A stretch of DNA of 64,000 bases, taken from Dicyema japonicum. Taxonomy: Eukaryota; Animalia; Dicyemida. The stretch covers positions 77,277-141,276 of the forward strand of contig RDEW01000015.1 of assembly GCA_011109175.1 (NCBI GenBank), read 5' to 3'. A model generated the notes under the pieces. That model was not told where the DNA came from. It saw only the letters and a program-made list of their open reading frames with translations, and ran no database searches. The first letter of the stretch is position 1; each line of letters begins with the position of its first letter. The translations under genes were made by a program, and so were the position numbers. Shown here in pieces: positions 1 through 64,000 of the stretch.

Positions 1-1396
1 AAATGTCTAGAAAGTAAAAGATACAAGAGGATACTGACATCTAAAATTGTGGCCTTTGCTGCACATGGGAAGCTACAAATAATATGGGGAAACTAAAAAA
101 ATAATATATTAATATAAGGGTTTCTCAAAGCCAATATATATCTTGTATTATTGCACCACGTGACTAGTTGGATAATAAACACTGTGATCATTTAAACTTT
201 AATATGAGCACGTGGGTACACGAGGGTGAATTAACCAATGTTATACATATAAAACTATGTGAGACATGCAGTAAAGAAAATTATCACAAATGCACTTTTA
301 TGAGTAATGGACCTGGTAAGGAGTCATTCACTTTCAGTTTGACAGCCATTGTGACTATTCTTGACACCAAAAGAAGTGGAATCAGATACACAAAGTTCCT
401 TCTTCCAGATCGACTCACTAAAGAAAACCCGAGTAACTTTTCTCATAAAAGAACTTGACATTGCTTCTTCAATCTGAACAAGAAATCATAAGATATCTGA
501 CGTCTTAGTGAAGCTTTTGGAGTTAATATTAAAGATAACTAATTCCTGGTGACGTTGTGATAATCATAAGATATTAGTTAGCATGACCCAATTGGCTTTA
601 TCCTAGTACTCTCAACTAAATCTATTTGTCGTTCTGTCAGAGAGGGAAGGAAGTTCACTGATGCAAATCTGATTGTAAAATCTAAATTAACATATAGAAG
701 GGAGCTACAGGTATTGTCAGACTTCCAAGGTTGTATCGAGGTCTATGGTGGTACCTAAGAGACCGTTTGACATGTGTGGCATAAATACGGAAGATGTATT
801 AATAGAATCCACCCTTCCTCTCAAAAAAGACAACTTGCGTACTCAAACAATACAGCTTGGGAATTGAGAAAGTTATGGCCTATAAAGATCACATTGGATG
901 ATTCGCCCAACTCATACAGGTCCAGACGTAAAAACGGTTAGAACTGCCTTGCAAGACTAGGAAGAAGATATGAAATGGGGACTAATTCCTGAACTTCAGC
1001 ACAAATATTGAAAGAACTCAAGTATGTAATCAATCTTTTAAATACTGAATATATCAAAGATTTACTACATGTGGTGGACATTGTCCTGAGATGAGGTGAC
1101 CTCAGTTCTTAGAATTATGTAACCAATCTGCTGATGGTGGTCGAACAGAAATGTCGTTATTCTATTAATGGAGTCTGAAGACCTGACAATCACGGATAAT
1201 TGAGTCATCACTAGGGCAATTTAAGTGCTAAAATGCTATTTTTATTATTTATACTTTTTTAAATATACGATTGAATTTGGAATAATTATTTTTTAATTTT
1301 GTTTAAAAAAACATACATTATAAATGCTATAAGTGCTATTTTTAATTTTAAATGCTAATTTTTGTTTAACTGCTAATTTAAATTGCAGTTAATAAT

Positions 1397-2049
1397 GTGT
1401 TTACGGATTCCGAAATTCGCGGAGCACTCTTTCGGCTGAATAACAACAGAGCAACTGGCTATGACAATATTTGTGGGGAGTTGTTAAAATACGCACCAAC
1501 CCAGCTAGCAGAAAAGATAACTTTCATATTCAACAAGATATTCAGGACTCATTGTTCAATTGACATCGCGATGGGAGTTCTACTTCCTTTACAAAAACCT
1601 GGCAAACCTGCAGGTCCAATTGAAAATTTCAAGGCGATCGTGCATTTGACCACTTTGCGAAAAACATTGTCGATTACAACATGTTTTTCGAAAAGATGTG
1701 GAGTATTTGGACTCGCAGAAAACTTATCTCCTTAAATCTTCGGATGCGCTTATATAGCGCGTTCATACAACCAGTCCTATTATATAACTCGGGAACATGG
1801 GGAACATCAAAAACGGACCGTGACTGACTAGACACATTTCATAGAAATCAATTGATAAAAATTGCGGGAACTAAATGGCCACAGATTATCAAAAAAGACA
1901 CTCTCTACAAATTATGTAAATGCAAACCGATAAGCAGAGAAGTAATTACCTCACGCTGGCTACTTATCGGACATGTTCTGAGAATGGACGAAGTGATTCC
2001 TTGCAATCAAATGATGGAAGATTACTATTATACAAGGACTACATTTTGA
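1397..2049 (+). mobile_element. Internally deleted RTE-like LINE fragment
   Basis: RT domain 0-2 motifs (ATGYDNICGELLK, PLQKPGK) join almost directly to post-RT motifs (IQPVLLYNSGTW, RWLLIGHVLRM); the RT core is missing. Confidence 0.8.
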
Positions 2050-2329
2050 TAATGACAAGGCAAATATCAAAAATTATATAAATAAAAGAATGGAGGAAAA
2101 TGGATTTAAACTTATTATTGAAATGACTGAACCAAAAATTAGCTAACAAGATTATTTTTCTCTTTCACGCTGTCAGGCATCCTATGCATCTGTTGAAAGA
2201 GCAATTAAAATGCTAAAAAATATTAAAAAAAAAGATAGGAACTTCCATCCAGACAATATCAGGCATTAACTTTTATTATATTACAATAAATAAAATTGAA
2301 AAAATCCCATTTTTAAGTGATGAAAGAAC

Positions 2330-2790
2330 ATTTAAACAATAGAAGTCAGGTAGTTGCCGCCCTCACTGCGTGGCTGTTCCCTCTCAAAATTGCGAGCGAA
2401 ATTCGCTCAAATAACCAGCGGCGTTCACGGAAATCTCCAGTCCATGAGGTGATCCGGTTTCCAAGACGTCCGAGAAACTCGAGTGTAGAGGGGGAGTAGG
2501 ATCCGGAAATCTCCATAGCAAGGGGAACAAATTTGACATCATCGGGAAGGTCGACGTATTTAACAAGTTTGGCCTTCTCCGCCTTTACGGATGCTGAACA
2601 GGCCCTTGTAGCACTCTCGTGAAGATTTTTCTGAGCAAACGTGTCTGTACATGTCACATCCCAAACCAGTGGTTTCCCGGCCTCAAATGGAAATATGGTC
2701 ATCCGGTCGTTTCCCGTCACTTCTGCATAACCCGACCGGTTCAAGAATGGCCGAGTATCCAGCGGCATCCATAGCTCGCCTGACAATTTC
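2330..2790 (-). mobile_element. CRE-like non-LTR retrotransposon, 3' (RLE endonuclease) fragment
   Basis: GKPLVWDVTCTDT ... PLAMEISG ... WLFERISLAILRGN. Confidence 0.85.
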
Positions 2791-4379
2791 ATTCTTCCAA
2801 ATAAAATTTAAATGTTATATTTTATTATTTTAAGTTATAGATTTGACAAATTTAAATGCTAGATTTTATCATTTTAAGTGCTAACTTTTTTAATTATAAT
2901 TGCTAGATTTTGTGATTTTTTAGCGCTAAAAAAATTTTTTTTAAGTGCTAGAAACAACTTGCCCTAGTCATCACTCACCGTGTTTTGACGATTGATATCC
3001 ATTGTGGAGATATATTTACTCGAAATCTCTTAAAACTTGCTCAGATGAAATTTTTTGACGATATAAACTCAGAATTTTAGGTTCGGCTGATAACCAAATA
3101 TGTTGATGAACACCTCCATGGGAAGAATTATCCTTGATATTTTGCCATTAATCAAAAAAAGTCCACATATAGAACCAGTGATCTTATCCCTTATAAAATA
3201 GCAACAGAAAACCAGCTGTTTCAGGAGACATTTAGTACCCCAATTACATAATTTAGTGGCAAGATAACCTATTTATTAGTAAACCTACGGTCATTGATCA
3301 GAATAACGTCTCACTAAAGTATTATTAATTTTATAATGTCTCATTTATTATCTCTTGAACAATTGTGAGTTTTACAAGAGTAACTAGTGATATAGTCTGT
3401 AAGCATATAATAGACCTTTCTTCCAAACACACGAGTATATTCAATATATTCGACCACGGGCATATATCAACTTTATGTTGTGAATATTATAAGTCAAACT
3501 GACTTTATGAACAATATACACAACTAATGAGCGATATTTGGTGATAATTAGAGCAATTTGTGCAATAAAATTCCATTTTTAGGAAAGGGTATATTTTATT
3601 AATGAGTTAAATTATATTAAAAATTATTAAAAATGTTTACTTTTATGAACTTATAAATGCCATTTTTGATTTCAAATGCCATAATTCGTTTTAGTTGCCA
3701 TAAGTGCCATTTTTTACTTTTAATTATTTATTGAATAAGAATATTGGGTTCTTTTGGCAATCTTTATTTGATCGCAAACATATGAAGAAACCCTTTCGAA
3801 TTTTTCCATCTTCGAATTTTAAAGCCTTATGAGTATTTTTATCAAATTGCTTATTCCCGTTCATTCCACTAGCCGTTTAAGTTTGCTAAGTTGTTACTTA
3901 AGTTTAGTGAGTGTGCTTAAGGCAATTTCCAAAATTTGAAACTTTAGCCATTTGTTTTTCCTCCACTGGAAGGCCACAAGGTGATTCACTTGACATGGAG
4001 GAGAGCAAGCACTTAGCTACTAAAAATAACAATGTCCTAAATATGACAATTTCCGCCCTAATGATAATATTTCTTTGTATATTTCTAGATAAACGTTGAT
4101 CTACTAATTAATCATCCCATAACACGTGACCTTCGCATGTCAATAATAACACACGTGGCATTAACATATTCAATTTATTTACTTATTTTATTTACATAAC
4201 CCAGGAAACATAGAGAAAAGGTAACAGTGAACTAACCAGTTGGGTGATCCTGGTCTCCATTATCAGTGATGATGGATGGCAGAGGATATGTTTCCTCTTC
4301 AAAAAGGCGTATGAGAGAGGGGTGTCTCATTTTGTAAATTGGGATATTTGCCTCCAAAAATGCTTGTGTTACTTTCATA

Positions 4380-4807
4380 GCCCAACGTTTCTGAGTATCG
4401 GTTATCTCGGAAGTTAATGTTTGCGAACTCTGAGATTGGTTGGACTCATCTATAATTTTAAACTCAGAAAAATACTGTGCCCTTTCAAATGTTTTTTTGA
4501 AGAACGATGTGCATCAACAAAAAATTTTTTGTCACATCGTACAACTGTTGAGCAATTGGAACAAAATAAATTCCCATCCTCATCAATTACAAACTCTGGG
4601 TAATTTTTTGCATAAAAAGAAGTTTTCTGTGCGATAGTCCTTTTACCAATACCCATCACAACAAACAAATATACCACGTTTTATATTTTTAAATTATTTT
4701 ATTTAAATTATTTTTTTAATTTATTTGAAAAATAATTGCAAAAATTGCAAACTGATAAAAGGTTGTGAAAAATTGCAATTTATGCAAATTGGCATAATTA
4801 TCACTCT
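4380..4807 (-). mobile_element. DNA transposon 5' remnant encoding a BED/CGGBP1-like zinc finger
   Basis: LFCSNCSTVVRCDKKFFVDAHRSSKKH (C2H2 BED-type); upstream AATTGCA subterminal repeats. Confidence 0.6.
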
Positions 4808-5154
4808 TCCCATTTTCATCCTCTGCTTATCAAATGATCCCATCACTTCCCGAAAATATTTGTGCTTGTGCCTACCAGGAAATCAATGGGCGACGGATGT
4901 ATGATGAAGACCTACCATTTTTCTGATCGTGGACAAACATAGTGGATTCATGTTTCTTGTCAGACCGGATGAATCCCCAGCCTCCCTCCTTATCGACCAC
5001 TCCGATAGGAGAGTGTCGAGTGGGGTAGGTTCGATGCGGTAGCAGGCTTCTATTTATTCTACCCTATAACTAAGAACTATCACAAAGTTGACCAAATTCA
5101 TAAATAAAACCATATTTATTAGAAATGACAGATTTACCAAAAATAACCAATATA

Positions 5155-5799
5155 TTAGATAACACGTGTAAGCTGTGATTTAATTCTACTGAGACCATCA
5201 ATTATATTTGTTAGAGAATCATGATCGAACTCTACGTTGATGTCATCTGACCCACGTGGGGTAGACAACCTCCAAAAGCAAATATGATTACTTTTAGATT
5301 CAGAAGACATGTGGGTTTCAATATTCGTGAGGATTTACTCGAGGACATTTGCATGTCAACTCTCCAGTCAAAGTCCACGAGCCGATTAGCACACACTGTC
5401 TAATAATCGACAAATACAGTTGTTTCTCTGTTCTGTCCACGTGGCTACATTCTGAGTAATCATATTCCACAACAGTTTGCCCAGCTTCTTGTCTTCAGGA
5501 GAATCCGGGAACAAATCATTGAAATCCTGGAATAAGGAAGGATCCTTGATAAACAAGTTGATTAAGAGCGCAGTTTGTCGGAGGATCTAAGGTTAGAGAG
5601 ATAAATACAGATTGTGAGTCCCCCAAACTGATATTAAATAGATCTGAGTAGAATTCGTTCATTTTGGGAGGAAAATTAGAGTTGTATTGTACGACTTCGT
5701 TTAATAGGGTTAGTAATGATTCCTTTGATGGTGCCTTAGTATTAGATTAGTCACTACATTCGATAACAGTGATAGGACGGTCCAATCTATTTTATCCAT
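5155..5799 (-). CDS. COMMD9: COMM domain-containing protein 9 (5 exons)
   Basis: Manual splice with introns 5735-5757, 5587-5608, 5396-5417, 5270-5291 (22-23 nt). Protein MDKIDWTVLSLLSNAPSKES...RLVDFDWRVDMQMSSSKSSRILKPTCLLNLK...NVEFDHDSLTNIIDGLSRIKSQL. One 1-nt phase discrepancy at the last intron. Confidence 0.85.
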
Positions 5800-6654
5800 T
5801 ACGTTAGGGATTTTAAATTAATTCAATTTTAATTACTTTATTATTTTTAATAAATCAAACCAAATTAAAAATTAAATTTTAGAAGATTTGTTAGATCTGT
5901 CGTTGTCATTTGAGTAGTTTAATTAAATTACTTACCTTTGCCCAGAGCAAAGAGAGGTTGACCACTATTTATAATTTATCAGAACAACAATGAACTATGC
6001 TGTTCTTTCCTGGGATCCCTGTTTATCAATAACAAACTTCGAAAAAATACACTCAAAACTCTGTTCTAAGAATAATTACCGGCTGTCTAAAAACGACACC
6101 AACCGACCACCTAGACTGAGTTCTAAAACCAAAAATTCTCTCAATTAGGGACCATTTCAAGATGCTGTGTCTAAAACAGAGACACCCAACTCACTGCCTT
6201 TGAATCTCCACAAACAAAAAGAGAATTATTACGTTTGGTCATGACTTGAATTTACATTTATATCTGTACAGGGTTGGAAAATCGTCCTCTCCTTATTCTC
6301 ATCGTTCCGTATTTTTAGAGGCTCTTTTTTGGCTAACCTCGATCTTCAAGATATTTGTCCGAGTGATGAATGGGCCCAGATATCACATGCGTAAGAGATG
6401 CAATGTTTCATTCAATGTTCCTACACCTTCGTGTTATATTTGGAAACTTTGGAAGTGTCATTTGATCTTCCATTTTCATCACAAGAGCCTCTAAAGGAGT
6501 TAGTATTAACAACGAAGTGGCGAGCTTTGTAAGTCCTTGTGATTGCTTTAAAGTCATCGATCTTTTTTAGATTTTTATTATTATGATTTTTTAAACGCAA
6601 ATTTTTTTTAAATTTTAAAATAAAATTTATTTTATTAATCTAATTTTTTATCTA

Positions 6655-7434
6655 ATGTACTCCAAGTTATGTGTAATTTTATTGATCCTTATTTTTTTGA
6701 AAATATCCATAAATAACAGCATAAAGGAGATAAGGAATTTGAAAAATATTGAATTACTGGATAATGACTTTAGGTTTTTTTTTGTTCCTAACGAATTTCT
6801 ATATTGCAAAATTCCCAAAGTTGGGTCTACAACAATGTTGCAATGGTTTTACATTAAAAAATTCGAAAAGACTCATCGAATAGCGAAAATAGAATTATCA
6901 AATATTCATTCACTTAACCTATGGATCGATTACTCACAAGTGAAATATATTGGTTCCCATAGCAACATTAAAAAATATATTATAATCAGGCATCCAGCTG
7001 AGAGATTAGTTTCAGCATACCAAGATAAATTTCTGGACTATTTACACGGATATATAGGATCAGATATAATTAAGAAAGAAATAACTGGGAGTCCGAATGG
7101 TAATATTACATTCGAACAATTTCTTTCTTATTTGATTGATCGGAAAAAATATTCCTCACTATTTAATGAGCATTGGAGACCAATGACGGATCTATGTCTT
7201 GTGGAGATTATTGAATATGAGTACATTCAGTTAAAGGACTTGAACCAATTTATTGACAAATTACAGGAGAAATACAAATTTTCGGATTATGATTTTTCGT
7301 TGATAACGAAAGTCACAAAACCAAATTCAAATGCTGAAATATATTTTGGAAATTTAACTAAGAAAATGAAATTGGATTTCTACAATCTTTACAAAAAGGA
7401 TCATCAACTTTTTGGATTTACTCCGTATTTATAA
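6655..7434 (+). CDS. Carbohydrate sulfotransferase (Sulfotransfer_2; CHST8-14/HNK-1ST-like), type II membrane, intronless
   Basis: N-terminal TM segment; 5'PSB YCKIPKVGST; 3'PB IRHPAERLVSAYQDKF; NEHWRP; C-terminal LYKKDHQLFGF. Confidence 0.92.
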   Translation: MYSKLCVILLILIFLKISINNSIKEIRNLKNIELLDNDFRFFFVPNEFLYCKIPKVGSTTMLQWFYIKKFEKTHRIAKIELSNIHSLNLWIDYSQVKYIGSHSNIKKYIIIRHPAERLVSAYQDKFLDYLHGYIGSDIIKKEITGSPNGNITFEQFLSYLIDRKKYSSLFNEHWRPMTDLCLVEIIEYEYIQLKDLNQFIDKLQEKYKFSDYDFSLITKVTKPNSNAEIYFGNLTKKMKLDFYNLYKKDHQLFGFTPYL

Positions 7435-8129
7435 AATTTACAAATATTTACACAAATTAATTGATAATTTCCTGATTTATAATACTAAGTTTGTTATTCT
7501 GTACAGAAGTGTGTCTATCAATATAATAAAATACAAGTTGAGAGCAACACAACACATTTAGCTGTCTCCACTAAATTAGGAGGTAGTGAGTGCAAATAAC
7601 AGTGTAATCCTTCCACTGGAGTAGGTGACTGTGAGTGAACTGTCCAGGTAATTCATAAAATAAAAATGGATTAAGTATATTGATTACATTTGTAAGTTAA
7701 TTGCGATCATAATATTCCCTAATAGTACATTTAATGATTTGGTGTACCATCTTCGGACTTAATGATTGTCATCAAAACGTCCAGTCTAACTGAATCTAAC
7801 GTAAACCTATAGTGTTATAGTAGGCAGTTCTTGTGATTGAGACCCCATTCTCTCACGATTTGTATGAGAATGCACTTAATCAACCATCTCTGTCCAACTT
7901 TTTATTTCTATCAAACCCGAGGGCACATAGGATGAAAAACAATATGGATCCTAAATCCCCAATGATTGCTCTCGAGAATGATATGCCTTATTTAAATCAA
8001 TGGTTTTCTTGACAATTTTAGAAACTGTGGAAAAGTAAAAACTGTGATCTTTAAAAAATTTAATTCACAAAATAATATGAAGATGCTAATAACTTTGAAA
8101 ACTTCATCATTTTGATTTAAATTGAAGTC

Positions 8130-9420
8130 AGTCAATTATTTGCACATTCGTATCCATGACGTTTCGGTTCCACGTGATATTTAGAACTTCGAGTCCTCCT
8201 GCTATAAGTTTGCTCATCGCCGCATGCTTCATGTTATTTCCGTGCTCATCGACAGGATATGAGTTAAATCCATTAACTTTAATTTTTTTGATGCATCTGC
8301 AGTTGTGGCCACCCAGACGCATACTCCTATTCCCGTGAAGTCGTTGTTCAGATGTGTCCCGAGTGTTGATCATGGAAGAGCCCTGAGCTACACTTCGCTT
8401 TAATTTGATGATGTGGAGGCAAAGGATTAAAGACAATACAAGTCCAGTTCATGTCTGATCTTTTCAGTGGTGTTAAGCATATCAGTTAGCCCAACCTTAT
8501 TTTTCAGAGTTCTTTGGGGATACAATGTTTAGAAGCGTCCAAAGTTCCCGAGTCATGAATTCTTGCGGTATAGTCTTCAATCCGTATGGGTAGTATAGGA
8601 TCTGGTTCCTGAGACATTTATCAATATTGACGAAGGAAGGAAAGCCGGGAAGGATAGATCTAGTCGTTAGTAAATACAAATTCTCCAAAAAAGTGGTTAG
8701 CTTACGGGCGTAAAGCAGTATCATCAGAAGATATGTTCAGACTTTTCCATAAACGACCTTTACGTCTCGTCGACGGTATTCAAGAAGTCATACCTAACGA
8801 AAGAATAAACGGCGTGAAATGAAAATTATGCAAAAAGAAAAGCGTAGTATGCTTATTAGAAAGAGTAAAATTGTAAGTAAAAGTAGTGAGGAATCATCCT
8901 TCGTAAGAGAATCATGTGAAACAAAAGAAGCCGAAAAGATGCTGTCTTCAGCATTGATGGCGGATCGTTGGAGAAAAGCAGATATCGTTGATATCGTTAG
9001 AGTAATGTCTTCTGTCGACCATACATGGTTATTCCTTGCATTTGTAAGGATTTTCATCCAGACCGAATGGAGAAGGGTGTAACTGACATCCCACTAAAGT
9101 TTCCTTATCTCCACCGACATTTATCGGTTCTCTGACTGTGGAAGCGGTGATGTCTATCCTTGAACGAGTAGTAGGAGGGTCTGAAGGGTTATGTGGTTGA
9201 TATTGTGTATGAATATTAATGTGATTCGAATTATGAAGTGACATGCTTCAATAACAAACGACTACGGATGTCTGGCCTCACTATTGAGTGCTCTAATGAA
9301 TGATGCTTATCACGAGTTGCAACGAATTCAATAGTCAAATGACTGACGCCTCACATCCATGCGTAACCTCAACCCCCAATTGTGCACAATCAATAGTGTC
9401 TCATAATTTAAATTATGTGG
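8130..9420 (-). mobile_element. Highly degenerate APE-RT LINE remnant
   Basis: SRIDIT endonuclease-like motif near 9150; elevated GC; broken frames. Confidence 0.4.
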
Positions 9421-10480
9421 CCATCAATTTTCTGGTTATTTTTTCCATTACAAAGTTTTGTGTCACTTTTGAGAACTTTAGAAGGAATTGTAGTATATTC
9501 TAATAATTTATGTCATTTTTAAATATTAATATTTTTAGATCTCAGAAGAACTTTAATTTTTACATTTTTCATAACGATTAAATTTCCAGTTAGTTTTTAA
9601 GTTACCCCGGCCTCACTAATTTGTAGGCTAGCGGTTATTATGTAAATGGAAGCTAGTGCTGGCCACTCCCATAGATTAAATACTTTTATTTAAAATTATG
9701 ACAAATTTTTTTATTTAATAATCAAAAATAATAAAAAATAATTAAAAGTAATTTAAAATAATAAACTTTCATAAAAAATAGTCACGTGGGATGCTGTGGA
9801 TGAGTACTTATGATAATCCAGAGATGAATTAGGCTTTAAATGATGAATCAATGACTTTAATGACGTGAGAATTTGTTATTTCAATCAATTAAATATTATT
9901 TCATAGGATTAAAAATAAATACTTAAACTTTCTTAACTATTTCGCTTCCTCAATCAATTCTTTCTTGTTTATTCGCGTTAAAAGCCGTCTTTCTTTTTTG
10001 TCATAAAATTTGCAGGTAGTTTTATCGACTTTCATGCCACCATCAACATCCCTGATGTCCCTTCAAATTAATTTTTAATTAAAAAATTATTTTATTTACC
10101 TTTTTTATTTTAATAAAATAAACTCAACTTTTAGAAATCGGTTTTTTAATTTGCCGTAATTTTTCATATTTAAATTCTCGTTTTCTCATTCATGGCGGTC
10201 ATTTCTCGAGATTTACCTTTCTATTATTCAAAATGAACAAATCTGACAACTCCCGTAACCCCCAGTAGTATTATAAATTATTAACATTTAAAATTGCTTT
10301 GATGTCCTTTTGAAACATCAGGAGTTATTTTTGATAATGACTCCAAGGTCACGTGGGCCTCATTATATATTTTACTTTGATAAATAATTAAGCAGGCAGG
10401 GCTTTAAGCGATCAGAAAATGACTCCTCAGACTCTGAGACTCCGTTGATTGAAAAGGATGTGATTGACAGCTCTCACAAG

Positions 10481-11071
10481 ATGACTAAAAGTGACAAAAA
10501 ATCAAGTTCAATGTTTTCTGATTCTAGGGAATTTAAAACGAAGGAGAATTTCGTACAGCAAGGAAATTAAGGACATCTTTCTTTCCTTCTTTCAAAAGAC
10601 AAAGTTCCCCGACTCCTTAATTCGGGAGGAAATTTCCAACAAGACTGGCATCACAGAAGACCGAATTATTGTATATTTTTGTGAGATTTCAGGTTTGGTT
10701 TAAAAACAGAAGAATGAAGGAAAGCAAGGAAAGTAAGGAAAAGTCCAAACCCACCAATCCTGGGATTACAAATGCGAATTACATTTTCCAGCAAACAAAT
10801 GCCAATTTAAATAATCAGTTCTGTGAAAGTAACTACTATGGTGAAAACTTGAATGTTTATAATCAGAATATTTACAACTATCAGCCAGAAAACTATTATA
10901 TTCCATATTCCCACGTGGATCAGAGATATGGTTGCCCCCAATATCAAAATTTGTACGATCAAAGTGTATATCCAAATACTACTTGGGGAATCAGTCTGAC
11001 GGACAAGATCAGTATTATTCTCAAAAGTACTACCAAAATATTATTACAATCCATTTTTCCGTTTTGATTAG
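10481..11071 (+). CDS. Divergent K50 paired-class homeobox protein (Otx/Gsc-like)
   Basis: 22-nt introns at 10506-10527 and 10671-10692; the second is at the canonical PRD position before VWF. Homeodomain KRRRISYSKEIKDIFLSFFQKTKFPDSLIREEISNKTGITEDRIIVWFKNRRMKESK. Tyr/Gln/Asn-rich tail with probable homopolymer indels. Start codon uncertain. Confidence 0.85.
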
Positions 11072-13244
11072 TTTGGTCAATTTATATGCTTTTGTAATGT
11101 TTATTTACTATTTCTTGGTTTTACTAATTCATAAAGTCACAAAACCAAACAAGATTTGCGACAACTACATGTCCTTTCTATAGAGACATCCAAGATTCTC
11201 GTCCACGTCGGATAGGGTTTCCCCATGTCGGTCTGGGGTCACTTAGTTAGGAGCTTTCTTTCCTTTAACCCAGTGATCCTGGGGGTAATAATAATCTCCA
11301 CTAAAGTTATTTAGGGGATAGGGGTATGAGTTAATCAGTTCGTTGTAATATCTTCTTAAAGGTTAATAAAATAAATATTTCTATAAAACCAATGCTATAG
11401 GATTTCAAAGCACGTGTCTAATGTAGTAGGTTTACTGGACTACATGTTAAAAGACTCTCATCTAAGAAGAGCTAGAGGATATTATAATAACGATATTTTG
11501 TGTGTAAAGTAAATTATAAAACTGAATATTTTGTAATGGAAACAGAAAATGATTAAATTTGGTTAACCGAATTGGATGATCTGTCAATCAAAACGTCCTT
11601 GAATGGGTTCTCAACGTGGTTCTGGGTAGACTCGTATATTTTGGAGTTCCCGAGAACTGGTTGTTTACTGTTGACATGTTTCTCAGTATATCCGGTTAAT
11701 AAAATAGACAAAGAAGTATTGGTTTCAATGGAGCTATGACTGATTCAGTGATAAAAACTTTATCAGTTTTAATAGTTTTGGAAAATTTTATATAATAATT
11801 TTGAAATATTATACATGACCTTCATTAGGATTAAATTTCATAAATATAAGCTTTTAACCACAACAAACAAAACAAATTATTTAAATCATACAACTTGATT
11901 AAAATTATTTTTTTCTATTTCACTCCAGAAAACATAAATATTCTTTACACTTTTGTTGGCTTCCATCGGTCATGTAAGTTCATTTAATTTATTAACCCCT
12001 AAACCACAGGAAGGAGGGTAAGAGTTATCGTCTAATTAAGTGATCGGTATCTTTCCCTAGCTTCCTTTTGCGATTGGAATCTAGGAATAATCTCTATAAA
12101 AGGGAAGGGTTCTTGTCTTATCTTAGGGTGCTTCCAGGGACTATTCAACGTGAGAAATCCTTGAAGTAATCATTACTGTGTGACAGATACCTTTAGTATA
12201 TTTTAACATTTTGATAGTCATAAATCGGAATGGTGTAATTTACAGCTTTTACAAAATTATAAGAGAAATAAGACATACAAATCTTATATAAAGGTACTTT
12301 GGCTATTAACATAGGGTAAAAAATAATTCGTCCACAAGAACAAGTTGGAATAATTGTAACATTTAAACATTTTAGTGTTAATACCAAAGTTTAAAAAAGA
12401 GACTCTATCCTCAAGAAATTTGAGAAAACGCGAAATTTTGCTCTAAAGCTTGCTTATGAAATAAATCTTCGTATGCCAATTCCCTTATGGTTGTAAGGTA
12501 GAATGTGCAAGGTTGGCGGAGCTATTGAAAATCTTATTAGAGGTTACAAATTCGCACTAAAGTATCTGGCACTTATCTTGAGAGATTACCCTGTGAATTT
12601 ACGGATTTTTTGGGAGAGACTGTCGGGGTAAAAGTCGGTTGGAATGCCCTACCGTTCATATTACTTCCCCGTCACTGAATTTACAGTGCTTTTTCTTTAT
12701 AATAACTTACTTATACACAGTACTCCTACATTGGGTGGCCGAGATTTTAGTTAAGTTAATTACAAAAAAGTAGAAATTGCTACGGAAAACAAAACCCTGA
12801 ATTTGACAACATCACTCAAAATTTTTAGACTGCTTAATATTATTTTCACAAACTGCGCTCTTCAATTTGCGACAAGACTATTGATTCCAATACATAAAGC
12901 AAAAAAGAGTAGCCAATCGTGGAAGACTTAATTTTACTGAATCACTGAGAAAGGTTTCGGCAAATAATGTGTTTGAACAGATAATAAGGCCGGAAAATAA
13001 ATACTTGTTTTTAAGTCAAATTGGATTCCATAAACAGGGAACTACCGCTGGTATAGTCTAGAACCATAGATGGGGTGTGAAACACATCAAAGATACAAAA
13101 CGGTACCAATATTTTGAAAATAGACTCATCGGGAGGCTTCGACGCGATTAAGGTACGGAACAATACATAGACAAGTCCAGTTTAAGAATTATCGGAATTT
13201 TTCTGTCAGATACTTAAATTATCCATAAAATTTGTGACATACAC

Positions 13245-13390
13245 AGATACCCTCAGGGAGACTCCTTCTTATCTCTCTTGCCCATCAAATATTTAGAAAC
13301 CGCCACGAGGAAACTCAGAGCACTACACCAAGGATATATAGAAGTGATTTATGCAGACAACGTCAACCTAATCTCTGAAGACGTGTTAGC
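13245..13390 (+). mobile_element. RTE-like RT core fragment
   Basis: TPQGDS...YLETATRKLR...EVIYADNVNLISED, close to the ORF at 44368. Confidence 0.7.
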
Positions 13391-13460
13391 TTTTCAAATC
13401 TGTTTAGGAATGATTATTACAACCAGACAAAGGTTTAGTTTTGAAAGACGTTCTTTAAGA

Positions 13461-14377
13461 TCACTTTCGATGTACTGAAGACATAAAAATTCGATTAAAA
13501 AATCTGAGTAATAGTTTTTTAATATTTGTATGATCCCCATATATAATGGCTATAGGGTGTCGTATTTTTAGGCAAAAAAATTCGATATTGGAGCATTCAA
13601 TAGTTTTATAACATCCTGCATTATCAAGTAATAATAACGTTCTTTGTTGAGTAACCAACTTCTCATTTAGCTTGCATAACCAGCTTTTAAAAATGTTCTC
13701 AGTCATCCATGCACTTTTGAAAGCTGAATATAAAACACCAAAATCTGCAACGTCGAAATTTGTGAAACAGAAAGGTTTATTATATTTCCCAATAATCAAT
13801 GGTTCAAGTTTTTCACCCTTATAATTGCAACATAGAAGTACTGTAATTCTTTTTTTGGATTGTTTGTATCCAGATGGTTGATCACTTTCAACAAATGACT
13901 TTATTGGTGTCATTTTTATATAAAGTGATGTTTCATCACAATTGAACACATTTCCTCTTCCATATTTAATAATTTTCTCATCAAATTTATTAAAATAGGC
14001 ATTTATGTGGGATAAATCGCAGGAATCTTATTGTTTTAAATTTAGTTCATGTCTGACCTTAAATCGATCTAGCCTAAAATTAGATCATTTGAAAGAATTA
14101 AATTCAACTTTTGATGCAACAATAAAGCCTTTTTAAATGATTGACCCTTATATTGGAAAATTATGTTCTCTGAGTTTATGGAATATTTTAAATACTTTGT
14201 GATCAAATAATTTATGTCTTTCTGATGTTGTAGTAGTCTCATCTTCAGTGTTAACCCTTCGTGGTCCCCCGGTTTGGGGCTTCAGAAAATTTTTAAATTT
14301 GAAAATTAATGCTGGAAAATAGACTCCAAATGAAAAATGCCCCGAAATGCGAGGGTGCCCGAAATGGAGTCGGACTG
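13461..14377 (-). mobile_element. pogo/Tigger-like DDE transposon, 3'-truncated
   Basis: TA|CAGTCCGACTC terminus at 14377 with repeated CATTTCGGGCA; CENP-B-like HTH remnants; DDE_1 motifs NCDETSLY, RITVLLCCN, PLIIGK, SAWMT, LLLDNA. Confidence 0.85.
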
Positions 14378-14719
14378 TATAGTGATGGAGCTTGAGCAGA
14401 CACAAAAACCAGAATCTCGAATAGTGCAATGCACAAATCGTGATGATGTAAGTCAATAAGTCACCTAATCACGGACTATTCAGAAGAGATGTCATCTTCA
14501 CAGCAAATATAACAATTAACACTACTATACTGTAACCCCATGATAGGAGTAGTCACTCCCTCTTCTAATAAATGATTACATTGGCTGTTTTACCTTACTA
14601 TTATGTTGAGTTCAACGCCAGTTTGTGATTCAATCATATTCACGACTTTTTTAGTTTCTATATTTAACAGCGAATTTACACTTTCATAACCATCATTTTA
14701 GTGAGAGTCAATAATTAAA

Positions 14720-14900
14720 TAATTTAAATGGCGAAGGCGACCTTTGATAATCGAGCCTCTGCTTCAACCAGAGCACCTCCCGTGGCTCACACCTTTTTGA
14801 GGCGAGTTTGCTTCCAATGCTGGAGAGAAAGGCGTCCGTCTTCGCTCCCACGGTTCCAGTTGTCTCCACAGCAATGGGGAAGAAATGGTATTCTCAACCG
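14720..14900 (-). mobile_element. CRE-like 3' fragment
   Basis: FFPIAVETTG...REVLWLKQRL on the minus strand. Confidence 0.7.
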
Positions 14901-15189
14901 GTCACACTATTTTTAATTTTCTAATTAAATAGCTTGTTAAAGATAAAAAAGCCAATTTATTAATTAATAGTAATTGTAATTTTCCCCAATTGTTCCATAA
15001 TTTCTTGGAGACTTTCAGTCCGAAATTATAATATTCCATAAGTGCTTCAGGAAAAAATAATAATGAATTTTAAAGTTTATTTTATCCCCCATATATAGAG
15101 AATGCTCCAAACCGGATTTTTATTGAGGAGGGGTTGTACATTGATTTATGTTAACAGCCTTTCAAAACGTGTATATAAAGCCTGGAGTA

Positions 15190-15630
15190 TATACTCAGCC
15201 ATAATAGAAACTGTTGGCCTGGATAGAGGAGACGGAAAACGTCCCGACGGGATCACAATTTTCCCATCGAAGAGGGGAAACCTTTGGTCTGGGACGCTAC
15301 TTGTGTCGACACGCTTTGCCCGTCCAACATTGTCGGGAGCGCGGTAGACACACTGTATTCCGCGGAAAAAAACGATGAGGGCAAAGGAGAAGAAATACTA
15401 AGCGCTACGCGACCAATTCGCGTTCTATCCGATAGTGGTCGAGACAACTGGAGGAATAAGTGGAAAATCGCTTCGCTTCCTAAAGAAACTTGGACGCTTA
15501 GCTCACTAAAAAGCCACGACGCACGTGAGACCCGGTGTCTTCTCCAGTTGATCCTCTGTTGCAATCGTGAGAGGCAACGCAACGTCGATAATGTTGCCGG
15601 GGTCCACTTTGGATGGATGGCAGTTTTAAA
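15190..15630 (+). mobile_element. CRE-like 3' (RLE) fragment, same family as 21830-25150
   Basis: GLDRGDGKRPDGITIFP; VWDATCVDT; 3' end TTGGATGGATGG. Confidence 0.85.
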
Positions 15631-16139
15631 TAATAAATTTGTGTTGGTATATAAAGACTATTTGAATGTTGATAAGTTCATAACTCTTCAATGTACTCAT
15701 GTAAATTTTAAGAATCCACGAGTTATATTCAAATAACAGGAATATGTTGAAACAACATTGGTTTGAATAATAATTATGAGCTTTTTTGCATTCAAAGTTT
15801 TTACCTATACAAACCTGTCATTTAATTCATACATGTAATAGAAAAGGAGGAGTTAAATCAACTGCCATCTAAATACTATTAGGTTATTGCATCAACATCT
15901 GAATGAAAAGATTTATTATTTATTTTAGTAGTTTTAACAAAAAACAATTAGGTTATCAGGAGGTATTGCTTTATGATCAAAATGGATGTATTAAACGGAA
16001 AACAATTTGAAAATAAATATTTTACTCCCAACGACTTTATTGATGTGATGTTTCCTTTTGGACCGTTATGAGACCAATCGGGTGAGCCTTATTAAAAATA
16101 AAGTATTTTAACATAATTTTGGCGTTCTTGAGACGGACA

Positions 16140-16400
16140 TTTCGCTAGAAGAAAGAATCGTAAAACACAGATTGGCGTTCTTTGGGCATGTTGTCCGCTC
16201 TGACTTCCTGGAAAGAACCATTATGCTGAGCAATATTACTAGGAATAGAAGACCTGGTCAACCGAGGTACTCGGTGGCTATCTACGGTGGAAGACGTCAC
16301 GGGAATGCATACATCAAGGCTACTCAAAATTGCGACGGATCGCGGAGAGTGGAGGAAACTTGTTCATGAGATCTCCAAGGTCGGACACGACTTAACTGAT
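16140..16400 (+). mobile_element. RTE-clade LINE 3' fragment
   Basis: RLAFFGHVVRSDFLERTIML...RRPGQPR. Confidence 0.65.
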
Positions 16401-16519
16401 AACATAACATAATTTTACAATTTTCAATGTTTTTCAGATAACAAAAAAATGACTTTTTGTGAAACCTACAGTCAAGAGACCATAAAGATGAAGAAATATG
16501 TATGTCTTGTTGACAATTC

Positions 16520-16680
16520 ATTTTTAAACCAGTCGCCGTGGAAACGTCAGGAATCATAGAAAGCAGATCACTGGTCCTGCTTAACAGAATCGGATCGCTC
16601 ATCGCGAAGAAGAAAAATAATAGGAGAGAAAGGAGATGGCTCATTGAGCGTAATTCCTTGCAAATCGTCTGGGGAAATTC
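16520..16680 (+). mobile_element. CRE-like 3' fragment
   Basis: KPVAVETSG...RWLIER...GNS. Confidence 0.7.
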
Positions 16681-16859
16681 GTAAAGAAAATAATTATAGA
16701 ATTGGCCAACATATTCTACAGAAACTCAGACAAAGACATGTAATAAAGAGTATTAGTTAATCTGAATAATTTTTTTTAAAATAGTTTTTTTAAATTTAAC
16801 CCCGACTTAGCTACTTTGTAAGAGAATAGAGGCATCCCAAGTTATTTATTTATTTATTT

Positions 16860-17290
16860 TAATAACCCGGGAACACCAAGAAAGAAAGACAAAAGATTCA
16901 AACAATTAGGTGATCCCAGTCCCCGCAATCAATTGTGCCATTCGACGTCTGTGATCTTCCATTGTCTCCACTACTTTCCGGAAGAGTCTTCTCTCGGTCT
17001 TGCAGAGGAATCCGATCGGGGAGGAGAATTTCTTATTCAATCGGTTTTCTCTTGCCATGGAAATGATCAGGCGAGGCGGGTTTCCATCTTCCTCATTTTC
17101 CTCACAGACGCGAAGAAATCTGGAAATACGGATTTTAGCTTCCATGAGTAGTGGGTCGACTGTTGATCCATTACGTGGACAAAGCATACTGATCGTTTTT
17201 TGGTGTATTGAGTTGACTCTGTGGACCATAGGCTCCGATAACACGAATCTCCATGCAACGGAGGCATACTCAAGGCATACTCAATCATCC
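16860..17290 (-). mobile_element. 3' fragment of 'GIT*' LINE group
   Basis: EYASVAW-type post-RT motif; ORF ends AGTGIT*; 3' stem-loop and TAAA-rich tail. Confidence 0.75.
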
Positions 17291-18094
17291 CAAGTTATTA
17301 GTTAACTCACTCACTTATTAGTTAATTATTAAAATAAATTAATATTAAAATAATTTTTAAAATTTAAATAATTCACGTTGATGTTGAACCTTAGTTATTT
17401 CCACCAAATATTAGAGATTGTAGAAGAAATTGACTCTGATGATAAGAATGGTAATAATCCATAACTATATTAGTCATACTCAACAACGCCAGTGCTGAAT
17501 TATCCAAACAAATATTAGTCGTTAAAGAACAGTCGGTCAGCAAAGTGGCAAATCTGATCGCCAAGTATTGTGACTTAAAGAATCTCGAAAATCTAATTAA
17601 ATCCGTCCTCAATTCAATCCATGTGCTAATTTACAACAAACACGCCTGTTTCTTCATTCAGAATTTACTACAAAATATTTCCCTTAAAATTAAAGGTCCT
17701 TTTTTGTGACATTTTAGAACTAAACGAGGATAAAACCATAGAAAGGCTAATTTTGAAAACATTCAAGGCGTTTTCTTACGACATTATTGGCCTGTCTTGC
17801 CATGTGTATTCATGCCACGTGCTAAGGGAGTTTATATGCCTGCTTGCGGGGGTCAGATATGAGGAAGCTTTGATTTCTGCCCGATTTCCTATATTTAACC
17901 AAGGTTTGTCATATTCTATAATTTCAGCCGGAATCGCCCAAACTAGCCCATCTAGCCCACTCTGTCTTAAATACTTGAATCTCCTAGTTAGAAAGCTTAG
18001 TAATGACACTCTAATGNTTTGATTTCTGCCCGATTTCCTACATTTAACCAGGGTTTGTCATATTCTATAATTTCAGCCAGAATCGCCCAAACTG

Positions 18095-18593
18095 NNNNNN
18101 NNNNNNNNNNNNNNNNNNNNNNNNNNNNNNNNNNNNNNNNNNNNNNNNNNNNNNNNNNNNNNNNNNNNNNNNNNNNNNNNNNNNNNNNNNNNNNNNNNNN
18201 NNNNNNNNNNNNNNNNNNNNNNNNNNNNNNNNNNNNNNNNNNNNNNNNNNNNNNNNNNNNNNNNNNNNNNNNNNNNNNNNNNNNNNNNNNNNNNNNNNNN
18301 NNNNNNNNNNNNNNNNNNNNNNNNNNNNNNNNNNNNNNNNNNNNNNNNNNNNNNNNNNNNNNNNNNNNNNNNNNNNNNNNNNNNNNNNNNNNNNNNNNNN
18401 NNNNNNNNNNNNNNNNNNNNNNNNNNNNNNNNNNNNNNNNNNNNNNNNNNNNNNNNNNNNNNNNNNNNNNNNNNNNNNNNNNNNNNNNNNNNNNNNNNNN
18501 NNNNNNNNNNNNNNNNNNNNNNNNNNNNNNNNNNNNNNNNNNNNNNNNNNNNNNNNNNNNNNNNNNNNNNNNNNNNNNNNNNNNNNNNNNNNN
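18095..18593. other. Assembly gap (N run)
   Basis: Run of N; the left flank duplicates 17868-17945. Confidence 0.99.
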
Positions 18594-18788
18594 ACGAATG
18601 ATTCATCACTGCTGCATCACTCACTCAGGAACTCATACATTTCTCGGTTTAGTTACTTCTCCGTTTATCCAGCGTTATTAACTAAATAATTTTTGAACTA
18701 AAAATTAATATTAATTAAATTAAAAATAATTTATAAATTAAAATAAATATTATAAAATTTAAATTTTGGCACCGATTTAGCTCTGCGA

Positions 18789-19489
18789 ATGGTTGAGCTT
18801 ATTTTCATAATTATTTAAATAATAGTATATAAATACAATGATGAAGCATATTTTCATAAATTTAATTTATCAGCTAATATTTAGACTGACAGATTCACAT
18901 CGGAACAAGTAGCAGGTTCACTCATAATATTGACCTTCAGAGTTTAGAGAGGCCTTCTCTCTTTTCGACAAGGATTGCGACGGAGTCATAGACGTGAATG
19001 AGCTAAACATCGTCATGAAGTCCTTAGGACAGAATCCCACAGAGGCCGAACTAAAGGATCTGATGGACAGTTTGAATGGTTGCTTTTTCCCTGACTTTAG
19101 GCGGAGATTCTATAAATTTCGAGGTCTTTCTAAAACTGATGGGCGAGAAGCTGAACGCGTCCGACCCACTGGACGATATTAAGGCGGCCTTTAGAATGTT
19201 CGATAAATTTCGAGGTCTTTCTGAAACTGATGGGCGAGAAGCTGAACGCGTCCGACCCACTGGACGATATTAAGGCGGCCTTTAGAATGTTCGACCAGGA
19301 CGGTAATGGAAGCATAAGTGCGAGTGAGCTGAGGGCTGTATTGACTAATATGGGAGAGAATCTCACCGACGAGGACATCGATTCTATGATTAAAGAAGTT
19401 GATGTGGATGGAGATGGACAGATTGACTATGATGGTCTGATTTGCTGCTTATTGGGGTAGAATTTTTGAATATGATGACGGAGAAGTAG
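18789..19489 (+). CDS. Calmodulin-like EF-hand protein
   Basis: M|[25 protein letters not shown]...[10 protein letters not shown]...[15 protein letters not shown]...[22 protein letters not shown]. Introns 18792-18884, 18916-18940, 19079-19100, 19435-19460. A 91-nt tandem duplication (19113-19294) breaks the frame. Confidence 0.88.
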
Positions 19490-20399
19490 CATCTATAACA
19501 GTGCTTACTAACTTATCTAACATCTTTTTTAGATTACTTCGTTATCTCTCTTTTTTTGCACCACAAGGATTAATACTTTTAATTAAGCGGGATTTTTAGT
19601 CAATATTTAATAGAAATAGTGACTTGAATTAAAGCGGGTTTTTTTAGTTTTACATGTTTTGATTGATTAATTAAATTGGTATTTATTAAATAATTATTAG
19701 ACTATAGAATTTGGATAATGAGTTTAAATTAGTTAATAAAGTAAAATGATTAAACTTTTATTAACCATATTTAACTTGCTTTAATTTTCAATTTTATCAT
19801 TTAGAATTCTGAGGATATCAGATTTTGATGTCCATGTAATAAATATTTATGAGACATGTTGCTGTCAATGATCATATTTAATTAATCACAATTGTGTTTA
19901 GTCATTTCATTTATGATGACGTCATAATTTAAATATGTATTGTCTTCAATTAATCAAGCATTATACTTTTTATATGTCATTGGGTATATGACATCGAAAG
20001 TGAATAACCAGATTCGGGAAACCGATTGGCTTTTCCAAAGGATTTCTCTGACAGTTTTAAGGAATTCTTTCAGCTTGATTATTTTGTTACGTACTAAATT
20101 GTCTGATTGTTTTGTTAGGTTTATCGATCGAAATTAAATACAAGATAACAAATAATATTAATAACTAATTGCTTGATTAAACATGATAATAACTTTAGTA
20201 ACAATCATTTATAGTTTGTAGGATTATTTATAGTTTTGTAGAGACGATTGTAATTTTACTCATGGTACATGTTAATCCTTTAACTATGTTTTTTAAATTA
20301 AATTATTAACCCCAGATTCCCTAACAAAGTGGAAAACTGGAATCGTCAAAAAAACACGCCGCTAGACAGGACGCTCCCAGAGATCCACTACTTTGACGT

Positions 20400-21450
20400 A
20401 GAGCCCTGCATGTCCAGTGAAAGCAAAAAGATCCAGAATCTCTCTCCCAACAAGAGACGGATAATGTCCACATCTTAAACGAGAAAGCTCCACAATCATG
20501 CCCCTCGGAAGAAGCAGTTCTGAAGCGATAATATCAGGAGATTCAGTATTATGTTCTCTTCAAGGATTCATATCGAACGCATAGATACAAATTCAAATAT
20601 ACATTTTGTCTAAGTTTGGTCTTTTTTTCAGAGATGGGATTATATTATTCTTTGGAAATCAGTAAATGTTCTCTGAATGTGTCTTCATTGTATAGTAGCA
20701 CTTACCACAAGGGCATAGGGAGCTACTTGTCACTAAGTACATTTAAGTATTGTTTGCCCCTACTAACCTTGATCCTTAAATCAGGCTGGTCTGTTGTTCG
20801 TTGGGTCAATCCACTGTGAAATATGTCCTTGTGTAGGTCTACTCGGTCGTTGCCTTGTTTCTTTAGGATTGTATCCTTCTAGTAAAGACCCACGAATGCT
20901 TTTAAGAAATTCGAGTTTAAATTTTGTTGACATTAACAGAAAAATAGTGTATTTCCACAGCAAATTATCAGACTCTATCAAGTATTGAGGATCACTTCCA
21001 TAATATGCGAATGGTGTCAGTAGTATTGAATTTCACTTTATCAACAGTTTTCATTATCAAGTGTAAAGTGCTTTCAGAAACAGTTATATGTTTCCACGAT
21101 TTATTAAGAGATTTCTCATTGAGGGGCTGGTCTTATTTTCAGAATGAGCATGTATTCATCTGCAACTCGGTTGGTTTCTCTTACGGCAAATTCCCAAAAC
21201 TGTTATCTCAAAAAAAGAAAGACGTCAATCGGTGAGCTCGTATATAAATTTTCTGTTAACCTAATTTTGTGTGTTCAGTTATCGATTTGTGCTTGTTTTC
21301 TGTTACATTGCAACTAATCCTCGTAATAATTTCAAAGTAAAGAATTATTAGGATTATCACCAGCATCTCATCCAAAGAAATTATGGATTACACATGTACT
21401 CGTGTTTTTACTGAAAATTCTTTCTTCGTTTTCATTCTCAAAATTTCCAA
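20400..21450 (-). mobile_element. Possible degenerate Penelope-like element
   Basis: Weak remnants resembling the KPT...QP RT thumb and a CGKCY GIY-YIG-adjacent motif; many stops. Confidence 0.3.
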
Positions 21451-21829
21451 CACAATAGTTCAATAGTCTTTCTTCAAACAGATCCCAACCGTGAGGCGAT
21501 GAGTCCTTCTGGCACGACACAGTAGTTGAAGGGGAAGTGATGTCCGCGACGGTAGGACGTTCAATGAAAATGGAAGAGGGTGTACCTACTTCACCTCTCT
21601 TTGGAAGCCTGTAATGGACTATTGGAGGAAAGATTTGTTCTACACAAACAGAAGTTCTCCTAAGATATTAATCCTGGGGTTAATAAATAAAATAGTCTAA
21701 CAACACTTTGGAACCTTTTAACACAATAAAAATCCTTTGTCGCAAAATTTCACTTCCCGTAGTTAAAGTGTTAATCAATTTAAATTTTAACAAGTATTTA
21801 GAACGCATAAATAATTAATTAACACAACC

Positions 21830-24800
21830 ATCCATCCAATGAGGACCCCGCCGACATTAACGACGTTGCGTTGCTTCTCACGATTGCAACAGATCAATTA
21901 AAGAAGCCACCTGGTCTCACGCGCGTCGTGGCTTTATAGTGTAGCTTAGTACGCAAGTTTCTTTAGGAAGAGAAGCGATTTTCCACTTATTCCTCCAGTT
22001 GTCTCGACCACAATCGGATAGAACGCGAATCGGTCGCGTAGCGTTTCGTACCACCTGGTCTCACGCGCGTCGTGGCTATATAGTGTAGCTTAGTACGCAA
22101 GTTTCTTTAGGAAGAGAAGCGATTTTCCACTTATTCCTCCAGTTGTCTCGACCACAATCGGATAGAACGCGAATCGGTCGCGTAGCGTTTCGCATTTCTT
22201 CTCCTTTGCCCTCATTGTTTTTTTACAAGACATACATTGTGTCTACCGCGCTCCCGAGAATGTTGGACGGGCAAAGTGGGTCGACACAAGTAGCGTCCCA
22301 GACCAAAGGTTTCCCCTCTTCGAATGGAAAAATTGTGATCCCGTCGGGACGTTTTCCGTCTCCTCTGTCAAGACCAACAGGTTCATCTATGGTGTGGTGT
22401 CCCACAGAGTCCAGGGCTCGCTTGACAATTCCGTTGATCGCCTGTGTCTTGGGAATCGTCCTGCACTTTTTCGACACGAGAGGGCATGGTGTCCATAACA
22501 ATCAACGGTGGAGAAGCCTATGCGCACAGTATCGTCGTCAAAGTGGGTCCCGACAGAACCAACGGGGAGTGCATTGATTCAAGCGCCAGGCACGTCNTCC
22601 ATAACAATCAACGGTGGTGCCAAACCGGCATTTGTGAGTCCGGCAAATTTCCAGTCCAAATCTGGTAAAGAAGCCGATGTGGACAATATCGTTGTCAAAG
22701 TAGGCCCCGACACTACCAACGGGGAGTGCATTGATCCAAGCGTCAGGCACGTATGTGTTGGTTTGATTGGTTCAGAAGCCTCTCATATTTATCTTCACAG
22801 ATGGTCCTGTAACGGTCTTTCTGCTCAAGCATCATCCCTTTCAATTGCTCCATATCTGTGATTTCAGATGATTCTGTTTGGAGTTGGAGAATTATCCTGA
22901 TCAGCAGTCGGCTGGAGCCCAAAGAGGACAGATACGCGGGGCAAGCCAGATCTTTCGGTGAAGGGATTCCCAGTCCGCCCAGGCTAACGGGTAGGGTCGC
23001 TTGGTCCCACCCTTGGTTGTCAAATTTCACATTTGTGATACGCTCAATAATGGCCCGGAAGAAGGAATTGATAGCATCGAGCTGTTGCATTTTCAGGTAG
23101 CAGGGTGCCCCCCGAAGAACGTAGTTCAGGCGTTTCTCAGCAGGAATAGGAAAGTATGTGCGTCCAGCATCTCCAGACGTCTGAATGTTGTTTTTAGTTG
23201 GTGTTCTTTTGTTCTTAGAGTGTTACTGATTCCAGCATCAGTAAGAGGGTATCCTAGTATTTCCAGTTGTTCTGATTTGGTTTCTGTGGCTTTCGGAATG
23301 ATCTCTCTGAACATATCAAGGATCAAATCCCATTCAGCCTGTGGAAATCAAAAATTGATAATTTCACACTTCGTGGTGTTTAGAGTTAGGCATAGGGATT
23401 CCATTTGGACTATCAGACTTTTCAAACAATCTAGTACATCCTTCGGATGGCCGCCCATAGTGCAATCATCCAGATACCATACTCTTAGAGGAGTGGAACA
23501 ATATCCTGTGATACGAACAATTCCCAGGCTGAACAAGGCAGGCCCCAGTGGGTCTCCTTGTTGGACTCCAGAAGACAATGGGATGTAGTATTGACCATGT
23601 ACCAGACTGGATTGTTTTCNTGCATCCAAATACCATACTCTCAAAGGAGTGGAGCAGTATCCTGTGATACGGGCAATTCCCAGGCTGATCAAGGCGGGCC
23701 CCAGTGAGTCCTTGTTGGACATCAGAAGAAGATGGAATGTAATATTGGCCGTGTACCAGACTGGATGGTTTTCCGTACGAACTATGAATATAGCTGTACA
23801 TTGATGGGTAGTATGTGAAGCAATCCTCCAGAATTGTATCACGTCGTATCGAGTTAAAGGCATTTTTATTGTCAATTTTGACGACTACGTGAAGAATGTT
23901 CACGTTTTTTTCGGTGAATGTTCGGGCAGCATGAACTGCCGCTTCACAACCCCCCGGTGTGCCGACCCCTATTTGGGTTGGTTGTAGCTGTGTTATCAGC
24001 GTAGGTAGGATTGCTCTGCATACAAGCTTTGAGGCCAACCGACGGAAGACCAGTCCGACTGCAATAGGGCGTATTCCACCTTCCTTCTTGTCGAATGCGA
24101 TTAACTTTGCGGAGAACATTACGTGTCGAATTGTTTCTGGTAGTGTTCCTGATAGCATCCTGTTCATTAGTTTGTGAAAGCCAACACGAGCCGGACCCCA
24201 GAGTTGCCCATATTATGAGCAATGAGATCTTTGATGTGACCCGGACGGAGCCCATCTAGTCCTCAACTGCTACTCGGACGAAAGAGAGAATCCCATCTTT
24301 TACATCCTCTTCAGAGATAATTAGATTAGGTAATTGTCCTGGGCAAGAGGGAACCCGGTGGTCGTTGGAGAGACTTGGGTGTCGCTCAACAAGTGATGCG
24401 TAGGACTGTTCAGACGGCTCAATTATACATTGTTGATCTGCAAGGATCCTCACCGCAGCACGGATACCACCTTCCGAAAGTTTTCGACAGATCGCACTTC
24501 TTAATCTCTGAGTGTCCGAGATAGTCGATGTTGGCTTCTCATGGTTTTGAAATTTGTAGGTGAGCTTTTCTGAGTCTGCCAATAGGTTCCTTGAGAAGAA
24601 TGTGTGGACATTCTCCTTTACTAATGACGTAAGTGATTTCTCTTCTTTTCCCTTCCTATGGGGTATGCATAATATGAATGAAGCAAAGCAAAATAATTGT
24701 ACCCATTCATCAGAGTCGTCCGAAGAAACTGCCCTTTCAATACACTCAAATAGGCAGTTTGCGACAGATATACGGGCAGCTTTGGGGATCCTAATCAGGA

Positions 24801-25150
24801 GTCTTCGTGTGTGTGTCAGGTTGGAGATCAATTCAAGTATTTCCTGATGGTCTAGTGGAACATGTTCAGAAGGGTAGCGTAGGGAAGAGTTTGTCGTATT
24901 ATCTGGTAAGAGACAAGATCGACAGTGCCAATCGGAAATGGCAGCCAGGGCTCTTTTAGTCATTCCGGCACAGGACATGTGGAAACCATACGAACATGCT
25001 GTGCAATGGATCATCCGCTTTCTTTTGTTCATTATGTTGCACTTTGTGCAGATCTCATCTTCTTTTACAGTTTTCTGCATGTTTTTTTCTGATTTTCCTT
25101 TCTTATTCTCTTCTTTTTCTCTTCTTTTAGCAACACGACGACATTTAAAT
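21830..25150 (-). mobile_element. Near full-length CRE-like (RLE-type) non-LTR retrotransposon: PHD finger, RT, CCHC, RLE
   Basis: PHD C-x2-C...HCTAC...FHMSC...WHCRSC; RT GGIRPIAVG, QIGVG, NAFNS, QQGDPLGP, WYLDD; RLE RPDG/VWDATCVD. Frameshifts and assembly duplications present. Confidence 0.92.
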
Positions 25151-25310
25151 AAGTGAAATCAATTAGTAAAACATCACTTATAGAAGTCAAAAAAGATGAA
25201 GTAACTGATAAGTGACTAATGATAAAAGAATATGATAAAATTTTAAATTTGTCCATAAAAAAATTTTTTAATAAATATTTTTCCTAAAAATAATTTTCGA
25301 AAAGAAAACT

Positions 25311-25382
25311 AGGCCCCAGAGGGAGTCGAACCCTCGACCCTTGGTTTACAAGACCAATGCTCTACCACTGAGCTATAAGGCC
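25311..25382 (-). tRNA. tRNA-Thr (anticodon TGT)
   Basis: GGCCTTA-TA-GCTCAGTGGTAGAGC-A-TTGGT CT TGT AA ACCAA-GGGTC-GAGGG TTCGACT CCCTC-TGGGGCC-T. Full cloverleaf; TTTT terminator follows. Confidence 0.96.
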
Positions 25383-26837
25383 ATAATTCATATATTCAAA
25401 ATTATTTAAAAAAAACTTTTGCTTAATATAAATCCTAATCAATATATTTATTCAATGCTTTTATTGAAAATTATATTTATTCTTAATAGAATATGCCAAC
25501 AATTTAATTTGAATTTGAATAATGTACTGTAAATCATTTATTGTATCATTATATTCAAACAATGGAGGCAATTTCAGAAGAGGAAAGGAAAAAGACCCCC
25601 GACCGTATAGAAAATGCGTGGGATCACAGTCGGAGCATCGAGAAAAAATGGCCCGATTATTGAGAGATGCCGGGATCACCTGAATATTAGTTATTGGTTA
25701 AGACGGTGTTTCTATGGCTTAAATAATAATAATAATAATTATATTCAAACAAAAAGTGTTCTGTTACTAACCCGTACTATTCTTTTATACTATGTCAGAA
25801 TTGGAGTAATCACATTAATTGGTTTAAGGTTATCCCATAACATTTGGCTTCAATAACTAACCAATAATTCCCTTGTTCTCCATTAGCTTCTCTGCAAGTT
25901 TCTATATCCTATTTTTTTTGAATCCAATAAAGGGTATTAAAGGTTACATCCATATTGAAAATATATAAACATTAAGTGTATTAGAACTACACCATTGTGC
26001 ACTAAAACTTACTCAGAGCTTTACCATATTACATTAATCACCTCATTATAGCTTAAAAGTAATTAATTATATTAATTAACTGCTGGTTATTTGAGCGAAT
26101 CTCGCTCGCTATACTGAGAAAGAATAGCCACGCAGTCATGGCAGCCGCTATATAACCGTTTACTCTCTTTTCTTTAATAAAAATTTTGTTTTAAAAAAAA
26201 CTAACGTCAAAAATAATTAAATTATTTTGGGAACTTGAATGTTTAGGCAGTTTTTTCTGACAATAGCTATCTAGATACGATCTCAAAACCATCCAGTTTC
26301 ACATAATCATTGATGACCCTTTGAAGTCGATCCTACATACTACACGTCCACTTGTGGGTCAAGGATTCCTTTACGTAAAAGGGACAAACAAATGATCCTC
26401 CAAAATCTCTTCTGATCCTCGGCTTGTTTTAAAAAATACCTGGGTCGAGACTGAGGCGGGTAAATTTTTTTGAGATTACGTATCAACACACGTAACTTCC
26501 CAAGCCGGATTCAGACCATTAGCAAAAGGGAATGTTGTCATACGGAGGTGTGCCATCACTCCGGATGAAATCAGTCGACTCCAAAATGCAGTCGTAGTTA
26601 GGAGGAGAAAGTACGTTTTTAACGTCACGTTGAGACATGAATGCTTTGGAAAATGTCCGCAACGACATTTTCACTCAGCACAGAAATTAATTATTAAAAA
26701 AATTAAACCATTTATTTTTTAAAGAGAATAATTTAGTTCTCGAATTATAAATTAACACAATCAAGTAAATCAAAATTATCAGCATTCCTAACGGAAAAGG
26801 TTTTTCTAGTTTTTTACTTTGAAATAAAATAAAATAA

Positions 26838-28533
26838 TTACAGTTCAATCTGCTGTTTGAATGTTTTATTAAATTTTATGAGTAAGTTTTCGGTGGTCCT
26901 TCGGTACTTTTTAGTAGGAATTTTAATATTAATTTCGAATTTATCAAAATAGTCATATATTTTGATACTTTTTGAATACAATTTGATTACAGTCTTGTTT
27001 AATGTCTGATCGTATAGTTATCTTAAATACCTCTATAACTTGATATATTTCATTTTGATATTTATCTAAAGAATTCCCTTCATTTTCGGTCAAATTCTCA
27101 ATTAAATGGTTGTTTTCGTCACTTACGCCATAGCTATAGGATTAATGACACAATAACCTTTTATAAAATTCAGCATTCCAACATTTCCTAGAATCGTTCT
27201 TTTCCACTTGGTTCTCACATATTTTTTCATCCAATTTTAAAATTGATTTGCAAATACGAAATGCTTTGATTTTAAAATCTCTCAAAGCTTGTGCTGACGT
27301 TTCAGAATGCTCCTCTTCATTTTGTTCTATCGAATCTCGTATTTTTTGTTTTTCAAAACTTCGTTGAAATCTCTTTCGATTTTGTTTTTTATATCCACTT
27401 GGTCTTCCGATAAATATTCATCTTCCATTACTTCCTTCCTTTCACAAACCTAAATGTGAATAATAGTCCTACAATAATTCTCTGTGGCATTTCTTCGACA
27501 ATCTTCATTTGCCATTTTGTGATAATCTCTGAAAGAAGATAAAATGGCTTGATTGCTTCATCTGTATCGTGGATATTCGAAAACTTTTCGATAAAATTCG
27601 CATAATCAAATAAACTAGGACATTTATCTATTTTTACCTTTTAACGACATCGAAATATTTTTTGTATACTTTGGATACGCTTTCATGACAAAAGTCATCA
27701 CAGAGCTTCACTAAATTTGCCCCGAGACAATTTTTGCAGTAGAAAAGTCTTCCAATATTAATTGATCCTTTCGGCGAGTCAAGCAAGACTGATTTTGATA
27801 AGAATGTCAATTTTTCGAAGTTATATATCAAGTTTCTAAGCAATAAGCTAAAAGGTTTAACCTAGTGGTGTTTGAGACTAAAAATAAATGATTGGTAAAA
27901 TTTTTGTAGTTTTTATCATTTTTGAGGATGAGATCGAAATTTTCCAAGTCGAGACAAGGGCTGTCTTGTAATGAATTTTTCGAAAAAGTCCGTTTATTAA
28001 AATCGCTGATTTGTTGAGGAAGGTCTTGAATCGATTTAACAAATCTCTCTTCAGACTTTAAAAATTAAATATTTTGACAACCTCAATTCCAGAAATGAAA
28101 AGTAAATATTTCATGAAAAATGGCCTAATCACTGAATTGGAAATATCTATTGCAAGTTGATGGTTAACTACGGATTGAATATCTTGAAAGATTTTCACAA
28201 ACGCTTTAAGGGAGGCAACACGATGATGTGCTGTAAAAATATAATATCATACTTACTCCAAAAACTGAATGACTAGCATTAAACAATTTATCCAGTTCTC
28301 TGAAGTCATCTCCAAGTAATTCTTCAACCAAATTTTCAGATATTTGCAAGTAAGATGACTCCATTTTGGCTGTGCAGCACGTAAAACCACTGCTAAAAGT
28401 CGGGCAATTCAAATCACCTAGCTTTAACAGATTTAACAAGACCTTTTATTTTTTCTTTATTATTTTGAATTTTGTCCAAAGAGCCGAATTTACTTTTGAC
28501 AAACTCAGAAACTGTCGACTCACAAAATTCCAT
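26838..28533 (-). CDS. Hypothetical multi-exon protein (about 7 tiny introns), family not recognised
   Basis: MEFCESTVSEF... Long open stretches are linked by 23-26 nt GT-AG introns (e.g. GTGATTTGAATTGCCCGACTTTTAG, GTAAAAATAGATAAATGTCCTAG). Ends ...FKQQIEL*. A few homopolymer indels must be assumed. Confidence 0.7.
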
Positions 28534-29862
28534 TTTTAAAAATGTATTTGATTGCTCATATGTTGTGGACAAGAAAAAAATAAAAATTGACAACATATTT
28601 TGTTGTTTTTAGTTTTCGCAGGAAATTACAGAATATAATGTAATGTCGCACTGCGAGGTTTTTATACATGTCTTCGTTATGCAAATGCACTAATCGGATT
28701 ATGAACTGGTAGACACCTAATTAAATATTTTTTGTCAAAATTAGACAATTAAAATAAATATGATTTTTTTGAAATTTTAGAAATAGTTTTATTGTCAAGG
28801 TAATCAATTCAGAAGTTTTAATTTTTTCAAAAATCTAGTAAATAAGCTAGTAAAAATCTAGTTTCACGAATCATAAGTGGTATATAATAAAAAAATTTAT
28901 CGGAATCGAAGTTTTTTTTAGGATACACTAAAAAAATTAAAAATTAACAGCTAATTAAATCTATGCAGTACCTAAAATCTCAGAACCTGAGAGTCTTTCT
29001 AATATCACACAAAAGTTCATTCAGAACCAAACGAAAGTTCATTCATCCAATTCTTACAGCAATGAGAACCTACACAATTGAGTGGAGAAGGCAAATGATC
29101 TTTTTTACATGTTATCCTGGCATTGGGCTTCATTTGAGACAAATGGATCAAATTTTGTAAAGCGAGAAAAGATAAGGAACAGGAAAAAGAGAAACGGTCG
29201 ACCCAGTAACCAGTTAAGAGAATCAATCCCAGGCCCAAGACATTTAATAATTAAAAAATTAATTAAAGAATTAATACATAAATTCAACGTGCAAATATTT
29301 AATCAATTTTGATGTAATCAATATATTTTCAAAAATAAGTATTCTATTATTGCTGTTAAAGCATTAACACAGCTTGTAATAATAATGCTAAAACATTATC
29401 CATTAATGTGTTTGAACTATATTATGATTTTATATGGGTCAATTATCATTAGCAATAGCTATCGTTTATGTAAATAAATAGAGTCTCGCAGATAATTTCT
29501 TTTAAGAAATTCACTGAAATCAAATAATTTTTATTTTAAAGCATCTCCTTGCAAATCTGCGTTCTCAATTCTGAGAGCACTCAGTGATTGTTAACTGTTT
29601 GTTTTAGTTAATAATTATTTTGTTTTAAAGCATATTATAGTTGTTATTAGCAACATACATGAAATCTTACTAACTATCATCCTGTGCATGCAACTTCAAT
29701 CATGTAATCTTCCAAGTTCTCTCAATTTTTGGGTTATAAGATATTCAACCCCCGCTCTTCCTTTGTTCAGAACTTTTGAATTTCCAATGTCTCCTGAGTA
29801 TGTGACATCGTTTGTGCTCACGGAAAGAAGGAAGAAGAGGGTTTTATGCACAAATAAGCGAA

Positions 29863-30131
29863 GGCCGGATGGCGCAGTTTGACGAGTGCTGGGCAAATGG
29901 CCCCTAGTTAGAATCTTGTGCTATCATTTCGCATCTACATATCTATGATGCTTTGTCTTGACGAGTGACGTCCTCATCAGTGACCATCACACTGCGGAAC
30001 CTGATCGTCTACAAAGAACACACACCCAACATAAAGAAAAAAAGAAGTGAAGAGCATTCCTTGGTTTTCCCCCATCGATTAGTTATGACAAAATGTTCTT
30101 TGCTTAAAATAAAGTGTGTGTCCTGCCTGGG
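29863..30131 (+). repeat. tRNA-headed SINE-like family, copy A
   Basis: A-box-like TGGCGCAGT; shares core TTGACGAGTGACG.C.TCATCAG, AAGAGCATTC and AATAAAGTGTGT blocks with copies B and C. Confidence 0.75.
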
Positions 30132-30269
30132 AAAAACGATAGTTACTATAGCTCCTCGTAAAGTGGATTAATTAGAAATTTTGTACAATAGAGGTACGTC
30201 ACATAATTAAAGTTTATTATATTCCACAATACAATTTGTTCTAGTCAAGCGTATCAAGTTAATATTCAA

Positions 30270-33200
30270 TATCAAATCAAATCAAATTTATTCCAAAGTA
30301 AGTAAGGAGTTAATTAAAGGGATTTTAATCGTGTCCGCCTTTGCGGCCTGGACACTTCACACGTATCCCATCTCCATTGTAGTCGTCCATTTAGTACGCA
30401 TTGAGAAGCTGGTTACCCAACCTTACTTCGATATCTATTTTTACCGGCCTGACAAGGCTATTCTCTTCCTCGGAGAGGCTTTCATGTAATTTCCTCCCCA
30501 GAGATATTTTTATCGCCGCTCGCCTTGTTTTCTCCAGGCGAGCGAGAATCCTTTCTCTCGAGGGAGTATAATACCATCCCTCGCATCCGTATATCAGTCT
30601 TGGGAGAATCACAGTTCGGAAGATATAGAGCATTGTATCGGCGTCCAGCATAAGTTTTCTGGAGCAGAACATCGCTTGAACGGCCTTCTTTCTCCGCTCC
30701 TCGATGTCCTTCCGATACGATCCTCTTCCATCCACTGCAATCCCCAGGTATTTCAGGCTAGAGACTCTAGGTATCCGTAGCGTATACATCTCTCTCTGGT
30801 GTCGACCCAGCCTGCATATTCGCAAGTAACTGGATTTTTCTGTGGATAGTTTCATCCCTCTCCTATCGCACCATGTCCGAACTCTGTCGACAAAAGCCCC
30901 GATTCGTCGCTCAGAGATGTAGGCCTTCAGAGATGAGTCTAGGATTAAGATGTCATCCGCATAAATCATCAGCTTGGTCCTAACGTTTTGTGGAGAAGGA
31001 AAGTCTTCCATAAATATGTTGAATAATAGAGGGCTTAGAATAGACCCCTGCGGCACTCCCTTTTAAACAATATATCTTCGGAATATTTTCCACCAACCAC
31101 CACGTTAGATATCCTCCCAGTCAACAGGTTCTTCAGCCATAGGAACATTTGTCTTGAAATTTTTGATCGAACCAATTGACAGAATAAGGCCTCGTGCCAT
31201 ACACTGTCGAAAGCCTTAGAGATGTCAAGGCAGACAAGGCTCAACTGGCTCCTCTTCTCAAAAGCATTTGCAATCTCATAGTTTAGAGAGTGAATGCAAT
31301 TTCCGCACGATCTCCCTGGCCGAAAACCCCATTGGTAACACTGTAGAAAATTAATCTTTTCTATATATTGATTCAATTTCTTGAAAATAATCCGTTCCAT
31401 AATCTTCGATGTAGAACAGATAAGGCTTATAGGCCTATAACTAAGAGGATCTTTCCTCGACTTTCCAGGTTTAGGGATCATCTTTACAATTGAGTGCTTC
31501 CATAGTGAAGGGGAATGTCCGAGCTTGAAACTTGCGTTATACATCTTTTGTAGAACAGATAGAAATTCATCGGATCCTTCTTTAAACATAGTCATCGGAA
31601 TGCTATCAAAACCAGGAGCCTTGTTTTTGCACTCCCGTATAGCAGTCTTGACTTCTGCCAATGTGATTTCCTCTACCATACTATTCAGATCGTCTATGGA
31701 GTAATCCATAGAGCTAGATATATCTTCTGAGAATTTTTCAGATATAATACTGACTGGGTCTACTCCCTGTATGTTTTCTAATTGTTTCCTGAATACTGAC
31801 GGTACTCTGTCCAGGGGAATTGTTCTTCCATCTTGATCCGCCAGTACAATGTTCTTTGCTCTCAAAGTAGTCTGGAGTACAATTTCCAGAAGCAAGGATT
31901 CTTCCGGTGCACTTTCGAGGCTGCTTTCCTAACTTGGTTTTCGGAATACAACTTCCAGGCTCTTTGTATAACTTTTTGGATAGCATCGATATTTTTTCAA
32001 AGTTATCCTGTCCCACATGTCCACACATCGTCTGTGTTTCGTCTTCAGAGTATTCCTCTCGCGAATAAGACCCGAATAGAGGGAGGGCAGGACTGATTCG
32101 TTTTCGGAAGGATTTTTGAGTAAATCTTCTTTGCATATAATCGCAGATACATCGTAATAGTATTGGATAAATCTTGGTTGAAAGAATCCAACTCATTATG
32201 TGTAGAAAAGGAATAATTAATCTTCATTAACATACTCTTCGATAAATAATGACGATAATGTTCCCAGTCTACCGACGAGGTATCATAATACAGAAAAATG
32301 TCTTCAATAATATCCGGTTCAAGATTTATAGTCATCTCCATAGGGATATGGTCACTCCCTATATCCCAGAGTAACCTTGGCCTGTTTACATGGTCTAGTA
32401 GTTGTGGAGATACTAAGGCCAATCCCAGCATATCACCCCCGTAGTATGAGAATGGTTAGGTTCTTCGGTCGTTAAGACTTCGACTCCAATTTCCCCGACC
32501 AAATCTGCTAGTAGTTGACCGTCCCTGTTGTTTCCATACATCCATAGGTCCTGTTCTTGGCGTTCAAATCTCCCACCAGGATCGACATTGGGTTTCTTTC
32601 GAAGAACTCGACAATTTTCACAGAGGACCGGGCCAAGTCCTTAGAATATAGCCCTCCCACGGTTATCCACGTTCCACCACATTGCACGTCGACAGACACG
32701 AATTCCGAATCGTCGGCCGATATAATGCAGTCGTTTCGAGTTTGCAATAGTTTATGAAAGAAGATTGAGGTTCCTGTTCCAGCAACTGCTCCATCTTTCC
32801 ATGGAATGTCCACTGAGTCATATCCTTCCAGAATATAATGCCTTCCTTCTCGAATCTTCGTCTCGTTGACTACCAAGACATCTGCCTTGGCAGTCCTCAT
32901 AAGTAGTGCTAGTTCATCATGCCTTTTCACCAAGGAGCGGGCATTCACCAGCACTAACTTTAGGATTCTTTTCAGATTTCTTTTTGGTGGCCCGGGCTCT
33001 CCATGGCCAGGTCCACCATTTCCCGTAAATCCACTCCCAAAGTAACACTAAGTTCTCTCAGTCTTGTAATAATTTCATATAGTTCTTCTTTGATTCTTCC
33101 TGGTATTTTCCTCTGGTTTGCCATGCCGATTTCTTTGGTAGATTAGCTGAAGACGGCTTGTTAACACTTGGACCAACAATTCTTTTTCGTGGTAGCGTCT

Positions 33201-34060
33201 CAACCTTGTCGTCTATGTCGTTCATAGGTTTCACATCTGCTTTTTGGATTTGGGAATGAGCTTTCGCCTGGCCTCCACAAGCACAGGGCATCCTTCATAC
33301 CTCGCATCGTGTTTGGCAGACCCACAATTGATACATTTCCGTTCAGAATCCATATTTATAGTACATTTCGAGATATCGTGTTCTCCCGCGCAACGTAGAC
33401 ATCTTTGCTTTCCTGTGCACTGGTATGAGAAGTGACCTATCTGCTGACATTTATAGCAGATCGGCGGTCCTCTTCTCTTCCATTCGCAGGATATTTTGTT
33501 CACTCCAATGTAGAAACCACAACGTATTAACGATGTGGCTTCCGGTCTACTCTTAATCGTGGCCATCGCCATTGGCATAGGCCGCGATCCTTTGGACATT
33601 CGGGTCACTTTCGTAGTTGAGGGAGCCATCTCCTGTAGGTAGTCCAAGAGGTCGTCCTCCCTCACCCAGAACGGAAGGTTCCTCAGGACAATCTCAGATG
33701 GTTTGGCTGAGATTGCCCTAAAGTGGTGGTTGTCCAGACCAAAGGGACAGGTCTCATTTATGGCCTCCATGTAGGTGGCCATGTGTGAGTTGTCTCGGAA
33801 GTCCAGACGGAAGGAGTCCGATCCTCTGTGGCTCATCCTCATGCATCCGTATTGGTCATAGAGGTATAGTGTGTTCGCAATCCTTATTGCACTGGTGGCG
33901 GAATTCACTGTTATCAGTACGGACAAGTTTTCTGTGGGATTTGGTTCGTTTGATGGTTTATTCATAACTGAAGAGTCGTACTTCGTTGGTTCATTGGCAG
34001 GTTAGAGAATCTTATTAAAGGTGATTTAAAAGGTATTTTTACACTCAATGACTTAAATCA
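30270..34060 (-). mobile_element. Full-length Jockey/I-group-like LINE: ORF1 gag (3 zinc knuckles), ORF2 APE-RT
   Basis: ORF1 CYKCQQIGHFSYQC / CLRCAGEHDISKC / CINCGSAKH; APE NARSL, NETK, GDLNAK, SDH; RT YRPISL, DISKAFD, PQGSILSP, YADD; (TTTGA)n tail. Confidence 0.92.
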
Positions 34061-34523
34061 CTGAAATTCAAAATCAATGGAAAAAGAAGTAAAATTCATA
34101 GACGTTTAATAACAGTAAGTCATAATTATGAGTTAGTTAAATTATCCATGATACAAAAAAATGTAAGAATTGCTAACGTTTAAAATTTAAAATAAATAAT
34201 TGTATCTTGAACTGTCAATAATGGAAATTGATTCTTAAACCCGTCACATCCTGATGACAAACACAAAAGGTTATGCATAACAGCTAAAAGACCTTGTCTT
34301 TGGCTGAGGTTTTTGCAAAACAGGTTGACTTGTTAATCATTGTCATTTTTGTCTAAAAAACGAATATTTCTGGAGTGAATAAAGTTATTTTTTATTTAAC
34401 AAAATTTTATTAAATAATTTAAGGTTATAATTTGTATTATAATTAATTTAAAAATACTAATTTAATTTTATATTAAAGTGGATAAACTAATTGAAATAAA
34501 TAAATTAGAATTTTAATTATCAT

Positions 34524-35706
34524 ATGGCGTTTCACCTAATTTTAATAACATTTTTGTTGAAATCTCTTGTCTCGTCAAAATCATATTTTTTACGATTAAT
34601 ACATGGAATTTTCCAAAGCAAATGATGAGGGTTTTTCAAATCATAATCCTAAGCTTATTTTATACTAAAAAATAATGGGAGTGCTCTCGATGCAGTGGAA
34701 CGGGCCTGCAACCAATGCGAAGATATGAAATGTGATAGATCCGTTGGAATGGGCGGTTATTGCGACGAAAATGGTGAGACTACATTGGATGCAATGGTAA
34801 TGAACGGGTAGTTATATTAATTTTAATCATTTAGGAACACTTTAAATGTCGGAGCAGTTGGGGAATTAAAAGAATCAAGCATCCCATTTCTGTAGCACGT
34901 CTAGTTCTCGAAAGGACTAAGCATTCATTTCTTGTTGGAGAATCGGGTATGAATAAATTTGCATAATTAGCAACCTCATTTGCGAATTCAATGGGAATCC
35001 CTTCCCAAGATTTAAACACATCGGCTTCTACTGAAATTCAAAATCAATGGAAAGCGAACAACTGCCAACCGAATCCATGGAAAGTGGATAAATTTTGTAA
35101 ATTTAGAATGTCGTTCCAGATCCAACCAAATCATGTGGCCCATATAAACCTTCAAAGTCAATATCTGACAAAGTAGACGATTCACGTGATTGGGAAATTA
35201 CAGGCCACGATACAATAAGTATGATCGCTATGGACGTTAATAAGCACATTTTTGGAGCAACCTCGACTAATGGATATAATCACAAAATTCCAGGGTTTAA
35301 AATCTCTTAAATGTGTTTATATAGGCGAGTTGGAGATTCTCCAATTCCCGGGTCTGGAGTTTATGTTAACAGTGAAGTTGGCGGAGCTGGTGCTACGGGC
35401 GATGGAGACATTATGATGCGGTTTTCACCAAGGTAAACCAAATTAAATTGATTTTAGTGCTATTATAGTTGAGAAGATGGCTGAGGGGTATTCTCCCTCA
35501 GCAGCCTGCGCCATGATTATAAAAAGAATCGCAAAGTATTATCCCAATTTTAAAGGCGCTTTGTATGCTGTTAATAAAGATGGCGATCATGGTATGCTGA
35601 CTAATTTTTAAAAATAGGTGCGGCTTGTAATGGTTTTGGAAAGTTTCCATATTGGTTTAGTGATAATAATGACCAAAAATTATATACGGTCGATTGCTTC
35701 CAATAA
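34524..35706 (+). CDS. AGA: N(4)-(beta-N-acetylglucosaminyl)-L-asparaginase (glycosylasparaginase), 8 exons
   Basis: Signal peptide; INTW; SALDAVE; [13 protein letters not shown]; CQPN; autocleavage HD|T; STNG; [10 protein letters not shown]; [11 protein letters not shown]. Introns 34631-34653, 34808-34834, 34947-34970, 35084-35106, 35295-35324, 35433-35457, 35592-35617. Three 1-nt homopolymer deletions. Confidence 0.95.
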
Positions 35707-35761
35707 TCTTAAATTACTGATATTTTGGTTCACTAATTAAAAAAATTAAATTAAAATAATT

Positions 35762-35985
35762 TCAAAGACTAAGGGTAACCAAACTAACTAACTCCTTGAT
35801 CATGACTTGTTCCAGAGTTCCAGAACTTGTCTTCAGGTAACGACATTGTCCCCGGGGAAAGAATAGTGGATCTTCTTGATGCTGGCCAGGCATTGGGCGT
35901 CTCCTCAGTAAGATGGATCCAATGACGTCATCAAAGGGAAGGAAAATAATTTTTGATATACAAGCCACATAGGCACCACGCGGCC
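35762..35985 (-). repeat. Structured SINE-like family (pseudoknot core + GIT-LINE-type tail), copy 1
   Basis: Homologous to 47325-47638 (+) and 49445-49590 (-). Confidence 0.8.
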
Positions 35986-36044
35986 ACGATTTTAACTAAT
36001 GGTAGTAAAAAAGTAAGCACTTCCACGTTAAGCACGTAAAATGC

Positions 36045-36325
36045 CTAGGGTTCCGCTCATGCAGAACACACACTTTATTTAAGTGAAGAACAATTATTAT
36101 AACTAATCGTAGAGGGAGAACCAAGGAATGCTCTTCACTTTTTTTTGCGTGTATGTCCCTTTAGATTATCCAGTTCCGCAGTGAATCTCCACTGATGACG
36201 GCGTCACTCGTCAAGCCCTTTTAGCATCGTAGATGCGTGGAACCTTCCAACAGGTGAACAGCAGCGATAATTGAACCCGTGACCTAAGTCACTTAGCCCG
36301 ACACCCAACCACTATGCCACCCGGC
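36045..36325 (-). repeat. tRNA-headed SINE-like family, copy B
   Basis: GCCGGGTGGCATAGTGG (A box) ... GGTTCAATT (B box), then the conserved core. Confidence 0.8.
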
Positions 36326-38297
36326 TTTTAACTAATGATTGAATGTTTTTGGTTATTAATGTTGGATGATTTAATTTAATATGGAATCTCATTAAATATT
36401 TCTTAAATTTTTAAGTTTTTTTTGAATTATTTTAATTTTAATTTAAATTGTAAAACTTTGTTGTTCAGCGGCTGACACCAATCTAATAATGTATGTCCTT
36501 AGCGTACTCTCAGTTTGTCTATTCTACCCCGTTTACAAATGCAATTGCAACTTTCACTTCAGAGAACACTAAACATGAGACCTTATACATGGATATCCTC
36601 GATGAACTGTGGAAACTTCCTAGGAGGAAAGTTGAATTGAGAAAACTGGTAGAACGGATAGTGAAGAGCAGAGAAAAGTGGAACCATAAGTTTTAATGCG
36701 GTAGTGCATCTAACATTCTTGTGCTCATATCGTCTAGGGACAATTAAACATAAAATTATGACCAGATAGCTCAGTAGTTTGGATGTCATACCAACAACTG
36801 TGGTCTATCGTTCGATTCACTCTGGTCGCTAATAGATCGAAGTTCTACTTTATTTTCATCCAATTACCGTTGCTTTATGCGATAAACCATAAGCTCCCAA
36901 TGATAGGACTGCAAAAAAATTCGTTCTCTCTCCCTCACATCAATGTGTGATTTTTGAAGCTATTCCCACAATTGTGGTTTTGAATGGACCTTTGTGTGCT
37001 TGAAACGCTTGTCTTTTGAAACCATGGGAACTGAGAAACTTAATTGGCTACTACTGTAATCTTCTTTCCCGATTTATCTCGGACTAATAAGAGAATATTT
37101 GATTTTCAATCATGGGTTGATCAGCATTATAGTTTAGTGGAATTGTGATTTCCTCAAAGATCATTTAATCATTACAACTGCCGTACTTTCCGCATAATTT
37201 AGTTTTATTAACTTTATAATTTTGAATATTTTTTATTATACAATGAAGAGGACGTAAAAATACTGTAAATACAATATAGTCGCGTATATCTATGTTTCTG
37301 CTCTCAAGAAGACGTAGAAAGCATGTTTTTTGAAAACAAAAAATGATTCCACGAATCTTTTGAAATCTTTAGATAGTTATTTCTGAGTGGGGGATGAGGA
37401 TGTGATGCATTAACCAAAGAGTATAAAAATTATTAAACTCTTCACTAAAACTTTAATTTTTGTATTAATAAATCATACACTGAAAAAAATGTTTATAGTT
37501 AACAACGAATCTAAGCGTTGTTAGACCATGAGATCCCGACCATTAATGAAAACAATTAATGAAAAACTATCTAAAGAATTCGAAAATTTTTATTGCAAGT
37601 CACATGACTGAAAAACAGAATATCAGATATTAATGTTCATTTAAGTTTTATGAGAAGACGGCAGAATGATCATTTTGCTATTTTTTCGAATAAATAATTC
37701 GAGACCAGTTAGCCGAGCGGTTGAGGTCTTGATGTACCTCTATTGCGCGAAATGTCTACTTAGCTCCAAAATTAATGAAAACTTGTTTTTTTCCTTTCGT
37801 GATCCTGCATAAGATCACAGATTGAGAAGACATTGGAAACCCAAAGTTCGGAACAAAGGGAGTATCGGATAGGATCTGGATTCAAATCTCGTCATCCCAA
37901 AATTGAAAGAACTTGTAGGATCATTTTAAGAAGTTGCACGTGTAGGATAATAGTTATTGATTATGCAAAATAAATTAAATTCTAGTTATCTTTGAAAAAC
38001 TCATTTGGTTGATTAATATCTAAGTTAATGCACAAAGACTCTACAAATTGTGCAAAATTTAGTTTGAATCGACGATAAAGCATATATCATTTAATCAAGA
38101 AAGTTTTCTTTAAATTAAATTTTAATACAAGAAAATTTAAGTCTTAATTATTAATAAATAAATAAATTAATTATTTTATTTAATATTTTATTAATTTCAA
38201 ATATTTAAATACTAACGTTATTGTCATTTTTCTGTTACCAAGTGTGTACATTTCTGTATTAATTTATCATTTGGATTTTATTATTTATTAGAGTTGT

Positions 38298-39021
38298 ATG
38301 AAAACCCGAAAGAAGTTAGCAATCTTAGATTACCTCCAACGTGATTTTGTTCCCAATCCAAACCAACTAATAGCAAAAGTATTTCTAATCGTTCAACATC
38401 TAGATTATTAAAACGCCTGGAAATAATCTCCATTTTGCCGAATCTGCCGACAAACGTGTTTTCCTCGCCTCAATGCCTCCACAGTTTCGAAAATCTCTGT
38501 GGATCAAATCAGGTACTCTCGTCTACCTAATCAGGTTCCTTCGTTGTTATCGAACCGTTCAATGACGGACAGAAAGTCGATGCGGTGATTATAAACGTGC
38601 TCAGCCCGGATTCCATTAAATCTCTCTATGAGGACGGCAGATGGTAGTCGATTTCTCTCATCTTAGGCCACATGAGTTTGACGACGATATTTCCGAGCAT
38701 ATCAGAAGACTATTGCCACAGAAAGAACAGTTTGACTGGAAAAGCGAAGAGTTTAAGCCGTTGAATAAAAAACGATTTGAGCTCATACGTGACTTGAATC
38801 CTGTTGACTATTCTTCTGAGGACTCCGATAATAGCTCTAATATGGATATCTCTAACATGAGCGATTCAAGTGAAGATGGTTCTGAGGAGGAGTTTTTGAG
38901 TGATTCGGAGGAAGTTCAGGAAGAAACGGATGGGCACTCTGATGAAAATCACACGAATTCTAATACGGATACTCATGATAGTTCAACAGATTATGATCAT
39001 TTTAACTTTTGTACTTTTTAG
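38298..39021 (+). CDS. EIF1AD: Probable RNA-binding protein EIF1AD (S1/eIF1A-like OB fold), 4 exons
   Basis: Introns 38379-38403, 38513-38534, 38644-38666. KTPGNNLH...FLASMPPQFRKSLWIKSGSFVVIEP...GRWPHEF; acidic tail. Confidence 0.93.
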
Positions 39022-39419
39022 AATATTTTTTATTTATCGTTAAATTTTTTAATTTTGAGTATTTTTGTATTTGTATTTTATTTAAATTGAGGATGAAAGT
39101 GTTTATTTATAAAGATATTCTCTGAACGGAGTCCCATTTCACTGATACGCTAAACTAGGCACCAATCGTGGATTTCCTCACACAACGCCAGTGAGAATTC
39201 TTCAAAGTGGCTAAACCCTTTGAGAATTCTCATAGGAAGGAAGTCAGATTATATCTGGAAACCTGCGCAAGATAAGAAAAGAAACCTTTTTCTTTTTTAT
39301 ATATTAATCAGAGTTTCCAAGACAAACCGTATCATCAAACTGAATATGAACATTGAGATCATTTAATCAGACGATAATTCTTATCCTTAGTAGTTCCAAG
39401 TTATTAAATTATTAACCAC

Positions 39420-39660
39420 GAAGGCTCCAAAAACAAAGTATTAGGACTAATAGGATACTGAAATGTTACTAGAGAGACAATATAAATCAGACATAACTTA
39501 TAGGCTAATAGAAATAGTAGAACAAGATTTATATCTAAGCAGTTTTTAAGGGAAATCTGCAGGTCTTTATATGACCTGCAGGTATTGAGCACTCAATGGG
39601 AGTTACCTTTCATAATAGCTAGCCCAATATTCTGGAAAAGCCATCTTGTCATTCTAGGGC
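39420..39660 (-). mobile_element. CRE-like 3' fragment
   Basis: RWLFQNIGLAIMKGNSH on the minus strand. Confidence 0.65.
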
Positions 39661-40019
39661 CATAGCTACATGCAACCATCCGCCTGTTGAATTTTATGTG
39701 CGTTACCATGTTAACAATTACTCGATAATAAATTATTGATAGCGTGCTTTAAAATATTCAAATATATTGATTCCATGTCTGTTTCGTTAAAGTCTAAGAG
39801 GAATATCTGAGTAAAACTATATTGGAAGAAGAAATTTTGATGTTAGTTTACTCGAAAAAATAATGGAAGTCAGAAAATTTTACTACTATCTACGGTCCCT
39901 AGTAGCTTATGAATGATTTGAGAATGACAGGCTCTTTATTACAATGACGAATACTTGGTTTCAAATTAAAATATTACATTTTTTAGCAAAAAAGCAAAAT
40001 TTAATGTTTACTATAGTTA

Positions 40020-43003
40020 CGTAAGAACCGAGGAACGTCTCATTGCGACTACAAGGAACCAGTTATACAGCCGATGTGTATTTGCGTGGGCTTTAGGAAG
40101 GATCATCGTACTAAGTTGGAGTCTCTTATGGAACTTGTTCGGATCACGTGATTAGTTAATTTGGTGTTACCGTGGTCTTTGGAATTTTTATTTATTATTA
40201 TTAAAATTTACTGTACAACCTGAGCAGTTGGCTTATAAGGAACCTACTACTCACAAGTCCTGAAAAGTCTAGCACAATGATTTTTACTTCAAATAGAAGA
40301 CTAACCTTTTTTAACCCTTAATGGAATGTCAATTTCCTCCACTGACTGTATAAAAATACTGGGGATCACATTTGACCTCCTTATGACTTTCAGCAAGCAG
40401 GTCAGCAACGTCATTTCCTCCTCCCAACGAAAACTAAACTTTGTAAACACTTCTTGGATACTACAAAGGCTGTTTCTACTCAGCGTTAAGCTACCTTTAT
40501 ACGCAATACAATCAACCGACAATCAGCTACGGCTGTGCGGCATATGACGCAAACCTGTACTATACGAACCTAGAAAAAAATAATGTCTTTCAAGCAAGTC
40601 ACGAGGTCTTACAAAGCTTGACCTCCTCACGGTTAATAATAACTCAGTTCGAGGAACTTGTGAGGGGAACGGGAATCCAATTGCCATTTCCGAAATCCAG
40701 TATCCAGTACGTACAGGAAGTGCGTCGATTCTCGGGACGATGAGGCGGATGCTAAAGGAGGCCGGAATCACCTGAAACCACGTATCTTTTTAATATGTCG
40801 GTGATGGTTTAAAATAAATAATGATAATAATAAATTATAGTTTGAATTTTAACGTGGATAATATCTTTAACAAGTTGCTAATTCTGGAGAGGCTTGTGCT
40901 CGGGAGAATAAAAGAATTTTTACCAGAAAAGAATTTTCAACATGGATTCAAAAATGAGAGATCCACGTCTACATATTTGCAAACATTGACCAAATCCGGA
41001 TTCACAACCAAGCCGAGACACTTTAAAACAGTGCTATAAGGCTTTTGACTCAGTCTCGAGGAAGATTCTATCGAGAAAAATATTCCAATCGGAGATCAGA
41101 GGGAAGCTAAAGCTTTGGATTATTAACTTCCTAAGTGGACGAAGGGGACGTGTTTGCCTCGGAGGTATGAAATCAATCTCACGGCTCCTCCCAAACGGAG
41201 TCCCTCAAGGAACGCCTTTATCCCCTGCTCTGTTTAACCTCTTTCTGGCTGATATCCCGAGTCTTGAATCTGATAATGATGTTCTACTATCCTATGCGGA
41301 TGATATTGTGTTGGCTTCGCGAGATCAGGACATCCAGAGGGCCACAGAAAGAATACAAATTAACCTGGACAGGCTTAATGCCTGGATAATGGAAAACCGG
41401 CTCGTGGTGAATGCAGAGAAGTCGTCTACGTCACTATTTACCTCGGACAAAAAATTGGGAACGAAGACAGTCACCTTGAAGTTAAACTAGGTCGGCATCC
41501 CTTTCCACAGATGTCAAAGGATCTTGGGTGTAACAATTCATATGCATCTCTGTTAAACACCTCACGTAGAAAACATTCTATTGAAATGCGAGAAGAAACT
41601 GAACGTATTGAAAAGTTTATCGGGAATATGGAAGAGTGGTACTCACCCAGTCTTGATGAACGTATACAAACAATACATCGAGTCATGTTTCTCATATGCA
41701 TGCGCCTCGTGGGGTCCGTCCATATCTTGGACAAATATGAGGAAAATTGAGGAAATGGCTAAGAGGGCTTACAGAGTAACGGAGCGTTGGATTTGTGAAG
41801 ATCATCGATTCGGACCTACGCCTCTGGAGGCCTTGATGAGACTTGACTCCAGATCACGGGAAATTGGCCCTGAAAATTCAAGCAGCCGTCCTGTACGTTC
41901 ATGCACGGGCACGAAGGAAGAACGACGGGCAAAGATGAGGTTTTTGTTAGAATGCATCGGGATCACGTGATAATTAGTTTTGTTTTACCGTGGTCATGGG
42001 TTAAATAAATAAAATAAAAAAATAAATTCAACGTGGATTGATCTAAAAAGCTTTCTCCGTTAAAAAACGGTAGATTTATGCCTGAGACAAAGGGTTTCAG
42101 GAAACTTAATATAATCAAACCGCTCTTGAAGTCCAGGCCGTCACAGGAATGCGCCCTCGTCGTGTTCAATCAACTCCAAAAACCGACAATTGAGTATGCC
42201 TGTTCCTCATGGGCCTATGAAGTTTCGATATCAAATTCACTCAAGATCAATTCCCTAATTGGCAAACTAGCACGTCTAACGAATCTACCCCCGATCTTTT
42301 CTTCCCAATGCTTGACCACGCCGCAATCAAAATTAATGGCTCCGGCTTCATCGGTCTGTGTGGCCAAGAAACAAGTCTTTCTTCCATTCAAGGCTAGTGG
42401 CCTCAAATACACGAAATTTGGGGGAAAAACCCACCCCTCTTCAAACTCTAATGAAAGATGATCGTCGTCTATACAGGAAAGCCGTGGGTACTCTGGAGGA
42501 ACACAGGAAAAACCTCTCGATCCTGTTGAGGCGTACCGGGATCGAAAAAAATAATTTTTTTTAATTTATTTAACCCAAGAACACCAATAGTTAATTTAAT
42601 TGTATTAAACTAATTAGGTGATCCCAGCCGCCTCCATCAGGTCTCTCATCTTTTTCCGGCAGACCTTCCGAGATCCAACACAGCTTCTCTGAGGACGAGA
42701 GGGTTTTGAAAGAAATACAAGAGGGGTGATGTAAAGTCTTCTAGTAGGACCCAATCCATTAGAGCATTGTAGGAAGTTGGATTTTCGGCACAGAGCGGCG
42801 AATCCCTTCCCATTTTGTCCGATAAGGTTTTCCAGAGAGGTGGGTGTGAAACTGACTGTTCTCACGAGCTTGCCGATAGTTGTAGCTGATAGGGACTGAA
42901 TATCACTGATTTTCTGTTTGTGCGTCCAGGATAGGTTGATTCCCCAAGACGCACAGGCGTAGCTGATAGATGGCTCAATGAATTGTTTATGTAGTAGTTT
43001 CAA
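40020..43003. mobile_element. Cluster of five truncated/deleted 'GIT*' LINE copies (four on +, last on -)
   Basis: RT GVPQGTPLSP/YADD (41167-41490); SYACASW motifs; ORF ends RIT*, AGIT*, IGIT*, TGI, AGIT*. Confidence 0.85.
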
Positions 43004-43433
43004 TTTTTGAAATTATACAGTGAATCACTAGTTAGCTCTCTTCAATGTAAAATCATAGACGAAATTTTATAAATCCTGAGACTGATGGACACACCCATAC
43101 GATTGAAAAGCTGAAGGTAAGTGCCAGATGGAGGAGCAAGTTGCAATGTAGAACCGCAAGACAAATAGGGGCTCGTATTTTTCTGGTTTAAGTATATAAG
43201 CTAAAAATATTGAATTTAGCATCAGAAAACAAATCAGATGTTATTATTACGTATTTAGAGAGATCTTAGAAATCATTGATTTGTTTTGGCCCTATTCTGT
43301 TCGAATGAAACGTAGAGAATAATAATAATTTTAAAAAATTACAATAAAATTTCAGAAAAAAAATAAATTAAAATGTTAGTTAATATCTATTTTTAGCAAG
43401 TTTAAAAAATATATTTTTGAAAAAGTATATATT

Positions 43434-45388
43434 TTTGGTGAGGTGGTGACGTGCCTCGTTTCTTAATTGGATCACAGTTAAGAAAAATGTCTAAAAAGCA
43501 AGGGATACAAAGGGATGCATCTCGTCTAAAGCTCCATACGTTCAATGCTAGAGGCTTATCTACGACATGGTCGAGGAAGATTCTTTGACGACCTGGAGAG
43601 ATACGACGTATCTATTAGGTGCCTACAAGAGACGAAAGTTACTTGTAGCCTTGCGAATAACGAATAATATGTCTACCGAGCGACTCAAAATATTATGGAC
43701 TTGGATTTGCCATCCACTCAAAGTTGACAAGTACAGTCAACCGTATATTTAGTGTGAATGACAGGATCTGTGTTATACAAATCCGGCTAAACGACTTACC
43801 TCCTTCGAAGAGGCTCACTTTGAGAAGCTTTTCAACATCATAACCATAGAAATCCACCCATTTGATGGAAGGCCAAGACCCCTGGAGATACCAATCACGG
43901 CCGAGGAAATCAAAACGGCCTGCCGAAAACTCAAGAATAACAGAAGTCCTGGACCAGACAAAATAGATTCCGAACTACTAAAATACGGAACCACTGCCTG
44001 TATGACAAAATTGCAATACTATTAAATGGAATGTTTTCTACCAACTGCACTCTACCTTGGGTACGGGACTACTAATCCCCATTCAAAAAATTAACAAAAC
44101 CAAAGGACCGCTCGAAAATTTGTGACCCATCATACTACTAAATTCATTACGCAAAGTCTTAGCAAACATTGTGCTTGAACAAATAAAAGGATCTGCTTAC
44201 AGATACCTACAGATAGTCAAAATGGTTTTCGAGAAGGGAGATCCACAGCTGATGCGGTCTGGAATCACAGATGGAGGTGTGCAACATATCAAAGATACCG
44301 TAACGCCGCCAATATTCTGGGAATTGACCTATCAAGAGCTTTTGATACGGTTAACAGGAACAAGTTAATGGGGGTACTGAGCGGATTTCTTGATGAGTCG
44401 AGTCTAAGGATGACCCAAATTCTACTTTCCAACACTGAGCTTTTTGTGAGAGTCGGAAAGACTTATTCAAGAAAATTTGAAGCAAACACGGGCACTCCAC
44501 AAGGAGACTCCCTTTCTCCTCTACTATTCACAATTTACTTGGAAGCCGTTACGAGGGAACTCAGACCGTTATACCAAGGAAAGACGGAAGAAGTGATCTA
44601 CGCCGACGATGTAGACCTAATTTCTGAAGACAAAGAGGTCCTGGAACACTTATTAGAAAAAGCACCAGATGTACTAGGGAAATGGTTTCTTACTGTGAAC
44701 AGAGAGAAAAAAGAACTCACAGAGATAAGAAGGATGAGTAACGTCCTAGAAGAGAAGTGGCGACAAGTAAAGAAACTCGGTTCACTTATGGGAGATAGCG
44801 AAGATATCTTACGTAGGAAAACTCTAGCCAATGCTGCGTTATATAAACTGAAGAATCTATGGCTTAATCAAAGAGGTATCAACACGAAAATGAGAATTAT
44901 TATACGACTCATTCATATAACCCTGGAAACTTGGGCGACCTCATCAGCGGATATGGAAAGACTAGACTCGTTCCACAGAGGTCAGCTGAGAAAAATAACA
45001 GGAACTACTTGGCCTACGAGAATATCGAGAAATGTTTTATATAAGAAATGCAGCACTAGACCTATCAGTTTAGAAGTACTGGAATCCCGATGGAAGCTCT
45101 TCGGACACGTGCTGAAGATGGAATTAACATCCCCACCGAACATATCTATGGAAACATACTATGTTAGTCAAGAAGGCCGCTATTGTTGAAAACCTAGAAC
45201 AACACTGCCAATAGTTTTACAAAAAGACCTGGTCAATATCAAAAGAAATCTAAAAAATGCCGACCACCTGGACTACATGAGAGCTTTGGCTAGGAACAGG
45301 GGAGCATAGAAAAGGATGACATCTAACCATGTTCTTTTGCTGCACATATAATTAGTATGGCTCTCGTGAAGTGCGTAAAATAAATAAT
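43434..45388 (+). mobile_element. RTE-like LINE, both ends present, internal deletion
   Basis: 5' motif GGTGAGGTGGTGACGTG; TFNARGL; RT GTPQGDSLSP/YADD; TSD AAGTATATATT at 43423-43433 and 45389-45399. Confidence 0.9.
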
Positions 45389-45649
45389 AAGTATATATTG
45401 TCGGCTATCAAGAGTACCGAGAAAGGAAGAGGAAGCTGCTTAAAGAGGCCTGGATCACCTGACGGTCCCCACTCTCTTTTATTTTGTTGGTGATTTTAAA
45501 TTTTAAATAAATAAACAGAAAATATATATTAAAAAATACTTTATAGGGAAGTTGCTGTTGTTATTGTATATTTTTCTTTTTTGTTCTATTCTTTTCTTCT
45601 ATTATACTCTATCCTGTTCTATCCTTCTATTAGTCTTTCTATTTTTTAT

Positions 45650-47280
45650 GACCGTTATTGTAGAAAAAAATATTAAGAGACCTGTCTGATCTGCCAACAT
45701 AGTAATGGTAGAAAGTTCGGGGTCACTTGTGACACGTGTCAGCGATTTCACCATTTCTCTTCTGCCAGGATGAGCAAAAAAGTTGTAAGACCAATAGAGG
45801 CGTGGATGTGTGTTTGTTATTGGTTGGAGTCATCTCCGGGATGTAGTATGGCACACCCAATCTCGGATATTTCGGAACTATGACTCCAGAGGAATTTCTA
45901 ATTGCTATTTCGAACAATCGACGCACGAAGATTATCTCTGTTAAGATCCCTAAGGCTTGCCGTCACAATTTTGCCTCTGTTCTTGATTCTTGTATCGAAA
46001 AAGCAATTATCAACGGTTCAACAAAAGATTGGACGGTGTTTTTCTCTTTCCCTTTAGTCGCACTATGCCTGTAATCGACGCCTAATTCTCATTTACGAAA
46101 ACGGTCTTTGTCAAGTCGAATGAAAGCACGCTAGAGTAGCTTTATGAAATCTTGGGAAAATTAGCCGCAGAACTATTTATACCATTGGGGACTGCACTAA
46201 CGTTATCAATTGGCCAACCTTCCTCTGGGTCTGAGAGGCTTAGAGAGATATTGATGGAAGGGGATCTAACTGTCGCTGTTCGTAGTTTGTGTACTAATTT
46301 TATTCCTATTAATTGCTCTTATTAGACAGTTTCTCTTCTAAAGGTAAAACACCCTCCTAGCCAGATGATATTTATGCACCCGTCTTTCTCGATCTTTTTC
46401 GAGCGAAGTTTCTTACGCCGATCTTCGTGATGCCCTATGATCAGTCCGAAGGAGAAGTAGTGGGCAAGTTGATGGACTAATGCCTGGACCTTCTTTCTCA
46501 ATCTGTTGCCCAGCCAGCTATACTTCTATCCGAGAAAATTATGGATCTTGTGAATGCGTTGCTTTCTGTGACTATCTCTGATTTTGGTCGCAAAATCATT
46601 TTTCTGCAAATCTAATGCGTTGGGGAAGAAAGACGGTGAAATTCTTCATATTGCAGTTGGCAACGTTTTCGCCGCCATTCTGGAAGATTGCGTGTCGATT
46701 GTCATTGCAAATATTTTTGCCCACATGCGTCTATTACAACTGGGCGTGAAGGTCAGAGGTGGATGCGAAGTGGGGTGAATTAGCCATGCTATCATTGAAG
46801 CTGAGGATAGGGCCTTTTTCAAATTGGATCTGCGCAACGCTTTCAACTCGGTCAGAAGGGTTGTCATCCTTGATGTTTGCTTAAAAAACGCCAAAAATAT
46901 ATCATTTGTCTACCTATCGTATTCGAGTGCTTTTCAGTCGTTTTCGGAAATGAAATCATTTTTTCTGAGACGGGAGTACAACAGGGTGACCTGCTCGGTC
47001 TTTTTTCTTTTTCATTGGCGATCGATCATATCTAGCAAGGCGTTTCTACTCCTCTCAATTTATGGTACCTGGACGATTACATCCCTGAAGGATGCCATGA
47101 AGACGTCATTTCAAAAGTAATTTCGGAGGCTTTTCTCCTTCCTAAGTTTCCCTTGTTATGATAAGAGGATCTCCTATCTCTCTTTGACAATGAAATTAAT
47201 TCAACCCTTGAAGCGATTTTAAACATACATTTTGATGACTATTGATGGCTTCAGGTAACTTTGCCTGTTTTTGGAGGATT
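45650..47280 (+). mobile_element. Degenerate CRE-like element (PHD, RT)
   Basis: VKIPKACR; IAVGN; QLGVKVRGGCE; DLRNAFNS; QQGD; WYLDD. Confidence 0.8.
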
Positions 47281-47324
47281 CCCGGTCATTGTTTATTATT
47301 TTTATTTATTTATTACATGTATTT

Positions 47325-47638
47325 GCCGCGTGGCGCCATGTGGTGCTGCGTGGTTAATTGGTTTAATTTTTCTGCTTGCTTGTCTGTTCCTCCTCTCTCT
47401 TCCTAATACAGTGGCGTCATGTGATCCACCTGTCTAGGTGACGCCCAGTGCCAGGCCGGCATGAAAAAGGATCATTTGCTCTTCCCCACTCCACTGGAGG
47501 GGTTTCCACAACTGCATGTAATGGACGTCTTACCTTTTATGCTGATTCCGGATGGACTCTGTTTCTGTAGAAGTGGAAACTGGATACACTTAATTAGTTG
47601 TTTACTTTAGCTTCTTTCTTGGTGTATCGGGGTTTAAT
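47325..47638 (+). repeat. Structured SINE-like family, copy 2 (longest)
   Basis: 5' G-U-rich hairpin, pseudoknot core at 47413-47474, 3' stem GATACAC/GTGTATC followed by GGGG. Confidence 0.8.
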
Positions 47639-47640
47639 AA

Positions 47641-47957
47641 ATTATTATTATTACCCCCAGGATCACTGGGTCAAAAAGAAAGAAATAAAAGTTCTCATCT
47701 AACTAAGTGATCCCAGACCGACAAAAGTGAGGACGAGTCCGGCGGGGTTGAGAATCCTGGACAGCTCTTCTCATTGGACATGGCATCGGCTCAAAATTTT
47801 TGTATGATTGTAGATAATTCGATAGTATTTGGAATAAAGGGCAGCTCGGTAGAACAGCCTCCTTTAATAGTTTCCGTTGTTGTTCGATTAAAAAGTTTTC
47901 AATGGGTTGGATATTGTGATCTGGTCCAATTAACTTTAACAACCTGCTCAAAAAAAA
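47641..47957 (-). mobile_element. 3' fragment of 'GIT*' LINE
   Basis: ORF ends RSGIT*; stem GGGATCACT/AGTGATCCT; GGGGG(TAA)n tail; similar to 11170-11295. Confidence 0.8.
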
Positions 47958-48130
47958 ATGTCATGTGGCTCGCCGACGACGTGGTGGCATTTGAAAAAAA
48001 ACCACACTTTCCCCTATCTTCACGGGTGGACCAATAAGGAAGGCCTGCGCCGCTGCGGAGACGTTGAGGCAAACCCTGGACCAGCCAGAATAGTCCAACT
48101 GAACATAAATGGAATCAAGAACAAAATAAA
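47958..48130 (+). mobile_element. 5' fragment of a LINE ORF: 2A-like peptide followed by APE start
   Basis: LRRCGDVEANPG|PARIVQLNINGIKNK. Confidence 0.85.
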
Positions 48131-48218
48131 TAAATTAAATTTAAAAAATGTTTAAATAGTAAACTCATTAGAAAACGACAAATATTTATAAATTTGTGTA
48201 ATTAAAAAACGTTTGTAA

Positions 48219-48694
48219 ATTGGTTGAGGTGGTGACGACGCCTCTATTGCACTATGTCTTATTCGTATTCCTTACCGACTTTTCCGTTCACTCTGGGATC
48301 CTTCAATTGCAGAGGACTTAAACAACCTTACAAGAAACACCAACTGGTATGCGATCTAACCAAATATGACGACTCTGTCTGCTGTCTACAAAAGACAAAA
48401 ACGACCGTACAATGTATTGAACTGTTTGGAAAATTCCACCTTTTTATCCTCCCATCGACCTACCGACATTATGGTCTCGGATTTGCAATCCATCAGGACC
48501 TGATTCACTACGCCACAGCAGTGTGGACATCATCTGATATTATAATAGAAATGGCGGACGACCTGGACTACCTAAGAGAACTAGTGCGTAACAGAAGATC
48601 ATGGTCGAAGCTGACGAAGAGGATGATCCGGAATATGGCACAAGGGAAACTTAACTAATTTTATGTTTTCCGGGAGTGCTTTTTAATTAATTAA
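48219..48694 (+). mobile_element. Bipartite non-autonomous RTE derivative (5' end fused to 3' end)
   Basis: APE N-terminus (SFNCRGL, CCLQKTK, YGLGFAI) fused in frame to C-terminal DDLDYLRE; 16-bp imperfect TSD. Confidence 0.85.
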
Positions 48695-49444
48695 TAAACA
48701 ACGTTAGTAATGAGCGTCAGGAAACCAAATATTTGTTCTAAAGATTCCACTGGCAGTTGTCAGGGGAAACAGTCATTCCATTCTATCAGTTGGATTATTT
48801 TGATTGTCTTGTAGTGTAAAAAATTGTTTTATACTCGGAGGAATGCTTGCCAGAGAGAAAGGGGATCAACAAGAAAAGTTCGGGCTGAGACAAAAGATTG
48901 GAATGGCCATACTCGGAGGGAACTCGTTCGCGATCCTCGCAGCCGGCTACCTCAACTGTCTTAAAAAAAGAAAACAACTATTAATAAAAAAATTAAAAGT
49001 GTATGTATGGGTTTTGTGAGTCTCGACAAAAAAATTAAAAATTCAAGACTCAATCCATACCAATTTTGAACAGAAGATCGATATTGTAGTCAAAAGATTT
49101 CGGCTAAATCAAAAAGCTAAATCTTTCATTTTTGAGGATGATATTTTATATTAAAGAAGAGGAAGAACTTACCAAAAATTTATTGAAGTTTTCATATTAT
49201 TTGAGTTTAAACTGAGCACACTTTGAATCATTTTCTCCGGGATCAGTTGTATTCCAAACTCAACGAAATTTTATGGAATAATAAGGGCAAAAATTAATTC
49301 CAACTTAGATTTCATACCAACCAAAAAAAGCAATTTTACTGCAACAGAGATGATGGAAGATATTCTTAAATAGAAACACGATGAAGATGTCTTTAAAAAT
49401 GGCATGGTTATAATAAGGCATCATATAGTCATTAAATTAAATTT

Positions 49445-49590
49445 ATTCCAAAGACCAAGGGTAACCAAACTAACTAACTCCTTGACCTGACTTGTCTCCA
49501 GGTAGATCCTCTTGATGCCGGCCAGGCATTGGGCGTCTCCTCAGTAAGGTGGATCCAATGAAGAGGGAAGGAAAATAATTATTGACCACA
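49445..49590 (-). repeat. Structured SINE-like family, copy 3 (deleted)
   Basis: High identity to 35762-35950 with internal deletions. Confidence 0.8.
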
Positions 49591-49899
49591 CCGATTAACT
49601 AGACTGTAGATTCTAGGTAATTTAATCGCCGGTAAATTCAAGGGACCACGTGGGCGGGTTCTTGACAGAAGAGGACGAAATTTTTATATTATCGCTAAAA
49701 TGTGATTTTGGAGATTCAATTCGAATAATTCGACGATTTGAGTCACGTGGCGAAATTCTAAAGATATAAAAAATCAAAAAGTTCTATTCTCCAAAAAATG
49801 TTAGGTTCTAATCAGCGATTTGGACAACGTGGGTGAGTCTATTGGTTAAAGTGATAAAAAAATTATTGATTATCTTACTGATTATTGATTAAACTGTTC

Positions 49900-51100
49900 T
49901 ACGGAAAAACAGGGTGAATGGATCTGATGGAGGATTTATCCACGGACAATTATCAGGAGTGGAATTCAAGGATTTTTCAAGCTGTGTCTTCTTTCTGAAG
50001 CGAATAATACATTGAAACAGATCTCTATTGGAATATCCTTTTTCATTTTCTATATATTCCACGTTCGGTATCATGTCCCACCTCGTATATTCCAACCTAA
50101 TGAGACAATGTGGTTTGAAAGACTTTATTATTTTTGGCGATTTGAACGACAAACACTCCGATTTGTTACAGTTTCAACCAAATGACAGTCGTGGGGAGTA
50201 TATATTGTCGACTTGACCATGTGATTATCCTCAACAATCCTGATCATACCATGACCCATACTCGAAAAATGGGCAGTTCTACCTCCCCAGATTTATCATT
50301 GTGTACTCCCTCACCTGTAAAATATCTTTCATGGGATTTTCGGTATGATTCCCGCATTTGCAGCACTCATAAAACAATATTAATAGTTAATCTCTTCCAT
50401 CTTCTCTGTCGAATGCCAGTGATCTCAATTCGACCAGGTCGTCCCCGTCTTTAGATTTTTTCTCACACGATTTAGATCTTTGTTTAAGGCAGTCGGAAGT
50501 GTCGATCTAGGTCATCGGCGGAAGAGTTTGTTGCAACTTTCAAAGTAATCTTCCATCGCTTTGTTAGCGGATATGTGTGATTATTCTAGCAACACACTTG
50601 TCTCTCAAATATTTCGAAGAATTCCATGCTGAAAGCAGGAAAGCCGAAAGATAATCCTGTTTTGTTCCCTAGGACTCCCTTAGATGCAAATTGTCCAAAG
50701 TGTTTGAAAAATTTGTAAAAAAAGATAATTTTCCCAATATTACATCACCTTACTTACAGGATGGTTTCAGACCAGATTACTCAACTACGTACGACGCATG
50801 GAGGTTTGCGATATCCTCTTCTAAACTAAGTAAACTAAATTCAATCGGACTGAATCCGACACTATTACATGCCACTTTCCTTTCAAAGGAATCCATAAGG
50901 AACCATGGCCGAGGCTTCCTGAGTTTCTGAAAGAACCACAAAATTCATTTTACGATTGTTCGATCAGAAATCGAGTTTCTTCGTAGGTTCTACCGTTTTA
51001 CAGTTGGGATATTGGAAGACCAAGCAAGGAGCGTCTGGGAATTAATGAAAGTTGGGATCACTTAATTAAAGTTTTCTGCATCTTTATTGGGGATCTTTAA
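49900..51100 (+). mobile_element. Heavily deleted APE-RT LINE ending in GIT*
   Basis: IIFGDLN; SPDLSL; SKVFEK; QDGFRP; end GTTGGGATCACTTAA. Confidence 0.65.
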
Positions 51101-51439
51101 GTTCTCAAATTAATAGGTTTGTAATACCGATGGGAAATAATTCTATGAGCAACCTACGTCATCATAGAATAAAAATTATTTTAATGAGAAAATTTAATTA
51201 TAAAAATTCAATAAATAAAAATTTACGCAATCACAACTCAATTAAAGTATAGTTATTAACCAAAATTTCGCTAACACGTATGAAGCTGGCGACTGTTGGA
51301 AATTACAGACATCTTCAATAGCTTACCTTGGCTAAATAAAATTATTAATAATAAATGTGACCGGTTCAGAATGAGATACGGTTGAATACGAGCCGTTAAA
51401 TATCGATTGTAAATGTACCGATTTAAACAGCCAATCAAA

Positions 51440-53290
51440 CAAAATGGCAAACGTCCCAAGACAAGACAAGACAAATTTTATTTCTAACAAACCCCAAAAC
51501 TAATTACTGTAAAGAAACCAAAACCTGAACCAAAACTAATTAAGTGGGTTTGTATTCATCGTGTAGGGTCATTTTATGAGACACCACATGTCTCTACTTC
51601 GTTTGGACCCCAAAAATTACATCACATTTTCCATAAGTGATGTAATAATTTTTCTATCTTTCTGACTTTCAGGTCGTAATCCTCTTCGATATTGGATTTT
51701 AAGTCCAGTCCATATGCCAATTTAATCGCAAATCTTCTGGACTTTTCCAATTTTTTGACAAAGACATCACTTTCTTTTGTTCTAAACCATCCTTGATAAC
51801 CATATATCAAGAAAGGTTCAACACACGCCGAATACACAAAAAGAAAAGTTTCAGGCTCCAAATGAAATCGAATTAAAGATTTCAACATTCCTGTAGCTTT
51901 CTTTCTTCGTGTTTTAATATGTTCCTTGAAAGATCCTCTTCGGTCTATCAACAATCCGAGATACTTCAATGTTTCAGAGATTTTTATATCCCCAGTATTC
52001 ACACATTGATTAATATTTTTTCTTTTACTTGCAATCCAAGTGACTGTTGTTTTTTCCCTCGATAGAGTCAACCCATTGTTTTGGCACCACTTTCCAATCT
52101 TAGTAATATGGGATTCCACCCTTTTCCATGAAATTTGTTTATTCATGCTTGAATCAAGCACAAGAATGTCATCAGCATAAATAATCATTTGACTATTTAC
52201 GCTCTCTGTTTTCGGCAAATCTCTCATTACGCAATTGAAGAGTAGCGGACTGAGAATTGAACCCTGTGGAACTCCTCTTCGCAATTCAATTTTCTTTGAA
52301 ATTAAATTTCCAACACGTATATATGACTTTCTTTTTGAAAGAAAGTTTTCTATCCATAATAACGCAGTTTTCCCAATTTCTGCTTTTGACAACGTATCAA
52401 CAAGTCCAAAGTGCCAAACACTGTCAAACGCTTTTGTTATATCCAAACATGCTATTGTAAGAAATTCCTTTTTATTTCGTGAAATTTCGATTGCAGATCT
52501 TAGCTCTTTAAAGCAATCTCCAGTCCCTTTTTTATGCCGAAATCCCAGTTGATTATCAGAGAGAAAATTATTATTTTCAACATGCCTTGATAGACGATTG
52601 AAAACAATTTTTTCCATAACTTTCGATATTGAGCAGACTAAGCTAATTGGCCTATAACTATCTGCTTTTGACCTTGGCTTTCCTTTTTTCACAACCATGC
52701 GTACAATTGTTCGTTTCCAATAAGCTGGAACATGACCAAAACTCCAAGAAGAATTATATAATATTTTTAGGCACTCAATCAAAATTGGGCCTGCGTTCTT
52801 GAAAATACTCATTGGGATAAAATCCCACCCTGGTGCTTTATTTTTGCAACCCTTAATTGCAGCATTTATTTCTTCCAGCGTTATAGGATGACACAAGGGA
52901 CCACTCAGTTTCGACTTTTCTTTATAACTACTTCTTGTATCTTGTACTTCTATCGGAATAAAAGATGCCGGATCTATCTCTTGAATTTTGGACAATTGTC
53001 GACGTAAAACATTTGGAATTTCTTCTTTTGGAATAGTGAGACCATCATCTGACTTGAGAGATATTTCTTCATTCTTATTACTGGGAGAATTCATTCTTGC
53101 ATATAGTTTCCAAAATTTTGGGTTCTGTCGACGTAACTTTGAACATTCTCTTTTCCATACTTTTTCTTCATTCTTCTTTACAACATCCATTATTTTCTTC
53201 TTCACTAACTTGATCTGCATTTTAAGTTCTTGAGAGTCGAAGATATCCCAACACCTCTTTAATTTATTTTCTAACTTATTCTTCTCCTGA
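51440..53290 (-). mobile_element. 5'-truncated LINE with intact 532-aa RT ORF, related to 30270-34060
   Basis: YRPISL; DITKAFDSV; GVPQGSILSP; YADD; KYLG. Confidence 0.92.
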
Positions 53291-53569
53291 ATTTTCTAAC
53301 TTATTCTTTTGACCTTTTAAAGAAACCAGTTTTACTCAAAAACATGAAACTAAAATTATATATAGATTTATGTTATGCTTTAAAAAATATAAAATTGAAT
53401 TTATTTTTTAAATTCTTAAATTATCTACTATTAATAATACTGATAGCATTCTAAATAATTAAAATTAATTTCAACAATAAACTCTTCATTTTTCAATATT
53501 TTAAATTAATTTCAACAATAAAACTCTTCATTTTTCAATAAATCTCAAGCACGAACATTATTAAATCTG

Positions 53570-53830
53570 TTCAGACATGAGCAGCTGCTCGACTGCCGGA
53601 AAACCTAAAATCAGAAATATTCTTGCCTCGGGATCGCTACCGATTTACTCCTGTTGCGACGAATCATCGGGAGCCGTTGGTCCAATGACGGCTGAATTCT
53701 TGCAAGAACTCGGAGGATTGCTTGCCAGAAAGAAAGGGATCACGAGAAGGCTATGGCTAAGACAAAGATTGAATAGCCATACTCGAGGAACTCGTTCGCA
53801 ATCCACGCAGCAGCTTCCTCAACTGATATT
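53570..53830 (+). mobile_element. CRE-like 3' fragment
   Basis: ESSGAVGP...WLRQRL...GNS. Confidence 0.7.
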
Positions 53831-54154
53831 TGTTTAATTGTTAAAAAAAATTTTAATTAAAAAAGAAAAAAATATTTTAAACTATTAAAAATTCCAGTTA
53901 TACGATTGTATTCATTTAAGTTCAATTAAGACAAAAAATTCAAAAAAAAAATATTTATTTATAAGAAAAGGTAAGTACTTCTTTTTAAGCTTTTTAACGC
54001 GACTCATGTGGAAGATCTCGCTATGTCCTCATTTGATTGAAGTGTCATTCGCTTGTTGAAATATATCTACGACTTTCACTTTTTCACTGTAGGCAATTCA
54101 ATTTCCTAACTTAGCGAGGATTTGTCCCATGGTCTTTTTTTACGCAACCTATAT

Positions 54155-54422
54155 AGTTAGTTAAGTTAGTTAAGAGCTCTTTCGCGTGGCCCTAAAAGGG
54201 GTTCGCTTGAGCCATGTTTTGCAGCCATCCTCCTCGCCCAGCCATCTTGTTCCTGTCCTCATTCGAACATCATCCAGATCGTCCGCTGTCACCAATTTAC
54301 GACTATTTTTGTTCGTAGTCATCTTTTAAGCAGGTTGGAAGTGTGTTTCTTGGTCTTTTTGGTTGAAGTGGTGACGTGCTTCTGTTTTTCTCTCTAGAAA
54401 ATTCATGTCTTATCATGTCTAT
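54155..54422. mobile_element. RTE insertion with inverted 5' end
   Basis: Minus-strand 3' end (TADDLDD; TAAC-type tail) head-to-head with a plus-strand 5' motif and ATG; TSD CGCAA(A)CCTATAT. Confidence 0.7.
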
Positions 54423-55259
54423 CGCAAACCTATATTGTCAATGTAATTAACTAACCTCATCTCCTTTCTCGAATGAGTATTTTGAGCAATGAAACCCACG
54501 AATCGGATTGCACATAATTTAATATATAAGGCCATATAACCTGTTGAACTATGATAACTAAATTATTAAATTGGACAGCTTTTTAATCTTTTTTTCCAAC
54601 ATTATTTGGATCATCAAACAACATCTTTCGAAAGTTCGAGTGATTGTCTGATTGAATCTTTCATTTTGAATAAATATCACTTTTTTTCTTTAAGCTTTTG
54701 TAACAGCAATTTTGAATAAACTCTTCAAAATTGGCAGGTCAGAATTTTCGTACAGACAATATCATAAGAATTCGTGGAAGTGCTCTGAATGAAATATAAT
54801 ATCCGTCAAAAACTAAATATATATTAGACATTTTGATAAAGCCTTTCAACTCTATTTGATGAATCCACTAATATATAATGAAGAAATGTAAGACAATACA
54901 AAAATAATATGGACTAAGCATTAGCAACAAACGAAGCACCACAACAACGTGGGACAAGCGTGACATAACAATTCAAATTAGAATTAATGTTTATATTATA
55001 ATTTTATACATTAAAATTAATATTTTATATTACTAAAAATTAGAATTTAATCAAAAGAACAATTTTCATAGATTGAAAAAAATTCAAAAAATTCAAAAAT
55101 CGATATTGCAAGTAGCGCATAGTTGCAAGTAGCGCTCGCGACATATTAAAGTTTATTCCAATCAGCAACAAATCGGTAAAGAAACGATGATGTGCCATTG
55201 GATATGGATTATAATCGAATAAAAATATTTTTAAGAAATAGAATATAAACCATATTTAA

Positions 55260-55500
55260 AACTGCCATCCATCCAAAGTGGCCCGCCGACATTATCGACG
55301 TTGCGTTGCTCTCACGATTGCAACAGAGATCAACTGGAGTAGCCACCGGGTCTCACGTGCGTCGTGGCTTTTTAGTGTAGCTAAGCGTCAAGTTTCTTTA
55401 GGAAGCGAAGCGATTTTCCATTATTCCTCCAGTTGTCTCGACAGTATCGATAAAACGCGAATCGGTCGCGTAGCGCTTTGTATTTTTCTCCTTTTCCTCG
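55260..55500 (-). mobile_element. CRE-like 3' fragment, family of 21830-25150
   Basis: High nucleotide similarity to 21830-22050 and 15380-15630. Confidence 0.85.
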
Positions 55501-55599
55501 TAAAAATAATCTATATTCAATATTGAAAAAATTAAATTACTAGATAAATCAATACTTTCTGAAAATGAATCCTCATTACTTGCTTATGTAATTTTTGTC

Positions 55600-57250
55600 A
55601 AAGATGGACTGATTATGCAGGGATGTCCAGGAAACTTGGCCATTTTTAGGATACCTCACTGGCGTTCCGTTACGTAATCAATATTTGGGACGACGTTTAG
55701 CGTTTTCAGTGACATTTGAATCTATTTCTAGAATCTCGATAAAATTCTAAAGCATCGGTTTTGTATTACCTCCAGTTTGCTCTGCGCGGATAGAGATGGA
55801 AGGATGATCGGTAAAATAAATCTTTCGTACAAAGCTCTGACAAAGGTATGGAAGATACCGGAAAATGTGAAAAATTCTTAATAATTCCAACTTTCTTTTG
55901 GATCTTCGAGGCTATTAGATCAGGGGTAGGTGACTGCCAAGATGGAGGGGGTCTTCTTGGTAGGATCGGAAATCATAAAAATTATCTGCGGCGTTATCTG
56001 ATTCTCTTTTCGTGAGGAGGTGAAGGTTGTCACGTGTTATTTACTTGGTGAGACTTTTTGGCAGTTCTTCAAAACCAGGTTTAATTTCTCCAGTCCAAAT
56101 TGTGTCGCCTCCCAGTTTTTCAATGTTTTGCTGCAATAGCTACTCGTCATAGTAGGACATAAGGATGAAGTTGTGGTAACTGAGTTGGATGAACTTAGGA
56201 ACACCTTAAAGTTTGCAAGAAATGACTTGGGTTTAAGGTAGGATAGAAGTTATAAATTTTTTTGCGTTAGGATCTTCCGGGTACTTAATCAAATGCCTTC
56301 TCTATATTAGCTGAGACCAAAAAGTTCTTTCGTGTGAGTTGAGAGTATTGAACCAATTTGCCCAAGTAAGTTGTGGTTAAGTGTCGCCGAAACCACGTTA
56401 AAAGAAGGGAAGTGCATTGGACAGACAGATCTTTTGAAGGACCAGTTTTCTAAAACACGTGACAGAGCACAGATGATGGAGACCGGCCGATAGAAGGAGA
56501 AAAACTGGTGGTTTGTTTTTCTTCAAAATAGGGTAATTTAATGATTTCTTCCATAGCAACGAAATCTTGTTTTTGTTCAACGAAAAATTAAATATCTGAG
56601 TTATTGCTTCTATCGTGGATAAACCCAGGCTTTTAGTTTAAGAAAAAAAGATGTCGTCTGATCCCTAGAACGACGATTTATTCATTTCCTGATGGCTGAA
56701 TGCACTGTAAATATGTCATAGAGAATTATGCAAATTTTTTAAATCTTTTTTTTACAACATGGACAAAGATCCAAGTTTTTGGAATGTGGTCTATAGCTGC
56801 TTTCACATAGTCTTTCATAAGGTCATTGGGATCTGTCTTGTGGTTTGAATTTAAGTGTTTAGAGTACTTCTTGAAACCATATCGCGGTGAAAGAGATGTT
56901 TTTCCAGAACAGCTTCCAAGCGTTTTTTATATGCTTTGTAATGTTACACATGATTTCTTTATTTAGGTTTAAATTTTGTCACTGACGTCTACTGACTGTC
57001 ACGTTTTTTTTGTTTTTTCTAGTTTGGACTAAGCTTCGTGTTTAGAATCAATAGAATGCAAAGGACGACGGTATCGATCAAATGGAAATCTTCTATCCGA
57101 AAACCTTGAAGGTGTTTTCAATTACATGAATGTGAGCCAGACTACCTGTGAGAAGTGAGAATGGTTTTTAAAGTATGAGTTAACGAATGTGACAAGTAAT
57201 CTACGATGTTCTTCTAGATTTCTCATCTTTTTCCTATATTCATGATGTTC
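55600..57250 (-). mobile_element. Degenerate LINE (RT)
   Basis: PILKKNK...YRPVSII...SRVLE; EAFD; many stops. Confidence 0.55.
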
Positions 57251-57324
57251 TTTTAAAGAATATTTATAGACAAGGATTTTATTTTCATATTTTTTTCAAT
57301 TAATAATAACAGCCTTTTCATGAG

Positions 57325-57598
57325 AGCTCCGCATAGGCAGGACACACTTTATTTATGTAAAAATATTTATGCTAACTAATTGTATAAAGGAATAACTAAA
57401 GAATGCTCTTTACTACTTTTCTTTTTGTTGTGTGAGTTTTTTTATAGACAGTGAAGTATACACTGATGACGGCGTCACTCGTCAATCCAAAGCATCGTAA
57501 ATGCGTGAAACCTTTAGCCGGAATATACAGCAGCGAGATTTGAATTAGAAGCCATCAGGCCTTTTTGTCCGGCATTTATGACACAGCGCCATCCCGGA
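57325..57598 (-). repeat. tRNA-headed SINE-like family, copy C
   Basis: Shares head and core with copies A and B. Confidence 0.75.
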
Positions 57599-57699
57599 TT
57601 TTTTAAATTATTATTAACCCAAGAACACCAATAGTTAATTTAATTATTAAATTTTTTTAACATGTGAAAAATTTATTAACAACAAAATATTATTTATTA

Positions 57700-58901
57700 A
57701 CTATGGGGAGAGCGGCTGTTGACATCACGGAGTAAGCGTTTCCGCTGACAACTGCGATACCAATTCGTTGCCTCAGTCAGACCGCTTCCCGCACGTCTTT
57801 CTTGCGGTGGGCCAATTCTCCAGGGTGCAAGGTGCTCTGCCCGCAAACCGAGATCCAACTACGAGCTGCGATACCAATTCGTTGCTCAGCCAGACCGCTT
57901 CCCGCACGTCTTTCTTGCGGTGGGCAATTCTCCCAGGGTGCAGGTGCTCTGCCCGCACTACTTTTGCACGAGAGCGGGTGCAGCCCTTTGGCATCGACCA
58001 TCCCTCCACAACGACATCGATGTTCGACGCAAACATCAACTCCCAGGCATTGTGCGATCCCAATCCGAAAACAGTCATCGTCAAAAGAGTCCCCAAGGAG
58101 GAACACGAAGTGCATCCAGCCACGCTTCGCTCCCATGGTTGGCGGCGGACACAGGCATGCAAGACGATGTTAGTTGGCCTTAGACTTTAGCACGTCTAGA
58201 TGTTCTCGGAGTAGATATCATCCACTCATGTTGCCTCGAAGGATCGTTCGGCATATCCAAACCAGTTTCATACCATTCGCTACGAGCTTCGTCGAAGACT
58301 TTTTCCCTAGAAAGTCCGGTTGGAAAACGTAGGATATCTTGGACCAAAAGGCTTCCACTTGAGAGCAATGACACATATGCTGGAAAGGCGATCTCCCGCG
58401 CAGACCTGAGACCCGTTTCTCCGAGGCGTGTAGGAAGCTTGCATTGGTTCCAACTCGGCACATCAAAGTGGATGTTTAGAAGCAATTCAGCTGATTTTCT
58501 CAATTTCCTATCCAGTGACAGGAGGTTGTCACGATGTTTGAAGCAGGGAGAACATTGGAGAGCATATATGAGTTTGGGAAAGCCGATGCTATTCTTCAAA
58601 AGGAAGAACGCTGTATGACCTTCGAGTAAGGAGAGTTTCTCCGTGACTCTAGAGAGTTCATCATATTTTGTTAAAAGATGGCTCCGCAGTTCCTTTTCGT
58701 CAAGTGGGCACCCAAGAAAGTATGTCCACTCCATGGGTACGACAGTAATTCCAGTAGTATCGAATTGAAAGACTCGACCACGTTGATAAAATCACTCTCC
58801 GAGTATGTGATAATTATTAGCTCCGATTCTTTATGTTTATTTCAAGTCCGAGGATTCGTAGTGCCGGCACGGCATGTGACAGAACGTCGTAAACTTTTCT
58901 C
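57700..58901 (-). mobile_element. 5'-truncated, internally deleted CRE-like element
   Basis: FLGCPL; AFFLLKNS; KLPTRLG; CRCGG..D..GLHPLSC; RQRIGIAVVSGNA. Confidence 0.9.
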
Positions 58902-59159
58902 CACGGAACGTCTAAGAACAATCACAGACCTGTTATTGCTCACTTTCAAGTGTTTTAAACATTGACCCCTCTAGGATGTCGATCGTCTAGAATCGAAAAA
59001 CTAATAAGTATTTTTGAATCTGGTGCGTTATAATTAATCAAACATATCACTCTACCAAACAACAACGGTCATGCACCACTACCCACAGAATCAAGAAAAA
59101 GATATCAGTCTGTCAATCCTTACGGGTGAGTTTTTCTGTGTTGAGTCAAATTGAGCCGC

Positions 59160-59208
<49 letters not shown>

Positions 59209-59349
59209 TTTGCAACCATACTTCCCCCGGAGCCCAAAGACTTTGGTTTCCCGGAAGCAACCCGCTAATGTACAAATACTTATTAGCGGGGTACTAGTTG
59301 GCATCGTTTATAGTTGGAACTACGACGAGATCTAATCGACTTCGATACT

Positions 59350-59398
<49 letters not shown>

Positions 59399-60235
59399 TG
59401 TAGTTCGTCCTGCACCGGTCTACGAATTTCACCTCTAGCGGTGCAATACGAATGCCCCCGTCTGTCTCTGTTAATCATTACTTTGCTACTGTTAACCAAT
59501 AGAAAAGTCTTTTTCTATTATTCCATGCTGAGATATTCAAGCAGAATGCTTGCCTTAAGCACTCTATTTTGTTCAAGGTAAAGCCATAGACTAACTACAG
59601 CAATGGCCTACTTGCATGTATTACACACAAGCAAACCGAGATCCAACTACGAGCTTTTCAACTGCAGCAACTTTAGTATACACTATTGGAACTGGAATTG
59701 CCGCGGCTGCTGGCACCAGACTTGCCCTCCAATTGCCTTCATTAAAGCTTTTACGATTATTTCATTACGATCTCTGAACAAATGCCCAGATCCGTTATTT
59801 ATCATCACTATCTCTTTATGCCAAAAGTGGATAATTTTCGCACCTGCTGCAATCCATAGATCTGGCAGCCATTTCTCATGCTCCCTCTCCGGAATCGAAC
59901 CCTGATTCCCCGTTACCCGTTGTAACCACGGTAAGCCACTACCTCACCGTCAACAATTGATGGGGCGGACATCTAATTGATATGTCACCGGATATCCCGG
60001 TGATCAGCAAATTTATCCAGAGTCAACTAATTCTAATAATTGCGCTTTAATAAGCTTTACGCATGTATTAGCTCTAGATTTACAACAGTTATCCACCGTC
60101 GTTTGACATTATCAAGTAAGTTATGTCCGATTTAATGAGCCGTTCGCGGTCTCGCTCATTAGAGAGCATGAACTTACACTTGCATGGCTTAATCTGTAAG
60201 ATAAGCATATGACTACTGGCAGGATCAACCAGCTA
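58902..60235 (-). rRNA. Truncated 18S rRNA copy (5' ~1.33 kb; probable pseudogene), probable 5' ETS upstream to ~60600
   Basis: 5' CTGGTTGATCCTGCCAGT; GTGCCAGCAGCCGCGG; AAACTTAAAGGAATTGACGG. Last recognisable block GCAATAACAGGTCTGTGAT. Small deletion near 59123; no 3' end, ITS or 28S. Confidence 0.95.
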
Positions 60236-60609
60236 TCTTTTCACAGCAATAACCCACACTTACATGGGCTTATGCATGTATTTACATTTAGTAACCGTGC
60301 TAAAAGCACTTGTTCAACAAAATGATGCAGTATACTGCAAAGAACTGCCTTTCACTGTAATATAGGACCCTTTTATAATAATCAACCGACAATTGCCCAC
60401 ACCGATAAAATTGCTTCACTGAATGGATACACCTTTTTTTCATTTCAGTAATACCCTGCAGTGAAAAATGCCTTTTGAGTGATAAAACCATGCAAAAGAA
60501 CAGATGCGTCCTCAATCAAGCAGACAAGCTGGCTTCCTTTATAAAACCAAGGCTCTTCTAAAGGTGCCCGACTAGTCCGTTAAAATCAACAAATGCACTT
60601 TTTACAAAA

Positions 60610-60990
60610 ATTTTACCACCCCCCTGATTAAGTAATCTCGGAGGCCTCTATCAGATTTCTTATCTTCTCTTTGTGCGCCTTCCTGGGAACCAAAGCAACT
60701 TCTCTGTGGGCGTAATGATTTGGGGAATAGAAATTGGAGAGGGATGATATATACCCTTCTCATAAGACACGTCTTGGCTGTGTACTGTTGGGAGTTGTAC
60801 TGTTTACACAGAGAAGCAAATCCATTTTGTCGGATAAGGCCTTCAAGTGATGAGGGGATTTGTTTTTCTAGTTTCCCGAGATTACTAGTAGTAGTGGCTG
60901 TCAATGACTAAATGTCGCTGATGTTTTATTTGTTCGTCCAGGACAGATTGATTCCCCATCACGTACAGCATAGCTGACAGTTGGCTCAAT
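60610..60990 (-). mobile_element. 'GIT*' LINE 3' fragment, family of 42614-43003
   Basis: FIEPTVSYA; GFASLCKQ; RPQRSCFGS. Confidence 0.75.
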
Positions 60991-60992
60991 GA

Positions 60993-63900
60993 ATTATTAT
61001 TATTATTATAAAGCACAACGTCTTGCCATTGGAAATGACAAAACCAGTGCAGTACCAAACATTAATTTTTTAGTTAATTTTCTCCACTTTCCACGATCCT
61101 GAGCCAAATCCCTCAAGTAGTCCAGGTCATCTCCCGTAGTTAGAGATAATCCTATTCTCTTCAGGTCTTCATTCAGTGTCGTGGCCAGTGATGCTCTCGG
61201 ACGTCCTCGGAACTTCACCTCCTCGGTTTGAAAGTATTCCTCCATGGCAACATTAGCTGGAGTTTCGATATTTCCCCGTAGGATGTGTCCAAATAGACTC
61301 CAACGAAATTCCATGATGTCTAGTGAAATCGGTTTAGAAGACGTAATAGAGTATAGTTCTTGACTTCTTGTTCTCATACGGTCCCAGCACGAATGAATCT
61401 TCCGTAGTTGTCCCCGATGGAAGGAGTTTAGTTTTTCAATGTCATTTAGGGTTAATGACCAAGAACTTGCATTATATAGGAGTATTGGTTTGACTAACGA
61501 ATTGTATAGTCGAGTTCTGATCTCTCGATTCAAGCCCTTCTTTCTTAGAAACCAATTTCTTCTCAAGTTGTATAAGGCCGTATTTGCTTTAATCTTCCGT
61601 GCAATGATGTCTTCTTTATCTCCAAGCAGGGATCCCAGCTTTTTAACCTTTCGCCAATGCTCTTCCAGAATAGATTCCTTCCTCATCAAAGTTGTCAGCT
61701 CTGTCTTGTCTTTGTTGATATTTAGTGACCATTTTTCGAATACTCTTGGTGCCGTCTCGAGTAATCCCAATAGGGCCTCCCCATTTTGCGAGACGAAGTC
61801 CACATCATCTGCATAAGCTAGGATGCTAGTTCCCTCCACAATAAAAGGCTTGAGATCCCGTAGCGCAGATTCAAGATATGCAACAAAGAGGAGAGGAGAC
61901 AATGGATCTCCTTGTGGAGTCCCAGTATTTGTCGAAAATGGCATGGCTTGAGTATTTCCAATTTTAACAGTTAGTTGTGTTTCAGCCAGTAGTGCCCTAA
62001 TCATCGAAACTGACGAGGCGTCGAATAGACCCGTGATAGATTCCAATAATTTACAACGGTTAACTGAATCAAACGCTTTCGATATGTCAATCCCAAGGAT
62101 CCCAAAAATGTTCTAAATCTTTGAATGGTTGAACATCTCCATTTTAGGCTCCATAAGACGTCTGCCGTTGATCTCCCCTCGCGGAATCCACTATGGTATG
62201 GTGAAAGATAGGCTTCCAAATTCTCTCTTACACGTTCGAGAGTGATAATAGCCAGGATCTTCCTGATAACATTCATTAGGATGATCGGTCTCAAGTTTGT
62301 TACTTTTCCTTTCGGCTTATTTGGTTTGGGAACCGGAATCAAATAACCCTCTCCAATGGGTAACAACACACGTTCTTCAAACATTTTGTTCATGATCAAC
62401 GCAATGATTTCGTAGAGGTAGTCACCGCCGTGTTTGAATAGTTCAGGACGTAGTCCATCCGGGCCCGCACTTTTATCAGGTTTCAGCCTTTCACATGCTA
62501 ATTTCACCTCATAAGGTGCAATTTTCATTCCCAGTTCACCGGATCCACAAATGAATGCCGAAATCACATTCTGAGTCGTATTTAGCCCCGACCTGAAGTG
62601 ATCAGTAACCAACTCGGCAATCTCAGATGGGTTCATTATTCGTCTTCCATTTTGGTCGTATAATATAGGGTACTCTTCTTATTGTGACATTTAAGTAGCC
62701 TAACGGCTTCGTAGTATCCCCTGTTACCCTTTAGCCCTTCCAGGTGCTCTAATTTGTTTAAGGCATCACATCTAGTAGCAGTCCTCACAGCTTTCTTTAT
62801 TGACTTATGTATTCTTGCTTTTTCTTTCCTGAGTTCATCTATTGTAAATTTATTCATAGTTTTCTTTTCCTGTATTTGCAGTCGAATTTGCCTCTGCAGT
62901 TTGATTAGATTAGAGATATCTTGACTTGCACTATTCACATTTATCCAGCTTGGAATCTCCATATACATTTCATCATATGTTTTATGCATCGCCATTGATA
63001 CGTTTTTCCATACGTTTAAACATGATTGGTTCGTGTTAATATTCTCCAATTTGTTGGTTATTCGTTTTCTGTATATCTCCTTAATTTGTGGATCTGAGAA
63101 ATTAATAGTCTTATTGTAGGCGTATTTTTTGGGTGGGTAGTATATTTGGAGTGTTTGTAATAGCTTACTCGAAATTTCGCAATGACCATCTTATGGTCAG
63201 TGTCAATGGACGAACCTCCGTAAGATCTCGCATTTGTCAATAATCTCTTATCTTTGCATCGACATATTATATAATCGATCTGGTTAAAAATATTGATTAT
63301 TTCTCCGTTCTTTTTCTTGGTTGTCCCACACCAAGTCGTCATATGTCTTGCAGCGTGAGCGAATGCTGTATTACATAAGAACAAATCGTTTGACCGACAG
63401 AAGTTTCCTAACAGCGTTCCAGGAAGGTTTCTTTTCCCCCTGCTGAATCTCCCCAAGAACGTTTCGTCGGTATCTGTTCTCCTCCCCACCTTGGCGTTCA
63501 TATCACCAGCTATAAATAAAAGTGCGGAGTCGGCCAATTCTAAATATAAATCTGAATAGAAGTCATCAAATAGAGCCGGATTTTGTTAATCCAACCACTG
63601 TGAGGTGCGTATACATTGATAATGGAGACAATGTCAGTGCTTGCTTTGGCATTCATAAACTTCATTTGTAGAACTCCGATGCGGTCATTAACTGCCCATA
63701 CTCTGTAGATATGAGGGAGAAATTCCATTTTGATGGCAAAACCCAGTCCATAGTTCCTGTTGACAGTCGGAAGAAAGATCAATTTGAATTTACCACATGT
63801 TTCTTCATGGTTATCTTGGATTTTGGTTTCCTGTAGGCAACCAATTGCGACATCGTAATTATGTAGGTCTTGAAAGAGAGGTCCTTTTCCAAGAAGAGGT

Positions 63901-64000
63901 TAGGCCTGGACGTTGAATGAGAGCAGCGAAAATTTCTCCAAAAGATAAGGTTCGTACTTTTCAGACATGTTAATACTTTATTAGAGCCACGTCACCAGCT
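60993..64000 (-). mobile_element. Essentially full-length RTE-like LINE (APE-RT, single ORF with frameshifts)
   Basis: 5' motif CTGGTGACGTG and ATG near 63968; APE GDMNAKVG, NQIDY, TDH; RT LRPI, GTPQGDPLSP, YADD; (TAA)n tail directly at the stop codon. Confidence 0.93.

Follow-up and report, generated by a model that had tools for sequence, protein, structure and literature searches.

A pre-rRNA/retrotransposon composite in Dicyema japonicum: a probable RT-mediated fusion and its later rearrangement

The 5' part of a pre-rRNA is joined directly to the 3' part of a CRE-like non-LTR retrotransposon on the minus strand of the window, the 64-kb stretch of the Dicyema japonicum genome analysed here (C57:77277-141276; assembly of 67.5 Mb in 377 pieces), and the fusion looks like one RT-mediated insertion in which the pre-rRNA was copied to its 5' end. 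The composite (60626-57652) reads, in order, 394 nt of rDNA upstream of the 18S gene, 18S positions 1-1311, the 3' part of the element and A7. Three points together argue for a single RT-mediated insertion: the site is empty in other copies of the host repeat that it interrupts (Rep-X), the 3' end is poly-A, and the 5' end falls on the same ETS nucleotide as in a second chimera (C290). Comparison with a paralogous locus (C310) shows an order of events in which the chimera would have formed first and would then have been duplicated as DNA, followed by a deletion and finally by a tandem duplication with an 18S-derived linker. We consider this account as a whole (a fusion insertion made by RT, duplication of the locus and later changes at the DNA level) moderately probable. 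The window copy is dead and without function.

Structure of the composite and its insertion site

An earlier note on the window had described a probable 5' ETS followed by an 18S gene that lacks its remainder and passes without a spacer into an RT frame. Matches to the Rfam model SSU_rRNA_eukarya at 60232-59228 and 59161-58901 (-), spanning model positions 4-1496 of 1831, confirm the rDNA part of this description, with 394 nt of probable ETS ahead of 18S positions 1-1311, and the Rfam search of the 64-kb window detected no downstream 18S. The passage into the RT frame is equally clear. Compared with intact 18S and element copies, the junction (...CTTAGACGTTC/CGTGGAGAAAAGT) lies at 58907/58906, where the overlap of 1 nt is a single common C, and on the element side the break falls directly past the YLDD block of the RT (...LWYLDDATIGGP/WRKV). 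The 18S is fused in sense orientation, with no spacer, to the 5' break of the element, and the identical junction occurs at C310. As the two scaffolds that carry it are ~7% diverged, we take the junction to be real. The element part between 58906 and 57943 covers the end of the RT, the thumb/linker region and the CCHC knuckle (Table 1).

Table 1. Features of the composite locus in the reading order of the minus strand (positions are those of the window)
Feature	Position	Strand	Remarks
Separate APE-type LINE, (AAT)n tail, within Rep-X	61006..64000	-	Window lineage only; absent at C310
Rep-X, part upstream of the insertion	60627..60998	-	372 nt; Rep-X positions 1103-1480
Probable 5' ETS (rDNA upstream of 18S)	60233..60626	-	394 nt; begins (C)AGGGGGGTGGTAAAATTTTTG
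18S rRNA positions 1 to ~1311	58907..60232	-	Rfam model 4-1496
5'-truncated RLE-type (CRE-like) non-LTR element	57943..58906	-	Reference positions 1410-2379
13-nt filler TGCACCCTGGGAG at the 358-nt deletion	57930..57942	-	Alignment with intact family copies
Tandem unit 2, 5'-proximal on the element strand, holds the deletion junction	57866..57957	-	
Linker, 25 nt, identical to 18S at window 59631-59655	57843..57867	-	Templated filler; 2-nt and 3-nt microhomologies
Tandem unit 1, runs on into the element 3' UTR	57752..57845	-	
Element 3' UTR and A7 tail; end of the inserted composite	57652..57751	-	
Rep-X resumed, positions 1482-1528, ending in (AAT)n tail	57607..57651	-	One TTAA of the target lost or ambiguous

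Rep-X, which is at least 1.5 kb long and terminates in an (AAT)n tail, is represented in the genome by at least 316 candidate copies. In the window its first half stops at 60627 and its second half resumes at 57651-57653, corresponding to Rep-X positions 1480 and 1482. Five other copies read through this point (...GAGATCACTTAA/TTAATTTAGTAATTAAATTAACTATTGG, also written ...GAGATCACTTAA/TTAATTTAGTAATTAAATTAACTATTGGTGTTCTTGGGTTAATAATAAT), and the repeat is unbroken in L060 and in L062-L066, which represent the empty site. The 3' end of the composite aligns to family copies of the element as their normal 3' UTR and poly-A (A7). Because the composite exactly fills a site that is unbroken in other Rep-X copies, it would have entered as one unit. 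The earlier note had pointed to a target-site duplication (TSD) or an empty site as signs to look for. The second was found, in that other Rep-X copies are continuous. The first was not: the composite is not bounded by any TSD of more than 4 bp, the most that could be claimed being a TTAA that is lost or ambiguous. This counts against our account, as ordinary copies of the family have, where readable, target duplications of 7-14 bp in AT-rich DNA.

The missing TSD would suit a fusion made purely at the DNA level, in which a dead dispersed rDNA fragment and an element copy were brought together by end joining or recombination with no RT step. Material for such a fusion is plentiful, with at least 52 scattered 18S-like fragments in the genome, many of them running into ITS1, and with ectopic gene conversion evident among 18S fragments. 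However, the composite starts exactly at the ETS nucleotide of C290 and ends exactly at the poly-A of the element, all within an otherwise continuous Rep-X. These would be two natural RNA ends, and two independent DNA breaks at such points are unlikely. We therefore regard a fusion by DNA joining alone as improbable.

The element belongs to a family of more than 600 candidate copies. Identity to the window copy ranges over 89-94% in the 40 copies scored, and the element part in the window is 92-94% identical to young family copies. All 18 sampled copies are close to the majority sequence, with varied 5' truncations and poly-A tails; in the eight for which differences were counted, there are 0-12 in 967 columns. 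A Pfam search matched RVT_1 in the element, and intact copies encode an RT, then a CCHC knuckle (CRCGG..HPLSC), then a PD-(D/E)xK endonuclease (RPDG, VWDCTVVD, KIKKY). Judged by these predicted domains the family is an RLE-type non-LTR element, and by their order it may belong to the CRE clade (CRE-like). The best database relatives of the ORF are from Octopus sinensis (57% identity), and one homologue at 40% identity has been automatically named 'SLACS'. The ORF is short (~790 aa, judged from homologue P0011), no N-terminal zinc fingers were seen in it, and a PDB sequence search with the RT-RLE ORF returned no match.

We detected no site preference among the ~40 scored family copies, whose 5' truncations vary and whose flanks are unrelated. 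The sampled flanks, unrelated and AT-rich, do not place the family in spliced-leader genes either. As the case opposed to its own reading, the earlier note had named a site-specific insertion like that of R8, with the downstream 18S intact. Such specificity is not supported: the sites of the family are unrelated, and a search for an element-to-downstream-18S junction found none among 24 loci with an 18S 3' part, where the element 3' end would be followed by 18S from position 1312.

A paralogous locus and the order of events

The tail of the composite contains two tandem units of ~93 nt, joined by a linker. The earlier note had reported the duplication, the identity of the linker to part of the 18S and an internal deletion of the RLE motif in both units, and all three descriptions hold. 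The units are one substitution and four 1-nt indels apart. The linker matches the 18S at 25 of 25 positions in the same orientation, with the identity stopping at both ends; microhomologies of 2 nt (AG) on one side and 3 nt (TGC) on the other leave 20 nt that are solely 18S. Aligned with intact family copies, both units have the same 358-nt deletion and 13-nt filler, the second copy of the filler being at ~57808-57820. The deleted 358 nt encode ...RHAAMNN...GKRPDG...VWDCTVVD...KIKKY, which are the RLE motifs. Since the second unit also holds the filler of the deletion junction, the deletion came before the duplication.

We identified a paralog of ~5 kb (C310) that shares both flanks and the 18S/CRE junction with the window. 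It matches window 61002-60649 at 96%, 60079-57945 at 92.9% (the identical 18S/element junction included) and 57817-56034, a unique flank, at 93%. Window 60649-60079 is missing from C310, the 358 nt of RLE sequence are kept, and there is a single copy of the 93-nt unit with no 18S linker. Relative to the family, the CRE part has 34 changes common to the two loci and 25 private to the window; ~17 substitutions and a 23-nt deletion are private to C310. We rejected the possibility that C310 is an allelic haplotig: the two differ by ~7% and by large indels, and among the best-scored matches none in C310 corresponds to window 40000-56000. Upstream beyond the LINE, no C310 homology was found within 9 kb; an N run of ~1 kb breaks the contig.

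Because C310 lacks the deletion, the duplication and the linker, these arose after the locus had been duplicated as DNA, and in the window lineage only. Within one locus, the comparison thus tells an RT-mediated fusion apart from templated repair and gene conversion that followed at the DNA level, and it provides a natural example against reading a complex 'multi-switch' junction as one event.

The earlier note had proposed just such an event: a single TPRT with serial switches from CRE to 18S (25 nt), back to CRE and on to pre-rRNA, the deletion being already in the template RNA. Fusion of 18S and CRE by RT is the part of this proposal that is supported. The linker and the duplication have to be taken out of it, as C310 has neither and yet has the same 18S/CRE junction. 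The 2-3 nt microhomologies at both linker junctions would be in keeping with serial switching, and non-LTR-type RTs have been documented to switch templates (10.1101/792986). Against this, the locus with the same flanks and fusion junction has no deletion, duplication or linker, and the second unit copies a 13-nt filler that is found only in the rearranged product. A C310 whose 3' part was restored by gene conversion is disfavoured as well, since C310 carries window-specific variants downstream of the deletion. The note had also suggested looking for short rRNA snippets within other element copies. We found none in 22 other family loci (0/22), so such linkers are not a regular product of the family RT. 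In combination these results make the serial-switch reading most improbable. DNA-level repair with a templated insertion, which the note had offered as its alternative, fits the linker and the duplication, both absent from C310.

A further possibility is that the tandem duplication with its 18S linker is an artefact of hybrid Illumina/PacBio assembly. Both occur in one assembled copy only, and of the five differences that set the units apart, four are 1-nt indels at short base runs, the kind of error that long reads typically contain. The published assembly merged Illumina (Platanus) and PacBio RS II (Falcon) contigs (PMC6736024). Logan contigs (one 2019 sample) are in pieces of <100 nt in the repeat, and none of those listed bridges the duplication, the linker or the junctions. 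However, both linker junctions are precise and bounded by microhomology, with the filler in the same orientation, and an assembler is not expected to build such a structure; we consider an artefact very unlikely.

Under our preferred reading, the ~5 kb locus was duplicated as DNA to give the C310 copy, as the comparison shows. In the window lineage, a 358-bp deletion would then have removed the endonuclease motifs and left the 13-nt filler, and 93 nt would have been duplicated in tandem across the deletion junction, with 25 nt of 18S copied in between. Only the order of these changes comes from the comparison; the mechanism may have been a template switch guided by microhomology while the DNA was being repaired or replicated, of TMEJ or MMBIR type. 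As in Pol theta end joining and FoSTeS/MMBIR, the filler is short, a matching sequence of the same orientation lies within reach at 1.77 kb, the microhomologies are of 2-3 nt, and the linker is coupled to a local duplication and to an earlier deletion with a filler of its own. Nearly all of the 18S copies fetched have the 25-mer unchanged, so it points neither to a particular polymerase or template (DNA copy or rRNA) nor to the nearby 18S as its source. It may have been copied from the 18S 1.77 kb upstream, from another 18S copy or from the rRNA itself. For the 13-nt deletion filler we rejected local templating: two upstream 7-8-mers cover it, which is weakly better than chance, with 362 of 5000 shuffled fillers (7%) covered as well. 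A loss of 570 bp from the 5' end of C310 would have been an independent event.

The rDNA-derived part of the window copy would also have been partly homogenised by ectopic gene conversion. Over 583 nt its 18S 5' part is free of private changes (the element part would predict ~15) and matches C57b exactly. At 59132-58948 the window has the 18S variant of C332 (the 'type A' patch) and C310 has that of C57b and C35. Ectopic gene conversion among dispersed 18S fragments is the simplest reading of this pattern.

C57b itself lies 7 kb off, past an N run, and consists of an antisense 18S-5.8S-LSU piece adjoining a 5'-truncated element, with no 18S following the element poly-A. A recurrent 18S end at ~1598 in a dozen loci proved to be an artefact, as the reference copy (L003) is itself truncated there; most fragments with this apparent end continue into ITS1. 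L043 was rejected as a chimera, its 18S fragment being ~540-560 nt from a distant RLE element and not adjoining it.

The 5' end of the pre-rRNA part and a second chimera

In C290, the RT of another LINE, truncated at its 5' side, lies head-to-head with the ETS and 18S positions 1-1074, and the chimera is bounded by a 130-bp direct repeat (98.5% identical). This architecture is twin-priming-like. The ETS starts at the same first nucleotide, within 1 nt, in C290 (...AAT/AGGGGGGTGGTAAAATTTTTG) and in the window (...TTAATC/AGGGGGGTGG...); no other locus of the assembly contains the ETS 5' end. A start common to two differently built insertions argues for a natural RNA 5' end, and it fits cDNA run-off at the 5' end of the pre-rRNA. 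The two ETS copies are near-identical, with two events in 393 nt, so a gene-conversion link between them is possible. AGGGGGG is the probable Pol I start, as inferred from these two loci only. Pol I starts commonly have initiators of the AGGGG type. The assembly contains no rDNA array, and no promoter or mapped transcription start for this ETS; the common ETS end gives a testable prediction of where Pol I starts. By its structure, C290 shows that LINE RTs in this genome apparently copy pre-rRNA itself.

The fusion could have arisen with no template switch if a 5'-truncated element once lay in a true rDNA unit at 18S ~1311 and Pol I read-through RNA was retrotransposed into Rep-X. R2 elements are co-transcribed with rRNA, and a co-transcript would account equally well for a 5' end at the putative Pol I start, for the clean join of 18S and element and for entry as a single unit. 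With the rDNA array missing from the assembly, the donor could not have shown. However, the family has no rDNA preference in the ~40 scored copies, and the junction of the element 3' end with downstream 18S is absent from the 24 loci with an 18S 3' part. The RNA would also have to end or prime at an internal A-tract though Pol I continues, and C290, inverted and with a different LINE but with the same ETS start, is left unexplained. In our view a co-transcript is unlikely.

In the reading that we prefer, the insertion would have begun by TPRT at the TTAA-rich Rep-X site, with the RLE-type RT starting at the poly-A of its own RNA and copying ~1.5 kb of it. The RT would then have switched to pre-rRNA at 18S ~1311 and continued as far as the 5' end of that transcript, giving one insertion composed of 5'ETS-18S(1-1311), the CRE 3' half and A7. 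Template jumping of non-LTR-type RTs has been described as end-to-end (10.1101/792986), whereas the switch in the window is internal-to-internal, a further point against our account. Such a switch would need broken element RNA together with nascent or truncated pre-rRNA.

The composite and the inverted C290, with the same end nucleotide, suggest that nascent Pol I transcripts have been reverse transcribed. A wider view, which we put forward tentatively as a possibility, is that in this small, repeat-rich genome the RTs of several LINE families repeatedly copy such transcripts, by template switching and by twin priming, and that this is a main source of the rDNA fragments, at least 52 in number. 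If true, retrotransposition would take place in contact with the nucleolus, and the chimeras would mark the Pol I start in a genome where the rDNA promoter was never assembled.

Comparison with known systems

Like R2 and R8, the family has an RLE-bearing RT, of a type related to known template jumpers, and a physical junction with an rRNA gene. Unlike R2 and R8, it has no fixed rDNA target, no downstream 18S follows the element, and its sites are unrelated and AT-rich. With the CRE clade (CRE1/2, SLACS, CZAR) it shares a single ORF and the succession of RT, CCHC knuckle and PD-(D/E)xK endonuclease; unlike in those elements, the copies lie outside spliced-leader genes, and the ORF is short, with no N-terminal zinc fingers seen.

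The composite is the same kind of product as primate L1/rRNA chimeras, probably made here by an RLE-type element from unprocessed pre-rRNA. As in LINE-1/ncRNA chimeras (U6, 5S, 28S), a cellular RNA in sense orientation adjoins, with no spacer, the 5' end of a 5'-truncated LINE that has a poly-A tail, and the two were inserted as one unit. Such chimeras are well documented for mammalian L1 and, to our knowledge, hardly for RLE elements or spiralian parasites. The composite departs from LINE-1 chimeras in that the element family bears an RLE and not an APE endonuclease, and in having no clear TSD. Primate LINE-1 forms sense chimeras with 28S rRNA and antisense, twin-primed chimeras with 5S rRNA, which have been ascribed to template switching, RNA ligation or twin priming (bioRxiv 10.1101/2025.02.02.635956). 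C290 is the counterpart here of the antisense class. The RNA captured in primates is mature 28S with a median of 269 nt (10.1101/2025.02.02.635956), compared with 1.7 kb in the window, where the captured pre-rRNA is unprocessed and its 5' ETS complete.

Dispersed rDNA fragments and the C290 chimera

A whole-genome search detected at least 52 dispersed 18S-like fragments with 72–100% identity to the rDNA stretch of the window, and many of them run on into ITS1. No assembled unit extends beyond the ETS start on its upstream side, which suggests that the assembly lacks the true rDNA array. In the chimera on contig C290, the LINE RT lies on the minus strand (locus positions 886–1475) and the composite is bounded by a 130-bp direct repeat (622–751 and 2967–3096, 98.5% identity). 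This arrangement resembles a product of twin priming.

Comparison of window positions 59132–58948 with the 18S copies at four other loci (L003, L004, L005 and L009) revealed two 18S variants, with about 20 differing sites in 130 nt. One of the two is present in the window and the other in its paralog C310, which points to ectopic gene conversion among dispersed rDNA fragments. Elsewhere in the window, about 9 kb (40413–49588) is 97% identical to G000:C124:506125–515174, apparently another segmental duplication.

The CRE-like family and Rep-X

Loci L018–L020 and others of the CRE-like family show no difference from the family majority over ~970 nt, so the family was probably active very recently. 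Its nearest database proteins (57% identity) are from Octopus sinensis, which belongs to the group that dicyemids use as hosts. Past an N run of ~1 kb beyond the window end, a 5′-truncated copy of this family with an A16 tail adjoins a dead, antisense rDNA piece comprising the 5′ part of the LSU and the 5.8S, together with 18S sequence that reaches back as far as position 141.

Rep-X, the host repeat that received the window composite, is abundant (at least 316 candidate copies) and at least 1.5 kb long. It shares its (AAT)n end with the APE-type LINE at window positions 61006–64000, of which it may be a non-autonomous partner or else the 3′ part.

Coordinates of the features
Feature	Location	Strand	Description
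C290 chimera (L002)	G000:C290:379782-384248, locus positions 622-3096		5′-truncated LINE + ETS-18S(1-1074), head-to-head
rDNA piece and element (L057)	G000:C57:141000-150000, locus positions 1344-4508	rDNA antisense	
Rep-X	window 60627-60998 + 57607-57651		further loci: L060-L067
tRNA gene	window 25311-25382	minus	Rfam RF00005, 73 bits
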